Assembly: GCA_017406465.1 (NCBI GenBank)
Contig: JAFQYM010000030.1
Location: forward strand, 31,684 to 95,683
Source: Kiritimatiellia bacterium
GTDB taxonomy: Bacteria > Verrucomicrobiota > Kiritimatiellia > RFP12 > UBA1067
Length of the DNA: 64,000 nt
Reading direction: 5' to 3'
How positions within the stretch are numbered: the first letter of the stretch is position 1; each line of letters begins with the position of its first letter. This document shows, in pieces, positions 1 through 64,000 of this stretch. Made by a program: the position numbers and the translations under genes. Below the pieces are notes generated by a model. It did no database searches and had not been told where the DNA came from. It worked only from the letters and a program-made list of their open reading frames with translations.

Positions 1-1
1 C

Positions 2-1153
2 GACGCCACTCCTGTCGCGAGGGAGAAGCCGTTCCTCTTTTTCGAGGATGGCGCGTTCAAGGTGTTCGTGCCGGCGATTCGCCGCGGAGCGAAGGGCGTA
101 AGCTGGGGCGAAGGACGCGCCAACGGCGGCATGGGCGAGGGGAAGATACTCGACCTCGCGCGCGACTTCCATGTGGCGAAGGAAGGCAAGGACACGGCGA
201 AGACGATAAACGCCGCGCTTGCCGCAGGAAAGAACGTCCTCTTCACTCCTGGCATCTACCGCGTCGCCGAACCCATAAAGGTGGCGAAGCCAGGCACAAT
301 CGTCCTTGGCATTGGCGAGGCGACGATAGTCCCGGAGAGCGGCGATGCGGCGCTTAAATGCGCGGACGCTGACGGAATCGTGATCGCGGGGCTCATCTTC
401 GATGCGGAGCGTGCGTCGAAGCGCTTTGTCGTCGTTGGGGGGAAGAAGTCCGAACGGCGTCATGTCGACGATCCGATCTTCCTCGTCGATCTCGTCTACC
501 GCGTAGGCGGGACTGGCAAACCCGGCAAGACGGATGTCTGCCTCGAGGTCAATGCGAACGACGTCGTCGTTGACCACACGTGGATATGGCGCGCCGATCA
601 CGGAGACCACACCGGCTGGACGGCCAACACGTCGAAAAACGGGATTGTCGTGAACGGCGACGGCGTGTCATGCTATGGGCTTTTCGTCGAGCACTTCCAG
701 GAGCATGACGTCCTCTGGAACGGCGAGGACGGCAAAGTTTTCTTCCTGCAGAACGAGAAATGCTACGATCCGCCGGGCAATGCGACGTGGATGTCGCACG
801 GTGGGAAGAAGAAGGGATATGCGGCCTACAAGGTCTCGGACGGAGTGAAGCGCCACTATGCCGTGGGCTTAGGTGTCTACGACGTTTTCATCAACACTAA
901 CGGGAACAGCGTCTTCCTCGACGATGCGGTCGAGGTTCCCGATTCGCCCGGCGTCGTGATCGAGAACGCCTGCACCGTAGAGATCGCGAACGGAGACGGG
1001 CCGCTCGTCGGCATCAACGCAATCGTCAACGGCCAGGGCCACGCCATCAAGACCGGGAAGGGCTCTGGCGGCGGCTATGCCATCCAGCGCGTCTACCGCT
1101 ACTCTGACGGCAAGGCCGACGTTGCGCCGAACTACTACAAGAAGCGTCGTTGA
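2..1153 (+). CDS. GH55-family exo-beta-1,3-glucanase-like protein, 5' truncated by the window edge
   Basis: Frame is open from base 2 (DATPVAREKPFLFF...). Motifs NVLFTPGIY, DHTWIWRADHG and GLFVEHFQEHDVLWNGE match bacterial GH55 beta-helix enzymes. Confidence 0.8.
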   Translation, partial: DATPVAREKPFLFFEDGAFKVFVPAIRRGAKGVSWGEGRANGGMGEGKILDLARDFHVAKEGKDTAKTINAALAAGKNVLFTPGIYRVAEPIKVAKPGTIVLGIGEATIVPESGDAALKCADADGIVIAGLIFDAERASKRFVVVGGKKSERRHVDDPIFLVDLVYRVGGTGKPGKTDVCLEVNANDVVVDHTWIWRADHGDHTGWTANTSKNGIVVNGDGVSCYGLFVEHFQEHDVLWNGEDGKVFFLQNEKCYDPPGNATWMSHGGKKKGYAAYKVSDGVKRHYAVGLGVYDVFINTNGNSVFLDDAVEVPDSPGVVIENACTVEIANGDGPLVGINAIVNGQGHAIKTGKGSGGGYAIQRVYRYSDGKADVAPNYYKKRR

Positions 1154-1184
1154 ACAGGTGGGCGGCATCTGCTTGCCGCCCTGT
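1154..1184 (+). terminator. GC-rich hairpin after the GH55 stop; possible terminator or REP-like element
   Basis: GGGCGGCA (1160-1167) pairs with TGCCGCCC (1174-1181). No clear U tract. Confidence 0.35.
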
Positions 1185-1205
1185 GGCGCCGGCCTCGCAA
1201 AAAAG

Positions 1206-1214
1206 TGATATAAT
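1206..1214 (+). promoter_or_regulatory. Extended -10 promoter element for the GH3 gene
   Basis: TGATATAAT 21 nt upstream of ATG 1236; SD-like AAGGA in between. Confidence 0.65.
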
Positions 1215-1235
1215 CTACAGCGAAAGGATAGACAG

Positions 1236-3827
1236 ATGAAAATTGAAGTTCTTGTTTGTGCGATATCTCTCGCCGCAGTGGTGTTTGCGGACACCGTCTC
1301 AGACGATGCGGCGCTTGACGAGGCGAGGAAGATTCTTGCCACTCTCACGATAGAGGAGAAGGCGATGCTGACAGGCGGGAGCGGCACGATGTCGATGGCC
1401 GTTCCGAAGTGCGACCGCGAATGGATATTCTCCGATTCTTCGCACACTGTCCGCACGGACATGGAGCGCTGGACGTGGGACTACACGCGCAAGAGATATC
1501 CGGCGACCGTCCTTCCGACGCTCTCCGCGCTCGCGGCGACTTGGAACCGCGACCTTGCCGCCGCTTTCGGCCATGTCATCGGCGAAGAGGCGCGTGCGCG
1601 CGGCAAAGACCAGATGCTCGGGCCCGGCGTCAACATCATGCGTGATCCGCGCTGTGGCCGCAACTGGGAATACCTCACCGAGGACCCGTGCCTCGCGGCA
1701 AAGCTGATCGTTCCCGAGATCAGGGCGATCCAGAGCCACGGCGTCGCCGCGACCGTCAAGCATTTCTGCCTCAACAACCAGGAACTCGACCGAAACAACG
1801 TCGACACCATCTGCGACGAACGGACGCTGAACGAAATCTATCTCCCCGCCTTCGAGGCCGCCGTCGTGGACGCCGGCGCCTGGTGCGTGATGACGGCGTA
1901 CAACAAGGTGGACGGCGACTGGTGCAGCGAGAACGCTTTTCTCCAGCGCGGCATCCTGCGCGACCGCTGGCATTTCCCGGGAATGATCGTCACGGACTGG
2001 GGCGGGGCGCACACGACCGTGAAGAGCGCGTTGAACGGCGGAGGCGTCGAGATGAACCGCGGCCAGGACATCCGCTACTTCACGAACCCCAAGGCCAAGA
2101 CGTACCCACTTGCCGACGCGGTGCGCAAGGGCGAGGTGCCGGAGGCGGTGCTTGACGAAATGGCGCTGCATACGCTGTGGACGATGGCGAAGACGAAGTT
2201 CTTCAGTCCGGAGGAGCGCGAGAAGGGAAGCTGCAACACGCCGGAGCACCAGAAGACAGCTCGCGAGATCGGCGAAGAGGCGATTGTCCTCCTCAAGAAC
2301 GACAATGGCGTGCTGCCGCTCGATCCAAACAAGACAGCGAAGATCGTCGTCGTCGGGAAGCTTGCCGACACGCGCGCCACGCTGAAGGGCTGGAGCGCCG
2401 AGGGCAATCCACCCTACGAGATTACGCCGCTCGGCGGGCTCAAGGAGTATTTCGCGAAGGGGCGGGGCGTCGAGATCGTCCAGCTTCCACTTGTCGCCGC
2501 GGACAACGCGAACCGCGTGCATGACGTGATCGAGTCGTCGATAGGCACATTCGACACTTCCGCTAAGGACGCCGGGATGAGTGTCCGCGCGTGGGAAGTC
2601 TCCTATTTCGACAATACGAAGTCGACCGACGGCACGCCCGTCAAGACGGGCTTTGCGCGGCAGCCGGGTCTCGACATAGGCGAAGCGGCCCCCCTTGCGG
2701 GAATGAACGCCGCCAACTTCGCCGTCCGCTGGCATACGCGCCTCGCGGCGCCCGAGTCGGGCGACTACACGTTCTCCGTCGACATGGACCATCGTGGCGG
2801 AACGACGATTGTCCTCGACGGCGAAGTGCTTGGAAAGGCGAGCGAGTGCGACACCGTGACGGCGCAGAAGCGCCTCGAGGCGGGCAAAGTCTACGATTTC
2901 TCTGTTACGTACGAGGGCGATACCGGCGTGCACCGCATGAAGTTCGGCTGGCGCCTCCCAAGCGAATCCGGAAGTCTTGAGGATGTGCGCGAGGCGGCGA
3001 AGACAGCCGATGCCGTTCTCGTCTTCACCGGCACCGAAGTCGGCCACGGCCAGGCGCTTGAATGCGAGGGCGGCGACAGGCCTAACCTCAAGCTGCCCGA
3101 GGGACATGACGCGGCGATTGCTACGCTCCTCTCGTGGAACATTCCCAACCTCGTCGTCATCACGCACTCCGGCGCTCCGCTCGAGTTGCCGTGGGCGGAC
3201 GCCGCCGCGACGATCCTCCACCAGCCGTATCTCGGACAGGAAGCGGGAAGGGCGTTTGCCAGAGTTCTTTTCGGCGACGTTAACCCGTCGGGCCGCCTTC
3301 CCTGCACTTGGCCGCGCAAGCTTGCTGATACGCCTGTCGAACAGCGCGGCACATACACCGCGGCGCGCTCCGTGTACAACGAGGGCGTGTTCGTCGGCTA
3401 CCGCTGGTACGACGCGAAGGGCATAAAGCCCCTCTTTCCGTTCGGCTACGGCCTCTCGTATACGACGTTCGCGTATGACAAGGCCGAGGTCTCGGTGTTG
3501 GAGTGCGCGGACGGCCCCTCGGTGAAGGTGCACGTCGGAATCGCCAACACCGGCAAGAGGGCCGGCAAGGAGACGGTGCAGCTCTATGTCGCTCCAGTGA
3601 ACCCGAAGATCGTGCGCCCCGTCAAGGAGCTCAAGGATTTTGCCAAGGTCGCTCTCGCTCCCGGCGAGGCGGCGACGATCGAGTTTGAGCTCGGTCCCCG
3701 CGACTTCGCCTATTGGGATGTCGTGACGCACTCGTGGCGCGTCGACGCTGGCGAATACGAAATCATCGTCGGCAATCTGGTCTCCAGGATCCTCGTCAAG
3801 AACTCGGTTTACGTTCTAGACTGTTAG
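1236..3827 (+). CDS. GH3 beta-glucosidase with PA14 insertion and C-terminal Fn3-like domain; signal peptide
   Basis: GPGVNIMRDPRCGRNWEY, KHF, nucleophile motif VTDW, YNEGVFVGYRWY, PLFPFGYGLSYTTF; PA14-like segment NFAVRWHTRL...YTFSV. Confidence 0.92.
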   Translation: MKIEVLVCAISLAAVVFADTVSDDAALDEARKILATLTIEEKAMLTGGSGTMSMAVPKCDREWIFSDSSHTVRTDMERWTWDYTRKRYPATVLPTLSALAATWNRDLAAAFGHVIGEEARARGKDQMLGPGVNIMRDPRCGRNWEYLTEDPCLAAKLIVPEIRAIQSHGVAATVKHFCLNNQELDRNNVDTICDERTLNEIYLPAFEAAVVDAGAWCVMTAYNKVDGDWCSENAFLQRGILRDRWHFPGMIVTDWGGAHTTVKSALNGGGVEMNRGQDIRYFTNPKAKTYPLADAVRKGEVPEAVLDEMALHTLWTMAKTKFFSPEEREKGSCNTPEHQKTAREIGEEAIVLLKNDNGVLPLDPNKTAKIVVVGKLADTRATLKGWSAEGNPPYEITPLGGLKEYFAKGRGVEIVQLPLVAADNANRVHDVIESSIGTFDTSAKDAGMSVRAWEVSYFDNTKSTDGTPVKTGFARQPGLDIGEAAPLAGMNAANFAVRWHTRLAAPESGDYTFSVDMDHRGGTTIVLDGEVLGKASECDTVTAQKRLEAGKVYDFSVTYEGDTGVHRMKFGWRLPSESGSLEDVREAAKTADAVLVFTGTEVGHGQALECEGGDRPNLKLPEGHDAAIATLLSWNIPNLVVITHSGAPLELPWADAAATILHQPYLGQEAGRAFARVLFGDVNPSGRLPCTWPRKLADTPVEQRGTYTAARSVYNEGVFVGYRWYDAKGIKPLFPFGYGLSYTTFAYDKAEVSVLECADGPSVKVHVGIANTGKRAGKETVQLYVAPVNPKIVRPVKELKDFAKVALAPGEAATIEFELGPRDFAYWDVVTHSWRVDAGEYEIIVGNLVSRILVKNSVYVLDC

Positions 3828-3842
3828 CGGGCGGCGTCTTTT

Positions 3843-3851
3843 TGGTATAAT
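3843..3851 (+). promoter_or_regulatory. Extended -10 promoter element
   Basis: TGGTATAAT upstream of ATG 3882. Confidence 0.65.
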
Positions 3852-3881
3852 AACCCTTGTCAATCGAAAGAGGACGAGGGC

Positions 3882-4418
3882 ATGAAGAAACTCTGGCATT
3901 GTCTTGGCGCGCTCGCCATGTGCGTGGCGTTGCTGTCGGTGGACGGCTGCGGGCCGTTCTGGGTGAATCCCTATATCACGGTTGAGCAGAGCAATCTCAA
4001 CTGGATGGAGATTCATTACTACAACACGAACCGCAAGCCGATTCGTCGCGTGTCGCTGTCGCTTGCGGGTTCGGGGCATGTCGAGATCAAGAAGGGGACG
4101 AGCCCGCAGATATCCGACGACTTCGCGAAGAAGTATAAGGACGACGAGTGGGCCGACATCCATACGCAGCGCATGGACATCGATCCCAATCACATCAACG
4201 ACATCTTCCAGGATCTTGTTAACCGCGGCGTCCTCGACCGCGAGAAGTGGGGTAAGTCCGAGAAGAACAAGAAGGAATACAAGCGCTTCATAGCGGTTAA
4301 GGCGAACATCAACAACGTCACCTATTCCGAGAGAGACAATATTTTTGAGGTAGATCCCGACCTTGCCGAGTATCTCCTCGACACAATCAGGCAATTCGAG
4401 AGGCCCACGCGCAAATGA
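3882..4418 (+). CDS. Hypothetical protein, probable lipoprotein
   Basis: Signal peptide ending LLSVDGC (lipobox-like). Own promoter and SD; stop overlaps the proA start (ATGA). Confidence 0.7.
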   Translation: MKKLWHCLGALAMCVALLSVDGCGPFWVNPYITVEQSNLNWMEIHYYNTNRKPIRRVSLSLAGSGHVEIKKGTSPQISDDFAKKYKDDEWADIHTQRMDIDPNHINDIFQDLVNRGVLDREKWGKSEKNKKEYKRFIAVKANINNVTYSERDNIFEVDPDLAEYLLDTIRQFERPTRK

Positions 4419-5608
4419 ACGTACACGACACCATACTTGAAATGGCGACGAAGGCCCGTGCGGCCGCCGCCGGACTTGCGAAGAAGACGACAGACGAAAA
4501 AAACGCCGCGCTTCTCGCCATAGCGGATTCCCTTGAGAAGAACCGCGCGGCGATTGTCGCCGCGAACGACATCGACTTGGCGCATGCGAAGGAAGCGGGC
4601 ATCTCTCCCGCGATGCTCGACCGCCTTACCCTCACGCCCGCGCGCTTCGACGCGATGGTCGCCGGTGTCCGGCATGTCTCGACCTTGCCCGATCCCGTAG
4701 GCGAGACGATCTGGACGCGCAAGCGCCCGAGCGGGATAAATATCCGCAAGGTGCGCGTGCCGCTTGGCGTGATCGCGGTCGTCTTCGAGTCGCGCCCGAA
4801 CGTCTTCATCGACACGGCCGCGCTTTGCCTCAAGACTGGCAACGCCGTGATCTTGCGCGGCGGCAAGGAGGCGATAGAGTCGAACAAGGCGCTCGCCGCC
4901 GCCGTCCTCGAAGCTGGCGTAGGCGATGCCGTGCAACTTGTTGAGACGCTTGACCACTCGGCGGTAACCGAGCTCGTCCGCGCCGTCGGGCTTATCGACG
5001 TCGCGATTCCGCGCGGCGGAGAACGGCTCATCCGCGCTATGTGCGAGGCAGCGCTTGTTCCCGTCCTCAAGCATTACAAGGGCGTATGCCACATCTATGT
5101 CGACGACAAGGCCGATCTTTCGATGGCGCTCTCGATCCTCGACAACGCAAAGACCCAACGTCCTGGTGTCTGCAACGCCGCCGAGTGTCTTCTCGTCCAC
5201 GAGAAGCTTGCGCCGCTCTTTATGCCGATGGTGCAGGCATGGGCGAAGGACAAGGGTGTGACGCTCCACGAAAACGAGGCGGGAACGGAGTATCTTTCGC
5301 TCGACATCAACGTCGCGACGGTCGCCGACTACCGCGCCGCAATCGACTTCATCAATGCAAACTCCTCTCACCACTCCGACTGCATCGTGACGAACGACGA
5401 GGCGAGGGCTGCGGAGTTTCTGCGCGATGTCGATTCTGCTGCGGTCTATCACAATGTCTCTACGCGCTTCACCGACGGCGGCGAGTTCGGCATGGGTGCT
5501 GAGATCGGCATCTCGACCGACAAGCTCCACGCCCGTGGCCCGATGGGACTTGAGGAGCTCACGACCTACAAGTACACGGTAACCGGCGATGGAGTGATTA
5601 GGGGATAA
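4415..5608 (+). CDS. proA: Gamma-glutamyl phosphate reductase
   Basis: PLGVIAVVFESRPNV, ILRGGKEA, CNAAECLLVH, STRFTDGGEFGMGAEIGIST.KLHARGPMGL. Confidence 0.96.
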   Translation: MNVHDTILEMATKARAAAAGLAKKTTDEKNAALLAIADSLEKNRAAIVAANDIDLAHAKEAGISPAMLDRLTLTPARFDAMVAGVRHVSTLPDPVGETIWTRKRPSGINIRKVRVPLGVIAVVFESRPNVFIDTAALCLKTGNAVILRGGKEAIESNKALAAAVLEAGVGDAVQLVETLDHSAVTELVRAVGLIDVAIPRGGERLIRAMCEAALVPVLKHYKGVCHIYVDDKADLSMALSILDNAKTQRPGVCNAAECLLVHEKLAPLFMPMVQAWAKDKGVTLHENEAGTEYLSLDINVATVADYRAAIDFINANSSHHSDCIVTNDEARAAEFLRDVDSAAVYHNVSTRFTDGGEFGMGAEIGISTDKLHARGPMGLEELTTYKYTVTGDGVIRG

Positions 5609-5609
5609 T

Positions 5610-6287
5610 GTGAAAGTTGGCGACATACCAGAAGTCGACCGTGCGCTGAAGAAGGAATTCAAGGCGCATTCTGCGCCGATCATCGAACTTGTCGAGGCGC
5701 AGACTCACGATCCTTTCTGTGTCCTCGTCGGGACTATTCTCTCCGCCCGCACGAAGGACGCTTGTACCGCAGGTGCTGTGCGGCGGCTCTTCGCAAAGGC
5801 GAAGGGCGCTTGCTTCGCCCCGGAAGACCTTGAGCGGCTGACGGCAAAGGAAATAGAAAAGCTGATCTTCCCCGTCGGCTTCTACCACGACAAGGCAAGG
5901 CATTTGAAGGCGCTTCCGAAAGTTCTCAAGGAGAAATTCGGCGGTGTCCTGCCGAATACCGTCGAGGAACTTTGCGAGCTCCCCGGCGTCGGACGCAAGA
6001 CCGCGAACCTCACCGTCGCAGTCGGCTTTGACCTTCCCGCCATTTGCGTCGACGTCCATGTACACCGTATCTGCAATCGACTCAGGCTTATCAAGACAAA
6101 GACTCCGCTCGAGACGGAGATGACGCTTCGCAAGATCCTTCCTGTAAAATACTGGAAGACGTGGAACAGCCATCTCGTCTCGTTCGGGCAGACGCGCTGC
6201 GCGCCATTGCGCCCGAAGTGCGACGGCTGCCCGATAGCGCGCTTCTGCGGTGTTCCGAACGCGCAGGGCGGAAAGGCCGCGAAGTGA
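5610..6287 (+). CDS. nth: Endonuclease III
   Basis: HhH motif LPGVGRKTAN, VDVHVHRI, 4Fe-4S motif C-x6-C-x2-C-x5-C at the C-terminus; GTG start. Confidence 0.93.
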   Translation: MKVGDIPEVDRALKKEFKAHSAPIIELVEAQTHDPFCVLVGTILSARTKDACTAGAVRRLFAKAKGACFAPEDLERLTAKEIEKLIFPVGFYHDKARHLKALPKVLKEKFGGVLPNTVEELCELPGVGRKTANLTVAVGFDLPAICVDVHVHRICNRLRLIKTKTPLETEMTLRKILPVKYWKTWNSHLVSFGQTRCAPLRPKCDGCPIARFCGVPNAQGGKAAK

Positions 6288-6739
6288 AGCCGAGGGTTGC
6301 GATAGACGGCCGTCTTCCGAAGGCGTTCGGCCTTTCGCGGCAGGAGCTCAAACGCGCGGCCGAGAACTTCGTCGCCCGTTCGTTGGCTCGCAGCGGAATC
6401 CCGTTTCGCGAGGTCACGGTTATACTTCAGGACGACGCATCGTCCGCAGAGGTGCATCTCGCCGTCAACGGTGCAGAAGGACCTACAGACGCGATTACGC
6501 AGGGCTACGATCCGATGCCGGGCGAGGCGCCTGGCGTCTACGGCGAAGTCTATGTAAACTGCGACCGTGCGCTGAAGGCGGCGCCGAAACGCAGGGGGTG
6601 GTCGCCCGCGAAGGAGCTTCTTCTCTACATCGCCCACGGCATAGACCATCTTTCCGGCGCCGACGATTTTTCGTCTCGCGACTATGCGCGGATGCGCCGC
6701 CGTGAGCTTTCGTGGATCTCCGCACTCGATGGCATGTGA
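6284..6739 (+). CDS. ybeY: rRNA maturation RNase YbeY (variant metal motif)
   Basis: GTG at 6284 overlaps the nth stop. PTDAIT, GEVYVN, ELLLYIAHGIDHLSGADD, MRRRE. Confidence 0.8.
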   Translation: MKPRVAIDGRLPKAFGLSRQELKRAAENFVARSLARSGIPFREVTVILQDDASSAEVHLAVNGAEGPTDAITQGYDPMPGEAPGVYGEVYVNCDRALKAAPKRRGWSPAKELLLYIAHGIDHLSGADDFSSRDYARMRRRELSWISALDGM

Positions 6740-6740
6740 C

Positions 6741-8108
6741 ATGGATACGACATCGGGTATGGAGGCGGTGCGCGAAGTCGCGCAGATCGTGAAGGCGGCG
6801 GGTGGCCGCGCGCTTCTCGTCGGCGGCTGCGTTCGCGACTCCATTCTCGGCAGAGACCCAAAGGACTTTGACGTCGAGTGTTTTGGAATCGCGCCTGCCG
6901 ACCTCAAGGCCGCGCTCGCAAAGAAATTCGACCTCGATCTCGTTGGCGCGAGCTTTGGCGTCATAAAGCTCGCGCATCTCGACGTCGACGTGGCGATTCC
7001 GCGCCGCGAGACGAAGCTTGGCCTCGGGCATCGCGCGTTCGAGATGGAGTACGACCCGACGCTGACCGTCCGCGACGCGTCCGCAAGGCGCGACTTCACC
7101 GTCAACGCCATATACCGCGATCCGCTTACGGACGAAATCGTCGACCCGTGGAATGGACGCGCCGACCTCGAGAAGCGCATCCTCCGCCACGTCTCCGACC
7201 ATTTCTGCGAAGACCCGCTGCGCGTCCTCCGAGGAATGCAGTTCGTCGCCCGATTTGATCTTGATCCCGCTCCAGAGACGATCGAGGTCTGCCGCGCCAT
7301 GACGCCGGAGGGCCTTGCGAGCGAGCGTCTTTTCGGCGAGTGGTCGAAGCTTATCCTGAAGGGCGTCAAGATTTCCAAGGGTCTTGAGTTCCTTCGCGCC
7401 GTCGGCTGGACGAAGTACTATCCGGAACTCGAGCGCCTCATCGGCTGCAAGCAGGATCCAAAGTGGCATCCCGAGGGCGATGTGTGGAACCACACGCTCT
7501 GCTGCCTTGACGCGTTTGCCGCGTCTCGTATCGGCGACGATGCAGAGGATTTGCTTGTGGGGCTTGCCGTCCTCTGCCACGACTTTGGCAAGCCCGACTG
7601 CACCTTCTACGATCCAGTGAAGAAGCGCATCCGCTCGCTCGGCCACGACGAACGCGGTGTTGAGCCGACGCTGACGTTCCTGAAGCGTCTAACGAACGAA
7701 GAGCGACTTCTCAAGGAGATTCCTCCGCTTGTGCGGCTTCACATGCGGCCTTTCGCGATGTGGAAGGACAAGTCTTCGGATGGCGCGATAAGGCGCCTTG
7801 CTGCAAAAGTCGTTCGCATCGATCGGCTTCTGCGCGTCGCAGCGGCTGACGATGCTGGCAGGCCGCCTTTCCCGTCGGAACCAGAGCCGCTTAAATGGCT
7901 TGCAGAGCAGACGAAGCGCCTTGCCGTTGAGGATTCTGCGCCGAAGCCGATAGTGAGGGGGCGTGATTTGATTGCCCATGGCATAAAGCCGGGACCCGCG
8001 ATGGGCAAGATTCTCGCTGCGCTATACGACGCGCAGCTCGATGGCGCCTTTTCCGACCTTGACTCAGGATTGAAATACGCCAATCTCCAACTGACTCCTG
8101 GCCCCTAA
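6741..8108 (+). CDS. cca: CCA tRNA nucleotidyltransferase with HD domain
   Basis: VGGCVRD, KDFDVE, RRDFTVNAI, EDPLRVLR, HPEGDVWNHT and LCHDFGKP (HD). Start could also be 6729 or 6759. Confidence 0.88.
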   Translation: MDTTSGMEAVREVAQIVKAAGGRALLVGGCVRDSILGRDPKDFDVECFGIAPADLKAALAKKFDLDLVGASFGVIKLAHLDVDVAIPRRETKLGLGHRAFEMEYDPTLTVRDASARRDFTVNAIYRDPLTDEIVDPWNGRADLEKRILRHVSDHFCEDPLRVLRGMQFVARFDLDPAPETIEVCRAMTPEGLASERLFGEWSKLILKGVKISKGLEFLRAVGWTKYYPELERLIGCKQDPKWHPEGDVWNHTLCCLDAFAASRIGDDAEDLLVGLAVLCHDFGKPDCTFYDPVKKRIRSLGHDERGVEPTLTFLKRLTNEERLLKEIPPLVRLHMRPFAMWKDKSSDGAIRRLAAKVVRIDRLLRVAAADDAGRPPFPSEPEPLKWLAEQTKRLAVEDSAPKPIVRGRDLIAHGIKPGPAMGKILAALYDAQLDGAFSDLDSGLKYANLQLTPGP

Positions 8109-8125
8109 CCCCTGACCCCTGAAAA
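8091..8125 (+). repeat. Degenerate 7-nt tandem repeat spanning the cca stop
   Basis: ctgactc-ctggccc-ctaaccc-ctgaccc-ctgaaaa. Confidence 0.7.
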
Positions 8126-8127
8126 CC

Positions 8128-8820
8128 ATGCAGCGTCCAAAACCTTACATTTTATGGGATTGGAACGGAACGCTCCTCGATGATACCGAGGCGGCGCTTG
8201 CGACGCTCAACGAGATGATTACGGTGCGCGGCGGGCAGCCGATAGGGATGGAGTTCTATCGCGACCATTTTGCGTTTCCAGTGAGGCCTTTCTACGACAA
8301 GATAGGAATTGTCGCGCACGACGAGGATGAGTGGAACGGAATAGCGCACGAATACCATGAAGTGTACGGGCGGCAGCCGAAGAAACTCAACCCCCTCGCA
8401 GTCACCGCGCTTGAGATGGCGAAGGAGGCGGGGTGCCGCCAGTCGATAGTTTCTGCGCTCAGGCAGGATCTCCTCGACGCGCAGACGAAGGAGTACGGCA
8501 TCGACGGATACTTCAAGCGCATCTGCGGCTCAAACAACCTGCACGGCGCGTCGAAGGTCGTCCGCGCACGCGCATTTCTCGCCGAGCTGCGATCGCGCGA
8601 CGCGGAGGCGAAATTCGTCATGATAGGCGACGCGCTGCACGACAAGGAAGTAGCCGACGCCCTTGGAATAGACTGCATCCTCTGCGCACAGGGGAGCCAT
8701 GCCGCCTGGCGGCTTCGCGCCGTCGCGCCTACCGGCGATACGCTCGTAGACGCACTTAAACTCGCTTTGAACGCGCCTGTGAGTCCGCGCTTCGCCAGCG
8801 AGCGCGGCGTTTTGGTATAA
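8128..8820 (+). CDS. HAD-family hydrolase (phosphoglycolate phosphatase-like)
   Basis: Motif I WDWNGTLLD; motif IV MIGDALHDKEVA. Confidence 0.88.
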   Translation: MQRPKPYILWDWNGTLLDDTEAALATLNEMITVRGGQPIGMEFYRDHFAFPVRPFYDKIGIVAHDEDEWNGIAHEYHEVYGRQPKKLNPLAVTALEMAKEAGCRQSIVSALRQDLLDAQTKEYGIDGYFKRICGSNNLHGASKVVRARAFLAELRSRDAEAKFVMIGDALHDKEVADALGIDCILCAQGSHAAWRLRAVAPTGDTLVDALKLALNAPVSPRFASERGVLV

Positions 8821-8821
8821 T
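8813..8821 (+). promoter_or_regulatory. Extended -10 for argS, overlapping the upstream stop codon
   Basis: TGGTATAAT contains the TAA stop at 8818-8820. ATG follows 10 nt later with no SD. Confidence 0.65.
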
Positions 8822-8831
8822 ATCAAAACTT

Positions 8832-10535
8832 ATGGAACTCAGCGATATAGTGAAGGCGGCCTTTGAGAAGGCGTATCCCGGCGAGGACTTCGGCGGCGTC
8901 AGGGTGTTGCCCGCGACCGATCCGAAGTTTGGCGACTACCAGTGCAACGACGCGCTCAAGTTCGCGAAGAAGGCGCACACCAACCCGCGCGAGGTCGGCG
9001 CGAAAGTGGCCGAGGCGCTCAAGGGCAACGACGTGTTCGAGAAGGTCGAGATCGCTGGCCCCGGGTTCCTCAACCTGACGGTTTCCGGCGGCTGGCTCAA
9101 CTCTCAGCTTTCGACTCTGGATTCCAAGTCGGCTTGCGGCATCCCTCAGAAGGGCGCGGGCAAGAAGATCGTCATCGACTACTCCTCGCCCAACGCGGCG
9201 AAGCAGATGCACATCGGCCACATTCGCTCTACCGTCATCGGCTGCGCGATAGACAGGATCTTCCGCTCGCTCGGCTACGACGTGATAGCCGACAACCACC
9301 TCGGCGACTGGGGCACGCAGTTCGGCATCCTCATCAAGGGCTACCGCGAGCTCCTCACCGACGAAGAGCGCGAGAACCTCACCGTCGCCAACCTCGAGAA
9401 GTGCTATGTCCTCTCCGCCGCGAAGGCAAAGGAAGAAGACGGTGTCTGGAAGGACGCCTGCCGTGCCGAGCTCGTGAAGCTCCAGCAGGGCGACAAGGAC
9501 AACCTCGCGCTCTGGAAGCGCTTCATCGACATCTCCATCGGCGAGTTTGACCGCATGTACGCGAAGCTTGGCGTGAAGTTTGACACGTATCGCGGTGAGT
9601 CGTACTACAATGACACCATGCCCGGCGTCGTCGCAAAGCTCCAGGAGATGGGGCTCGCTGTCGAGTCGGAGGGCGCTCTCGTGGTCAACCTCGAAGCCGA
9701 GAAGCTTGGCGTCGCGATCGTCCGCAAGTCCGACGGTGGCTACAACTATACGACGAGCGACCTCGCCTGCGTAAAGACTCGCGTCGAGGAATACGATCCC
9801 GAGCGCATCATCTACGTGACCGACGCCCGCCAGCAGCTCCACTTCAAGCAGTGGTTTTCGATTGCTGCGAAGATGGGCTACACGACGAAGCTCGTCCATG
9901 TTCCCTTTGGGCTCATGTCCTATCAGGGAAAGGCGATTTCCACGCGCGAGGGCAACCTTATCAAGCTCGACGAATTGCTTGCAGAGGCGAAGCGCCGCGC
10001 CTACGACATTGTGAAGGAGCGCGGCGGCGATGAGACTCTTGCCGAGCAGATCGGCTATGGCGCGGTCAAGTATTCCGACCTCTCCCACGACCCGATTACC
10101 GACATCGACTTCAGCTGGGACAAGGCGCTGGCGCTCGAGGGCAATTCTGGCCCTTATCTCCAGTATGCCTACGCCCGCGTCTGCTCGCTTCTTGAAAAGG
10201 CTGGTGGTGGAACGGACGGGATCTCGGGCGGTCCCGCACCCTTGCCCATGGAGGGTAACTTCCTAGTCGAGACTCCCGCCGAGAAGCGGCTTGCGCTCCA
10301 GCTCCTCGAGTTTCCTGGTGCAGTCGTCCGAGCGGCGGAGGCCTACAAGCCGAGCGTCCTCGCAGACTATCTCTTCCAGACGGCGCAGCTCTACTCGAGC
10401 TTCTACCAGAGTTCCCCGATACTCAAGAGCGAGCCGTCCGTCCGCGCGGCGCGTCTGAAACTCTGCTCGCTGTTCGGGAAGGTGCTCTCGACTGGGCTCG
10501 GGCTCCTGGGCATTGACACGCCACGCCACATTTGA
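8832..10535 (+). CDS. argS: Arginine--tRNA ligase
   Basis: FGDYQCN, DYSSPN, HIGH motif (MHIGHIRST), NHLGDWGTQFG, GNSGPYLQYAYAR. Confidence 0.97.
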   Translation: MELSDIVKAAFEKAYPGEDFGGVRVLPATDPKFGDYQCNDALKFAKKAHTNPREVGAKVAEALKGNDVFEKVEIAGPGFLNLTVSGGWLNSQLSTLDSKSACGIPQKGAGKKIVIDYSSPNAAKQMHIGHIRSTVIGCAIDRIFRSLGYDVIADNHLGDWGTQFGILIKGYRELLTDEERENLTVANLEKCYVLSAAKAKEEDGVWKDACRAELVKLQQGDKDNLALWKRFIDISIGEFDRMYAKLGVKFDTYRGESYYNDTMPGVVAKLQEMGLAVESEGALVVNLEAEKLGVAIVRKSDGGYNYTTSDLACVKTRVEEYDPERIIYVTDARQQLHFKQWFSIAAKMGYTTKLVHVPFGLMSYQGKAISTREGNLIKLDELLAEAKRRAYDIVKERGGDETLAEQIGYGAVKYSDLSHDPITDIDFSWDKALALEGNSGPYLQYAYARVCSLLEKAGGGTDGISGGPAPLPMEGNFLVETPAEKRLALQLLEFPGAVVRAAEAYKPSVLADYLFQTAQLYSSFYQSSPILKSEPSVRAARLKLCSLFGKVLSTGLGLLGIDTPRHI

Positions 10536-10541
10536 TACCAT
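10513..10541 (+). promoter_or_regulatory. Sigma70-type promoter for tRNA-Ser, embedded in the argS 3' end
   Basis: TTGACA (10513-10518), 17-nt spacer, TACCAT (10536-10541). Confidence 0.7.
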
Positions 10542-10556
10542 ATCCACCCACTTGCA

Positions 10557-10648
10557 GGAGAGATGGCAGAGCCTGGTTGAATGCACATGACTCGAAATCA
10601 TGCATACCCGCAAGGGTATCGGGGGTTCGAATCCCTCTCTCTCCGCCA
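10557..10648 (+). tRNA. tRNA-Ser(CGA)
   Basis: Acceptor GGAGAGA/TCTCTCC, anticodon arm CATGA-ctCGAaa-TCATG, long variable arm, GGTTCGAATCC T-loop, encoded CCA. Confidence 0.96.
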
Positions 10649-10688
10649 ACCACATTCCCCCAACCAACAATAAAACAACACCCTCGCC

Positions 10689-11222
10689 ATGGAACTTAAA
10701 GGAAGCAAGACTGAAAAGAACCTGATGACGGCCTTTGCGGGCGAGTCTCAGGCGCGCAACAAGTACGACTACTTCGCCTCTCGCGCGAAGAAGGACGGCT
10801 ACGAGCAGATTGCGGCTATCTTCCAGGAGACCGCGCTCAACGAGAAGGAGCACGCCAAGATGTGGTTCAAGGAGCTCGGCGGCATCGGCGATACGCCCGC
10901 CAATCTCCTTGCTGCCGCCGCCGGTGAGCACGAGGAATGGACCGACATGTACAAGCGCTTCTCCGAGGAGGCGAAGGCCGAGGGTTTTGACCGTCTCGCC
11001 TTCCTCTTCGCCAAGGTCGCGGAGATCGAGAAGCACCACGAAGAGCGCTACCGCAAGCTCGCCAAGAACATCGAAACTGGCGAAGTCTGGGTTCGCATCG
11101 GGCCAAACCGCTGGCAGTGCCGCAATTGCGGCGCGATCGTCGAGGGCGAGAAGGCCCCGGAGATCTGCCCTGTCTGCGCTCATCCGAAGGCCTACTTCCA
11201 GATAGAGCCGCAGAACTACTGA
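10689..11222 (+). CDS. rbr: Rubrerythrin
   Basis: [25 protein letters not shown]; rubredoxin-like WQCRNCG...CPVC. Confidence 0.95.
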
Positions 11223-11228
11223 GCCGTT

Positions 11229-11807
11229 ATGCCGTCCGGCAAGGACGAGATTCGGTGCGAGATGCGCGCTCGGCGAAAGGCATTGTCCGCTGCCGAGCGC
11301 GCCGAGTTGTCTGCCATCATCTGCGCGAAGCTCGCACGGCGCGCGGATCTCTTTGGCGTAACAGACCCGCTCGATTTCGGCTTTCCCATCGCCGTCTATC
11401 TCGCCTCTCCAGACGAAATCGACATTCGCGCCTACATTGAGAGGTTGCTGTGGTATCGCTGCAAGGTCGTTGCCCCTCGCTGGAACGGTGAGACCTACGA
11501 ACTTGCCTTCTTGAAAGGGCTCGATGCGCGGCACTTGCGCCGCGGTCCGATGGGGATTATGGAGCCTGTCGACGCTGAGATCGTGCCGGCGAAGGAAGTA
11601 TACGGCTGGATTGTGCCAGGGCTTGCCTTTACGCGAGATGGGCGACGGCTTGGCTATGGCGGCGGTTGGTACGACCGACTTCTTGCCGATGCGCCTAAGG
11701 ACGCCGTGAAACTCGGCGTCGCCCATTCGTTCCAGATTGTCGAAGATCTTCCCACTGAACCGCATGACATCCGGCTCGCCGCCGTTGTCGACGATTCACT
11801 CGTTTAG
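11229..11807 (+). CDS. 5-formyltetrahydrofolate cyclo-ligase
   Basis: K-x-x-x-R-x-x-M-R-x-R-R N-terminus, VPGLAFTRDGRRLGYGGGWYDR, PTEPHDIRL. Confidence 0.92.
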   Translation: MPSGKDEIRCEMRARRKALSAAERAELSAIICAKLARRADLFGVTDPLDFGFPIAVYLASPDEIDIRAYIERLLWYRCKVVAPRWNGETYELAFLKGLDARHLRRGPMGIMEPVDAEIVPAKEVYGWIVPGLAFTRDGRRLGYGGGWYDRLLADAPKDAVKLGVAHSFQIVEDLPTEPHDIRLAAVVDDSLV

Positions 11808-11856
11808 ACTTTGATTTTTCTTGTCAGATTTTCCCGTTGGCGGCGAGTAGGGGTGT

Positions 11857-14800
11857 ATGAAACTCAAAAAACTCGTCGTAATTGGGGCGTTTGTTGCCCT
11901 CGCAGTCGCGCTTTGCGCCACTGCATCGTCATTGTTCTGGGTCTGCCGCAAGGTTCGCGCCTTCGAAGCCGAGCATGGAGGTAGCGTCTACGCCAACTTG
12001 AGCAAGGCGCAGATGGACGAAATCATCAAGGCCAAGATAAAGGAAGCTGCGACTAACGCGGCTCCCGCCTCCGCCTCGGCTGTCGTGCAGCAGAGCCCCG
12101 AGCCCGCCGCCGATAAGCCGAAGGGCCCGCCTCCTCCGCCAAAGCCGATGGTGAGGTTCGCCGCCCCAGGTCGCTATCTCCCGCCCGGCGGCGCGCGGGC
12201 GATTGGCGTAGAGTCCGTCAACGTGACGAACATCCACGCCGAGATTCGCCGCGTGGTGCCGGAAAATGTCGTCCAGCTTCTCGCCCGTGAGGAGCGCGAG
12301 TACAGCCGCTATCGTTGGGGTGGCTCCGCAGACAACGAGGAGACCGAGGAGCTTTCTGGCGAAATTGAGGAACACGACTTCGCCTGCGTGAACAGGCCTA
12401 ATGAAAAGGAGACAGTTGCCGTGCCAGTCAAGATGAACGACGGCGGCAGCGCCAACGGAATCTTCCTCGTCGCCGTTAGAAGCGCCGACCGTCCGCGCGC
12501 AGACGGCTGGTGGGTCGACGAACCAAAGCAGAACCCCAACCGCTACCGCCTCGTCTGCCTTTCCGACCTCGGGCTTTCCGTTCGCCTTAACGGGACCGAG
12601 TCGCCCGGCGTCTGGGTGACTTCGCTTATGAAGGGCACGCCTCTCGACGGCGCAAAGGTGACGGTATATTCCAAGGCGAATATCAAGGTGATGGAAGGCG
12701 AGACCGACGAGAACGGCTGGAGCCGCCTCGTGCGCGTCGCGAAGGGCGAGCCGTTTGCCGTCGTCGCCACAAGCGCCGATGGCGCCGACAGCACGTTCCT
12801 CGCTCTCCGCGACTCAATGGAAGTCGACGAGACGTATCCAGACGGATGCCGCCCAGAATACCTCGCGGACGACGGCGTGGAGGCGTTCCTCTGGACCGAC
12901 CGCGGCATCTACCGCCACGACGAGAAGATTATGGTTCACGCGCTTCTGAGGAACGGCCGCCGCCAAGCGCCGAGTCCAATGCCAGTTGAGCTGCGTCTCG
13001 TGAGCCCGAAAGGCGACATATACTTCCGCCTCACGATGACGACCGACGCCGAGGGCTCGCTTTTGTGCGATACATTTACCGTTCCCGCAGACCAGCCGAG
13101 CGGCGCGTGGAAGTTCCAGGCGAAGATTCCCGGCAAGGACGGCCGCATACTCGGGACGGCGGGGATAAAGGTCGAGGAGTTTGCGCCGCCGCAAATACGC
13201 GTCAAGGTCGAGGCAGACGCCTCGGCGCACCCGTCGAACTTCGCGTTCTTCGTCTCCGCGGAACACCTTTTCGGTGGTCCTGCCCACGCGCTCGCCTGCG
13301 AGGGTGCAGTCGTGTTCGAGGATTACTCTTTCGCGCCGCCACAATGGAAGGGGTGGTCTTTCGGGAACTGCGACCTCGGCCTCAAGCCGAATTTCCGGAC
13401 ACTATTGAAGACTTCGCTCGACCGCGAAGGCAAATGCGTCATGTCCGCGCCGCTCTGGGCCGATTCGGGGCTGCCGAAGGCCGCAGTACGCGCAACGGCA
13501 CAGGGAACAGTGTTCGAGGACGGCGGTCGTCCTGCGACGGCGCGCGCTTCCGCAGTTCTCCACTACTACCCATACTACATTGGCTCAACGCTTGAGTCGT
13601 GGATGCGGCTCGATAACGGGCTCGCGCCGAAGATCCGCTTTGCCTGCGTGAAGCCGGACGGCTCGCGTCACGGGGAAACCCGCACTCTCTCCGCGACATT
13701 GGAGCGCATCGATTCCGTATACTCCTATCGCCGCCAGTCGAACGGATGGGAGACGTGGGATTGCGAGCGCATTCGCAAGATCGTCGCGTCGTCCGTAAAG
13801 ATCGTCGTTCCTGCAGGCGAGGACGCGACATTCGAGATCCCCGCTGGCACCTGCGGAGACTACGCGCTGACAGTGACGGATTCCGAGACGGGCGTTTCGT
13901 TTGCAAAGACCTTCTACTTGAGCGACTGGGGCGACTCGGCGGTTCGTGCGCCGCTCTCCGACCCGACGGCGGTCACGCTCACTACCGACAAGCCGTTCTA
14001 CCGCGTAGGCGAAACGCCGCGCCTGATGGTTCGCGCACCGTTCGCCGGCTATGCACTCGTGTCGGTGCTGCGTGACAAGGACGCATACACTGACATCGTC
14101 GCACTCACAAACGCGACAAGCGAAATTGCGCTTAGATCGGTCACGCTAGAGAACGCGCCGAACCTCGATGTTTATGTGTCTGTTGTGCAGAGCGTTGAGG
14201 CTAATGCAAAGCACATGGCTGCTCGCGCCCACGGTCAGGCGACGATATCGGTGCGCCCGGTCGAGGATGAGATCGCCGTCAAGGTTGAAAAATGCGATGT
14301 TGTCGTCGGCAGCGAGAAGGGCTCGTCCGCGACCGTCACCTTCGAGGCGCGCGGCGCATCTGCCGCGCTCGTCACGATCGTGGACGAGGGGATCAACATC
14401 CTTACGGACGAGCAGGTGCCTGATCCTGTGGCGCATTTTGCCGCGCCGCGCTACGCGAGCCATCCGCTCTACGACATCTACCACCGCATGCTTCCCGTGC
14501 TTGGCGAGGACCTTCTCCGCGCGAGCGGCGTCAAGACGGGCGGCGGCGCGGGAGCGGAGATGCTCGGGCGTGTAAGCCCCGTGCCGACGCGCAGGTTCAA
14601 GCCGCTTTCGCGTTGGAGCGGCCGCGTGAAAGTCGGCGAAGACGGGAAGGGCGTGTGCGAGTTTCCGCTTGGCGAGTTCGTCGGCGAGATTCGCGCGACA
14701 GTCGTAGCGTGGAGCGCGTCTGCGTCTGGCTCTGACGCAATTCAGGCGAAGGTCACGCCGAAGATTGTCATGATGCCGGATGCGCCGCGCTTCGTCGCGC

Positions 14801-16467
14801 CGGGAGATGTTTTCGAGGCGACGCTGCCGATATACAGGAGAGATGGGAATAGCCGTGTAGAACATGTAGAACGTGTAGATGGGGTGATCGAGTATTCAAT
14901 CAGCGTAGGACGGAATGTCGTCGTTGCTGAGGGCAAGGTCATGCTTGAGAATGATGGCCACACAAACATCGTCGTGAGGTTGACTGCTCCGGAAGAGCCG
15001 GGGGAGATGGGCGTCGCATATTCCGTGAAGGGTTTGGGTGAGGCGCATCATGAGAGAATAATCCTGCCCGTTCGCCCTGCCGTCGCCTGGGTAGAGACTT
15101 CCGGCATAACGGCGAGCGAGAAATTGGCAGACACGGTCGGCAAGGTCGGGCGTCTCGAGAAGTTGTTTACGAAGGAATACGACACTCCGCTCGGTGGGTA
15201 CGAGGCGGCGCTACGCTGGCTCGCGGAATATCCGCATGGTTGCCTTGAGCAGACTTCCTCGCGCATGTTCCCGCTTATCGGCGCAGGAGGAATTCTTGCC
15301 TCAGTCTCGCCTGCGGGGCCTGATGTCGTATCTTCTGGCGTCAGGCGCGTCGAATCGATGGTGAGGTCTACCGACTTCGTGATGTGGCCAGACTGCAACT
15401 ATGCGCCATGGGACCCAGAAGTGTCGCTCTACGCCGCGCACTTCCTCGTCGAAGCGGAGAAGAACGGCTATGCGCTCAACCGCCTTGCGCGCGACCGCGT
15501 CTTCAGCTTCCTGAAGCGCTGGGCGATGTCGACGAACGACACTGTGTCGGCCTACGCCTGCCACACGCTCGCGCTCGCCGGCAAGCCGGAGAAGGACCGC
15601 ATGCTGCGGCTCTACGACGCGTCGACCAACCTGACGCTTCTTTCGCGCTCCCGCCTCGCACGCGCATTCGCCCTGACAGGCGACAGGCGCCGCGCCGAGA
15701 CGCTGCTTGCGGCAAATGTCGCGCCGTCGTCGGTGAAGGACGCTTCGTTCGCCGTCCTCGCGCTTCTCGATGTCGATCCTGACGATTCGCGCATACTTCC
15801 GCTCGTCTCCTATCTCGACAGGCAGCGCGACCGCGAGCGGTTTTCGTGGGGGACTACGGGCGACAACGCGCATGCGCTTCTTGCGATAGGCGCATACTAC
15901 CGCCATCATCCCGCGAAGACAGGCGAGAAGTTCGTCGTTTGGCACAAGCTCTCGCTACCCAAGCCAAGAGACGTAAGGGACGAGTCGCGCGGCATTTCCA
16001 TTGTGCGGCGCTACCTTACGCCCGAAGGCGGAGAGGCGGATCTCTCGAAACTTTCGCTCGGCGAGATGCTCATAGCCGAGCTTGCGATCAAGGTCGACGA
16101 CACGCGCGAGCTTTCCGATCTCGTTCTCGAAGACCTCCTCCCGGCTTGTTTTGAGCCAGTGCATGGTGGTCTCGTCCCGAAGCGAGCGAGTGCGGATCCA
16201 TCGGATCCGCGCGGAGCGAACGAAGGGGCGAGCGCCCATGCACTAGATCAGGGGAAATGGGTGATGAGGTCGGACGCTCGCGACGACAGGATGCTCGTCT
16301 TCTCGAAGAAATTCACGCTTGCTAAGGGCGAAGAGGCGACCTTCCGCTATCCGGTGCGCGTTGTCTCGGCTGGAGACTACATTCTCCCCGGCCCGAGCGT
16401 CGAGGCGATGTACCATCCAGACCTCCACGCTCGCCGCGCCCCCAGTCGCATTTCCGTCAGGCGGTAA
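11857..16467 (+). CDS. Bacterial alpha-2-macroglobulin family protein with thioester motif
   Basis: MG2-type WTDRGIYR, VEEFAPP, TTDKPFYRVGE, VDEGI; thioester YPHGCLEQTSS; C-terminal RDDR...YPVRVVSAGDYILPG..VEAMY. Confidence 0.9.
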   Translation: MKLKKLVVIGAFVALAVALCATASSLFWVCRKVRAFEAEHGGSVYANLSKAQMDEIIKAKIKEAATNAAPASASAVVQQSPEPAADKPKGPPPPPKPMVRFAAPGRYLPPGGARAIGVESVNVTNIHAEIRRVVPENVVQLLAREEREYSRYRWGGSADNEETEELSGEIEEHDFACVNRPNEKETVAVPVKMNDGGSANGIFLVAVRSADRPRADGWWVDEPKQNPNRYRLVCLSDLGLSVRLNGTESPGVWVTSLMKGTPLDGAKVTVYSKANIKVMEGETDENGWSRLVRVAKGEPFAVVATSADGADSTFLALRDSMEVDETYPDGCRPEYLADDGVEAFLWTDRGIYRHDEKIMVHALLRNGRRQAPSPMPVELRLVSPKGDIYFRLTMTTDAEGSLLCDTFTVPADQPSGAWKFQAKIPGKDGRILGTAGIKVEEFAPPQIRVKVEADASAHPSNFAFFVSAEHLFGGPAHALACEGAVVFEDYSFAPPQWKGWSFGNCDLGLKPNFRTLLKTSLDREGKCVMSAPLWADSGLPKAAVRATAQGTVFEDGGRPATARASAVLHYYPYYIGSTLESWMRLDNGLAPKIRFACVKPDGSRHGETRTLSATLERIDSVYSYRRQSNGWETWDCERIRKIVASSVKIVVPAGEDATFEIPAGTCGDYALTVTDSETGVSFAKTFYLSDWGDSAVRAPLSDPTAVTLTTDKPFYRVGETPRLMVRAPFAGYALVSVLRDKDAYTDIVALTNATSEIALRSVTLENAPNLDVYVSVVQSVEANAKHMAARAHGQATISVRPVEDEIAVKVEKCDVVVGSEKGSSATVTFEARGASAALVTIVDEGINILTDEQVPDPVAHFAAPRYASHPLYDIYHRMLPVLGEDLLRASGVKTGGGAGAEMLGRVSPVPTRRFKPLSRWSGRVKVGEDGKGVCEFPLGEFVGEIRATVVAWSASASGSDAIQAKVTPKIVMMPDAPRFVAPGDVFEATLPIYRRDGNSRVEHVERVDGVIEYSISVGRNVVVAEGKVMLENDGHTNIVVRLTAPEEPGEMGVAYSVKGLGEAHHERIILPVRPAVAWVETSGITASEKLADTVGKVGRLEKLFTKEYDTPLGGYEAALRWLAEYPHGCLEQTSSRMFPLIGAGGILASVSPAGPDVVSSGVRRVESMVRSTDFVMWPDCNYAPWDPEVSLYAAHFLVEAEKNGYALNRLARDRVFSFLKRWAMSTNDTVSAYACHTLALAGKPEKDRMLRLYDASTNLTLLSRSRLARAFALTGDRRRAETLLAANVAPSSVKDASFAVLALLDVDPDDSRILPLVSYLDRQRDRERFSWGTTGDNAHALLAIGAYYRHHPAKTGEKFVVWHKLSLPKPRDVRDESRGISIVRRYLTPEGGEADLSKLSLGEMLIAELAIKVDDTRELSDLVLEDLLPACFEPVHGGLVPKRASADPSDPRGANEGASAHALDQGKWVMRSDARDDRMLVFSKKFTLAKGEEATFRYPVRVVSAGDYILPGPSVEAMYHPDLHARRAPSRISVRR
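14855..14881 (+). repeat. In-frame 9-nt tandem repeat (VEHVERVD) inside the A2M gene
   Basis: gtgtagaac-atgtagaac-gtgtagatg. Confidence 0.7.
16176..16228 (+). repeat. REP-like palindromic element inside the A2M gene
   Basis: CCCGAAGCGAGCGAG, then hairpin GCGGATCC-atc-GGATCCGC (16192-16210), then GGAGCGAACGAAGGGG. Confidence 0.55.
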
Positions 16468-16469
16468 TT

Positions 16470-16478
16470 TGCTATAAT
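16470..16478 (+). promoter_or_regulatory. Extended -10 upstream of rmuC
   Basis: TGCTATAAT. Confidence 0.65.
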
Positions 16479-16516
16479 ATCGGCATGAAGATCAATCTTA
16501 CTACGGGAGACAGACA

Positions 16517-17671
16517 ATGACAGTTCTCGTTAGCGTTGGCGTTGGCGCGGCGCTTGTGGCGGCGGTGGTTGTCTATGCCCTGATGCGCGGCGCAATTGCC
16601 GCGGCAAGAGCAGAGGCCCGTGCGACGGACAGGAGCGTGGAAGGTCTTCGCGCCGAGTTCGCGTCTCTTGCGGCGGCGACTCTCGAAGGCAAGGCCAAGT
16701 CTCTTGCCGAGCAGAACGCCGCGCAGGTGCGTCCGCTCTTTGAACAGCTCACCACGCGCTTCGGCGAGCTTCGCCAGGCGTCGGAGCAGGCGCGAGAGGC
16801 GAACCTGCGTCTCGGGGAAAGTCTCAAGGTCAAGCTCGACGAAGTTGGTCTCAAGGCGCAGTCGCTCGGTCGCCAGGCGGACGAATTTGTCGCCGCGCTT
16901 AAGGGCGGCAACAAGAGCCAGGGCAACTGGGGCGAGGGAATCGTGAGAAATGTCCTCGAAAGCGCGGGCCTTAGGCCTGGCACCGACTTCATCGAGCAGC
17001 AGGGTGCAAACGACGCGTTGCCCGACTTTACCGTCCTCGACGGGATCCACCGCAAGATACTCATCGACTCGAAGGTGAACATCGACGCCTTTCTCGCCGC
17101 TGACGAGGCGGAGAGGGAGAATCGCCCAGAGGACGCGGCGAAGTGCCGCGCCGAGCATGCGAAGAGGGTGCGGGCGCAGGTCGTTAACTTGTCCGACAAG
17201 AAGTACCCAGAACGGCTCAAGTCGCACGATGCCGACGCCGAAGCGGAGTATTCGCCCGTCGTAATCATGGCCATGCCGAGCGAGGCGACGTATTCGGCGG
17301 CCATCTCCGCAGACCCGCAGCTCGTGGCATTTGCCAACGAACGCGCCGTGGTGCTCGCCTCGCCGCAGATGCTCTTTGGTTATCTCGTCCTCTTCAAGAT
17401 CGGCATGGACCGGCTGAAGGTTGACCGCAACAACCAGGAAATCGCCAACCGCGCGAGACAGCTCTTGGAGCGCATGGACGCCGCGTTCGCCGCTCTTGAA
17501 AAGGTCGGAAAGTCGCTTGGAGTCGCGCAGGACCAGTATCACGAGGCCATGCGTAAGCTCGGGGGCGAAGAAGGCGGGCAGAACATCCTTGCTCCTGCAC
17601 GTGCGCTCGCGAAGTTTGCCACGACGACAAGGAAGTGCGCGTCGCTCGCAATGCAGCAGCCACAGGAATGA
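16517..17671 (+). CDS. rmuC: DNA recombination protein RmuC
   Basis: N-terminal TM and coiled coil; QGNWGE, PD-(D/E)xK-type LPDF...IDSKV, MAMPSE, LASPQML. Confidence 0.88.
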   Translation: MTVLVSVGVGAALVAAVVVYALMRGAIAAARAEARATDRSVEGLRAEFASLAAATLEGKAKSLAEQNAAQVRPLFEQLTTRFGELRQASEQAREANLRLGESLKVKLDEVGLKAQSLGRQADEFVAALKGGNKSQGNWGEGIVRNVLESAGLRPGTDFIEQQGANDALPDFTVLDGIHRKILIDSKVNIDAFLAADEAERENRPEDAAKCRAEHAKRVRAQVVNLSDKKYPERLKSHDADAEAEYSPVVIMAMPSEATYSAAISADPQLVAFANERAVVLASPQMLFGYLVLFKIGMDRLKVDRNNQEIANRARQLLERMDAAFAALEKVGKSLGVAQDQYHEAMRKLGGEEGGQNILAPARALAKFATTTRKCASLAMQQPQE

Positions 17672-17713
17672 CGGCACCGTTCCGCTTGAGAGGCGAAAAG
17701 TTGCGCTGCCTTC

Positions 17714-17743
17714 TTGCCGTAAAAGGGCATTAAATGGTATAAT
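17714..17743 (+). promoter_or_regulatory. Sigma70-type promoter for the rnfG-like gene
   Basis: TTGCCG, 18-nt spacer, TATAAT preceded by TGG. Confidence 0.6.
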
Positions 17744-17770
17744 TGCTCTTACTTACCGGAGCTTTAGCAA

Positions 17771-18226
17771 ATGAAAAAAATCATCGGCCTTGTAATCAGC
17801 TTAACAATCATCAGCGGCGCATGTGCCGCAGTGCTTGCGTACGTCAATTCCATCACGAAAGAGCCGATCGCGGCGACGGCCGAGAAGGCGAAGGAGGCGG
17901 CGAAGCTCGCCGTCCTCTGCGGCGAGGAGGGATACACCGCGGAGGGGCGCTCCAGCGAAGGGTACGGCGGCGACATAGTCCTCATGGTCGGTTTCAAGAA
18001 GGACAAGAAGACCGTCATTTCATACAAGGTGCTTCAGGCGACTGAGACCCCCGGTCTCGGCATGAAGCTCAAGACGCCCGAATTCGCAGGCCAGTTCGCC
18101 GGCAAGGACGGCACCTCGCTCAAGGTGAAGAAAGACGGCGGAGAGATCGAGGCGATCACTTCCGCCACCATCACCTCCCGCGCCGTCTGCAAGGCGATTG
18201 CCGACGCGCAGAAGAAGCTTCAGTAG
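17771..18226 (+). CDS. rnfG: RnfG-like FMN-binding membrane protein
   Basis: N-terminal TM, GYGGDI, ETPGLG, flavinylation motif ITSATITS. Confidence 0.75.
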   Translation: MKKIIGLVISLTIISGACAAVLAYVNSITKEPIAATAEKAKEAAKLAVLCGEEGYTAEGRSSEGYGGDIVLMVGFKKDKKTVISYKVLQATETPGLGMKLKTPEFAGQFAGKDGTSLKVKKDGGEIEAITSATITSRAVCKAIADAQKKLQ

Positions 18227-18280
18227 CAGGGCGGCCCGCCCGAAGAGGGCCTGTCGCGACATCACGAAAGGACAAGGTCA

Positions 18281-19696
18281 ATGGCCTCGAAAAAGACGTT
18301 CATAAACGACGACTTCCTTCTCACGACAAAGGCGGCTAAGGAACTCTACCACCGCCATGCGGAGAAGATGCCCATCATCGACTACCACTGCCATCTCCCG
18401 CCGGTGGAGATCGCGGAGGACAAGCGCTGGACCGACATCGCGCAGGTCTGGCTTGGCGGTGACCACTACAAGTGGCGCCAGATGCGCTCCAACGGAGTCG
18501 AGGAGCGCTTCTGCACCGGCGACGCGTCCTGGCACGACAAGTTCGTTAAGTTCGCCGAGACGATGGAGCGCCTCGTCCGCAACCCGCTCTTCGACTGGTC
18601 GCACCTCGAGCTCGCCCGCTATTTCGGCGTCACGGAGATATTGAACGCGAAGAGCGCGGAGCGCATCTGGAAGAAGTGCAACGCGAAGCTTGCGGGGAAG
18701 GGCTTTTCCGCGCGCGGACTCATGAAGAAGTCCAACGTCAAGGTCGTGTGCACGACCGACGATCCCGTCGACTCGCTGGAGCACCACCTCGCGATAGCGA
18801 AAAAGCCGTTCTGGACGCAGATCCGCCCCGCGTGGCGCAGCGACAAGGCGTCCAAGATCGAGAACGTCAAGGCGTGGAACGCGTGGATGGACAAGCTCGC
18901 CGCGGCCGCGAAGTCTCCGGTCAAGACGATGGACGACTTCCGCGACGCGATGGCGAAGAGGCATACGTTCTTCGAGAAGGCGGGGTGCGTCGTTTCCGAC
19001 TACGGCATAACCGAGATCTTCGCCGCGCCCTACACCGAGGCGGAGCTCAAGGCGATCTTCAAAAAGGCGCGTGCGGGCAAGTCGGTCACCGCGGCGGAGG
19101 CGCTCAAGTTCAAGAGCGCGTGGCTCTACGAGGGGCTAAAGGCCGACGCCAAGTCGAACTGGACGACCCAGCTCCACTACAACTGCCTGAGGGACAACAA
19201 CACGGCGATGTTCGAGAAGCTCGGGCCCGACACCGGCTTCGACTGCATCGGCGACTGGTCCGTGACCGAGAGCCTCTCGAAGCTCTTCGACCGCCTCGAG
19301 CGTGAAGATTCGCTCCCGCGCTGCATCCTCTACTCTCTCAACCCCAAGGACAACGAGATGCTCGCGACCTTGATGGGATGCTTCCAGAAGGCCCCTGTGC
19401 GCGGGAAGATCCAGCTCGGCGCGGCGTGGTGGTTCCTCGACCAGAAGGACGGGATGCGCCGCCAGCTCGATGTCCTCTCGACGCTCGGCTGCCTTGGCAA
19501 TTTCATCGGGATGCTCACCGACTCGCGCTCGTTCCTCAGCTACACGCGCCACGAGTACTTCCGCCGCCTCCTCTGCCAGAAGCTCGGCGAGGAAGTCAAG
19601 AAGGGTGAGATCCCGAACGACCTGAAGTGGCTCGGCGGCATCGTAGAGGACATCGCGTTCAATAACGCGAACCGCTACTTTGGATTCGGCGCATGA
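18281..19696 (+). CDS. uxaC: Glucuronate isomerase
   Basis: PIIDYHCHL, WLGGDHYKWRQMR, TTDDPVD, GAAWWFLD, GMLTDSRSFLSYTRHEYFRR. Confidence 0.97.
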   Translation: MASKKTFINDDFLLTTKAAKELYHRHAEKMPIIDYHCHLPPVEIAEDKRWTDIAQVWLGGDHYKWRQMRSNGVEERFCTGDASWHDKFVKFAETMERLVRNPLFDWSHLELARYFGVTEILNAKSAERIWKKCNAKLAGKGFSARGLMKKSNVKVVCTTDDPVDSLEHHLAIAKKPFWTQIRPAWRSDKASKIENVKAWNAWMDKLAAAAKSPVKTMDDFRDAMAKRHTFFEKAGCVVSDYGITEIFAAPYTEAELKAIFKKARAGKSVTAAEALKFKSAWLYEGLKADAKSNWTTQLHYNCLRDNNTAMFEKLGPDTGFDCIGDWSVTESLSKLFDRLEREDSLPRCILYSLNPKDNEMLATLMGCFQKAPVRGKIQLGAAWWFLDQKDGMRRQLDVLSTLGCLGNFIGMLTDSRSFLSYTRHEYFRRLLCQKLGEEVKKGEIPNDLKWLGGIVEDIAFNNANRYFGFGA

Positions 19697-21054
19697 TAAT
19701 CAACCCGAGCGACAACGTCGAGATACGGGAGGATGGGCACAAGTACGCACTGCGCGACATTGCGGAGGGCGAGAACGTCATCAAGTACGGCATGCCCATC
19801 GGCCACGCGACCAAGCCCATCGCGAAGGGCGAGCATGTCCACGTCCATAACGTGAAGACGAACCTTGGCGAAGTCCTCGAATACAAATACGAGCCGGACG
19901 AGGCCGCGATCAACGGCTGGAAGACGGTCGAGCCGAAGGAGACTTTCCTCGGCTACCGACATGCCGACGGTTGCGTCGGTATTCGCAACGACATCTGGGT
20001 GATCCCTCTCGTCGGCTGCGTGAACCGCCTCGCCGAGCGCCTCGCGCAGTCGTGCGGCGGTCTTGCGCTGACGCACCCCTACGGCTGCTCGCAGATGGGC
20101 AAGGACCACGAGACGACGGCGAACATGCTCGCGCAGTTCTGCCACCACCCGAACGCGGGCGGAGTCCTGGTCGTCTCTCTCGGCTGCGAGAACAACACGC
20201 TTGAGTCGTTCAAGGCGCGACTTGGCGACTACTCGTCGCTCAACATCCGCTTTATGAGGGCTCAGGACCCTGGCGACGAATATGAGCGCGGGCTTGAGCT
20301 TCTAAAGGAGCTCGACGCGGCGCGTCCGAAGGAACGCGTCGAAGTCTCGGTGCGGGAGCTTGTGGTGGGTCTTAAGTGCGGCGGGTCCGACGGTTTTTCG
20401 GGCCTTACCGCAAATCCGCTCGTCGGGCGTTTTTCTGACTGGCTTGCCGCGCGCGGCGGAGCAACGGTGCTCACCGAGGTGCCGGAGATGTTTGGCGCGG
20501 AGACGCTTTTGATGAAGCGCTGCCGCACGAGGGCGGTCTTCGACAAGTGCGTCAAGATGATCAATGGCTTCAAGGACTACTACGCTTCGCACAACCAGGT
20601 GTGCTACGAGAACCCGAGCCCAGGCAACAAGGCGGGCGGAATCACCACCCTCGAGGACAAGTCGCTCGGCTGCGTCCAGAAGGGCGGCTCGTCGCCGGTC
20701 GAGGACGTCTTGCTCTACGGCGAGAGCGTTAAGGCGCACGGCCTTTCGCTGATGACGGGGCCGGGGAACGACCTTGTCGCGTCTACGGTGCTCGCCGCGG
20801 CTGGCTGCCACCTGATTCTATTCACGACGGGGCGCGGCACTCCCTTCGGGTGTGTCATTCCCACGATGAAGGTGGCGACTAACGACACGCTTGCAAAGAA
20901 CAAGCCCAACTGGATCGACTGGAACGCCATGTCGAACCCCGATGTCGAGGAGTTCGCGAAGAAAGTCCTCGCCGTCGCCTCGGGCGAGAAGGCGAAGAAC
21001 GAGCTTTCCGGTGCCCAAGGCATCGCAATCTTCAAGGACGGCGTTACGCTGTAG
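19693..21054 (+). CDS. uxaA: Altronate dehydratase (UxaA family)
   Basis: SAF domain GHKYA..I..GE.VIKYG; HPNAGG, LGCENN, KCGGSDG.SG.TANP, ENPSPGNKAGG.TTLEDKSLG. Confidence 0.93.
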   Translation: MIINPSDNVEIREDGHKYALRDIAEGENVIKYGMPIGHATKPIAKGEHVHVHNVKTNLGEVLEYKYEPDEAAINGWKTVEPKETFLGYRHADGCVGIRNDIWVIPLVGCVNRLAERLAQSCGGLALTHPYGCSQMGKDHETTANMLAQFCHHPNAGGVLVVSLGCENNTLESFKARLGDYSSLNIRFMRAQDPGDEYERGLELLKELDAARPKERVEVSVRELVVGLKCGGSDGFSGLTANPLVGRFSDWLAARGGATVLTEVPEMFGAETLLMKRCRTRAVFDKCVKMINGFKDYYASHNQVCYENPSPGNKAGGITTLEDKSLGCVQKGGSSPVEDVLLYGESVKAHGLSLMTGPGNDLVASTVLAAAGCHLILFTTGRGTPFGCVIPTMKVATNDTLAKNKPNWIDWNAMSNPDVEEFAKKVLAVASGEKAKNELSGAQGIAIFKDGVTL

Positions 21055-21064
21055 GTGGAATGGG

Positions 21065-22102
21065 ATGAGGGTCTTCGCGCTTCTCTTCCTGGCGTTTTTG
21101 GCGAGTGGCGCATCGGCCATCGACTTTTCCAATCGCTACAGAAGCCCCCGCAACGCCGAGCGGAGAGTGCGAAAGAGCACCGAGCTCATAGTCCTCCACA
21201 CGACCGAGGCGCCGGCCAGAAGCTCGCTCAACAAGCTTTGCGAGCGCGGCGAGGCGCACTACTGCGTGACAGAGGACGGCACGGTCTACCGTATAGTCGA
21301 CCGTGACCGCGTAGCGTTCCACGCGGGCCGCTCGATGTGGAACGGAAAGGAGGACGCAGACGAATTCTCGATAGGCATAGAATGCGTCGGCTATCACGAC
21401 AAGGCGATGGGAATTGTGCAGATCAGGGCGATACGCGATCTCGTCAAGGAGCTGCAGAGGATGTACAGGATTCCCGACGAGCGCGTCGTGTGCCACAGCC
21501 ACGTCGCCTACGGCGCGCCGAACAGGTGGCAGAAGAAGAACCACCGCGGGCGGAAGCGCTGCGGGATGCTCTTCGCAATGCCGTCGGTGCGCGCGCAGCT
21601 CAATCTCGCGAGGCGTCCTGCGAGTGACGCCGACGTGCGCGCGAAGCGGCTCGTCGTGGGAGATGACTACTTGAGGCGAGTCCTCTACGGGAACGTCGAC
21701 ACGATGAAGTCCTCCTACCCGAAGACCCCTTCGCCGTCGCGGGGGCAGGAAGGCGGCGGGCTGCTTGCATGGCTGCGCGGTGATGCGAAGAAGCCAGATA
21801 CGAAAAAGCCCGACGCAGGGAAGACGCAGATATCGGCGAAGGACCCGCCGGAGCAGAAGAAGCTTGTCCCTGCGCCAGTCGCGCCGGTGCCACCGCAAGC
21901 GCCGCCGAAGTCAATAGCCGAGCTCAAGTCCAGGGGCTATGTGTTCAAGGGGTCGGTCACGAAGGGCGTCACTGCGAGCAAAATAGCGGGTGGCCGCTGG
22001 AATTCGAAAGACACTTACTACACCATCCGCAACAAGGTGATACCGGGCGACGCCATCGATCCGGCGCACATCGAGAACGGAATGGGCGTTTGGATGAAGT
22101 GA
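21065..22102 (+). CDS. Secreted N-acetylmuramoyl-L-alanine amidase (Amidase_2) with low-complexity linker and LysM-like C-terminus
   Basis: Signal peptide MRVFALLFLAFLASGASA; VLHTTE, AFHAG, SIGIE, CHSHV...RKRCG. Confidence 0.82.
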   Translation: MRVFALLFLAFLASGASAIDFSNRYRSPRNAERRVRKSTELIVLHTTEAPARSSLNKLCERGEAHYCVTEDGTVYRIVDRDRVAFHAGRSMWNGKEDADEFSIGIECVGYHDKAMGIVQIRAIRDLVKELQRMYRIPDERVVCHSHVAYGAPNRWQKKNHRGRKRCGMLFAMPSVRAQLNLARRPASDADVRAKRLVVGDDYLRRVLYGNVDTMKSSYPKTPSPSRGQEGGGLLAWLRGDAKKPDTKKPDAGKTQISAKDPPEQKKLVPAPVAPVPPQAPPKSIAELKSRGYVFKGSVTKGVTASKIAGGRWNSKDTYYTIRNKVIPGDAIDPAHIENGMGVWMK

Positions 22103-22109
22103 CGCCCCC

Positions 22110-22138
22110 TTGACCTCGCCTGCGTTTTTTAGGATAAT
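22110..22138 (+). promoter_or_regulatory. Sigma70-type promoter for hisS (apparently leaderless)
   Basis: TTGACC, 17-nt spacer, GATAAT; ATG follows 7 nt later. Confidence 0.65.
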
Positions 22139-22145
22139 ACCATAC

Positions 22146-23381
22146 ATGGCAGACAAGATCAGTTTTGAGCCTCCTCGCGGGATGCGCGACTTCTATCCCG
22201 AGGACATGGCTTGGCGCAATCGCGTGTTCGACGCGTTTCGCGCCGCCGGCGAGGCGGCGGGCTTCAGTCAGTATGACGCGTGTGTCGTGGAGAGCTACGA
22301 ACTTCTCGCGCGCAAGGCGGGCGAGGAGGTCGGCGAGCAGATTTACCACTTCCTTGACAAGTCCGAGCGCCATCTTGCCCTTAGGGCCGAGATGACGCCG
22401 ACGCTCGCGCGCATGGTCGCGCAGCGCCAGAAGGAGCTTTCCTTCCCACTCAAGTGGACGACGATCGCGCAGTGCTTCCGCTACGAGCGCATGACGAAGG
22501 GCCGCAAGCGCGAGCACTACCAGTGGAATCTCGACATCATAGGCGAGGATTCGGTGCTTGCCGAGGTCGAGGTCATCGGCGCCGCCTGCGACGCTCTTCG
22601 CCGCATGGGGCTTTCGTCCGCTGATTTCAAGGTACATGTCTCGTCCCGGAAGTTCCTCGGCGAGCTTCTCGCGAAGAGCGGAATCGCCGCGGACCGCCAT
22701 GCTCAGGTGTTCCTCGCTCTCGACAAGCGCGGCAAGATGCCGGACGCCGAAATCGCCGCCATGCTGAAGGACGGCGGCCTTTCCGACGGCGAGATCGAGG
22801 CGACCTTCGCCATCATGGAGACAAAGGACTACTCTGCCTGCCCCGAACTCGTCGAGCTCTTCCGTCTCGCCGGGATCGCCGGCTTCGCGGACTGCCTTGA
22901 ATTTGACATTTCCGTTATCCGCGGCCTTAGCTACTACACTGGCGTCGTCTTTGAGTGCTTTGACACTAAAGGCGAGTTCCGCGCGATCTTCGGTGGCGGT
23001 CGGTACGACAATCTCCTGACGACGATCGGCGGCGAGCCCGCGACTGCGGTGGGCCTCGGGTTCGGCGACGTCGTCGTGACCGAGCTCCTGAAGGCGCGTC
23101 TCGGCGAGGGTGCCGCGACTGCGCGGAAATGGGTCGCCGTCGGCTTCATGTTCCCCGAGCAGCGCGACGCGGCCGTGGCCTTTGCGGCGAAGTTGCGCAA
23201 GGCGGGCGAGAGCGTGAACCTGTCGCTCAGGAGCCAGAAGCCGAAGAAGTTCTTTTCGCATGCGTCCGAGTCTGGTGCCGCCGAGGCCGTGTTCCTCGGG
23301 CCAGACGACGTCGTGCGCGGCATCGTGCGCGTAAAGGATCTTTCGACGCGCGAAGAAAAGGAGGTCTCGCTCGCGCCATGA
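22146..23381 (+). CDS. hisS: Histidine--tRNA ligase
   Basis: PRGMRDFYP, LALRAEMTPTLAR, FRYER..KGRKRE, IRGLSYYTG, GGGRYDNL, AVGLGFG. Start placed at ATG 22146. Confidence 0.96.
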   Translation: MADKISFEPPRGMRDFYPEDMAWRNRVFDAFRAAGEAAGFSQYDACVVESYELLARKAGEEVGEQIYHFLDKSERHLALRAEMTPTLARMVAQRQKELSFPLKWTTIAQCFRYERMTKGRKREHYQWNLDIIGEDSVLAEVEVIGAACDALRRMGLSSADFKVHVSSRKFLGELLAKSGIAADRHAQVFLALDKRGKMPDAEIAAMLKDGGLSDGEIEATFAIMETKDYSACPELVELFRLAGIAGFADCLEFDISVIRGLSYYTGVVFECFDTKGEFRAIFGGGRYDNLLTTIGGEPATAVGLGFGDVVVTELLKARLGEGAATARKWVAVGFMFPEQRDAAVAFAAKLRKAGESVNLSLRSQKPKKFFSHASESGAAEAVFLGPDDVVRGIVRVKDLSTREEKEVSLAP

Positions 23382-24484
23382 AGAAGATGTTTTTAGCGAT
23401 GCTTTGCGCATTCTCGCTTGTCTGCGCCTCTACGGCGGCGGACAAGGCGTCCGAGGCGATAGTGACGCTTCTCAACTCGCGCGCGTCCGGCAGCCGCAGC
23501 GAATTCAAGGAGGCCGCGAAGATTGTCGCCGCGAGCGCGAAGGAGGGGCGTCCGCTGCAGCAGTACGTCATTGCGCTTGTCACCAACGACAGGGACCTTC
23601 CGCGCAAGCTTCGGCTCAAGCCCGAGACGCGCAAGGAGTATCTCGACCAGGCGAGGGACAAGATACGTCGCCTCGCAGAGGAGAAGAACAACGCGCTCGC
23701 ATGGTATCTCCTTTCGCTCGAGACAAACGACATGTCGTTTCTGAAGCGCGCAGCCGACGGCGACAACGTGCAGGCGCTGAACGCGTGGGGCACCATCACA
23801 CTCACGAGCGCGCTTAGGGATCCGTCGATGGAGACGAACGAAGTCGCGCGCACGCTCGTGAAGTGTTTCGGACTTTTCAAGAAAGCGGCAGACAAGGGCG
23901 ATGCGAACGGGCTTTACAACCTCGGCATGTGCTACATGCAGGGATACGGCTGCATGCCAGACGAAGACCTTGCCTACAAATGCTTCCGCACGAGCGCGGA
24001 GGCGGGCCATCCCGAGGCGATAAACAACATTGGCGGGTTCTACCGCGACGGCATAGTCGTCAGGGCCAATCCCGAGACCGCGGCAAAGTGGTTTTCGAAG
24101 AGCGCCGAGCTTGGCAACGCGTACGGCATGTTTAACTACGCTCTTGCGCTGCAGCGCGGCGAGGGTGTGGAGAAGGACGTCGCGAAGGCAATCGAGCTCC
24201 TGAAGGAGGCCTCCGAGCTCGGAAATGCCGAGGCGATGAATGCATACGGCATGTGTTTTTACACTGGTGACGGCGTAGAAAAGAATCCGGCGGAGGCCGT
24301 CAAGTGGTACCGCGCTTCCGCTGCCCGCGGCTTCGCGCCTGCGATGGACAACCTCTCGTCGTGTTATAGCCTCGGCACTGGCGTCAGGAAGGACGAAAAA
24401 GAGAGCCTTGCCTGGAAGGTCCGCGGCATGGCCGCGCGCGGCGACCGCAACGCCGCGGCATGGCTCCAGCAGAACGGCTATTGA
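23378..24484 (+). CDS. Secreted Sel1-repeat protein
   Basis: Signal peptide from ATG 23378 (overlaps the hisS stop). About six Sel1 repeats, e.g. A..NLG.CY..G.G....A..W...A..G. Confidence 0.88.
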   Translation: MKKMFLAMLCAFSLVCASTAADKASEAIVTLLNSRASGSRSEFKEAAKIVAASAKEGRPLQQYVIALVTNDRDLPRKLRLKPETRKEYLDQARDKIRRLAEEKNNALAWYLLSLETNDMSFLKRAADGDNVQALNAWGTITLTSALRDPSMETNEVARTLVKCFGLFKKAADKGDANGLYNLGMCYMQGYGCMPDEDLAYKCFRTSAEAGHPEAINNIGGFYRDGIVVRANPETAAKWFSKSAELGNAYGMFNYALALQRGEGVEKDVAKAIELLKEASELGNAEAMNAYGMCFYTGDGVEKNPAEAVKWYRASAARGFAPAMDNLSSCYSLGTGVRKDEKESLAWKVRGMAARGDRNAAAWLQQNGY

Positions 24485-24490
24485 TCCGGA

Positions 24491-25264
24491 ATGAAGATCT
24501 TGATGATAGGCGATGTCGTCGGCAGCCCCGGCCGGCGGATTCTCGCGAAGGAGCTCAAGCGCCTTAGGCGCGAGCTTTCCCTTGCCGCCGTCGTCGTGAA
24601 CGCCGAGAACTGCGCGGCGGGCTCGGGCCTTACCGCGGCGCTCGCGAAGGAGATTCTCGATTCCGGCGCCGATGCGATCACGCTAGGCGACCACACCTGG
24701 GGGCAGAAGGAGTTTGCCGGGCAGGTCGGCTCTCTTGAGCGCGTCGTAAGACCTGCGAACTTCGCGCCCGAATGTCCTGGCCGCGGATGGACGCTCGTAA
24801 CCGCGCCGACGTTCCAGTTTGCCGTCGTCAACGTGCAGGGGCGTGTCTTCATGCAGGCCGTCGACTGTCCGTTCAAGGCGATCGACCGAGTCCTCGCCGA
24901 GATTCCGAAGAACGTTTCCGTGTTCGTCGACTTCCACGCCGAGGCGACGAGCGAGAAGATGACGATGGCGCACTACGTCGACGGACGTGTGACTGCGCTC
25001 GTCGGCACGCACACGCATGTCCAGACGTCGGACGCGCGGCTTCTCCCGAAGGGGACGGCGTACATCACCGACCTCGGCATGACGGGTCCCTATATTTCTT
25101 CGATAGGGCGCGACCTCGCTCCCGTCACGAAGAAGTTCATAACGGGGATTCCCGCGCGCTTCGAAGTCGCGGAAGGCCCTTGCGTCCTCGAAGGCGCGAT
25201 AGTCGACTTCGATCCGGCGACTAAGAAGGCCGCATCGATAGAGGCATTCAGGATTCGCGAGTGA
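24491..25264 (+). CDS. YmdB/TIGR00282 metallophosphoesterase
   Basis: IGDVVGSPG, VNAEN, TLGDH, RPANF, DFHAEATSEK, VGTHTHVQT, TDLGMTGP. Confidence 0.93.
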   Translation: MKILMIGDVVGSPGRRILAKELKRLRRELSLAAVVVNAENCAAGSGLTAALAKEILDSGADAITLGDHTWGQKEFAGQVGSLERVVRPANFAPECPGRGWTLVTAPTFQFAVVNVQGRVFMQAVDCPFKAIDRVLAEIPKNVSVFVDFHAEATSEKMTMAHYVDGRVTALVGTHTHVQTSDARLLPKGTAYITDLGMTGPYISSIGRDLAPVTKKFITGIPARFEVAEGPCVLEGAIVDFDPATKKAASIEAFRIRE

Positions 25265-25265
25265 G

Positions 25266-26099
25266 ATGGGCGGCCTCGTCGAGAACCTGAAGCGCCGAGC
25301 GGAGATCATTCGAGCCGTCCGCGCGTTCTTCGACAATCGCGGCTTCACGGAAGTATCGACGCCTGTCTTGATTTCCGCGCCCGCGCCCGAGCCGCACATC
25401 GACTGTCCGCCGTGCGGCAGGGGGTATCTCCGCGCGTCGCCAGAGCTCCAGATGAAGAAGCTTCTTGCAGCGGGGATGGCCAGGATATACCAGATCGGGC
25501 CGTGCTTCCGCGACGGCGAGCTCGGCGCGAGGCACAACCCAGAGTTCACGATGATAGAGTGGTATCGCCTCGGCGCGACTTATCTCGATATCGCCGCCGA
25601 CGCGGAATCGCTGTTTCGCGAGATTATGCCCGGATGCGGCAAGGTGGAGCGGATTACGGTGCGCGAGGCGTACTTGAATTTGGCGGGATGGGATCCATGG
25701 GTTGAATGGGACCAGGACCGTTTCGACTGCGACATGGCGACGAAGATAGAGCCGAATCTGCCTAAGGGGCTTGTGTTCCTCATGGACTATCCGAAGGAGG
25801 CGGCATCGCTCGCGCGGCTTCGCGGCGATGTCGCAGAACGATGGGAGCTTTATTTCGGCGGCGTCGAACTCGCGAACTGCTTCACGGAACTTTGCGACGG
25901 AGAGGAGCAGAAGAAACGCTTTCTCGCGGCGAAGGACGAGAGGAGGCGTCTCGGGGAAAGCGACTACCCGATAGACGGAGAGTTCCTTGATCTGCTGCCG
26001 CTCGTCGTAAGCGCGGCTGGCGTTGCGCTTGGCATCGATCGGCTTGTCGCGCTTGCGCTCGGCGAGACCGACATCCACGCCGTCATGTGCGGCGAGTGA
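25266..26099 (+). CDS. epmA: EF-P lysine aminoacylase EpmA (GenX/PoxA)
   Basis: LRASPELQMKKLL, FRDGE.G.RHNPEFTMIEWY, ERWELY..GVELAN.F.EL, GVALGIDRL; lacks an anticodon-binding domain. Confidence 0.9.
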   Translation: MGGLVENLKRRAEIIRAVRAFFDNRGFTEVSTPVLISAPAPEPHIDCPPCGRGYLRASPELQMKKLLAAGMARIYQIGPCFRDGELGARHNPEFTMIEWYRLGATYLDIAADAESLFREIMPGCGKVERITVREAYLNLAGWDPWVEWDQDRFDCDMATKIEPNLPKGLVFLMDYPKEAASLARLRGDVAERWELYFGGVELANCFTELCDGEEQKKRFLAAKDERRRLGESDYPIDGEFLDLLPLVVSAAGVALGIDRLVALALGETDIHAVMCGE

Positions 26100-26102
26100 A
26101 TA

Positions 26103-26111
26103 TGATATAAT
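26103..26111 (+). promoter_or_regulatory. Extended -10 for proB
   Basis: TGATATAAT; ATG follows 10 nt later with no SD. Confidence 0.65.
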
Positions 26112-26121
26112 ATCGCAACTT

Positions 26122-26880
26122 ATGAGAATCGTAGTGAAAGTTGGCACGCATGCGATTGCGAACAAGGCCGGGAAGCCCGACCACGCGGCGCTTAAGCGTC
26201 TTGTCGCGCAGTTGAGCTCCCTTAGGAAGTCCGGGCACGAGGTGTTCTTCGTTTCGTCGGGCGCAGTCGCCGCAGGCGTCGAAGCTCTCGGGCTCAAGTC
26301 TAGGCCTGCGGACGTGAACGATGTCCAGATGTGCGCGGCCGTCGGGCAGGCGCGGTTCATCTACGAGTACGAGCGGCTTTTCGCCAGCCACGGCGTGAAG
26401 ATCGGCCAGGTGCTTCTCACGCATTTCGACTTCGAGAACCACCACCGCGCGCAGAACGTCAGGAAGTCTCTCGACCACCTCGTGCGCTCGGGGATCGTGC
26501 CGATCATAAACGAGAACGACGTCGTCGCGGACGAGGAACTCAAGGGAAAGACCTTCGGCGACAACGACTGGCTGTCGTTCCTCATTGCGCGGCTCGTCAA
26601 GGCCGATGCGCTTGTCCTTCTTACGACCGTCGACGGTCTTCTCGACGCGCAGGGCAAGAAGATCCCGCGAGTCGATAGCTTCCGCAACATCGCGCGGCTT
26701 GTGCGTGCCGGCGAGAAGGGCTCGCTTTCCAAGGGCGGCATGGACTCCAAGCTCAAGGCGGTCAAGGCCGCAGTCTCGTCCGGGATCGACACTTACGTCG
26801 CAAACGGGCGCAAGAGCGTGCTTGCGCCGCTTCTCGCGGGGAAGCCCGTAGGGACATTCTTCCCCGGCTCGGCATTGTAA
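26122..26880 (+). CDS. proB: Glutamate 5-kinase (no PUA domain)
   Basis: IVVKVGT, VSSGAVAAG, AAVGQ, VPIINEND, FGDNDWLS, GGMDSKLKA. Confidence 0.93.
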   Translation: MRIVVKVGTHAIANKAGKPDHAALKRLVAQLSSLRKSGHEVFFVSSGAVAAGVEALGLKSRPADVNDVQMCAAVGQARFIYEYERLFASHGVKIGQVLLTHFDFENHHRAQNVRKSLDHLVRSGIVPIINENDVVADEELKGKTFGDNDWLSFLIARLVKADALVLLTTVDGLLDAQGKKIPRVDSFRNIARLVRAGEKGSLSKGGMDSKLKAVKAAVSSGIDTYVANGRKSVLAPLLAGKPVGTFFPGSAL

Positions 26881-26899
26881 TCCGCTTCGAGGTGTCGAC

Positions 26900-27232
26900 A
26901 TGACGCTCAGGCTCAACGGAATAGACGTCGACTGCGTTATCGGGGAACGCCCCGACGAGCGCACCCGGCTTCAGACGCTTCGCGTCGACGTAGAGCTTGA
27001 GATCCCAGACGACGCGGCAGAGACAGATTTGCTCGCCGACACCGTGGACTATGCGGCGCTGACGGAGAGGATCCGCGCCGCGCTTGCGTCTGCGAAGTGC
27101 CGCATGATCGAGCGCGCGGCGAAGATTGTGAAGGACGTCTGTCTCTCCGACGCGAAAGTGCGCGCGGCGAAGGTCTCTATCACGAAATCCGGCGCGGTTC
27201 CGCATCTCGAGTCGGCTCAGGCGGTCCTGTGA
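26900..27232 (+). CDS. folB: Dihydroneopterin aldolase
   Basis: CVIG..P.ER...Q.L.VDVEL, D.LADTVDY, MIE..A, V.ITK. Confidence 0.85.
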   Translation: MTLRLNGIDVDCVIGERPDERTRLQTLRVDVELEIPDDAAETDLLADTVDYAALTERIRAALASAKCRMIERAAKIVKDVCLSDAKVRAAKVSITKSGAVPHLESAQAVL

Positions 27233-27251
27233 ACTTGGCTGGAGGACGACG

Positions 27252-27866
27252 ATGAAGATCAGTGCAGTGGTCTTTGACTTTGGCGGCGTGATGACGACTT
27301 CGACGATGCCGCAGCGCGTGATCGCGCTGGCGAAGGAGAAGGGCATCGACTGGAACGTGTTTGTCGACGGGTTCAACGCGCACCGCCTCGACTACGACGC
27401 CGGGCACATCACGCTTGGCGAGATGTATGCGCTTATCTGGGGCGACGCGGGGCTTTCCGTCCCGGACGAGACGACTGCCGCGTTCATGAAGGCGGACGAC
27501 GAAAGCTGGTGCTACCGCAACGAGAGGACGCTTGAGTGGATGAAGGCGCTTAAAGGGCGCGGCTTCAAGATCGGCATCCTCACGAACATGGCACCCAAGT
27601 TCGCTCGCGAGCATTTCAGGTCACGCTTCGCGGACTTCATCGCGCTTGCCGACGCGATGGTAATCTCGGGCGACGAGGGGATCGTGAAGCCGCAGAGGGA
27701 GATCTACGATCTCCTTCGCTCGCGCATTGGCCTTCCCGCCGAGGAGCTTTGCTTCATCGACGACGTCGAGAAGAACGTCAACGGCTCTCGCGCGGCCGGC
27801 TGGAACGCCATCCGCTTCGCCACAAACGACCAGGTCGAGGCAGACTTCGAAAAGTTCATCCTCTAA
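27252..27866 (+). CDS. HAD-IA family phosphatase (YihX-like)
   Basis: VVFDFGGV, ILTN, SGDEGIVKP..EIY, FIDD...NV. Confidence 0.88.
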   Translation: MKISAVVFDFGGVMTTSTMPQRVIALAKEKGIDWNVFVDGFNAHRLDYDAGHITLGEMYALIWGDAGLSVPDETTAAFMKADDESWCYRNERTLEWMKALKGRGFKIGILTNMAPKFAREHFRSRFADFIALADAMVISGDEGIVKPQREIYDLLRSRIGLPAEELCFIDDVEKNVNGSRAAGWNAIRFATNDQVEADFEKFIL

Positions 27867-27996
27867 TCCCATTCATGCCGTCGTCCCATTGGCGTTAGCT
27901 TTAGGGGCTTGATGGCTTTGCTGTGGTGAACTGCTGTGGACCGACTCCGCGAAAGCCTTGTGTCAAGGTGAAAACGCGCGGAAACGGCGGTGGATA

Positions 27997-28005
27997 TGGT
28001 ATAAT
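27997..28005 (+). promoter_or_regulatory. Extended -10 for the GspG-GH2 fusion gene
   Basis: TGGTATAAT, then SD AGGAGG, then ATG 28031. Confidence 0.65.
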
Positions 28006-28030
28006 ACCTACATCACAAGGAGGAGATTGT

Positions 28031-30922
28031 ATGGTCGACTACAATGCGTTGAAGAAGAAGTTCCCGACGAAGGATCCCCAGAAGAAAAAGAAGGTCGCCG
28101 CCATCAAGGCGATAAAGCGCGAGTATGCCGCGAAGCGCGCGGCGCTCGGCGGCGGCGCGCCGACGATGAAGAAGGGCGTCGTCTTCTACGCCGTCGTCAT
28201 CCTCGGCCTCATGATCCTCGGCTCGCTCATCCTCTCCGTCACCGGGAAGGGCGGCCCCAAGGAGATATCGCGCGCGCAGATCCTCGTCAGGAAATCGGTC
28301 GATTCCGTCGCAGTGGCGCTCGGCCGCTACCGCTACCACGTCGGCAGCTATCCGTCGACGGAGGAGGGCCTTGAGGCGCTCGCGGCAATTACGCCGCGGA
28401 AGAAGGGCTGGAACGGCCCCTACGTCAACCATGTCGTGAAAGACCCGTGGGGGCACGACTACGTGTACGTCAACAACGGCGAGAACGAATATCCGACGCT
28501 CTACTCGAAGGGTCCCGACGGCAAGGCGGGAACGACTGACGACGTTCTTCCCGACCGCGCGCTCTACGACGCTCCTTTCAAGGACACTTCGTGGACGAAG
28601 GGCTGGATGCCGTACTACCTGCGCGGCTACGTTCTCGCTCCCGACAAGCGCACGAAAGGCGCCATCGAAGAGGAGGTCAAGGCCGTGCTCGCGGCAGAGC
28701 AGGGTCCGGCGGAAGGCGAGTTCGTGCTGCACGACGGCTGGGAGTTCTCGCGCGACCAGAAGACGTGGGCCGCCGTTCGCGTGCCGCACGACTGGGCGAT
28801 CGCGGGGCCGTTCGACGAGAAGCTCGACCACGGCACGGGGATGCTCCCCTGGCAGGGCGTCGGATACTACCGCCGCACGATAGAGCTCCCCGCGGACTCC
28901 GCAGGCAAGTTCGTCGCGCTCAGGTTCGGTGGCGTGATGGCGCGCCCGGAGGTGTTCCTGAACGGCGAGAAGGTGGGCAGCTGGGACTATGGCTACATGT
29001 CGTTCGAGGTCGACATCTCGGCAAAGATCAAGTTCGGCGAGAAGAACGAACTTCTCGTGAAGGTTGACACGACTAAGATGAGGAGCCGCTGGTACCCGGG
29101 CGCAGGCATCTACCGCGACGTCAAGCTCGTCGTCGAAGATGCAGAAGACCGCGCGATATGGGGGTCGGTCAAGATCACGACTCCCGAGATAACGCCCGAG
29201 CGCGCGAAAGTGCGCGTCGAATACCTTACGCCAGTGAGCGCGAGCCCGATTGTCAACGAGTTCGAGGTCGAGCGTCCCGTTCTCTGGGATGTCGCGAACC
29301 CGAAGCTCTACGAGACGACGATCTGCGGGAAGAAGTACAAATACGGCATCCGCACCGCCAAGTTCACCGCGAACGACGGCTTCATCCTGAACGGTCGGCG
29401 CGTGCAGCTCAAGGGCGTGAACCTCCATTCCGACCTCGGGCCGCTTGGCATGGCGTTCGACAAGGGCGCGATGCGTCGCCAGCTCGAGGTGATGAAGGAC
29501 ATGGGCGTGAACGCCCTCAGGACGTCGCACAATGCGCCTGCGGAGGAAGTTCTCGACCTCTGCGACGAGATGGGCATCCTCGTGTGGGACGAATGCTTCG
29601 ACAAGTGGGACGGGACTGCAGGCATCACTGAGGGCGACACGCTCGAGGAATATGTCTCGCGCAACCTAAAGCAGTTTGTGCGCCGCGACCGCAACCATCC
29701 ATGCGTCGTGTGCTGGTCGATCGGAAACGAGATCTCGCCGCGTCGCGAGGACTACCCGGCGGGAGTGTACGAGGAGCGCTGCAAGCTCTTCCGTGAAGTC
29801 GTCCTTTCCGAAGACACAACGCGTCCCGTCGGCATCGGCTGCTGCCACACGGAGTCTGCGGGCCGCGGCGATTACGCCGCGCTTGACCTGACCGGGTGGA
29901 ACTACAGCGAGCGCTACATGCCGATGAGGGAGAAGTTCCCGGATAAGCCGATCGTGTACTCCGAGTCGGCATCTGCGTTCTCGAGCTGGGGGTGCTTCCC
30001 TCCGACCCCGTCTGCGAACCCGACGAACTACGATTGGGAGACGGTAGTGGAGATCGACGCCTACGACCGCTGCGCGGCGAAATGGGCGGACATACCCGAC
30101 ATGGAGTTTGCGAGAATGGAACGCGACAAGTTTGTCGCCGGAGAGTTCGTTTGGACCGGCATTGACTACCTTGGCGAGCCTACTCCCGGCTACAAGCGCT
30201 GCCGCAGCTCGTTTTTCGGAATCTGCGACCTCTGCGCGATGCCGAAGGACCGCTACTGGCTCTACCGATCGTACTGGAACGATAGGAAGGACACGGTCCA
30301 TCTCCTGCCGCACTGGAACTGGGATGGTCGCGAAGGCGAGAAGGTCACTGTCGTGTGCTACACGAGCGGCGACGAGGCGGAGCTTTTCGTCAACGGTGAG
30401 AGTGCGGGCCGCAGGAAGAAGGTCAAGGATGCCGGTTCCATTGTCAAAAAGGGCGATCCGAACTACTACAAGGTGACGGAGCGCTATCGCCTCGTCTGGG
30501 AAGTTCCATACGAGCCGGGCGAAATCAAGGTCATAGCGTTTAGGAATGGACGCCCCATCGGCGAGGACTTCCGCAAGACGGCGTACAAGGCGGCGGCGGT
30601 GAAGCTTACGCCAGAGCAGACCGAGCTCGCGGACGGCGAGCTCGGCTTCGTGAAGGTCGAGCTCGAGGATGACGACGGGACGGTCCTGCCTCTCGCGAAG
30701 GACCGCGTGAACTTCAAACTTGAAGGACCCGGCGAGATCGTCGCCGTCGGCAACGGCTCGCACAACGGGCTTGATTCGTTCACGGACACCTCTTCGCATC
30801 CGCTCTACTACGGGCGAGCGCTCGTGATTGTTCGCAGGACCGGCGGCTCGGGTCTTCCGCTCAAGCTCACGGCGTCGGCTCCGTCGGTGAGATCTGCGGT
30901 CGTGACCTTCAGCCGCAAGTAG
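28031..30922 (+). CDS. Fusion: N-terminal TM + GspG-like pseudopilin domain + GH2 beta-galactosidase-type hydrolase
   Basis: ALGRYRYHVGSYPSTEEGLEAL...WNGPY...KDPWG.DY.Y...YSKGPDGKAGTTDD (T2SSG-like). Then VPHDW, FGGV, RWYPGAGIYR, RTSHN, WSIGNE, YSESAS, WTGIDYLGEP. One uninterrupted ORF. Confidence 0.88.
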   Translation: MVDYNALKKKFPTKDPQKKKKVAAIKAIKREYAAKRAALGGGAPTMKKGVVFYAVVILGLMILGSLILSVTGKGGPKEISRAQILVRKSVDSVAVALGRYRYHVGSYPSTEEGLEALAAITPRKKGWNGPYVNHVVKDPWGHDYVYVNNGENEYPTLYSKGPDGKAGTTDDVLPDRALYDAPFKDTSWTKGWMPYYLRGYVLAPDKRTKGAIEEEVKAVLAAEQGPAEGEFVLHDGWEFSRDQKTWAAVRVPHDWAIAGPFDEKLDHGTGMLPWQGVGYYRRTIELPADSAGKFVALRFGGVMARPEVFLNGEKVGSWDYGYMSFEVDISAKIKFGEKNELLVKVDTTKMRSRWYPGAGIYRDVKLVVEDAEDRAIWGSVKITTPEITPERAKVRVEYLTPVSASPIVNEFEVERPVLWDVANPKLYETTICGKKYKYGIRTAKFTANDGFILNGRRVQLKGVNLHSDLGPLGMAFDKGAMRRQLEVMKDMGVNALRTSHNAPAEEVLDLCDEMGILVWDECFDKWDGTAGITEGDTLEEYVSRNLKQFVRRDRNHPCVVCWSIGNEISPRREDYPAGVYEERCKLFREVVLSEDTTRPVGIGCCHTESAGRGDYAALDLTGWNYSERYMPMREKFPDKPIVYSESASAFSSWGCFPPTPSANPTNYDWETVVEIDAYDRCAAKWADIPDMEFARMERDKFVAGEFVWTGIDYLGEPTPGYKRCRSSFFGICDLCAMPKDRYWLYRSYWNDRKDTVHLLPHWNWDGREGEKVTVVCYTSGDEAELFVNGESAGRRKKVKDAGSIVKKGDPNYYKVTERYRLVWEVPYEPGEIKVIAFRNGRPIGEDFRKTAYKAAAVKLTPEQTELADGELGFVKVELEDDDGTVLPLAKDRVNFKLEGPGEIVAVGNGSHNGLDSFTDTSSHPLYYGRALVIVRRTGGSGLPLKLTASAPSVRSAVVTFSRK

Positions 30923-30930
30923 GGCATTTA

Positions 30931-30939
30931 TGGTATAAT
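30931..30939 (+). promoter_or_regulatory. Extended -10 for tadC-FHA-PEGA
   Basis: TGGTATAAT 8 nt after the upstream stop. Confidence 0.65.
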
Positions 30940-30989
30940 ACAAAAAACGCGTTTCTGCATCGTCGCGGGGCGCGTTGGAGCAAGTCGAC

Positions 30990-31907
30990 ATGGAATCGGT
31001 CTTCAGCATGGCGGCGATAACGTTCTGGGCGCTCTGCGCGGCCGGAATAGCGTGGTACGCCTCAGAGGTCGCGAAGGACGTGACCTACGTCACGCTCGCC
31101 GACGGTCGTCGCCAGGAGCGGTCGATACCGATGGTGTTCAAGATGCTTCTTCCTTTCGTGGGGAACCTCGACAGGCTCGTCTCTCGCCCAATGTTCGCAA
31201 AGCAGGTCGAGACGGCTGACTGGATGCTTGTAGCAGCGGGGTTTGAGGGGCTTCTCTCGGGTCGCGAGTTCGTGGCACTCAAGATTCTCTGTCCGATAGT
31301 CCTCGGCGCGGCGTGGACCATTCTAATTGCGCTTCTCGGCGCGGCGCTTCCCGACTCTCCGTTTTCGTCGGGTTTCGTGCCGATATCTCTCCTCGGCATC
31401 GCGCTTTTCTACCTCCAGCCGATGATGTGGCTCAGGGGCGCGCTCAAGAAGCGCCATCTCGCGATAATGAAGGCGCTGCCGTTCGTCCTCGACATCCTCA
31501 CGCTCTCCGTCGAGGCCGGAATGGATTTCATAAGCGCGCTCCAGCGCAACTGCCAGTCGCGCAAGCTCGACGCGCTCAACGAGGAGCTTCTCCGGATGAC
31601 GAAGGAGATTCAGGTCGGCTCGTCCCGCAAGGAGGCGCTCAGGAACATGGCCGAACGCGTCCGCCAGAGCGACTTGAGGTCGGTCGCGTTCGCGCTCATC
31701 CAGGCCGACGAGCTGGGCGTGTCGATAGGCGCGATATTGCGCATACAGTCCGAGCAGCTGCGAAGCCGCCGCTTCGACCGCGCCGAGAAGCTGGCCCACG
31801 AGGCGCCGACGAAGATGCTCGGGCCCCTGATGCTCTGCATTTTCCCCGCAGTGTTCATAATCCTGCTCGGGCCAGTCCTGTCGCAGGCGATGAAGGGGAT
31901 GCTGTAA
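30990..31907 (+). CDS. tadC: TadC-like type II secretion F-family membrane protein
   Basis: LP..LDILTLSVEAG, GSSRKEALRNMAER, LIQADELG.SI...LR.Q, AEKLA..AP.KM..PLMLCIFPA. Confidence 0.88.
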   Translation: MESVFSMAAITFWALCAAGIAWYASEVAKDVTYVTLADGRRQERSIPMVFKMLLPFVGNLDRLVSRPMFAKQVETADWMLVAAGFEGLLSGREFVALKILCPIVLGAAWTILIALLGAALPDSPFSSGFVPISLLGIALFYLQPMMWLRGALKKRHLAIMKALPFVLDILTLSVEAGMDFISALQRNCQSRKLDALNEELLRMTKEIQVGSSRKEALRNMAERVRQSDLRSVAFALIQADELGVSIGAILRIQSEQLRSRRFDRAEKLAHEAPTKMLGPLMLCIFPAVFIILLGPVLSQAMKGML

Positions 31908-31925
31908 AAAGAGGAAAGGCAAGAA

Positions 31926-33302
31926 ATGGCGAAACGTCCAGAACTGCTGATAACGTCAGGGCCCATGGCCGGCACGCGATTCGAGGTCGGCGCCGGCGGC
32001 GTGCGCCTCGGCCGCTCGTCCTCTAACGACGTGTGCATACCCGACGAGGAGCTTTCCCGCAACCACTGCCTCTTCGAGCAGTCTGGCGAAGCGGGCATAC
32101 GCGTGACGGACCTCGCGAGCGCGAACGGCACGTTCGTCAATGGCGAGCAGCTTGGCTCTGATTCATGCGAGCTCAAGGCGGGCGACTCAATCGAGGTCGG
32201 CTCGACTGCGATCAGCGTCATCGGCGAAGAGCCGCCTCCAGCGCAGCACCATGCCACGCCTGTCGCCAGGGGCGCGTCGATAGACCTCGGCCTCGGCACG
32301 ACCCCGGCCGCCGCTTCGCAGGACGTGGCGGCGTCTCGGCCTTCCGCGAGGAAGCCGAGCGGCCATCCTCGCGCGATGCTGGCCAATGTGCTGTGGGTCG
32401 TCGCCGCGCTGATCGTGGCGGCCGCGATAGCCGTCGTCCTCTGCGCGCCGCGCGACTCCGAAAAGCCCGTCATCTCCCCCGTGGCGGACGAGAAGCCCGA
32501 TAAGAAGCTAATCTCGCTTTGCTACGAGAAGGTCGAGGCCGACGTCGCGCGTGTGTTCAGCTACAGGATGGACGTCGACAGCTCCGGCATCCTTCATGTC
32601 GCGTTCGACGACGTGCCCGGCGAGAATCGCCACGTCGACAAGAAGGCCAAGCTCTCGGAAAAGGCGATGAAGAGGATTCTCGAGGTTTTAGACAGGCCCG
32701 GGTTCGCCGCGCTCGACGACGCGTACACGGGTGCCTCCGTCGAGGACGAGAACGAGCTCAAGAGCTTCAGGATCCGCGTCGTCCGCTGGAACAGCATAAA
32801 GGACGTCCTCGTCGAGAACACCCAGGAGCCCGACGCGTTTCGCGAGGTGCGGGAGGCGCTCGAGGCGTTCTCTCGAAACGAACTTGGCATTTGGGCGATA
32901 CAGTACTCTAAGGAAAAGCTGATCGAGCTCAGCGAAGAGAGCGCGAAGGTCGGCGACACCAAGTGGGAGGACCGCGAAGTGGAGTACGGCAACCTCAGCG
33001 CCTCCGTCAAGGCCTACAAGGACGCTCTCTTCTACCTTGAGACTGTAAATCCCAAGCCGGAGAGCTTCGCGACCGTGAAGGAAAGTCTCGCGCGCTCCGA
33101 GGCGGAGCTCAAGCAGCGCTACGAGGACCAGCGCTTCCTCGTCGACAAGGCGATCAACCTCGGCGACTGGGAGGTTGCGCAGTCCGAGCTCAAGATACTG
33201 TGCGAGCTCGTTCCCGAGAGAGACGACCCGCGCCATGCCGAGGCAAACGCGCGTCTCGTCGACGTTGAAAACCGCATGAAGAAGGCGAGGGGTGGAAAAT
33301 GA
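31926..33302 (+). CDS. FHA-domain single-pass membrane protein
   Basis: FHA motifs LGRSS.ND, LSRNH, DLASANGTFVNG; TM segment VLWVVAALIVAAAIAVVL; helical C-terminal ectodomain. Confidence 0.85.
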   Translation: MAKRPELLITSGPMAGTRFEVGAGGVRLGRSSSNDVCIPDEELSRNHCLFEQSGEAGIRVTDLASANGTFVNGEQLGSDSCELKAGDSIEVGSTAISVIGEEPPPAQHHATPVARGASIDLGLGTTPAAASQDVAASRPSARKPSGHPRAMLANVLWVVAALIVAAAIAVVLCAPRDSEKPVISPVADEKPDKKLISLCYEKVEADVARVFSYRMDVDSSGILHVAFDDVPGENRHVDKKAKLSEKAMKRILEVLDRPGFAALDDAYTGASVEDENELKSFRIRVVRWNSIKDVLVENTQEPDAFREVREALEAFSRNELGIWAIQYSKEKLIELSEESAKVGDTKWEDREVEYGNLSASVKAYKDALFYLETVNPKPESFATVKESLARSEAELKQRYEDQRFLVDKAINLGDWEVAQSELKILCELVPERDDPRHAEANARLVDVENRMKKARGGK

Positions 33303-34600
33303 GGGGAATCATTCTTTCGATTGCGCTCGCCGCGCTCACCGCGTTCGCGGACGAGTCGAAGGCGATACGCTGCGACTTCACGAGCCAGCCCGAAGGCGCC
33401 ACCGTGATTGTCGATGGCATGACGCGCGGCGTCACGCCGCTTACGCTCTATGATCTTGCCCCCGGGCCGCGCTACGTCAGGTTCGAGCTGGCAAGCTACG
33501 AAGGCATAGACGAGTTCATGTTCCTCCGCGAAGGCGGGGCCGTAAGCAAGAATGCCGTGCTGAGCCCCGTGAAGGGGATACTGCTCCTTTTGACCGAGCC
33601 AACGGGCTGCGACGTCTCTCTTGACGGCGTTTCGTTCGGCAAGACGCCGCGTCTCATCACGTCTCTCGACGCAAAGGACACGTATCGGCTTCTCGTGCAG
33701 AAGCCCGGCTACCAGCCGCGTACTGTCGAAGTGAAGTTCAACGGGCGTACGCCGCTCGTGAAGAACGAATCCCTCGTCATCGATTCCGGCATTATTGAGG
33801 TGACGAGCGAGCCGGCCGGTGCGGAAGTAACGGTGAACGGGCATCCGCGCGGCAGTACGCCCATGAAGGTCGAGGGTGTTCCCAAGGGGCGCGCGACGGT
33901 CGAGATCAAGAAGAAGGGGTTTGAAGACGAATCGCGCGAGCTTGCGATCGTTGCCGGCGAGAGCCAGACGCTGTTCGTGAAGCTCACCGGGCTTCCGGGC
34001 ACGATGTCGCTCTCGTCCGTTCCCGACGGGGCGAGGTTCTACGTCAACGACAGGCCCGAGGGCAAGGGGCCGATATCGCTTACGGGTCTCAAGCCGGGCT
34101 CCTACACGATCCGCGTCGAGAAGGAAGGCTTTGCCACGGCGACGAAGACCGTCACGCTCGAGAACGGCGGCGTGATCGTCGAGGAGTTTCGGCTTGACAA
34201 CGTTATGGGTCGCATAGAGGTGAGGACGATTCCTTCTGACGTCGAAGTTCTGCTTGACGGCAGCCGCGTCGGCACGACGAAGTCGAAGGGCGACGATGGC
34301 GACGCAAGCGAGGTGTTCGCGATAGAGAACGTGCGCGAGGGCGAGCATACCCTCGTGCTGAAGCGCGAAGGGTACGCGGACGCGACGAAGCACCCAGTCG
34401 TCGAAAACCGCAAGACGCAGACCGTCAACGTCCGGCTCAAGCGTGTCTTCACGCCGAACGTCGAGATCACGACAGACGGCGGCGTGCACCGCGGCGTTTT
34501 GATTTCCAACACGGCGAACGGCGTGGAGGTGGAAGTCTCGCTCGGCATAAACCGCACGTTCCCGCATAACGAGATCAGGAAGATCGAGTTCATCAAGTAG
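33299..34600 (+). CDS. Secreted PEGA-repeat protein
   Basis: Signal peptide; about five repeats of S.P.GA.V.VDG...G.TP...L.PG...V...K.GY. Confidence 0.88.
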   Translation: MRGIILSIALAALTAFADESKAIRCDFTSQPEGATVIVDGMTRGVTPLTLYDLAPGPRYVRFELASYEGIDEFMFLREGGAVSKNAVLSPVKGILLLLTEPTGCDVSLDGVSFGKTPRLITSLDAKDTYRLLVQKPGYQPRTVEVKFNGRTPLVKNESLVIDSGIIEVTSEPAGAEVTVNGHPRGSTPMKVEGVPKGRATVEIKKKGFEDESRELAIVAGESQTLFVKLTGLPGTMSLSSVPDGARFYVNDRPEGKGPISLTGLKPGSYTIRVEKEGFATATKTVTLENGGVIVEEFRLDNVMGRIEVRTIPSDVEVLLDGSRVGTTKSKGDDGDASEVFAIENVREGEHTLVLKREGYADATKHPVVENRKTQTVNVRLKRVFTPNVEITTDGGVHRGVLISNTANGVEVEVSLGINRTFPHNEIRKIEFIK

Positions 34601-35443
34601 GTGAAACGCCGTCTCGACATCCTTCTTGTGGAGCGCGGCCTTGCCGAGAGCCGCACGCGGGCGCAGGCGCTCGTTATGGAGGGCAAGGTCCGCGTCGCGG
34701 GGCAGACCGAATACAAGCCCTCGCGCCAGGTAGACGACGAAACGCCGGTCGAGATAGAGTCTCCGCCGCGTTTCGTTTCGCGCGGAGGCGAGAAGCTTGA
34801 GGGCGCGTTCGAGCTGTGGGGGGCGTATCCCCCGAGCGAAGCGAGTCGCCGAAGGCGATGCCCTAGCAGGGGTGGGAATGGGGAATCCTCCTCCGCCAAG
34901 GCTACGGAGGACAAGCGGGGAATGGATTTGAGCGCCGAGGGGAAGACATGCCTCGACGTTGGCTCTTCCACGGGAGGGTTCACCGACTGCCTTCTCCAGC
35001 ATGGCGCAAGGCGCGTAATGTCAGTCGACGTCGGCACGAACCAGCTCGCCTACAAGCTCAGGACCGATTCCCGCGTGTGGGTCAGGGAGAACTTCAACGC
35101 CCGCTACATGAAGCCCGAGGACCTGCCTGAAGTCCCGGCGCTCGCGGTCACGGACGTCTCCTTCATTTCGCTCAAGCTCATTCTCCCGCCGATATGCGGC
35201 GTACTCGCACCCGGTAGCGAAATCGTCGCGCTTATAAAGCCGCAGTTCGAGGTCGGAAAGGGCAACGCCCCCGGAGGGCTCGTCCGTGACGAGAACCTTC
35301 GGCTCGCCGCGCGCGACGAAATCATCCGCTTTGCGAAGGAGGAACTGGGACTCGAGCTCCTCGGCCTTGCCGAATCTCCAATCAAAGGGCGCGAGATGGG
35401 GAACGTCGAGTATCTCTCCTGGTGGCGCAAGCCCATTTCATGA
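34601..35443 (+). CDS. tlyA: TlyA-family rRNA 2'-O-methyltransferase with ~30-aa in-frame insertion
   Basis: KRRLDILLVERGL (S4-like), FVSRGGEKL, LDVGSSTGGFTDCLLQ.GA, DVSFISL, LIKPQFE, GNVEYL; GTG start. Confidence 0.9.
   Translation: MKRRLDILLVERGLAESRTRAQALVMEGKVRVAGQTEYKPSRQVDDETPVEIESPPRFVSRGGEKLEGAFELWGAYPPSEASRRRRCPSRGGNGESSSAKATEDKRGMDLSAEGKTCLDVGSSTGGFTDCLLQHGARRVMSVDVGTNQLAYKLRTDSRVWVRENFNARYMKPEDLPEVPALAVTDVSFISLKLILPPICGVLAPGSEIVALIKPQFEVGKGNAPGGLVRDENLRLAARDEIIRFAKEELGLELLGLAESPIKGREMGNVEYLSWWRKPIS
34824..34925 (+). repeat. Composite REP-like element inserted in tlyA
   Basis: CGTATCCCCCGAGCGAAGCGAG + hairpin TCGCC-GAA-GGCGA + CTAGCAGGGGTGGGAATGGGGAAT + second hairpin TCCTCCG-CCAAGGCTA-CGGAGGA. 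Confidence 0.75.
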
Positions 35444-35455
35444 AAGCCCGATTTT

Positions 35456-35464
35456 TGATATACT
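35456..35464 (+). promoter_or_regulatory. Extended -10 for efp
   Basis: TGATATACT; SD AGGAG before ATG 35505. Confidence 0.55.
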
Positions 35465-35504
35465 ATTCTCGTTTTTAACCATTAAAGGAAACAGGAGTCA
35501 AGAA

Positions 35505-36080
35505 ATGGGCGAAGTCATCGGAGCCGGAGAGCTGCACAAGGGTGTGAAGCTTCTTATCGACGGAGAGCCGTGGGAAATCACGGAGTTCTCGTTCTCTAAG
35601 CCGGGCAAGGGCCAGGCGATATACAACTGCAAGCTGCGCAACATGATGACAGGCGGCGGCTGCACAAAGAGCTACCGTTCGGGCGACAAGTTCGAGAAGC
35701 CCGAGCTCGTGCAGATGAGTGTGACCTACTCCTACGACGACGGCACGGCGTTCGTCTTCACTGACGACAACTTCGAGGAGATCCGCGTCAGCTACGACGT
35801 CATGGGCGACAAGAAGTACTTCCTCATGGACGAGATGGAAGTCAAGGCGCTGTTCTTCAACGACAAGGTCATCGGCGTGGACCTCCCGCAGCTCGTCGAG
35901 CGCAAGGTCGTCAAGGTCGAGCCCGGCGTCAAGGGCAACACCGCGTCCGGCAAGGTGACGAAGCCGGCGACCGTCGAGGGCGGTTATACGCTGGCCGTCC
36001 CGCTCTTCATCAACGAGGGCGACGTGATTCGCATCAATACGGAGACGGGCGAGTACAACGACCGCACTTCGACGAAGTAA
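35505..36080 (+). CDS. efp: Translation elongation factor P
   Basis: KPGKGQA loop, YSYDDG, EPGVKGNTA, KPATVEGG, VPLFINEGD.IRINT.TGEY..R. Confidence 0.96.
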   Translation: MGEVIGAGELHKGVKLLIDGEPWEITEFSFSKPGKGQAIYNCKLRNMMTGGGCTKSYRSGDKFEKPELVQMSVTYSYDDGTAFVFTDDNFEEIRVSYDVMGDKKYFLMDEMEVKALFFNDKVIGVDLPQLVERKVVKVEPGVKGNTASGKVTKPATVEGGYTLAVPLFINEGDVIRINTETGEYNDRTSTK

Positions 36081-36109
36081 GGCCGCCTTTTAAGGGCCGG
36101 AGACCAGCC

Positions 36110-38230
36110 ATGCCGGAAAAGAAGAGACGCATAGTCGTTACGAGCGCGCTTCCATACGCCAACGGTGACATCCACCTCGGGCACCTTGTGGAATACATCC
36201 AGACCGACTTCTGGGTGCGATTCCAGAAGCTGCGCGGGAACGATTGCGTCTATGTCTGCGCGGACGACACGCATGGCACGCCCGTGATGATCCGCGCCCG
36301 CAAGGAGGGAATCTCGCCAGAAGACCTCATCGCGCGCACGCACGCGATACATCTCAAGGACTTCACCGACTTCCAGGTCTCTTTCGACAACTACTACTCG
36401 ACGAACTCGCCAGAGAACAGGGAGTTTTCCGAGCAGTTCTTCGCTGCGATGGAGAAGTCGGGCGGCATCACGCGCAAGACCTCGCCCCAGCTCTACTGCG
36501 AGCATTGCAAGATGTTCCTCCCCGACCGCTTCGTCAAGGGCGCGTGCCCTAAGTGCGGCGCAGAGGGGCAGTATGGCGACAGCTGCGACAAGTGCGGCTC
36601 TACCTATGGCGCCGAGGAGCTTGGGAATCCAAAGTGCACGACCTGCGGCGGAACGCCCGTCGTGAAGGAGTCTGAGCACCTCTACTTCGAGCTCGAGCCG
36701 CAGCACGACTTCCTCGAGAAGTGGATTCCGGGACATACGACGAGCGACGTCTCGAACAAGCTCCTCGAGTGGTTCAAGGAGCCGCTTCGCGGCTGGTGCA
36801 TCTCGCGCGACGCTCCGTACTTCGGCTTCGAGATCCCCGGCTACAAGGACAAGTTCTTCTATGTCTGGGTCGATGCGCCGATCGGCTATCTTGCCTCGCT
36901 TAGGAATTGGTGCGAGAAGAACGGCGAGAAGTTCGAGGACTGGTGGCAGAACTCGGACGCCGAGCGCTATCATTTCATCGGCAAGGACATCATTAGGTTC
37001 CACTGCCTCTTCTGGCCTGGGATGCTGAACGTTGCCGGCTTCCAGCAGCCGAACAAGATCTTCGTCCACGGCTTTCTCACCGTCAACGGCGAGAAGATGT
37101 CGAAGTCGAAGGGCACTTTCGTCAACGCGAGGACATACCTCGACCATCTCCCGCCCGAGGCGCTTAGGTACTACTACGCGGCAAAGCTCGGCGGCACGAC
37201 CGACGACATGGACTTGAATCTCGCGGATTTTGTCCAGCGCGTGAACTCCGATCTCGTCGGCAAGATCACTAACATCGCCTCTCGCTCTGCGCAGATGCTC
37301 CAGAAGAAGCTCGACGGCACGCTTGCGAGTCTCGCGGGGCACGACGAGGAGCTGGCGCTTTTGAAGAAGCTCCGCGACGGCGGAGAGACGATTGCACGCT
37401 ACTACGAGGATCGCCGCTTCAACCTGGCGGTCGTCGAAATCTGCCGCCTCGCTGACGCGGCGAACGAGTATTTTGACCGTAAGGAACCGTGGAAGACGGT
37501 CAAGACAGATGCAGAGGCGACTCGCGTCGTCCTCACGGCCGCGCTCAACGCGTTCCGCATCCTGGCGATTTACCTAAAGCCCATTCTTCCAGTCTATGCC
37601 GACAAGGCGATGAAGCTCTTTGGCGAGACGGAGTGGACATGGGATTCCCGCGACACGGCCATTGAAGGCATCGCGCTTGGGCCATACGAATATCTCGCGA
37701 GCCGCATCGACTCAAAACAGGTTGACGCGATGATTGCCGCGGCTACGGTGAAGCCCGCCGACTCTGGCGAAGTCGCCCACGAGTCGAGGGCGAGCAAGAA
37801 CAAGGGGAACGGGGAACGTATCCCCCGAGCGAAGCGAGCCGCGCAAGAGGTCGCTAGAGGGGTGGGAACGGGGAACAAGGAGGTCTCGCCGCTCAAGGCA
37901 GAGGTCGCGTTCCCGGACTTCGAGAAGCTCGACCTCCGGGTCGGCGTCGTCGAGAGCTGCGAGATAGTGCCGAAGAGCTCGAAGCTGCTCAAGTTTGTTC
38001 TCGATGCGGGCTCGCTCGGAAAGCGCACCATCTTCTCGGGAATCCGCGGAGCGTATCCCGACCCAGCTGCGCTCGTCGGGAAGGAAGTCGTCTTCGTCGC
38101 GAACCTCGCGCCGAGGAAGATGTCGGTCGGCGTCAGCGAAGGCATGATTCTCTTCGCAGGCGAACCGGGTGTCTGCGGAGGAGTTGTCTCGCCCGCATCA
38201 TGCGCGGGCGGCGGAACAAGCGTAACCTGA
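36110..38230 (+). CDS. metG: Methionine--tRNA ligase with C-terminal tRNA-binding domain
   Basis: ALPYANGDIHLGH, CADDTHG, Zn-knuckle CxxC pairs, KMSKSKG, F.DFEKLDLRVG, NLAPRKM. Confidence 0.97.
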   Translation: MPEKKRRIVVTSALPYANGDIHLGHLVEYIQTDFWVRFQKLRGNDCVYVCADDTHGTPVMIRARKEGISPEDLIARTHAIHLKDFTDFQVSFDNYYSTNSPENREFSEQFFAAMEKSGGITRKTSPQLYCEHCKMFLPDRFVKGACPKCGAEGQYGDSCDKCGSTYGAEELGNPKCTTCGGTPVVKESEHLYFELEPQHDFLEKWIPGHTTSDVSNKLLEWFKEPLRGWCISRDAPYFGFEIPGYKDKFFYVWVDAPIGYLASLRNWCEKNGEKFEDWWQNSDAERYHFIGKDIIRFHCLFWPGMLNVAGFQQPNKIFVHGFLTVNGEKMSKSKGTFVNARTYLDHLPPEALRYYYAAKLGGTTDDMDLNLADFVQRVNSDLVGKITNIASRSAQMLQKKLDGTLASLAGHDEELALLKKLRDGGETIARYYEDRRFNLAVVEICRLADAANEYFDRKEPWKTVKTDAEATRVVLTAALNAFRILAIYLKPILPVYADKAMKLFGETEWTWDSRDTAIEGIALGPYEYLASRIDSKQVDAMIAAATVKPADSGEVAHESRASKNKGNGERIPRAKRAAQEVARGVGTGNKEVSPLKAEVAFPDFEKLDLRVGVVESCEIVPKSSKLLKFVLDAGSLGKRTIFSGIRGAYPDPAALVGKEVVFVANLAPRKMSVGVSEGMILFAGEPGVCGGVVSPASCAGGGTSVT
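37804..37876 (+). repeat. REP-like element inserted in the metG interdomain linker
   Basis: GGGGAAC x2, then CGTATCCCCCGAGCGAAGCGAG (37817-37838, identical to tlyA 34824-34845), then CTAGAGGGGTGGGAACGGGGAAC. Confidence 0.75.
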
Positions 38231-38233
38231 ACG

Positions 38234-39328
38234 ATGATTGACTTCACCGACAGCCAGAAGAAGACGATAGCGGCGGGAATTACGGTCCTGTCTTTGTCGC
38301 TTGTGTTCGCCTTTACTGCCTTTGTGCTGTGGGTTGTCTTCAAGGTGCTTTCGTTCGCGTCGTCCGCGATAATCCCCGTAGTGCTGGGCTTTTTCCTGTC
38401 GCTCTTTTTCAAACCCTACTACGAATGGTGGCAGAAGCAGGTAAGGAACCCGACGCTTGCGCTTGCCGCGATGCTGCTGACGATATTCGTTCCGCTTGGG
38501 TTCTTCCTCTGGTATGCTGGCGCTGTCACGATCGACCAGATATCGAATCTTATACGGCAGGGACCGACGATGGCCAACCATGTCGTCGAGTGGTTCAAGG
38601 CGACGTTCCCGAAGTCGGTGTCGCTTCTCGACCAGCTCGGCGTGCGCTATGAGAACTTAGGAGATTTCTACACGAACTACGGCGGCGCTGCGCTTAAGGC
38701 GGGTTCTGGCGTGCTCAAGTTCGTCGGAGGCATTCTTTCCGCGCTTGTGACGCTGATCTTTTTCGTCTTCTTCCTGACGTCCAAACCGCGGCGCGGCAGC
38801 GACATCGTCTCGCAGCTCACGTTCCTAAAGCCCGAGACGCGCGACTTCGCCGCCGAGCAGATCGACGCGTTCGTCGAGATTCTCGTCAGCTTCTTCCAGC
38901 GCCAGACGGTCATCTGCCTCATTGAGGGCGTGTACTACGGACTCGGCTTTGCGCTCGTCGGTCTTCCCTACGGCTTTCTCATTGGCTTCATGCTCGGCGT
39001 CCTCAATCTCGTTCCGCTCTTCGGCACTGTCGTGTGTCTTCCCGTTGCGATGCCGCTCGCCTATTTTGGCGTCGGCGGGTCGATGACGCGGCTCATCCTC
39101 GTCCTCGTCGTGTGGGCGATCGGCCAGGTCCTCGACGGCTATCTCATCACGCCGAAGATCCAGGGCAACAAGACCGGGCTCGGCTACGCGGGCGTCATCT
39201 TCTCGTTTTTCTTCTGGGGGATCGTCCTCGGTCCTGTCCTCGGGCTTCTCCTTGCGATTCCGCTTTCGGCGTTCTGCGTCGTGCTGTGGCGCGCGTTAAA
39301 GTCTAAGTACATCCGTCCCGTCGTCTGA
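38234..39328 (+). CDS. AI-2E (PerM) family transporter
   Basis: About 8 hydrophobic segments; LNLVPLFG, QVLDGYLITPKIQG, G..GLLLAIP. Confidence 0.88.
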   Translation: MIDFTDSQKKTIAAGITVLSLSLVFAFTAFVLWVVFKVLSFASSAIIPVVLGFFLSLFFKPYYEWWQKQVRNPTLALAAMLLTIFVPLGFFLWYAGAVTIDQISNLIRQGPTMANHVVEWFKATFPKSVSLLDQLGVRYENLGDFYTNYGGAALKAGSGVLKFVGGILSALVTLIFFVFFLTSKPRRGSDIVSQLTFLKPETRDFAAEQIDAFVEILVSFFQRQTVICLIEGVYYGLGFALVGLPYGFLIGFMLGVLNLVPLFGTVVCLPVAMPLAYFGVGGSMTRLILVLVVWAIGQVLDGYLITPKIQGNKTGLGYAGVIFSFFFWGIVLGPVLGLLLAIPLSAFCVVLWRALKSKYIRPVV

Positions 39329-39343
39329 CGGTTCCCGGCCGCC

Positions 39344-40744
39344 ATGAAGAAGAATCGCGCCAGCTGGTCCGGATCGGTTGCATTCGTGCTCGCGGCGGCG
39401 GCGTCTGCCATAGGGCTTGGCAACCTTTGGCGCTTTCCCTATCTCGCGGCTCGCTATGGCGGCGGCGTGTTCATCGCGGTCTACCTTGCGCTTTCGCTCA
39501 CGCTCGGCTTTGTCCTGCTCGTCACCGAGATCGCGATCGGGCGCTACGCTCGGCAGAGCCAGCTTACGGCGTTTGGCGTCCTCGGACATCCGAAGTGGAA
39601 TTTCCTCGGCGTCCTCGCGACTCTCGTGCCGCTCTTCATCCTGCCGTATTACAACGTCATCGGCGGGTGGGTAGTCCGCTACTTCGCGGCGTATGCGGGA
39701 ACGGCCTTCGCGGGAATTGCGCCGGCCGCAGACCCAAAGGCGTTCTTCGACGTGTTCGTCGCCGCGCCGTGGATGCCGTTCGTGACGATGTGCGTCTTTA
39801 CGGCGGCAGCCCTTGTCGTGATCGTCTTTGGCGTCAAGAACGGCATCGAAAAGGCGAACCTCGTCCTCGTGCCGGCACTTCTTGCGATGGCCATCGCGCT
39901 TTCCGTGTATGTTGCGACGCGCCCGGGCGCAGGCGCGGGAATCAGGTACTATCTCGTTCCCGACTTCTCGTCATGCGACAACGTCGGCAAGGTCGTGCTC
40001 GGCGCGATGGGGCAGATGTTCTACTCGCTTTCGCTTGCGATGGGGATCATGATCACCTACGGCAGCTACATGCGGCGGCGCGACTCCGTGCCAAAGGCGG
40101 CGGTGAGGATCGTCGCTGCGGATACCTTTGTCGCAATCCTTTCCGGCTTCATGATAATCCCAGTCGTTGTCGCGTTCGCCTCGGCTGGTGCGGCTGAAGG
40201 AGGCCGCGTAGTGATCGACGCAGGCCCCGGGCTCATGTTCGAGACGCTTCCGAAGGTCTTTCTCTCGCTTGGCGCGGCAGGGCCGTGGATTGGGCTCGTC
40301 TTCTTCACGCTTGTCCTCTTCGCGGCGCTTACGAGCGCCATCTCGATGACGGAGGCGCTCGTCGCCGCGGTCTGCGACTTCTTCAAGACGAGCCGAGGCA
40401 AATCCGTCGCGGTGATCGGCGCGTGGTCCATCGCGGTTGGCGCGCTCTCTGCGTTCGGGTACGGACGGTGGAGCTCGCTCAAGTTCTTCTCTCTTCCGCC
40501 GCTCGACTTCTTCGACACGTCGATGAACATCTTGACGCCCATAGTCGCCGCGCTTATTTGCGTGTTCGTCGGCTGGATCTTAAGCCCCAAGCGCATTCTC
40601 GCCGAGTGCCAGCGCAGCGGCGAGCGCGTCGGCTTCCGGCTTTTCTACGTCGTCATGGTGCGCTTTGTCGCGCCGATCCTGATTGTGGCGATCCTCGTCT
40701 CCGAGGTCTGCCGGTGTCTCAAGATCGGCGGCTGGAGCATCTGA
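39344..40744 (+). CDS. Sodium-dependent transporter (NSS/SNF family)
   Basis: AAASAIGLGNLWRFPY, GIEKAN, AMGQMFYSLSL..G.MITYGSY, GPGLMF, AALTSAISM.E. Confidence 0.93.
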   Translation: MKKNRASWSGSVAFVLAAAASAIGLGNLWRFPYLAARYGGGVFIAVYLALSLTLGFVLLVTEIAIGRYARQSQLTAFGVLGHPKWNFLGVLATLVPLFILPYYNVIGGWVVRYFAAYAGTAFAGIAPAADPKAFFDVFVAAPWMPFVTMCVFTAAALVVIVFGVKNGIEKANLVLVPALLAMAIALSVYVATRPGAGAGIRYYLVPDFSSCDNVGKVVLGAMGQMFYSLSLAMGIMITYGSYMRRRDSVPKAAVRIVAADTFVAILSGFMIIPVVVAFASAGAAEGGRVVIDAGPGLMFETLPKVFLSLGAAGPWIGLVFFTLVLFAALTSAISMTEALVAAVCDFFKTSRGKSVAVIGAWSIAVGALSAFGYGRWSSLKFFSLPPLDFFDTSMNILTPIVAALICVFVGWILSPKRILAECQRSGERVGFRLFYVVMVRFVAPILIVAILVSEVCRCLKIGGWSI

Positions 40745-42820
40745 CTACACGACAATCGCGCCGTTTTTCGCCGTGACCTTGATCTCGGCTCCCGGGAGAT
40801 ACTTCCCCGCGATGATGTTCTTCGCAATCGGGTTCTCGAGCTCGCGCTGGATCGCGCGCTTCACAGGGCGCGCGCCGAACGCTGGGTCGTAGCCGTCCTT
40901 CGCGAGCTGTGCAAGCGCCTTGTCATCGACAACGAGCTTGAAGTCCTGCTCCGCGAGACGCTTTGCGAAGTCCTTCAGCTGGAGCTTCACGATTTCGGCT
41001 ATTTGCGTTTCGTTCAGCGAGTCGAACTCGAGGATCTCGTCGAGGCGGTTCAGGAACTCCGGGCGGAAGATGTCCTTGAGCGCGTCCTTCGGCGCGTTCG
41101 AAGTCATGATTATCACCGTGTTCTTGAACGACACCGTGCGGCCGTGGCTGTCGGTGAGCCGTCCGTCGTCGAGCACCTGAAGAAGCACGTTGAAGACGTC
41201 GGGGTGCGCCTTCTCGATCTCGTCGAGAAGGACGACCGAGAACTGCTTTCTGCGCACGGCTTCGGTGAGCTGACCGCCTTCGTCGAAACCGACGTATCCG
41301 GGCGGCGCGCCGACGAGGCGAGAGACGGCGAACTTCTCCATGTACTCCGACATGTCGAGCCGGACCATCGCGTTCTCGTCGTCGAAGAGTTCCTGGGCGA
41401 GCGCCTTTGCGAGTTCCGTCTTGCCGACGCCAGTGGGCCCGAGAAAGAGGAACGCGCCGACTGGCCGGTTGCGGTTCTTGATGCCGGCGCGAGACCTGAG
41501 TACAGCGTCTGCAACAGCGTCGACCGCCTTGTCCTGGCCGATCACGCGTTCGTGCAAGATCGCGCCGAGACGCATAAGCTTCTCGCGCTCGCCCTCCACG
41601 AGTTTCGTTACCGGAATGCCGCTCCAACGCGAGACGACCTCGGCGATTTCGTCGGCCGTCACCTCCTCACGAAGAAGCGTCGCGCCTGACTTGGACTTTA
41701 GTGCGTCCTCGTGTTCCTTGAGGCGCTTTTCGAGCGCGGGGATGTCGCCGTACTTCAGTCGCGCGGCCTCGTTGTAGTTGCCCTCCGTCTCGGCACGCTC
41801 GGCTCGCGACTTGAGTTCCTGCAACTGGGTGCGCACCTTGCGGACTTCCTCAAGGTCGGCCTTTTCGCGCTTCCACTGCGCCGTCATTGCGTTGGATTTC
41901 TCCTTGAGCCCCTTGAGCTCAGACTGCAGTTCCTCTAGCCGCTTCTTGGAGTTCTCGTCCTTTTCCTTCTTTAGCGCGATTTCCTCGATCTCGAGACGGC
42001 GAACGTGGCGTGAAATCTCGTCGAGCTCTTGAGGGCACGAGTCCATCTCGGTTCGGATTCTTGCGCACGCCTCGTCGAGAAGGTCAATCGCCTTGTCGGG
42101 GAGGAATCGGTCTTGGATATAGCGTGAAGAGAGAACGACCGCGCTTACGAGCGCTTCGTCTCGTATGTGGACGTTGTGGTACTTCTCGAAGCGCTCCTTG
42201 ATTCCGCGCAGGATAGAGATTGCGTCTTCCTCGCTGGGCGCGGCGACCTGCACCGGCTGGAAGCGGCGCTCGAGCGCCTTGTCGGACTCCATGTACTTGC
42301 GGTACTCGTCGAGCGTGGTCGCGCCGACGCAGTGAAGTTCGCCGCGGGCGAGAAGGGGCTTCAGCATATTGCCTGCGTCGGACGATCCTTCGGTCTTGCC
42401 TGCGCCGACGATGGTGTGGATTTCGTCGATGAAGAGGATGATCTTTCCTTCAGATTCCTTTATCTTCTTTAATACGGCCTTTAATCGTTCCTCGAATTGG
42501 CCGCGGTACATTGCGCCTGCCATGAGGGCCGTCATGTCGAGGGCGAAGACCGTGCGGTCCTTGAGTCCTTCCGGCACGTCGCCTCGGACGATGCGCTGCG
42601 CGAGTCCCTCGACGATGGCTGTCTTGCCAACGCCCGGTTCGCCGATGAGCACGGGGTTGTTCTTCGTCTTGCGCGAGAGTATGCGGATGACGTCGCGAAT
42701 CTCGGTATCGCGACCGATGACTGGATCGAGCTTGCCAGTCCGTGCGAGCGCGGTCAAGTCGGAGCCGTACTTCTCAAGGCACTTCTCGTTGTCTTCTGCT
42801 GGTTCAAAATTTGCGTTCAT
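40745..42820 (-). CDS. clpB: ClpB disaggregase lacking the N-terminal domain
   Basis: KLDPVIGRD, Walker A GEPGVGKT and [18 protein letters not shown], coiled-coil M domain, [16 protein letters not shown] and a -10 lie directly upstream. Confidence 0.9.
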
Positions 42821-42844
42821 AGTTTTGTCTCCTTATTTCCTTAT

Positions 42845-42850
42845 ATTATA
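42845..42850 (-). promoter_or_regulatory. -10 element for clpB
   Basis: TATAAT on the minus strand, 24 nt before the ATG. Confidence 0.55.
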
Positions 42851-42899
42851 GAGCAATCGGAGTGCCATATAGGAAAACTGGGTTTATGTGGTAAAAATG

Positions 42900-42933
42900 G
42901 CGACATATTGTCTCTTGTGTGTCAATATGTCGC
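42900..42933. promoter_or_regulatory. Perfect 11-bp inverted repeat, candidate operator
   Basis: GCGACATATTG-N12-CAATATGTCGC. Confidence 0.45.
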
Positions 42934-42949
42934 AATTTTAAGGTTTTTC

Positions 42950-43049
42950 AAAAAAGTTTGTCATCGGCTGTCACTGGGTGCATACATTCACTTGGTTAAA
43001 CTTGTTGCTCGAACCGAAGCGTCATCTTCAACGCTTCGGTTTCGTGTTT
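42950..43049 (+). repeat. 100-bp direct repeat, copy 1
   Basis: Aligns without gaps to 47771-47870 with 4 mismatches (42974, 42975, 42979, 43031). Confidence 0.95.
42957..42984 (+). promoter_or_regulatory. Candidate ECF/alternative-sigma promoter, copy 1
   Basis: A-tract, TTTGTCATCG, N11, GTGCATA. Confidence 0.5.
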
Positions 43050-43050
43050 T
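42990..43050 (+). ncRNA. Candidate ~60-nt sRNA, copy 1
   Basis: Follows the promoter-like motif. Unstructured 5' part, then hairpin AACCGAAGCG-N10-CGCTTCGGTT and a T-rich tail. Confidence 0.4.
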
Positions 43051-43055
43051 TATGA

Positions 43056-43082
43056 AAAAGAGGTATTTGTAAAACCTCTTTT
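43056..43082 (-). terminator. Intrinsic (bidirectional-type) terminator of the C10 peptidase gene
   Basis: AAAAGAGGT-N9-ACCTCTTTT, 12 nt downstream of the minus-strand stop. Confidence 0.75.
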
Positions 43083-43094
43083 ATGCTGCGAGGG

Positions 43095-46000
43095 CTAAAG
43101 GTCTACAGGGAAAGCTTCGCATTCGGTGACGGAATTCTGTTCGTCCACCTTTATCCCAACAGAAAACATCCTATGCAAACCGTCAGATCCAACCTTTGGC
43201 GGAGCGAATGTCATTACCTGATATCCCTTGCCAGTCTTTACGAGTTGCGAAGTTCCGCTGACTTTCGTTGCGCCGTTGGCGAAGGAAACGACGCCATCTT
43301 TCTTAAAGGTCAGGACAAGACCGTCTTCCTGTTCCACTTTGAAATCCCTCTTGAATACCGGCATCGATGTCTTGGTATCCGCACGCTTCCAGAGATTCTG
43401 CCACGCAGACCACTCGTCGCACGACACTTCGCCTATCGCCGGAAGGTCGGTGTCGACAATGCTCGATGCGACCGTGATCACATTGGTTATCATGGCTTTG
43501 CCGTTTTTGCCGATGACGGTCGCGAGGAAAATGCCGTCCTCGGTGCTGTCATAGGAGCTCGCCGTGAGCGCCCATGTAAGGTTGTCGACAAGCATCTTGC
43601 CGCTTATCTTGCCTGCCGGCGACACCGTCAGCGCCTGGATGGCGCCGACTGCGTTGGCATCCGCGTCCCATGCCGTGCCGTAAAAGTTTCCAACCGCCCA
43701 TGCGGGAAGGGAATTGACTTGGAAGTCAAACGAGAATGTCTCTGATGACTTGCCTGCCGTCGTCACCGTGAATACTACCTTTGACGGCGTTACGGCGCCG
43801 GTCTTGGCATCGACCTTGGATGCCGTCGTCGGAACGCCCGTAACCGAATATTCCCCAGTCGTCTTGTTCTGGACGAGTTTTAGCCCGGCTGGAAGCCCCG
43901 CGACCTTCACCGTTGTCTTTGAAAGCCCGTCCGGCACAATCGGCCAGTCAAGGGCGACGCCGCAATAGCGGTTGACGGGCGCGTTTGCCGTGCCGCTCGC
44001 CGCGCCGTTCAGATTTGAGCTGTCCACTTCGAGGCCAATCGCGTCTTTGTCTTCCTGCGCAGTAACGAACTGTGCCGTGATGAATATGTCGTTCATGCCG
44101 TCCATTCTCAGCTTGATTGTCGCGGCGAAGGGATCCGGTATTTTGGCGTCTCCGCCGGTGATGACCCAGCGGCTGAAGACAAAGCCCTTGTCCGCCTTTG
44201 CCGTCAGCGAAACGTCCTTGCCTGCCGCGACCTGCCCGTACTTTGGGGTCATAGAAATCTTGCCTGTGGCGCCAGAGTCCTGCGTCAGCGATTCGATGGT
44301 GGCGACAATGCCGGGATCGCGGTAGACGTTGTCGCCGTAGTTCTCTCCATGGTGTGCGACGAGATTGACGTCCTTGAACACGGCAGGATATCCTTTTTTC
44401 GCGTCAGGGGGAATCGCAACTACTACGTGCAGTCCTGTTGGCTCTGCGAGCGCATTTGCCGAGAACGACGCTTTGCGCGACTTCGCGCCGTCGGGGATGT
44501 CGGCCGAACCTTTTACGGCGCCTTTCTCGTCAAGAGCAAAGGCAATCTCGCAGGAGGCATTGCCGTAGCCTGCGGAGAAGGAATAGGCGCCCGCGTATGT
44601 GGCGACAAGACCTGCGGCAAATGCATCGGATTTGTCCGACCAGATGATGCGGTAGAGCGTCGTGTCGTCGCTGCCGAACGAACCGGCGGCCGCGCCAGTT
44701 GCGGAGTCGACGGACAGGTATTCCGCCTTGAAGTCCGTGAGCGCCAGCGCCAGATCGCGAGTTATTTTGCCGGCGGTCGCCGACAGCCCGATCAGCAGGT
44801 TCGTTGTCCCCGTCGTTTCGCTTTCAATGGTGAAGGAATCGGCTTTGAACGTCCAGTTCGTGCCGTCCAGTGCGATTTTGCCCGATATCTTGCCTGCCGC
44901 CGTGATGCTCATCGTTGCCACGCCGCGCGAGGCGACGGATCCCTCGAAGTTTCCGACGGCCCATGAGGGAAGGGGGTCGACCGTTATCCTGACAACATAG
45001 GTCTTAGTCGACTTGCCTGCCGTCGTCACCGTGATCTTGACCTCCGACGGAGTGATGTGTCCCGTCTTTGCGTCGACCTTAGACGCAGCGGACGGAGCGC
45101 CGTAGATCGTATTTGCTGGGACAAGCACTTCCTTGGTCTTTGAATCGACAACGTCCTTTGCCGCAAACTTGAGCCCCGAGGGAAGCCCCGCCACTTTCAC
45201 CGTTGTCGCCGAGAGCGCCGTCGCGGCGACTGGCCACTGGAGCGAGATGCCGCACATTACATTTGTCAAGAGCGTGTCGGAGGGGTTTTCGAAGGAATGG
45301 CCGTCCATTTCAAGCGCAATCGCCTTTGCGTCATCGGCGAGCGTCGCAAAACGCGCTTCGAGCGCCAGGTCTTCTGCCGGCATCTCGAGTGAAAGCGCCG
45401 CATTTCGGGATTCATCCACCAGTTCCCCGTCCAGATAATAGCCGCAGAACGCGAAACCGGCGTTAGCCGTTGCCTTCAGCGCGACTTTCTTGCCGTATGG
45501 ATAGGAACCGGCGCCCGTGACCTTGCCCATTTGCGGAGCAGAAGCTCCGTCGCAGTCGACGACGTCGGCTGACAATTTCGGGAACAGCACGTTGAATCCG
45601 GCGGTAACGACCTTCTTTTTGCCGTCCTTTCTCGCGGTGAATGTTACGGTCGTGCGCCCCTCTTTCGCGGCAATGCCGCTCAGTCGCCTATTTGGGGCGT
45701 CGTATGCAATTCCCTGCGGCAACCCCGAAACGGTCAACGTCCAGCCATTCTCCGCGACGGTCGCAATAATGTCCGACAGGTCGGGCGCGAGCCCCGCCCA
45801 GAGTGTGTAGGGGCTGCCGAGTCCGAATCCAATAAAGGCATCGCGTTCAAACGTGGCTTCTGATATGATTGAGCAGTTAAGATCCTCCTTGAAGGCACGG
45901 GCCTTCACCGTTACGCTCGAAGAGATCTCGAACGGTCCGCAATACTCTTCGCTTTCTTCCGTCGGATCCGTTCCGTCCGTCGTATACTTTATGACGGCAC

Positions 46001-47696
46001 CGTCCGTGGCGCACGAAATCGTCACAAGTGTGTTTGGATAGAAGATTCCCCCGTTGGGCGAAATCATCGGCGGCGCGGCAGACTTGACGTTTATGACCAT
46101 GTCGCATCCCCAGGAGTTTCCACAGGCCACGCTTTTCCCCGCGTCATTGATCCAGCACATGCCAACGTCAAGAGTCACACTCGAGCTAGCGCTCCTTGTT
46201 GTCGTTGCCTTGGCCGACACACTGTAACCAGTCGCTTTCACGGTGTACGACTTGTCCGCGTCGACTACAAACGCATATATTCCCGATTCGCTTGTCGCCG
46301 TGCTGGCGATCGGCTCGTCGGAATCGGCAGAGAAGATCGCGACATCCACGTTGGGAAGGGGAGTGCCCTCTTCATCGGTAACGCGCCCGGACACTATTTC
46401 CCCGTTTGTCTCGGGGAATATATTGTATATGACCGATTCCACCATCGTAGACTCGTATTGGCCGTCGGCCGTCGTGATGTACGGCAAGGCATACCATACG
46501 TTGTCTTCACCTGACCACCCGAGGTTGACATGCGTATAGAGGGTCCCGTCTGAATAGCCGTAGCCGTCGGCGAAGGCGATGTGCCCGACAAATCCAAGGA
46601 TCACTGGCAGTCCTGCGTCAAGATTCGAGCAGACGATGCGATTGCGGAAACTCTCGTCCTTTAGATCCTTCTCGCATGCGCATACTATGGCGTTTTTGTA
46701 TCCAAAGTCTTCTATCAGCACCGATGCCGAGCCTGCTCCGCCTGAAGAACTGGCCTCCTCGTCCCACCACATCCTCATTGCGACACCGCAGTCGTATGTC
46801 AGTTTCCCGATGGCGGCCAGCTGGGTCTCGGTCGCCCCTCCTGCGTACCAAGGCACATATTCGTATGCCTCGGGAATAAGTGGCATGCTGTCATAGTCGT
46901 ATTCTCCGCCAAACATCGTCATGAACGCGTTTTTAGTCCGAACCTTGCAGCCCTTGGTCTTTGCCTTGACGGACTTTGGGTACTCGTGATAACGCATGAT
47001 TTGCGCAAGAGTCGTCGCAACGCATCCGCACGGATAGTTGCTTGGGGTGTAGTAGTTGTAGCAATTGGTGCCCATGTTGATGTATATGGAGTTGTTCTCT
47101 TGCCCCCACATTGACTTTACAAACGGCTCGACACGGACGTCGGAAACAGATTCGGCCGGGTCGGTGGCCGATTTCAGCATGTTCCTTGATCCCTTGGCCG
47201 AAGATGACGTTCTTGCGCCTTCCGAAAGGAGCCGATCCCACTGCCTTTGGGTGGCCGTGCGCTGCTGTTCCTCGGCCGTCGAAGTCAGGAGCCGGACCTT
47301 GCGAGCGGGAGTCGCGGGTTCGTTTGCGCGGGTGCGCATTGCGATATCGGCCTTGAGGATGTCCAAGAGCGGGCTGTTGCAGTCGCCCTTGCGCAGATTG
47401 CCTGTCGGCGAGAATGCAATGACCGGCTGGACAAGATCGTCTGCGCCCATGACGACGAAACCGCCGCCGTCAAGCGAGACGACGTGCATTTTCGCGTTGT
47501 CCGCCTCTAAGGTCTCGCCGTCCGCGGCGGATCTGCCGCGGAGACCATCCATGGAGTAGCCGAGGTTTATCCACGCCTGCGCTGCCGTCTTCGCGGACTC
47601 AAGCGAGACTTCTGCGGCATTTGAGATGGCCGGCGGGAAAAACAGTGCTGCGACTGCAATGGCCGAGGATGTCCAAGAAATGGATATCTTCTTCAT
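43095..47696 (-). CDS. Large secreted C10 (streptopain-like) peptidase with Spi/I69 prodomain, CHB_HEX_C-like, putative Ig and B-repeat domains
   Basis: GGFVVMGADD..QPVIAFS (I69-like), PCGCVATTLAQIMRY, GHIAFADGY, HVNLGWSG, YTTDGTDPT, repeated SGLP.G, G.VTGAGSY.YGKKV.LKATANAGF.F. Confidence 0.85.
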   Translation of the reverse strand: MKKISISWTSSAIAVAALFFPPAISNAAEVSLESAKTAAQAWINLGYSMDGLRGRSAADGETLEADNAKMHVVSLDGGGFVVMGADDLVQPVIAFSPTGNLRKGDCNSPLLDILKADIAMRTRANEPATPARKVRLLTSTAEEQQRTATQRQWDRLLSEGARTSSSAKGSRNMLKSATDPAESVSDVRVEPFVKSMWGQENNSIYINMGTNCYNYYTPSNYPCGCVATTLAQIMRYHEYPKSVKAKTKGCKVRTKNAFMTMFGGEYDYDSMPLIPEAYEYVPWYAGGATETQLAAIGKLTYDCGVAMRMWWDEEASSSGGAGSASVLIEDFGYKNAIVCACEKDLKDESFRNRIVCSNLDAGLPVILGFVGHIAFADGYGYSDGTLYTHVNLGWSGEDNVWYALPYITTADGQYESTMVESVIYNIFPETNGEIVSGRVTDEEGTPLPNVDVAIFSADSDEPIASTATSESGIYAFVVDADKSYTVKATGYSVSAKATTTRSASSSVTLDVGMCWINDAGKSVACGNSWGCDMVINVKSAAPPMISPNGGIFYPNTLVTISCATDGAVIKYTTDGTDPTEESEEYCGPFEISSSVTVKARAFKEDLNCSIISEATFERDAFIGFGLGSPYTLWAGLAPDLSDIIATVAENGWTLTVSGLPQGIAYDAPNRRLSGIAAKEGRTTVTFTARKDGKKKVVTAGFNVLFPKLSADVVDCDGASAPQMGKVTGAGSYPYGKKVALKATANAGFAFCGYYLDGELVDESRNAALSLEMPAEDLALEARFATLADDAKAIALEMDGHSFENPSDTLLTNVMCGISLQWPVAATALSATTVKVAGLPSGLKFAAKDVVDSKTKEVLVPANTIYGAPSAASKVDAKTGHITPSEVKITVTTAGKSTKTYVVRITVDPLPSWAVGNFEGSVASRGVATMSITAAGKISGKIALDGTNWTFKADSFTIESETTGTTNLLIGLSATAGKITRDLALALTDFKAEYLSVDSATGAAAGSFGSDDTTLYRIIWSDKSDAFAAGLVATYAGAYSFSAGYGNASCEIAFALDEKGAVKGSADIPDGAKSRKASFSANALAEPTGLHVVVAIPPDAKKGYPAVFKDVNLVAHHGENYGDNVYRDPGIVATIESLTQDSGATGKISMTPKYGQVAAGKDVSLTAKADKGFVFSRWVITGGDAKIPDPFAATIKLRMDGMNDIFITAQFVTAQEDKDAIGLEVDSSNLNGAASGTANAPVNRYCGVALDWPIVPDGLSKTTVKVAGLPAGLKLVQNKTTGEYSVTGVPTTASKVDAKTGAVTPSKVVFTVTTAGKSSETFSFDFQVNSLPAWAVGNFYGTAWDADANAVGAIQALTVSPAGKISGKMLVDNLTWALTASSYDSTEDGIFLATVIGKNGKAMITNVITVASSIVDTDLPAIGEVSCDEWSAWQNLWKRADTKTSMPVFKRDFKVEQEDGLVLTFKKDGVVSFANGATKVSGTSQLVKTGKGYQVMTFAPPKVGSDGLHRMFSVGIKVDEQNSVTECEAFPVDL

Positions 47697-47702
47697 GCGC
47701 GC

Positions 47703-47711
47703 ATTATATCA
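47703..47711 (-). promoter_or_regulatory. Extended -10 for the C10 gene (leaderless)
   Basis: TGATATAAT on the minus strand, 6 nt before the ATG. Confidence 0.65.
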
Positions 47712-47770
47712 AATTTTCCGCGTTTTGCCACTAGGGATCCTTGTGTAAAATAAGGATACGTAAAAAATCA

Positions 47771-47870
47771 AAAAAAGTTTGTCATCGGCTGTCATCGGGC
47801 GCATACATTCACTTGGTTAAACTTGTTGCTCGAACCGAAGCGTCATCTTCAGCGCTTCGGTTTCGTGTTT
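47771..47870 (+). repeat. 100-bp direct repeat, copy 2
   Basis: Offset 4821 bp from copy 1; 96 of 100 positions identical. Confidence 0.95.
47778..47805 (+). promoter_or_regulatory. Candidate ECF/alternative-sigma promoter, copy 2
   Basis: A-tract, TTTGTCATCG, N11, GCGCATA. Confidence 0.5.
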
Positions 47871-47871
47871 C
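47811..47871 (+). ncRNA. Candidate ~60-nt sRNA, copy 2
   Basis: Identical to copy 1 except one change at the loop edge (47852). Confidence 0.4.
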
Positions 47872-47930
47872 TAGGGTATGTCGCCTTTTGCGATTTTAGC
47901 CACAAAGAGCAGGAGAAACAGAAGGAGAGT

Positions 47931-48048
47931 CAGTAGTTGGAGTCCAGAGTTGGAGTTGGGGAGTGGAGTTGGCGGCGGAGCGAAGGCCTGGGCGAGGGGA
48001 TGCGGCGTGTTCGCCGAGGGCCCCTGAGGAGGAGCCTTCGGACGTCGC
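47931..48048 (+). repeat. GAGTTG-type tandem repeats followed by a nested REP-like palindrome
   Basis: agttgg/gagttg units at 47935-47972; CGAAGGC (47981) pairs with GCCTTCG (48034); GGCGA (47991) pairs with TCGCC (48011). Confidence 0.5.
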
Positions 48049-48071
48049 TAGACAAAAAAATTAAAAAATTT

Positions 48072-48099
48072 TTTGTCATCGCCAGCGTCGGCGTGCATA
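48072..48099 (+). promoter_or_regulatory. Candidate ECF/alternative-sigma promoter, copy 3 (outside the direct repeat)
   Basis: A-tract, TTTGTCATCG, N11 (a different spacer sequence), GTGCATA. Confidence 0.5.
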
Positions 48100-48186
48100 T
48101 TGCTTATTAGCAGACCCAATAAAATCAAGGGTTTTGCGCGTTTTTGCGGGGTAATTTTACCCACGAAATTTTTTTTGTATACCCCC

Positions 48187-48216
48187 TTGCGCACAGCACA
48201 CAAGATATGCTATAAT
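48187..48216 (+). promoter_or_regulatory. Sigma70 promoter of the surface-protein operon
   Basis: TTGCGC, 18-nt spacer, TATAAT preceded by TGC. Confidence 0.7.
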
Positions 48217-48222
48217 GTCCGC

Positions 48223-48441
48223 GTTCTCGAACAACAAGGAGGATTCGGACGATGTGTCCGGGCCTTGGTTAACAGACCGGGGCACAACGAAAGTTGACTC
48301 TGAAGTTGCGAGAGGACAACAAGTTAACCACCTGAAGTGGACTTGAGTGAAGGCGGTCGGGTGATCGCAAGAGCTCTGGAAAGCGGAAGGTACCGGAGAA
48401 GGGTCCAACAAGCCCGACTCCAAAAAAAGGAAAAAAACAAA
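48223..48441 (+). ncRNA. Structured ~220-nt 5' leader (candidate cis-regulatory RNA)
   Basis: Hairpins with GNRA loops (CAAC-GAAA-GTTG, C-GAGA-G, TC-GCAA-GA, CT-GGAA-AG); long-range GTCGGG/CCCGAC; three CAACAAG motifs. Confidence 0.5.
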
Positions 48442-49203
48442 ATGAAGAAGCTCATGATTGCTTGCGCTGTTGCGGCTACGACCGTCGGCGCTTTCGCGGG
48501 TGGCTGCGGTGACGACGATCCCGTCGTTGTTCAGGATCCTGTCAACCAGGTCTATCGTCTCTCCTTCACGGGCAAGACGACTGACGGCGTTCCGGGCAAG
48601 GATATTGTCACGCCCGTCTTCTGCGGCGATGACGACGTTCAGGACGGCTGCGTTGTTCGCGTCCCGGCGAACCTCAAGATCGAGGGCTGGGTTGTTCTCT
48701 GCGACATCACCTGCGGCACGATCCTCGACGTGTTCAACGCTCCGAAGAGCCAGGCCTACTGGACCACGAAGCCCTACAAGGCTGACATTCCGGATGGCGC
48801 TGCTACGTTCGATCTCATCAACGTGATCGGCAAGAAGGGCAAGGATGCTGAGGCTGCTGGTAAGTTCACTGGTACCGTTACGTACGCTGCGGACTATACG
48901 TGGTCGCTTGGCGACGGCCTTGTTTTCGCGGGCCTTGGAAAGACCGCGGTCAAGAACGGCAGCTGGGCGTACTTCCCGTCCTTCTCGGGCAACTTCGCTG
49001 GCTCGCCTGTCGCGTCCTGGTACATCAAGGGCAACGTCTGCGAGCAGACGCATGTCTGGGAGCCCTGCACGATGGCCGTCAACTGCGACGAGACCCCGAA
49101 CACGGTTGCGTTCGGCAAGTGGGCGATGAAGTATGATGCCGCGGCCACGAAGAAGGTTGCGACGACGAATCCTAGCAAGCCGTCTTACGCGACGATCCAC
49201 TAA
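48442..49203 (+). CDS. Secreted Cys-rich hypothetical protein, probably highly expressed
   Basis: Signal peptide MKKLMIACAVAATTVGAFA; 8 Cys in the mature part; many GCT/GTT/GGT codons, unlike neighbours; SD AAGGA. Confidence 0.85.
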   Translation: MKKLMIACAVAATTVGAFAGGCGDDDPVVVQDPVNQVYRLSFTGKTTDGVPGKDIVTPVFCGDDDVQDGCVVRVPANLKIEGWVVLCDITCGTILDVFNAPKSQAYWTTKPYKADIPDGAATFDLINVIGKKGKDAEAAGKFTGTVTYAADYTWSLGDGLVFAGLGKTAVKNGSWAYFPSFSGNFAGSPVASWYIKGNVCEQTHVWEPCTMAVNCDETPNTVAFGKWAMKYDAAATKKVATTNPSKPSYATIH

Positions 49204-49228
49204 GGTTCGAAAGCAGTAGAAATGCTGC

Positions 49229-49275
49229 GACAACAGCAGGGGGTATCTCAAGACGCCTCCTGCTGTTGTCCTCTT
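49229..49275 (+). terminator. Long hairpin, terminator or processing/stabilising stem
   Basis: GACAACAGCAGG...CCTGCTGTTGTC (12-bp perfect outer stem) followed by ctctt. Confidence 0.6.
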
Positions 49276-49291
49276 AAAGGGTTATAAGTTG

Positions 49292-50440
49292 ATGAAATTT
49301 AGCGTGAGGGTTTGTTTCTCGTCTATTTTGTTCGCGGCGTTGCTTGTTGGCTGCGGACGGAATGAGCATTCAAGGGCACCTGGCGAGTATGTTGGCGGCG
49401 TCCCTCTTCTTATGGATGAGTTGTCGAATGGCGATGTGGTTTTCATCGTAAATGGCGAGAAGTACACCAAGCGCGATTTTCGGACGGCTGTTTCGCTGGC
49501 GGACAAGATGCGTCGGATGTGTGCGGGCGATCCTTTGACGGGCCCGAACAAGCCGGCTCAGGAGTATTCAAGATGGGCGCGGCCCCGCACGCTGAGCGAT
49601 GCCTTTCGCCGGGTGCTGATGCGCCAGTATACGAAGAAGAATGGCATCACGCCGACGCAGGAAGAGATCGACGAGTCCGCGATGCGCGTTCTCATGAATC
49701 TCAAGCGTGGGAAGTCGACGCTCGATGCTGTCGAGAAGGAGTTTGGCAAGGCGGACGGGAAGCTTTTCCGCCAGTATGTTCTTGATGACGCGACCGAGCA
49801 GGCGGCGCGGCGGTTTGTGGACGACAAGGGAACTTTGAACATCACGGACGACGACGTGATCAACATTTCAAACAGGATTGCCAGGTTTCAGGCCCGCGCG
49901 GCGGCGTCGAACGCGGTCGAGAAGGCGATTCTCGAGAAGGCAATCGCCGAAATCGCTGCGGGCAAGGATTTCGCGGAGGTCGCGAAGGCGTATTCGCGAG
50001 ATCCGGAGCAGGGTGCGCTGTGGGAGACGAGCTACCTCGACGAGATGGAGTCGAGCCCTGCGTTGATGAAGTGGGCTTCGAGCGCCAAGGCCGGCGATGT
50101 CTCGGGCATTCTCGAGCTTGATGATGGTTGGGCGATCGTAAAAGTCGTTTCGAGGCGCGACGAGGACATTCCGCCCGGAGTCATTAAGATACCACGGGAA
50201 ATATGGGAACTTGTGCGCGTCTCGAGAAACCTTTTCGAGTCTCCGCCCGACATGGATCGCGAGGAAATCGTCGCGAAGCTTCGTGAGTTCAGGAATAAGG
50301 ACCTCCAGAAGAAGATCGGCGACCTGATCATGAAGGAGGCCGTCATCGAATGGCCGAACGGCACGAACCTCTTTGTAAAGGCGGCGGCTCCGGCGGTCAA
50401 GAAGGATCCGCCGGAGGCGAAGTCCGCGGAGGACAAGTGA
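49292..50440 (+). CDS. PrsA/SurA-like parvulin PPIase lipoprotein
   Basis: Lipobox LLVGC; SurA-N-like helical region; rotamase-like GKDFAEVAKAYSRD...GDVSGILELDDGWAIVKV. Confidence 0.75.
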   Translation: MKFSVRVCFSSILFAALLVGCGRNEHSRAPGEYVGGVPLLMDELSNGDVVFIVNGEKYTKRDFRTAVSLADKMRRMCAGDPLTGPNKPAQEYSRWARPRTLSDAFRRVLMRQYTKKNGITPTQEEIDESAMRVLMNLKRGKSTLDAVEKEFGKADGKLFRQYVLDDATEQAARRFVDDKGTLNITDDDVINISNRIARFQARAAASNAVEKAILEKAIAEIAAGKDFAEVAKAYSRDPEQGALWETSYLDEMESSPALMKWASSAKAGDVSGILELDDGWAIVKVVSRRDEDIPPGVIKIPREIWELVRVSRNLFESPPDMDREEIVAKLREFRNKDLQKKIGDLIMKEAVIEWPNGTNLFVKAAAPAVKKDPPEAKSAEDK

Positions 50441-50483
50441 CTTTCAAGAAACGGAACACATGCAGAGAAGGAAGGAGAACAAC

Positions 50484-53400
50484 ATGAAAATCAAGGGACA
50501 ACTTGTACTATCCGCCCTCGCCGCAGCCGCGACGTTGCTGGCGGTCGCCGATTCGCGAGTCGAGTCGTCGTCCGACGCGCAGCTTTTCGAATTCTTCACG
50601 GCCGACCGCGCGCCAGTCGGTTCGGAAATCCAATTGGGCGTCTGGAACTCCGACATCGACGCCTGCATCGAACTTGCCAAGGAGACGGGCATCCCGATGA
50701 TCGGCGTCTGGAGCCGCGAGGGTTGCGCGCACTGCAAGATCCTCGAGCACGCGATCATGTCCGACGTGTTCCGCGAGTGGATTAAGAAGAGCGGGCTCAT
50801 CCTCGGCTTTTCGACCTCTCTCGACTCGGCGACCTTGAGCGGAGCGGATCAGGCGACGCGCGCCAAGCACTATCCGGGCGTCGTCTTCGACGAGGGCGGC
50901 GGACGTCAGCAGGCGGCGAATCCTGCGTCTGGCACGCCGACGGGCTATACGGGCGACGGACGCTACTGGAAGTGGTGCAAGGGGCCGGAAAACCTCTCGA
51001 ACTACCCGGAAGTCCGCTTCTTCTGGTACGAGGACGGAAAGAAGAAAGTCGACTTCGCCGTTCTCGGCGACAAGGTCGACGGCCAGCAGGGAATCTACAT
51101 GGGTTCGTACGACAAGGCCGGCCAGAACTGCATCAACTACATCACGAACAAGACGGGTTTCAAGCCCTATCTCGATAATCCGAAGTCGCTGTCGTCCTAT
51201 ATGGGCGGCACGTTTGAGGACGGCTACACGGACGGCAACCGCCTCGAGGCAGAAGAGGGCACTGGCGAGATTTCGTTCGACATGGTGCGCGGCGAAGCCG
51301 CCGCGGCCGTCGCGACGAACAACACCGTGAAGGTAGTCGGTCCCGACAAGCAGGTTGCCGAGACGGTCGTCGTCGAGTGGGAGGAGGGCGAGGACCAGAA
51401 GACCGTGACGGTCGACATGTCGAAGGTGAATTTCTCGAAGAACGGCGACAAGGCGCTTCTCATCGCTGTCGACGCCGATGGCAACGAGCAGGCGACGAAC
51501 ACCGTCACCTACGTTACGGGTTCTGGCGAGAGTTCGGGCAATCCGCTTTGGATTGGCGAGCGCAAGGCGACAACGGCGGATGGCGACATCCCTGTTCTCC
51601 AGTTCGGCGAATGGACGATGGACCTCGACGTCGCGAAGGCCAAGGTTGCGGACGCCGACGGCGACGCCTTTACGCTCGTCTCCGTCCAGGGTGCGCTCTG
51701 GTGCCCGGACTGCGCCAACACCGAGCGCAACTTCACGGACGTGGAGGATGGATCCGGAAATAATAGGTTCGCCGCCTGGGCGGCTGCAAATCAGGTTGCG
51801 CTTGTCGCAATCGACGTGCCCTCGTTCGCCACGAACAACATCGACAACATCTCGCGTCCGACGCTTCTTTCGCGCAAGGCGATTTCCACGACGCTGGCGC
51901 GCGCGAGGGAGTATCCGGCGTCTGGCGCAGAAGCCTCGCTTACGAACGCGATGGTTCGGAGCGGACTTGGGTATCTCACGCGCAAAGGCGTTTCGGATGA
52001 AGTTGCGGCGGACTATCTTGAACGCAATCGGCAGCTCGTAACGACTGACTTCTCCGAGGGTGGTTTTCATAGTGTGGCGGACAGTTCGCCGTTCCGCACC
52101 GGCGTTCCGATCTTCGTGGTCCTCGACAAGGAAGGAATCGTCAAGGCGCGCCTGACGCGCTTCGCGAGCGTGAGCCCGATGTCCGACCTTGACTGGGACA
52201 GCGCCATCAAGCGCTTCGACGAGCTGCTGGCGATTGCGCGGGACGGCAGCGCGCATGCCGACGGCGGCGTTCTCGAGAACGACTTCCCGTCGGCTGACCT
52301 CGAGGGCTTCACGGCGAACGGTGGAAGGGTTTCCGGGGAGATTTCGCACTGCGACTTCAGGGATGTCTACAAGCTGCAGAACTTCGGCGGCAACGCCGTG
52401 CTGCAGGTCGACGCCGTGGGCGAGTCCGACGCGGAGGTCTCGCTGGCCTTCGTGACGCTCGATGCCGCGGGCAGGAAGACGACGGTCACGAACGCGGTCG
52501 GCCGGCTCTCGGACGGCGTTTCGCTGCGGAACATGTTCGCGAGCGCGGGCGAGTATTACGTCGAGATCTCTGGCGCGAGCTACGATGCAGCGGACTTTGC
52601 CGTTGCGAATCCGACCGCTCTCGCCTTCCATACCTACACTCTCTCCGGTGCGGTCGTCCTCGTTCCTGGCGAGGTGCGCTCCACGGCGTCCGCTCCCGAA
52701 GGGCAGACGACCGTCACGATGGAGCTCGTAGAGGGGACACGCTACCGCATCGAGGGACTTGCGGACGATCCTGGAGACTCGCTCGAGAAGTCCGGCGAAG
52801 ACTTCTATGTCGCGAAGACCACTGGCAGCGCCCAGCTTTCCGTCGCGACGGCGGGCGGCGAGGTCGTGTACCAGATTTGGAATCCTGGCTCCGTCGGCTT
52901 TGTTGCGGCCGCCAAGAAGGTGAAGGAGAGCGTCGGCGACGTCGAGGTGGCGATTGCGCGCACGGAGGGGACGTCCGGCGCCGTGACGGTGAAGGTCGCG
53001 CTTGATGAGGACGCGACGACGCTGTACGACAGCGATGGGAAGGCGCGCTTTGCGTTCGCGGAGACCGAGATCACATGGGCGGAGGGCGCGAACTTCACGA
53101 CGAACTTGACGATTTCCGTTTACGACGACACCCGGTTCGACGGAAACGGCGACGTGGCGCTCAAGCTCGCGCTCGTCGCGGACGAGAACGGCGACACGAC
53201 GCTCGGGCTGACGAACTACGTGCTGACGGTGACGGAGGACGACAAGCAGTCCGCCGGCAAGGCCGCGTTCACGGGGGCCGAACCGTTCTTCTCGAAGAAG
53301 GCCACGGTGTACGCCCGCGAGAGCGAGGGCGCGACGGTTTACGCCGAGCGCATCGAGGCCTCCGACGGCTTCGTGACGGTGAAGGTGAACGCGACGAACG

Positions 53401-55136
53401 GCGCGAAGACCGAGATTGGCGGCGTCGAGACGAACGTTGTCGTCTGGGCGAACCACAAGTCCGAGTTCCAGGCGGTCAAGGTGACGGGAATCGCCGCCGG
53501 AAAGTCCGCGAAGCTGACGCTCGTCAACCCGACCGACGGGCTCAAAGTCCTCTCGGCCTCCAACGCGGTGACGGTCGTCGCGGTGGCGGACGATGCGCCG
53601 GCGTTTGACAGCCTCGAGGAGGGTGCGACGCTCTATCGCTATGCAGAATTCGCCGCCTCCTATCCCGTCGTTGGCGCGGCCGAGGGTGCGAAGCTGACGT
53701 TCACGAAGCTCTCGGGGACGCTTCCCGCGGGGCTTAAGGTTGCTGCGGACGGCCAGGCGATGTCCGTTTCGGGCATCCCGTCGGCGAAGCCGGGAACCTA
53801 TGTGGCGGTCTACCAGGTTTCCCAGAAGGTCGGCACGAAGACCACGCCCGGTCTCACGATCGAGCTTGAGTACGAGATTGTCGACCCGACGGACGCATCT
53901 GCGGGCGGGACGGCCTACAACGAGGCGGTTGCGTCCGTGAACTCGCGTACGATCAAGGACATCGCCATGATTGCGCTAAACAAGGACATCGACGCGGCGG
54001 ACACGAACCGCCTGGCCGGACTCCTCCAGGTGACGATTCCGAAGACCGGCAAGCTCAGCGCGAAGCTGGCCTGTTCGGACGGGACTGTCGCCTTCTCTGC
54101 GAAGGGCTGGAGCGAATTCAACGAAGTCTCCCGCTCGCTCGTCGCCGACCTGACGTCGAACAAGGCCGGCTACTCCATGACGCTCGTCGCGGAGAATGAC
54201 GGCCCCGTCACCGTCTCCGTGACGACTCCCACGGGCGTCCAGCTATCCGGCATCACGAAGGGGAAAGTCTGGAGCAAGACGAATCCTGCGAGCGACTGGA
54301 TGGGCTACTACACAATCCAGCTAATCAACAATTCCGTGTCCGAAAGCTCCGAAGGTGTCGCGCCGCGCGGTAACGGCTACCTGACGCTCAAGATGAACAC
54401 GGCCGCGGCGGTGAATTCCGGTAAGGTGACGTGGGCGGGAATGCTTCCGAACGGCACGGCCGTTTCCGGTTCCGTCGTCCTCAACGCGGACGACGAGTGC
54501 GGGGCGCAGGTCTTCGTCTACAAGCGCTCCTCCACGGACGAGATTTCGAGCATCCTCGAGATCCCCGACTGCGAGTCGGTTGCGGGCGATCTCGACACGG
54601 GTGCCTTCTGGAAGCATACCGAGAAGTCCTTTGCGTACGAGGTCGGCTTCAACGCTTACGGTGCGCTGTACGTCGCGACGACCAACCTTGCCGAGGCCTG
54701 CGAAATCGGGTACGAGACGACGACGCCGACGCTGTACTTCGACATCGAAGGGCTCTGCGGCGCGCTTGCCGGCGGGACGCCGTCCGCGGTCGACGGCGTG
54801 AAGGTTTCCGTCGGCGAGAAGACTGTCACGGTTGAGAAGGGCAACGCGGCGGGCGCGACAATCTCGCTCAACCGCTCGACGGGCGTCGCGACTGGGTCGT
54901 TCAAGATTCCGTATACGGACGCTAAGGGTGCGGCGAAGACGATGACGGCGAACTTCAAGGGCGTCGTGGTGATCGGATGGGGTCCGGGCTGCGGCTGCGG
55001 CGACGATGATCCTAGCAGACCTGTGGCGCTTCCGTTCGTGAATGGTGCATTCTTCGTCTCCGACAAGGTTGGCGTGGCCGGCGGCACCAAGACGGCGACG
55101 GTCAAGCGCGGCGGAGCCATCTTCATTGACAAGTAA
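50484..55136 (+). CDS. Giant secreted protein: two thioredoxin-like CxxC domains, Calx-beta, putative Ig, conserved C-terminal module
   Basis: SD AAGGAG before ATG 50484; signal peptide; WSREGCAHC and ALWCPDC; Calx-beta-like VGF......V.E.....V.I.R..G..G.V.V; SGTLPAGL. Confidence 0.8.
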   Translation: MKIKGQLVLSALAAAATLLAVADSRVESSSDAQLFEFFTADRAPVGSEIQLGVWNSDIDACIELAKETGIPMIGVWSREGCAHCKILEHAIMSDVFREWIKKSGLILGFSTSLDSATLSGADQATRAKHYPGVVFDEGGGRQQAANPASGTPTGYTGDGRYWKWCKGPENLSNYPEVRFFWYEDGKKKVDFAVLGDKVDGQQGIYMGSYDKAGQNCINYITNKTGFKPYLDNPKSLSSYMGGTFEDGYTDGNRLEAEEGTGEISFDMVRGEAAAAVATNNTVKVVGPDKQVAETVVVEWEEGEDQKTVTVDMSKVNFSKNGDKALLIAVDADGNEQATNTVTYVTGSGESSGNPLWIGERKATTADGDIPVLQFGEWTMDLDVAKAKVADADGDAFTLVSVQGALWCPDCANTERNFTDVEDGSGNNRFAAWAAANQVALVAIDVPSFATNNIDNISRPTLLSRKAISTTLARAREYPASGAEASLTNAMVRSGLGYLTRKGVSDEVAADYLERNRQLVTTDFSEGGFHSVADSSPFRTGVPIFVVLDKEGIVKARLTRFASVSPMSDLDWDSAIKRFDELLAIARDGSAHADGGVLENDFPSADLEGFTANGGRVSGEISHCDFRDVYKLQNFGGNAVLQVDAVGESDAEVSLAFVTLDAAGRKTTVTNAVGRLSDGVSLRNMFASAGEYYVEISGASYDAADFAVANPTALAFHTYTLSGAVVLVPGEVRSTASAPEGQTTVTMELVEGTRYRIEGLADDPGDSLEKSGEDFYVAKTTGSAQLSVATAGGEVVYQIWNPGSVGFVAAAKKVKESVGDVEVAIARTEGTSGAVTVKVALDEDATTLYDSDGKARFAFAETEITWAEGANFTTNLTISVYDDTRFDGNGDVALKLALVADENGDTTLGLTNYVLTVTEDDKQSAGKAAFTGAEPFFSKKATVYARESEGATVYAERIEASDGFVTVKVNATNGAKTEIGGVETNVVVWANHKSEFQAVKVTGIAAGKSAKLTLVNPTDGLKVLSASNAVTVVAVADDAPAFDSLEEGATLYRYAEFAASYPVVGAAEGAKLTFTKLSGTLPAGLKVAADGQAMSVSGIPSAKPGTYVAVYQVSQKVGTKTTPGLTIELEYEIVDPTDASAGGTAYNEAVASVNSRTIKDIAMIALNKDIDAADTNRLAGLLQVTIPKTGKLSAKLACSDGTVAFSAKGWSEFNEVSRSLVADLTSNKAGYSMTLVAENDGPVTVSVTTPTGVQLSGITKGKVWSKTNPASDWMGYYTIQLINNSVSESSEGVAPRGNGYLTLKMNTAAAVNSGKVTWAGMLPNGTAVSGSVVLNADDECGAQVFVYKRSSTDEISSILEIPDCESVAGDLDTGAFWKHTEKSFAYEVGFNAYGALYVATTNLAEACEIGYETTTPTLYFDIEGLCGALAGGTPSAVDGVKVSVGEKTVTVEKGNAAGATISLNRSTGVATGSFKIPYTDAKGAAKTMTANFKGVVVIGWGPGCGCGDDDPSRPVALPFVNGAFFVSDKVGVAGGTKTATVKRGGAIFIDK

Positions 55137-55153
55137 AACGACAAGGGGGTAAA

Positions 55154-58100
55154 ATGGTCTCAAAATTTTCGATTGTCGCGATTGCGGCGACCTTGGCGGT
55201 CGGCACGGTGTTTGGCGCCGCGAAGACGGGCAGCTACGAGGGGTCGGCCGCGGCCCTCAAGGGTTCGCAGAGGGTGACGCTCGTCGGCGAGTACGATCCG
55301 GACGACAAGACGTATTCCGACTATTCGGGCGTCTACTACATGAAGGTCACGATCTCGAAGGGGTCGTCCTACTCGATTTGGACGGACCCGAACGAAGACA
55401 TCTCGCTCGACGTCTACACGAACAACGAGGACGCGTGGGTGTATTTCGACAGTGACTTCCTCGACGACGGTACCCAGTACGCCCGTCTCTCGGCTGCGGA
55501 TTGGTATGAAGACGATCCCTCGAAGGTGGTGTTCTACGTTCTGGTCTCGGGCGACATCGGGACGAGCGTGGGGGTCTATTCGCAGAGCTCCTGGCGGTCG
55601 TTCGTGCCTCCGGGCGATGAGGACAACAAGTACCACCTGTCGTTCTCGGAATCCGCGAAGACGTTCTCGTCGTCGTTCCTCGACGACGATTCGTACTGGA
55701 TGTCGGCGACGCTTTCGAAGGGGCGCATGTATCGCATCCGCACCGAGGGCGGCACTGTGGCGGATCCAACCGAGTTCATCATCGAGTCGGACGCCGACAC
55801 GTACGAGGTCTATCCCGATCCCGAATACGCCGCCGACACGAACAACTCGGCGTTTGTCTTCCGCCCGATCATCACGTCGAGTTCGGCCACGTACCAGTTC
55901 CGCGTGGTGGGTACCGCGGGGAAGGATTTCGTGCTCCACTACCAGCTCCTGAAGTCCCGCAAGATCGCCGACCATCCATCCATCGCCCTTGACGCCGTCG
56001 GCTATGAGGCGACATTTGCTCCCGGCCGCGAGATTGCGAGTTGGGACTACGCCGACTCGATAATCGACGAGCAGCTGTTCTCCATCAACCTTGCGAAGGG
56101 CGAACGCTGGGTCTTCGAGACGGAGGGTGCGGCTGTTCCGCTCAAGATGGTGGTCTACGATTCCAAGGAGAACATCCTTGCCGAGAACCAGACGCTTGAC
56201 GGCGTCGGCTACGATGTCCGCGCGGCTGTCGAGGCCACTGCGGCCGGCAAGTACTATGTGGGCGTCTGCGAATCTGAAGTGGGTCCGGGAGAGGCGACGA
56301 GTGGTGGTGTCGTAACGATCCGCGCCCGTGCGGTCTCCGCGCTTGAGGGCGATCCCGACGAGTTTGACTCGCTCGATGACACGGTCGAGGGCGCGACTGG
56401 GCTCGAGGTGCTTCCCGGCAACGAGGAATCGCATCCTGCCGAAGCCGGCTTGCAGCATGGCCCGCACCGCCTTTCTGCGACCGACTGGGCCGATACATTC
56501 GTCATTGCTGCGCGCAAGGGCATCACCTACCGCGTCGGAATGAGCTTCGTCGACATCGAGGACATGTCTCCTCTTCCTCTTCGGTGCGAGGTGTTCACTG
56601 TCGCCGGGACGAAGGAGACTTCCGTCGCACAGGATGAGCTCGGGGGCGTGTTCGGAGGCTACGTAGAGTTCACTGCGTCCGCGAACGCAGCCTACTACGT
56701 GCGTTTCACGGTCGCTGGCGGAAAGAGCCTCGACTATCCCGCCTACAATGTGAGTTCGGTCGCCTATCAAGCGGGCGGCGGCCTCGGCATCTTGACCGTC
56801 GACATGCCTGGATCTTCGGGGGCGACCTGGTCCCTCGGTTCTGAGTCGGTCAAGTATCCCGCCGGGTCGTCTGTTCTTGTGAGTGGCACGCAGTTGGTCA
56901 AGTTCACCGCTCCAAGCGGCTACAAGGTCTCCGACGTCATCGTCGGTGGAGTGTCGTATGGCGCGGTTGCATCGGTCTCCGCGAAGGTTGATCCGGGGAC
57001 TGCCCCGACTGTCGTTAGTGCGAAGTGCTCCGACACGTTCGACCCGAAGGATGACGTCGCCGCGGGCGCGACGGCGCTCTCGGTCAAGAACGTTGATACA
57101 GTGTACGCTAAGCGCACGCTCTGGGAGGAGGACAAGGCGGACTACTTCTCGCTCACGGGAACTGACGGCTACCTCTACGACTTTGCGCTGCGCGGCGTCG
57201 AGGGCGACGCGGTGTTCTCGATTGTCAACGACGATCTCGGCGTGCTCGTCGAGGACGTGACAAGCGTCAGCCAGTTTGAGATGCCGAAGACGAAGTCGAA
57301 GTACTTCATCGTCGTGTCCCATGGCACGGAGGCGGCGACGGGCGGTGCGTATTCGCTCGTCGGCAAGTTCGCGAACGTCGGCGCCATCAAGTTCGCGAAG
57401 ACCGCCGTGAGCGCGAAGGAAAGCGCCGCGTCCGTGGCCATCACCGTCAACCGCACTGCGAAAGACGGCTATGTCCGCGTCAAGTACGGCACCGTGGCGG
57501 GCACCGCGAAGCCCGGCATCGACTATATCGCGCAGAACGGCGTCCTCGAGTGGGCGAATGGCGACAACAAGGCGAAGACGATCACCGTCAGCCTGCTTCC
57601 CGACCTCGTGCCGGTCTATGAGGGCAACAAGGCCTTCTCCGTCCAGCTGGAGCCGATGCCTGAAGACGAGCGCGTCGCGGGCGAGTATCCTGCGTTGGTC
57701 GTAGGCGGCGACGTCTGCGCAGTCACCTTGACGGAGGTCTCCAAGGCCGGCACCACGGCGGCGGATGCTTATGCGAAGCTGGCGCCGAAGCTCGCGACGG
57801 TGAAAACTGAGATGGTTCCGCTTGAGACCGGCACGTTCTACGGCGTACTCGAAGAGGACGGCTCTTCCCTCACGAATGGCCTGCCAGCGCTGGCATCTGT
57901 CACCCTGACCGCGTCCACGGCGAAACCGTCCGCGCTGTCCGCAAAGGTCGCGCTCGCCGGCAAGACCTACACCTTCTCCGCGAAGGGCTGGGATGACGGC
58001 GACGACGAGGGGACGGTCAGGAAGGAGTTCATCCTCGCGCGGAAGGTGAACAGCATTGACGAGGAGACTGGCAAGACCGTGTCCGTGACCGTCACCAACA

Positions 58101-59260
58101 CGCTCGTCGTGACTGTCGCCTCTGGCGCGACCGACACGGATGGCGACTGGCTTAGGGCTGGAGGATCCGCAGAGCTCGTAATGAATGTCCCGGACGCGAA
58201 CAACAAGGGCTATCAGGAGGAGATCGTCTACCGTGGCGAGATCTTCCGCAACAACGCGAAGATTCAGGACTATCTCACGGCGGTGACGAACTTCACCGGG
58301 TACTACACGGTGGCGCTAGCCCCCGAGTGCGTCTCCTCCGCGGACGGCATCCCTGCAGGAAACGGCTACATCACTCTCACGATCGACAACAAGGGCACCG
58401 TCAAGGCGGCGGGCATGCTGGCTGATGGGACGACGAAGCCGTCGATCTCCGCGACAGCGTGCGCCCTTGTCGAGGATAAGTTCTCCGCCAATGGCTGGTC
58501 CATGCTCGTGCCCTTGTTCATGGCGAAGTCGCCGCTTGTGTTTGGCGGCACGCTCCGCCTCTACGCAGACGAGTCCGGGCAGGTTGTCGTCGACTCGACG
58601 CGGCCGCTAGTCTGGAACAATGACAACGCCAAGCTCACCTACGTCGGCGAGGAAGGGTACCGCATCCTTCTCGACCCGGTCGGCGGTTGGTATGACAAGG
58701 TCGTGAACCTTCAGGCCTACTACCTGAACTACGCGTTCGAAGTGTCGACGGCCGAGATCACCGAGTTCCCGTCCGAAGCGCTGACTGCCGGCTACAGGTT
58801 CGTGACGGATGTCGAGCCGAACGGGACGGCGGTCGACCTTGCGGGCGACGCGTTCTCGGTCGCAAAGAAGGTTCTCGCAAAGAACGGAGGTCTTTACGAC
58901 CTCGTGGGCGGCGTCAATCCCTGCAATGTCCAGGTGAAACTTGCCCGTGCTACCGGTCTCGTCACTGGTTCCTTCTCGCTTTGGAGCGAGACCGAAGACG
59001 GGGCGAAGCAGAAGGAAATAACCGGAATCAAGCACAACGGAGTGCTCCTGCTTGCCCGCGACGCCTTTTCGTCGCTCTCCGACGAAGTCCTTGCCGCTGG
59101 GTTCTGCACGAAGGCCGTCAAGGTCTTTGACTACAACGAGTCGACTAAGAAGACCACGACGCGCAGCTGGACTTTCTCGCTGCCGTTCAACTTGGTCGGC
59201 GTCGACCAGGGCGAAATCGACTGGTGGGCAGACGACTGGGGCGAACAGCCGATCGACTGA
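55154..59260 (+). CDS. Giant secreted protein with PPC-like beta-sandwich repeats, Calx-beta and conserved C-terminal module
   Basis: Signal peptide; repeated D.FD..DD...GAT.L; D.AD.F; Calx-beta KYGTVAGTAKPGIDY.A.NG.LEW..GD...KTI.V. Confidence 0.78.
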   Translation: MVSKFSIVAIAATLAVGTVFGAAKTGSYEGSAAALKGSQRVTLVGEYDPDDKTYSDYSGVYYMKVTISKGSSYSIWTDPNEDISLDVYTNNEDAWVYFDSDFLDDGTQYARLSAADWYEDDPSKVVFYVLVSGDIGTSVGVYSQSSWRSFVPPGDEDNKYHLSFSESAKTFSSSFLDDDSYWMSATLSKGRMYRIRTEGGTVADPTEFIIESDADTYEVYPDPEYAADTNNSAFVFRPIITSSSATYQFRVVGTAGKDFVLHYQLLKSRKIADHPSIALDAVGYEATFAPGREIASWDYADSIIDEQLFSINLAKGERWVFETEGAAVPLKMVVYDSKENILAENQTLDGVGYDVRAAVEATAAGKYYVGVCESEVGPGEATSGGVVTIRARAVSALEGDPDEFDSLDDTVEGATGLEVLPGNEESHPAEAGLQHGPHRLSATDWADTFVIAARKGITYRVGMSFVDIEDMSPLPLRCEVFTVAGTKETSVAQDELGGVFGGYVEFTASANAAYYVRFTVAGGKSLDYPAYNVSSVAYQAGGGLGILTVDMPGSSGATWSLGSESVKYPAGSSVLVSGTQLVKFTAPSGYKVSDVIVGGVSYGAVASVSAKVDPGTAPTVVSAKCSDTFDPKDDVAAGATALSVKNVDTVYAKRTLWEEDKADYFSLTGTDGYLYDFALRGVEGDAVFSIVNDDLGVLVEDVTSVSQFEMPKTKSKYFIVVSHGTEAATGGAYSLVGKFANVGAIKFAKTAVSAKESAASVAITVNRTAKDGYVRVKYGTVAGTAKPGIDYIAQNGVLEWANGDNKAKTITVSLLPDLVPVYEGNKAFSVQLEPMPEDERVAGEYPALVVGGDVCAVTLTEVSKAGTTAADAYAKLAPKLATVKTEMVPLETGTFYGVLEEDGSSLTNGLPALASVTLTASTAKPSALSAKVALAGKTYTFSAKGWDDGDDEGTVRKEFILARKVNSIDEETGKTVSVTVTNTLVVTVASGATDTDGDWLRAGGSAELVMNVPDANNKGYQEEIVYRGEIFRNNAKIQDYLTAVTNFTGYYTVALAPECVSSADGIPAGNGYITLTIDNKGTVKAAGMLADGTTKPSISATACALVEDKFSANGWSMLVPLFMAKSPLVFGGTLRLYADESGQVVVDSTRPLVWNNDNAKLTYVGEEGYRILLDPVGGWYDKVVNLQAYYLNYAFEVSTAEITEFPSEALTAGYRFVTDVEPNGTAVDLAGDAFSVAKKVLAKNGGLYDLVGGVNPCNVQVKLARATGLVTGSFSLWSETEDGAKQKEITGIKHNGVLLLARDAFSSLSDEVLAAGFCTKAVKVFDYNESTKKTTTRSWTFSLPFNLVGVDQGEIDWWADDWGEQPID

Positions 59261-59286
59261 CGCGGTGGCTTCGTGCGTCAAAAGGG

Positions 59287-59322
59287 GATTCGGCCCGCCT
59301 CGGCGGACCGAATCTCTTTTTT
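59287..59322 (+). terminator. Intrinsic terminator
   Basis: GATTCGG-c-CCGCC-tc-GGCGG-a-CCGAATC followed by TCTTTTTT. Confidence 0.8.
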
Positions 59323-59333
59323 ACGGTTCGAAT

Positions 59334-59361
59334 TGTGTCATGGCGCAAAATGCGGTATAAT
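59334..59361 (+). promoter_or_regulatory. Sigma70-type promoter (near-leaderless)
   Basis: TTGTGT, 17-nt spacer, TATAAT (59356-59361); ATG follows 8 nt later. Confidence 0.6.
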
Positions 59362-59369
59362 ATCCGACA

Positions 59370-60254
59370 ATGGAACTATCCAAAAAGTCGATTGCCCTCT
59401 CGGGCGCCGTCTTGCTTGTCGTCGGTGTCGTGTTGTGGCTTGTGTTTGCATTGGGTGCGAGCGTGCCAGACGACGGCGTGTCCAATGCTGGCGGCGCTTC
59501 TGCGGCTGGAGCCGTTGGCGGAAGGACTCGAAAGCATGTTTCGCAACGCATTCACGAGAAGGGGCGTCGGCATCGCGACGGCGTTGCAGCCGAAAGGAGG
59601 AGGCCAGACCTGTTGTCGGAGTTCTCAAGGGACGAGATCGACGGCTTGCCCGAGGAGTTCAGGAAGATATTTGAGGAACTTCAGGCGGCGCTGGACGCAG
59701 ACGACTGGAAGAGGACTGTCAAGATAGTGCAGCGGATGCAGAATTCCGCCGAGTGGCCGGACGGGATCCCCTCTGCGCTTCACCATGCGGCGATAGAAAT
59801 GCTGAAGTGGTTCGGTTCGCACGCCGCGCCTGAACTTGTAGGCTATCTCGGTTCAACTGATTCCGAGGTGGTCGAGAGCGCGACAGAGGCCATGCTTGAC
59901 GTGCTTGGCGACTTTTCGCTTAGCGACCGCGACCGCAGCGCGCTGCTGCTGGGCTACATAAAGGTGATTCGCGATGCCGACATGCTTGACATGATGATGT
60001 TCGAGCTGAACAACATGCGTCCGACTGTGCGGGCCGAGACCGCTCTTGGCATCTGGGGAAGCGAAAACGACGCGGCGCGCTCGGTTCTTCAGGAGGGGCT
60101 CGACTTCTTTTTCGGCGATGCCGACGGCTATGAGGTCAAGGGGCAGGAGGACATCCAGCGGTATCTTGACGATGCCGAGCGAACGTATGCCAATGATCCT
60201 GACCTGGCCGAGAGCGACGAAGATTTCTATGGTGGGGACAAAGATGCGGAATGA
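59370..60254 (+). CDS. Membrane-anchored hypothetical protein with HEAT-like helical repeats
   Basis: N-terminal TM; A.IEML.WFG..AAPELVGYL.S.D.EV.E.A.EA (HEAT-like); acidic C-terminus. Confidence 0.7.
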   Translation: MELSKKSIALSGAVLLVVGVVLWLVFALGASVPDDGVSNAGGASAAGAVGGRTRKHVSQRIHEKGRRHRDGVAAERRRPDLLSEFSRDEIDGLPEEFRKIFEELQAALDADDWKRTVKIVQRMQNSAEWPDGIPSALHHAAIEMLKWFGSHAAPELVGYLGSTDSEVVESATEAMLDVLGDFSLSDRDRSALLLGYIKVIRDADMLDMMMFELNNMRPTVRAETALGIWGSENDAARSVLQEGLDFFFGDADGYEVKGQEDIQRYLDDAERTYANDPDLAESDEDFYGGDKDAE

Positions 60255-60273
60255 AAGCAAGGAGGTGCATGTC

Positions 60274-63200
60274 ATGAATCGAATCCGACTCGTCATAATG
60301 GCCTTTGCCGCGCTTGTCGCGGCTTCTGCGACTGCCGTGACAGTCGCGGTGGACGACTCCTGTGTCGGCATGGGATCGGTTTCCTGGAAGCAGACGGCGG
60401 TTGATGGCGGCACTGCTACGTTGACGCTTGCGGCCGAAGCCGCCGACGGATGTGCGTTCTCCGGCTGGACGGTGGGCGGCAAGGATCCTGAATGGGATTT
60501 CGACTTGCGGAATCCTTCGGTGTCCAACGTGGTCGTCCCGACCAATGCCTCAGTGACGGCGATGTTCGTCGCCGCATGGGAGGACACTCTCTACTTCGAC
60601 TTTGCAGACGACCTTTCGGACCTTGAATGCGGGAAGGCCGTAGACGTGCAGCTTTTCGTAGATTCGGCGTCGTATCCGACACTGAAGTTTTCTGGGCTTC
60701 CGGCGGGGCTTTACTATGATGCGCGGACATTGTCGATACGCGGCACGCCGACGACGCCGTGTTCGAAAACGCTTGTCGTCACCGGCAGCAACGGGTCTGG
60801 GTACAAGTTTTCGCAGACATTTGACACGTCTGTTTCCGACATCTCCGGCGAAAGACTCGTTGGGCAGGATGTCGAACTCTCCTTGGGCGAGTACTATCAT
60901 GCTTCCTTTGAAGAAGTCTTTACATGCTATGCCGAGCGTGTCTCGACGAAGCTAACTGGTTTTCCCCCTGGCCTCGAGTGGAGGGATTCTTGGGATCTCC
61001 TGTTTGGGACCCCGTCAGTCTCCGGCACCTTTGTCCTGCAGGCAACGGTAAAGTTTCCCGACGGAACGTCCGAGACGGCGACAGCGAGAATGGTGGTTGT
61101 GGCTCCCAGCCCTTCCGACTACGACGTGGATTTGTCGGGCATTGAGGACCTTGCCGTCGGTGACAGCCTGATCTCTGGCGAGTGCGAAATCGGCAGATAC
61201 GAAGACGGCATCGGCATCGTTTCCGTGAAAGGGTTGCCGAGGGGACTTTCCATCGAGACGTGGACTGACGACTCGGCGAAGGTCTATGGCATTGTGGGGC
61301 TTGTCCGCGAGCCGGGCAGGTTTTCCATCCACGTCGTGGTCAAGGCCATGGATGGCGACGATGTCAAGACGATCGATACAGAATCCGTGGTTTTTGTCTC
61401 CGATTCGCCGGGGCGCTATCTCAAGGTTTCCGTCGACGCCGATTCGCCGGATGGGAGCGGATCGGTTTCCGGGGGAGGCGTAGTCTCTGCGGCATCTGGC
61501 GCTACTATCAAGGCGACTGCGGCGAAGGGGAATGTCTTTGCGGGATGGTTTGACGCCGACGGTGAGATTGCCGAGATGGACGACGGTGTTGACTATCGTT
61601 CTCCGTCTGTGAGTTTCGGGCCCGATGCCGAATTCGAGTTCATGGACCTAAAAGGGCGTTTCGTGCCGCAGGGCGAGGACGATACGGTCGAGTTTGAAGG
61701 ACTTTCCGACGAGACGTTCTCGTTCGCCGCCGACGACAGTCTTGCCGAGAGCTTTACAGTCAGTTCACTGTCGCTTCCTGTCTTGAGCGCGACGGGGCTT
61801 CCGACGGGCGTGTCGATTGTGCCAGGGGAAGATGGCGAATACAGACTGGTCTACGACGGCGAGACGATTGCCAGGCGTCCGAGCCCTGGTCGCTACGCCG
61901 TGACGATTACGGCCGTCAACCAGTCGAAAGCGAAGGCCACAGCAACGTTTTTGCTTGTCGTCGAGAATGTCTACAGCGACAGGATCGCCGTAGAAGACGA
62001 CTACGGAGAGTTTGTTCCCGACGAGGCAATTGAGCCTATCGACCTGTCCGGGGCCGTCGATTTCGCTTCCGGCGAGACGCTCTCCGTCTCGGGACTTCCG
62101 CGTGGCCTCGTCTGGAACGCTTCGAAGAATGCAAAGACTGGAGCTGCTGCGCATACGATTACGGGAATTCCGACGCAGCCCGGCTACTACACGCTGACAT
62201 TCACGGCCAAGGTTGTATCTTCTGTGACGACAAACGGGCAGGGAAGGGTGGTGTCGACTTTTGAGACGGCAACTGCGACGGCCTTCCTGACGGTCCTGCC
62301 GTATCCGGAGCTTTCCATCGAAGTCTACGACGATGCCGCGGCCGCTGGATGCAAAGTTTCCGGCGGCGGACACTACAAGGTCGGCACGAAGGCGACACTC
62401 AAGGCGACTGCGGCGAAGGGCTGGGTCTTCGCCGGGTGGGACGGGGTTGGAGAGACGGTGCCGTTCGCGTCCCTTGCGCCGACCCTGTCCATCGAGACTG
62501 GACAGGACGACCTTTATGTCGGGGCTTTGTTCGTGCAGGTCGAGGACGATTCTCTCGAATTGCTTGAACCATACGATACGGAGAACGGCTTTGCCGCGGA
62601 GCTCGAACTTGGAGTCGACGTCGAAGAGACCGAATACGCCTATCTTGTCGCCGATCTCGTGGATACGGTGTCGCTGCCGGCTGTTTCGGTTTCCGGACTT
62701 CCCGCGGGCGTCAAGTTCAATGCGAAGACCTTTGCTCTTTTCGGCAAGCCGACGAAGTCCGGCGTCTACTACGCAACAGTCACCGCCAAGAACGCAGGCG
62801 GCTACTCGTTTGTCCGCGTGTTGAGAATTGCCGTTCTCGACGCCGACGGGGAATTGCCGCAGGAGGCGGGTCTCCAGAATGACGCCGGTATCGACTTCTC
62901 TCCGCTCGACACCTTGACCACAGGTGTGCTTTGTCAAGAGGGTGATGTCGTTCTCGAGGTTGGGGCACGCCCTGAAGTAGGAACGGCGGTTAAGAAGGTG
63001 TCGGTCTCGGGTGTTCCTTCTGGGCTAAAGGCGGCTACAGTCGTGGTAGAGGGCCTTGGGAGCATAGAACTTACAGGCACTCCGTCCAAGCCGGGGCGCT
63101 TGACGATGGTTGTCACGGTCACCTATGAGGACGGCAAGACTGCAAAATCGCAATACGCATTCAATGTCGAGGACGGAGGGTCTTACTATCTTTCCGTGCT

Positions 63201-64000
63201 GAGTGTCGATGATGAGATGGGTACGGTCTCTGGCTCTGGCGTCTATCCTTCTGGCGCCACTGTGAAGATTTCGGCAAAGGCAGCGAAAAAGTGTGTCTTC
63301 GCCGGATGGCTGGACGATGTGGACGGCTACCTGTTCGAGCCGATGGCCGAGACAGACGGTATCGACTGCCGCACGGCGACGGCGTCGTTTCCTTTCCGTC
63401 CGGACGACTTCCCCAGTAGATGTGCAGTCTATGCGGACTTCGCGTTGTCAGAGGATGACGGCCAGCCGTTTGAGATTGCCTTCGAGGACGGTGTCTGGGA
63501 AATTGACCCCGAGGCCCCGTCGCATTTCTGGTTCTACGTCGGCTCGCTGTCCCTGCCGAAGCTGACTGTCAAGAATCTGCCGAAGGGCGTTACAGTCGAT
63601 CTCGCCCGCGGATACTTATCGTATGTGCCGTCCGCGTCCGTTCAGCCTGGCATCTACTCCGTGTCGGTAACGGCGCAAAACCAGTCCAAGGCAAAGGCCA
63701 CGGACACCTTCGAGATACACGTCGCCAACCGCGAGACCGACATGATTTCTGGCCTCGACCCGTCGATGGATGCCTATCCGCTGTCTGTCGGCGTTGCGCT
63801 TGACCCATCTATCCTTGTTCCCGAGATTGCCGACGGCGCTTCGCTGTCGGTGAAGGGCCTTCCCGCAGGGCTTTCGTTCAAGAACGGCATTGTTTCCGGT
63901 GTGCCGACCAAGGCCGGCGACTACACGGTGACGTTCACGGCTGTCGAAGGCACTGGCAAGGCGAAGAAGACGGGCGTTGCCACGATTACTCTCCGTATCG
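60274..64000 (+). CDS. Giant secreted protein with putative Ig (He_PIG-like) and InlB B-like repeats, 3' truncated; absent from the supplied ORF track
   Basis: SD AGGAGG, ATG 60274 (MNRIRLVIMAFAALVAASATA). In frame at every point I checked up to ...ATITLRI at the window end. About ten (S/K)GLP.G units; G.VSGGG.Y..G....LKA.A.KG.VFAGW. Confidence 0.85.
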   Translation, partial: MNRIRLVIMAFAALVAASATAVTVAVDDSCVGMGSVSWKQTAVDGGTATLTLAAEAADGCAFSGWTVGGKDPEWDFDLRNPSVSNVVVPTNASVTAMFVAAWEDTLYFDFADDLSDLECGKAVDVQLFVDSASYPTLKFSGLPAGLYYDARTLSIRGTPTTPCSKTLVVTGSNGSGYKFSQTFDTSVSDISGERLVGQDVELSLGEYYHASFEEVFTCYAERVSTKLTGFPPGLEWRDSWDLLFGTPSVSGTFVLQATVKFPDGTSETATARMVVVAPSPSDYDVDLSGIEDLAVGDSLISGECEIGRYEDGIGIVSVKGLPRGLSIETWTDDSAKVYGIVGLVREPGRFSIHVVVKAMDGDDVKTIDTESVVFVSDSPGRYLKVSVDADSPDGSGSVSGGGVVSAASGATIKATAAKGNVFAGWFDADGEIAEMDDGVDYRSPSVSFGPDAEFEFMDLKGRFVPQGEDDTVEFEGLSDETFSFAADDSLAESFTVSSLSLPVLSATGLPTGVSIVPGEDGEYRLVYDGETIARRPSPGRYAVTITAVNQSKAKATATFLLVVENVYSDRIAVEDDYGEFVPDEAIEPIDLSGAVDFASGETLSVSGLPRGLVWNASKNAKTGAAAHTITGIPTQPGYYTLTFTAKVVSSVTTNGQGRVVSTFETATATAFLTVLPYPELSIEVYDDAAAAGCKVSGGGHYKVGTKATLKATAAKGWVFAGWDGVGETVPFASLAPTLSIETGQDDLYVGALFVQVEDDSLELLEPYDTENGFAAELELGVDVEETEYAYLVADLVDTVSLPAVSVSGLPAGVKFNAKTFALFGKPTKSGVYYATVTAKNAGGYSFVRVLRIAVLDADGELPQEAGLQNDAGIDFSPLDTLTTGVLCQEGDVVLEVGARPEVGTAVKKVSVSGVPSGLKAATVVVEGLGSIELTGTPSKPGRLTMVVTVTYEDGKTAKSQYAFNVEDGGSYYLSVLSVDDEMGTVSGSGVYPSGATVKISAKAAKKCVFAGWLDDVDGYLFEPMAETDGIDCRTATASFPFRPDDFPSRCAVYADFALSEDDGQPFEIAFEDGVWEIDPEAPSHFWFYVGSLSLPKLTVKNLPKGVTVDLARGYLSYVPSASVQPGIYSVSVTAQNQSKAKATDTFEIHVANRETDMISGLDPSMDAYPLSVGVALDPSILVPEIADGASLSVKGLPAGLSFKNGIVSGVPTKAGDYTVTFTAVEGTGKAKKTGVATITLRI

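Follow-up and report, generated by a model that had tools for sequence, protein, structure and literature searches.

A giant, putatively exported protein of gut and rumen Kiritimatiellia with two predicted thioredoxin-fold domains, encoded beside a cysteine-rich protein and a prolyl isomerase

Introduction

In chlamydiae, a PVC lineage with an envelope of Cys-rich proteins, the periplasmic oxidoreductase DsbH is thioredoxin-like and has a reducing function (PMC5193440, PMC4217174), and actinobacterial MdbA is a dedicated oxidoreductase required for assembling Cys-containing surface fibres (PMC5478893). HBP35 of P. gingivalis and Etrx1/2 of S. pneumoniae are surface proteins with a CxxC thioredoxin fold and proven thioredoxin activity (PMC2907840, PMC3914529). 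Here we analyze a giant protein encoded within a 64,000-nucleotide stretch of a Kiritimatiellia genome (the window). To our knowledge, the usual assumption for strict anaerobes without DsbA/DsbB is that they make little use of extracytoplasmic disulfides.

The giant shares with PDI/ERp proteins the presence of two homologous catalytic-type thioredoxin domains in one exported chain with a non-catalytic domain between them, as well as a CxHC motif in domain 1 and a partner prolyl isomerase, the two making up a folding module. Unlike in PDI, the spacer is a Calx-beta-like sandwich and not the thioredoxin-like b/b' of an a-b-b'-a' arrangement, domain 2 carries WCPDC and a 95-residue insert, and the chain includes a beta stalk of ~900 residues; moreover, the protein is bacterial and from an anaerobe with no evident Ero1-like oxidant, and no direct sequence relationship to PDI is detectable beyond the thioredoxin superfamily. 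Among solved structures, the giant's domain 2 matches DsbH (2ju5) best, but DsbH is a single domain of ~150 aa that has no insert, stalk or second thioredoxin domain, and no homology to OmcA/OmcB was found for the Cys-rich protein encoded beside the giant (no Pfam match). Similarly, S. aureus DsbA and a DsbC are the best solved matches of domain 1, and the domain 2 insert lies at the same topological position as the helical insert of DsbA, whereas no DsbB/VKOR partner was found in 26 relatives and the giant, unlike DsbA, DsbC or MdbA, does not belong to the small single-domain enzymes that reside in the periplasm or are anchored to the membrane. HBP35 and Etrx1/2 are likewise thioredoxin-fold CxxC domains exported by host-associated bacteria, HBP35 also having a C-terminal sorting domain, but these are proteins of 20-40 kDa with a single thioredoxin domain and unrelated operon contexts, and the giant has neither a T9SS C-terminal domain nor a lipobox. 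Our literature search found no report of Kiritimatiellia thioredoxin-domain giants, and the design is not known to have been described before.

Gene structure and export signal

The giant is encoded by a single ORF at 50484..55136 of the window (+ strand, as are all features below unless stated otherwise), giving 1,550 aa from ATG 50484, in agreement with the gene proposed by the first-pass annotation. The frame is open from 50460 to 55136 across 1,558 aa, and ATG 50484 is the likely start because it is preceded at 7 nt by a Shine-Dalgarno site (GGAAGGAGA) and corresponds to the MK at which the other members of the family start. Residue numbers given here are counted from the upstream in-frame ATG 50460 (P0001, 1,558 aa), so that 8 must be subtracted for the likely real protein. 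A Sec-type signal peptide (MKIKGQLVLSALAAAATLLAVA, 50484..50549) was recognized by eye from the sequence. No T9SS/Por C-terminal sorting domain was found in P0001 (Pfam, E<=1) and a lipobox is absent; a periplasmic and a surface location are equally possible, and the earlier term "adhesin-like" is used as a label only.

Two CxxC domains with a predicted thioredoxin fold

Two thioredoxin-like domains had been proposed from short motifs, both of which are indeed encoded (GVWNSDIDACIELAKETGIPMIGVWSREGCAHC at 50637-50735; GEWTMDLDVAKAKV...ALWCPDC at 51606-51713), and AlphaFold2 (AF2) topology, family profiles and residue conservation together confirm both regions as predicted thioredoxin-fold domains. 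Both domains have the strand and helix order b1-a1-b2-a2-b3-a3-b4-b5-a4 in the predicted model (AF2/DSSP), and in the model of the N-terminal 608 residues (pLDDT 88) the CxxC lies at a helix N-terminus. Domains 1 and 2 are homologous to each other (hhalign 95%, 2.6e-8).

Domain 1 (50631..51179, residues ~58-240; core pLDDT 84-95) was delimited from AF2 topology, Pfam and profiles and contains a variable disordered insert of ~30 residues (138-167). Its CxxC motif, C89-A-H-C92 (50724..50735), follows strand 80-85, with C89 one residue ahead of helix 90-99; family-wide the motif is mainly CxHC, with CGHC the commonest form among cluster representatives. Pro183 (NYPEVRFFWYEDG, 51006..51008) is 99% conserved and directly precedes strand 184-191 at the cis-Pro position, the cis conformation being presumed from known structures. 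The preceding residue is Tyr, within a loop Y-P-x-[VI]-[RK]-F-F, which we take to be as in PDI a-domains. Thioredoxin_7 was matched by domain 1 in 48 of 57 relatives (best 1e-9; Pfam, E<=0.1), while the giant's own domain 1 scores 21.3 bits, or 14.8 bits as the domain alone, against a gathering cut-off of 27. Compared with solved structures, the domain 1 profile matched S. aureus DsbA (1.4e-5), DsbC (8.8e-4) and AGR3 (2.8e-3).

Domain 2 (51600..52259, residues ~381-600; pLDDT 93-98), delimited by the same three approaches, is the best-conserved region of the giant across the family. Its motif W-C415-P-D-C418 (51702..51713) follows strand 404-410, with C415 one residue ahead of helix 416-426, and CPDC occurs in 99 of ~134 domain 2 copies among the cluster representatives. 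Pro550 (RTGVPIFVVLDKEG, 52107..52109) is invariant, preceded by Val, aligned by profile to the GIPAVVVV loop of 3fk8 and, in the AF2 model, directly before strand 551-555. Between beta3 and this cis-Pro loop lies a conserved insert of ~95 residues (453-549) with an invariant SGLGYLTRKG, which is likely a substrate or partner surface. Pfam matches in 60 relatives were to Thioredoxin_7 (49, best 2e-9), Thioredoxin_2 (17) and TXD17-like (11); the giant's own copy reaches 16.1 bits against Thioredoxin_7 (cut-off 27). The profile matched 2ju5 best among solved structures (9.8e-8), with 3fk8 at 1.3e-5. No standalone domain 2 proteins were found, only four fragments, all on short contigs.

All of 121 homologs (identity down to ~37%) retain C415/C418 and 99% of them retain C89/C92, both pairs persist in genomic relatives at 23-30% identity, and every thioredoxin-like domain detected among 129 diverse cluster representatives keeps its CxxC; the motifs are thus not due to chance. 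The Pfam tallies and PDB profile matches point to thioredoxin-family oxidoreductases only, many homologs carry precomputed PF13899/PF13098 matches, and the A3/A4 profiles recover the bona fide Thioredoxin_7 proteins of the same genome. The full-length protein had no match in the PDB by phmmer, solved structures being reached by family profiles only, and Foldseek with the undivided 608-residue N-terminal model returned beta-sandwich matches only, so the fold assignment rests on topology and sequence profiles.

Beta-sandwich stalk and C-terminal module

The two thioredoxin domains are separated by a predicted Calx-beta-like beta-sandwich (51243..51515; AF2 strands, model 230-319), matched by Foldseek to NCX/CALX CBD1 at ~5e-4 and followed by a near-invariant NPLWIGER linker. 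After domain 2 comes an all-beta stalk (52380..53909, residues 641-1150) modelled with strands throughout at pLDDT 91.8. A Pfam Calx-beta match at residues 809-907 (52884-53180; E=4e-4, 20.8 bits, below the cut-off), the family profile against the NCX1 CBD (7e-7) and Foldseek matches of the stalk model to CALX CBD12 (1.3e-11) and to cadherin/titin-like strings confirm, at the level of profiles and models, the Calx-beta/Ig-like stalk reported in the first pass.

The final ~410 residues form a C-terminal beta module (53892..55136) common to the downstream giant P0002 and an LRR paralog. Its HMM behaves as that of a lineage-specific unit, recovering in the same genome P0002 (1.6e-23), a C29/C49 paralog (6e-50) and, weakly, a He_PIG protein (1.4e-5). 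The last domain carries C1511-G-C1513 in the sequence GPGCGCGDDDP (54990..54998). In the closer family, conservation of the two cysteines is 100% and 98%, respectively, and among 93 diverse representatives 52 have a CxC within their C-terminal 120 aa. The loop containing it is modelled with low confidence (model 864-886; block pLDDT 56).

A conserved operon with a cysteine-rich partner

The giant is the third gene of a conserved operon in the order Cys-rich protein, PPIase lipoprotein, thioredoxin giant, P0002. The first gene (48442..49203) encodes an exported Cys-rich protein of 253 aa with a signal peptide ending in GAFA and followed by GGCGDDDP. It has no Pfam domain, and each of its 79 homologs is unnamed or "hypothetical"; among 40 sequences C22, C61, C87, C91 and C200 are invariant. 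A 364-aa ORF on the minus strand (48157-49251) was rejected as a neighbour, being an antisense shadow of this gene, and homology of the Cys-rich protein to the C-terminal module of the giants was likewise rejected (hhalign probability 5%). The second gene (49289..50440) encodes a PpiC/SurA-type peptidyl-prolyl isomerase (Rotamase 3.8e-11, SurA_N_3 3e-5) with a lipoprotein-type signal (LLVGC). P0002 (55154..59260; 1,368 aa), a giant paralogous to the thioredoxin protein, begins with an ATG 17 nt past the stop codon of the thioredoxin gene and combines PPC-like and Calx-beta domains with the same C-terminal module.

This arrangement recurs across the family. In the 46 loci with enough flanking sequence, the Cys-rich gene lies ~2 kb upstream of the thioredoxin gene in 26 and the PPIase gene directly upstream in 29, and P0002 is downstream in ~35 related loci. 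Moreover, the Cys-rich gene is present in 8 of 9 genomes with the giant vs 4 of 292 without it (Fisher p=3e-12), and wherever both genes co-occur they are on the same contig, always a few kb apart; the exceptions are one genome with a giant and no detectable Cys-rich protein and four with the reverse. The operon and this co-occurrence show that the Cys-rich neighbour, suggested earlier as a possible target, is a real and conserved partner gene. A secreted C10 cysteine peptidase also adjoins the locus and is present in few related loci only; the C-terminal module was not detected in it (HMM, E<=1e-3).

Redox context and proposed function

DsbD_TM was identified in 25 of 26 relatives, while DsbB and VKOR were found above the cut-off in 0 of 26 each (own genome and relatives, with controls responding). 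A DsbB-like match in the giant's own genome was rejected, being sub-threshold, stop-interrupted and missing from relatives. The DsbD of this genome is fused to a Thioredoxin_7 domain and is followed by a TlpA-like redoxin. Given a lineage with DsbD and without DsbB/VKOR, an isomerase or reductase is expected rather than a DsbA-style oxidase.

Since the giant is encoded beside a Cys-rich protein and a prolyl isomerase, a built-in envelope disulfide-exchange enzyme is the most likely function. In its full form, this proposal, in which a PDI-like thiol-disulfide oxidoreductase forms part of a giant envelope protein exported via Sec and serves the products of its own operon, has in our view an even chance of being right. 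The two homologous domains at the N-terminal end of the ~900-residue all-beta stalk would have their CxxC pairs held reduced through electron import of the DsbD type and would thereby act as isomerase or reductase, and the giant and the co-operonic PrsA/SurA-like prolyl isomerase would most likely together fold the operon's products or shuffle or open their disulfides. The main client would be the exported 253-aa protein, whose five invariant cysteines could, however, bind metal instead. The predicted fold, the conserved motifs, the export signal, the operon with its co-occurrence and the inventory of redox-pathway genes come directly from the analysis, whereas activity and direction of catalysis, the substrate and the periplasmic or surface location are inferred.

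A more far-reaching and speculative extension, to which we assign a low probability, is that the abundant five-Cys subunit builds an envelope layer or fibre in gut and rumen Kiritimatiellia, with its disulfides handled by a dedicated relay, complete in itself, on the co-assembled giant. Such a relay might run from the CxHC domain to the WCPDC domain and on to the C-terminal CGC loop, which resembles the N-terminal CGDDDP tail of the subunit, and might make, shuffle or open cross-links. Such a layer would be under redox control, as in the chlamydial outer membrane complex, yet would belong to strict anaerobes that are free-living and have no DsbA/DsbB.

Alternative explanations

It is also possible, though improbable to a similar degree, that the giant sits on the surface as a reductase of external disulfides, be it in mucins of the host, in proteins from the diet or from microbes, or in cystine, for nutrient access or for adhesion via mixed disulfides. 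The signal peptide and long Ig/Calx-beta stalk, the BspA-type LRR head that replaces domain 1 in a paralog, a Thioredoxin_7-GH97 fusion ORF in the same genome, the C10 peptidase alongside and the precedent of HBP35 as a surface thioredoxin-domain protein of P. gingivalis (PMC2907840) are all consistent with this reading, but the family is equally frequent in rumen and hindgut MAGs, the genes that stay closely linked to it encode a foldase and a Cys-rich protein of the cell itself, the C10 peptidase occurs in few loci, and no electron source is evident at the surface. Host mucin, suggested as a target in the first pass, finds no support, because the family is as common in the rumen and because its conserved link is to the endogenous Cys-rich protein.

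An envelope antioxidant or repair relay, in which electrons from a DsbD-like transporter would reach, by way of the two domains, damaged envelope proteins or enzymes of the peroxiredoxin or Msr type, appears less probable still. It would resemble the Etrx1/2-CcdA-MsrAB2 system of pneumococcus or TlpA-type systems, surface thioredoxin-fold lipoproteins are known in such a role (PMC3914529), and the near-universal DsbD of the relatives, with its Thioredoxin_7 domain and adjacent redoxin in this genome, would suit it. However, the conserved operon contains no Msr, peroxiredoxin or cytochrome-maturation genes, its co-occurrence partner is the Cys-rich protein, and this reading accounts neither for the giant stalk nor for the shared C-terminal module.

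Across more than 300 clusters, both cysteine pairs, the preceding Trp/Gly context and the proline at the cis-Pro position are invariant, a full motif pattern that is typical of active oxidoreductases and usually lost in inactive thioredoxin-like domains. This invariance leaves least room for non-catalytic domains, with CxxC pairs serving as structural disulfides or metal/haem ligands in a structural or adhesive fibre, even though many thioredoxin folds have been turned to binding (e.g., PDI b domains), HBP35 binds hemin too (PMC2907840), and a WDANC paralog whose domain 2 has lost its nucleophilic Cys keeps all other motifs of this domain, which suggests a binding role of the insert surface.

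Distribution and paralogs

The family comprises 316 cluster representatives (50% identity), without a name in any record, and is restricted to one family of gut and rumen Kiritimatiellia with no cultured carrier. Throughout this family of abundant bacteria, strong selection maintains two catalytic-type thioredoxin domains on a giant protein with an export signal, and the proposed disulfide exchange offers a first functional handle on it. If active, the protein would be a bacterial PDI analogue with a defined client and would hint at disulfide-cross-linked protein envelopes in the PVC group beyond Chlamydiae and Planctomycetes. In distant clades of the CSRC and CPYC types no Cys-rich or PPIase neighbours were recognisable, and the WDANC paralog is also without both. 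In another architecture, the paralog with a BspA-type LRR head carries this head where domain 1 would be. Elsewhere in the genome of the giant, Thioredoxin_7 is fused within an ORF that contains a GH97 glycosidase.

Gene Start and Domain Anatomy

The thioredoxin giant (P0001) occupies a single long open reading frame on the plus strand of the window (50460..55136; residue numbers count from 50460). GGAAGGAGA lies 7 nt ahead of an ATG at 50484, and the homologs begin with the equivalent methionine (consensus MK...); position 50484, where the first-pass annotation had placed the start, is therefore the likely initiation site, giving a protein of 1,550 aa. Its first residues, MKIKGQLVLSALAAAATLLAVA, look by eye like a Sec signal peptide. 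There follow domain 1, which holds CAHC, a disordered and variable insert (138-167) and the cis-Pro loop NYPEVRFFWYEDG; a Calx-beta-like sandwich (262-352); a near-invariant linker, NPLWIGER; and domain 2, which holds WCPDC, a conserved insert of ~95 residues (453-549) containing an invariant SGLGYLTRKG, and the cis-Pro loop RTGVPIFVVLDKEG. The Calx-beta stalk that had been described as fused to these domains is present as ~500 residues of beta-sandwich domains, Calx-beta among them, and the protein ends in a C-terminal beta module of ~410 residues.

Conservation is highest in domain 2 (56-68% identity to the giant's residue across three sub-regions; stalk 40-54%, domain 1 9-34%). Beyond the two CxxC pairs, the only cysteines conserved family-wide are those of C1511-G-C1513 (GPGCGCGDDDP), which the model places in a loop of low confidence within the last domain, and a C-terminal CxC occurs in 52 of the 93 more diverse representatives.

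Both CxxC Regions Are Predicted Thioredoxin-Fold Domains

Conservation, profile searches, mutual homology and an AlphaFold2 model concur that both CxxC regions are thioredoxin-fold domains, as first proposed from two strings that we located at 50637-50735 and 51606-51713. Among 121 homologs of ~1,500 aa each, with identity down to ~37%, C89/C92 are retained in 99% and C415/C418 in 100%, as are P183 (99%) and P550 (100%), and both motifs persist in genomic relatives at 23-30% identity. The giant's own domains score 21.3 and 16.1 bits against Thioredoxin_7 (Pfam cut-off 27), but relatives scanned singly match this family in 48 of 57 cases for domain 1 (best 1e-9) and 49 of 60 for domain 2 (best 2e-9); the domains of further relatives match Thioredoxin_2 and TXD17-like. 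Profiles of the two domains also recover own-genome proteins that exceed the Thioredoxin_7 cut-off independently. Against solved structures, the domain-2 profile matches 2ju5 ("thioredoxin disulfide isomerase"; 9.8e-8) and 3fk8 (1.3e-5), and the domain-1 profile matches Staphylococcus aureus DsbA (1.4e-5), a DsbC (8.8e-4) and AGR3 (2.8e-3). Compared with one another by hhalign, the two domains prove homologous (95%, E=2.6e-8), and their CxxC motifs fall in register.

The AlphaFold2 model of residues 33-640 (mean pLDDT 87.6; domain 2 93-98) predicts the order b1-a1-b2-[CxxC]a2-b3-a3-[Pro]b4-b5-a4 in both domains, with the CxxC at a helix N-terminus and the conserved proline directly ahead of b4. 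A Foldseek search with this whole model returned matches to the intervening beta-sandwich only.

Across representatives the domain-1 motif is mostly CxHC (CGHC 18, CSHC 10, CPHC 8, CGYC 8, and others), and the domain-2 motif is CPDC in 99 copies. CxHC together with a tyrosine ahead of the cis-proline is PDI/DsbA-like, and WCPDC is the TRP14/TXNDC17 motif; both are leads on redox character only.

Family, Distribution and Paralogs

An exhaustive HMMER search of 1.84 billion proteins yielded 316 cluster representatives at E<=1e-30, nearly all of 1,000-2,800 aa with the domain around residues 300-560, and no source gives a name for any family member. In the 129 representatives inspected, domains 1 and 2 (T1, T2) are arranged as T1-T2 in 118, T1-T2-T2 in four, T1-T2-T1-T2 in one and T2 only in six; no standalone copies of domain 2 were found. 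Five representatives (P0220-P0224) carry three or four thioredoxin domains in 1,650-2,060 aa, with a CxxC in each. Genomic matches come almost exclusively from gut and rumen Kiritimatiellia MAGs (sheep, goat, yak, cattle, human). Sampling 301 genomes from 149 genera across the phylum showed the domain-2 type in nine genomes of six genera, all from one family except one genome from a sister family.

The genome holding the window also encodes a 2,235-aa paralog (C29:531-7235 and C49:368-7072) in which a BspA-type LRR head of seven LRR_5 repeats takes the place of domain 1, followed by Flg_new, He_PIG and the WCPDC domain-2 cassette with its insert retained; only part of the C-terminal module is present, stopping short of the CGC loop region. 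The identical copies on two short contigs may reflect a genuine duplication or else redundancy in the assembly. Further Thioredoxin_7 fusions exist in this genome, among them a single 1,648-aa open frame (C57:6727-11670, minus strand) whose domains are Thioredoxin_7 (358-449), a complete GH97 glycosidase, endonuclease/exonuclease/phosphatase and BSP peptidase.

Operon and Cys-Rich Partner

The operon runs from a Cys-rich protein gene (48442-49203, plus strand; 253-aa exported product) through a PpiC/SurA-type PPIase lipoprotein (49289..50440) and the thioredoxin giant to P0002 (55154..59260), a 1,368-aa giant that shares the C-terminal module and whose ATG lies 17 nt past the thioredoxin giant's stop. 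Among 46 related loci with sufficient upstream sequence, the Cys-rich gene is found at about -2 kb in 26 and the PPIase at about -1.2 kb in 29; P0002 follows at +4.6 kb in about 35 related loci. In the 301-genome sample, the Cys-rich protein occurs in 8/9 genomes with the giant versus 4/292 without it (Fisher p=3e-12), and wherever the two genes co-occur they share a contig, a few kb apart.

The Cys-rich protein, encoded once in this genome, has no Pfam match and 79 homologs, all unnamed, with invariant C22, C61, C87, C91 and C200. Its mature N-terminus (AFAGG-CGDDDP, 48442-48530) shares the peptide CGDDDP with the giant's CGC loop (GPGCG-CGDDDP, 54984-55010), and a second CGDDD lies at its residues 61-65. 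This likeness may be accidental, or it may mark a recognition or cross-link site common to both proteins or a motif that binds Ca.

Redox Pathways and Proposed Function

DsbD_TM was detected in 25 of 26 relatives, whereas DsbB, and VKOR over the cut-off, were found in none of the 26, with control genomes responding as expected; a reducing envelope pathway is thus the only one in evidence. In the genome holding the window, a Thioredoxin_7 domain is fused to DsbD, and a TlpA-like redoxin comes after it.

We propose, with about an even chance of being right, that the giant acts as an extracytoplasmic PDI-like disulfide isomerase/reductase, in the periplasm or at the surface, which together with the PPIase would be dedicated to the operon's own envelope proteins, mainly the five-cysteine Cys-rich protein. 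It resembles PDI in having two catalytic-type thioredoxin domains in one exported chain, and CxHC, but falls outside PDI's a-b-b'-a' definition. The nearest solved relative of domain 2 is chlamydial DsbH (2ju5), a reducing oxidoreductase from another PVC lineage, one whose envelope is cross-linked by disulfides (PMC5193440). Dedicated oxidative folding of surface fibres of the DsbA/MdbA type provides a functional precedent (PMC5478893), although its DsbB/VKOR partner was not found in the giant's lineage, and thioredoxin domains can function on bacterial surfaces, as in HBP35 (PMC2907840) and Etrx1/2 (PMC3914529). Twin thioredoxin domains on a giant beta stalk are a feature of none of these proteins.

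A doubtful alternative is that the giant reduces external substrates such as mucin or dietary disulfides. The first-pass annotation had suggested a surface oxidoreductase acting on the Cys-rich neighbour or on host mucin; the thioredoxin fold, catalytic-type motifs and export signal hold, while the mucin target is unsupported, family members being as common in rumen as in hindgut. An antioxidant relay, which DsbD would supply, is unlikely. Least likely is a binding or structural role for non-catalytic domains: CxxC is kept by every detected domain in 129 diverse cluster representatives. A single paralog has WDANC for WCPDC (locus L032, 8895-9515; second copy in the MAG also holding locus L019); it has lost the nucleophilic Cys but keeps the second Cys and intact GEWTMD, SGLGYLSRKG and V-P loop, and it lies in a different neighbourhood with neither Cys-rich gene nor PPIase.

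Other Features of the Window

Long antisense open frames are a trap in this genome (61% G+C). We rejected as a gene a minus-strand 364-aa frame (48157-49251) antisense to the real plus-strand Cys-rich gene, its tblastn matches in relatives being the shadow of the conserved sense gene. A minus-strand 982-aa frame (50508-53456) likewise overlaps a real plus-strand gene. Adjoining the operon is a divergent, secreted C10 (streptopain-like) cysteine peptidase of 1,533 aa (43095-47696, minus strand), with Spi inhibitor propeptide, CarboxypepD_reg, CHB_HEX_C and InlB B-repeat domains, found in just a few of the related loci. In a 999-aa frame (27923-30922, plus strand), residues 123-206 form a pseudopilin G domain of type II secretion and a full GH2 glycosidase follows; the frame could be an enzyme with a pseudopilin-type N-terminus or have a mis-set start. 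The window also encodes a 1,536-aa bacterial alpha-2-macroglobulin (11857-16467, plus strand) with MG2-MG10 and bait-region domains.
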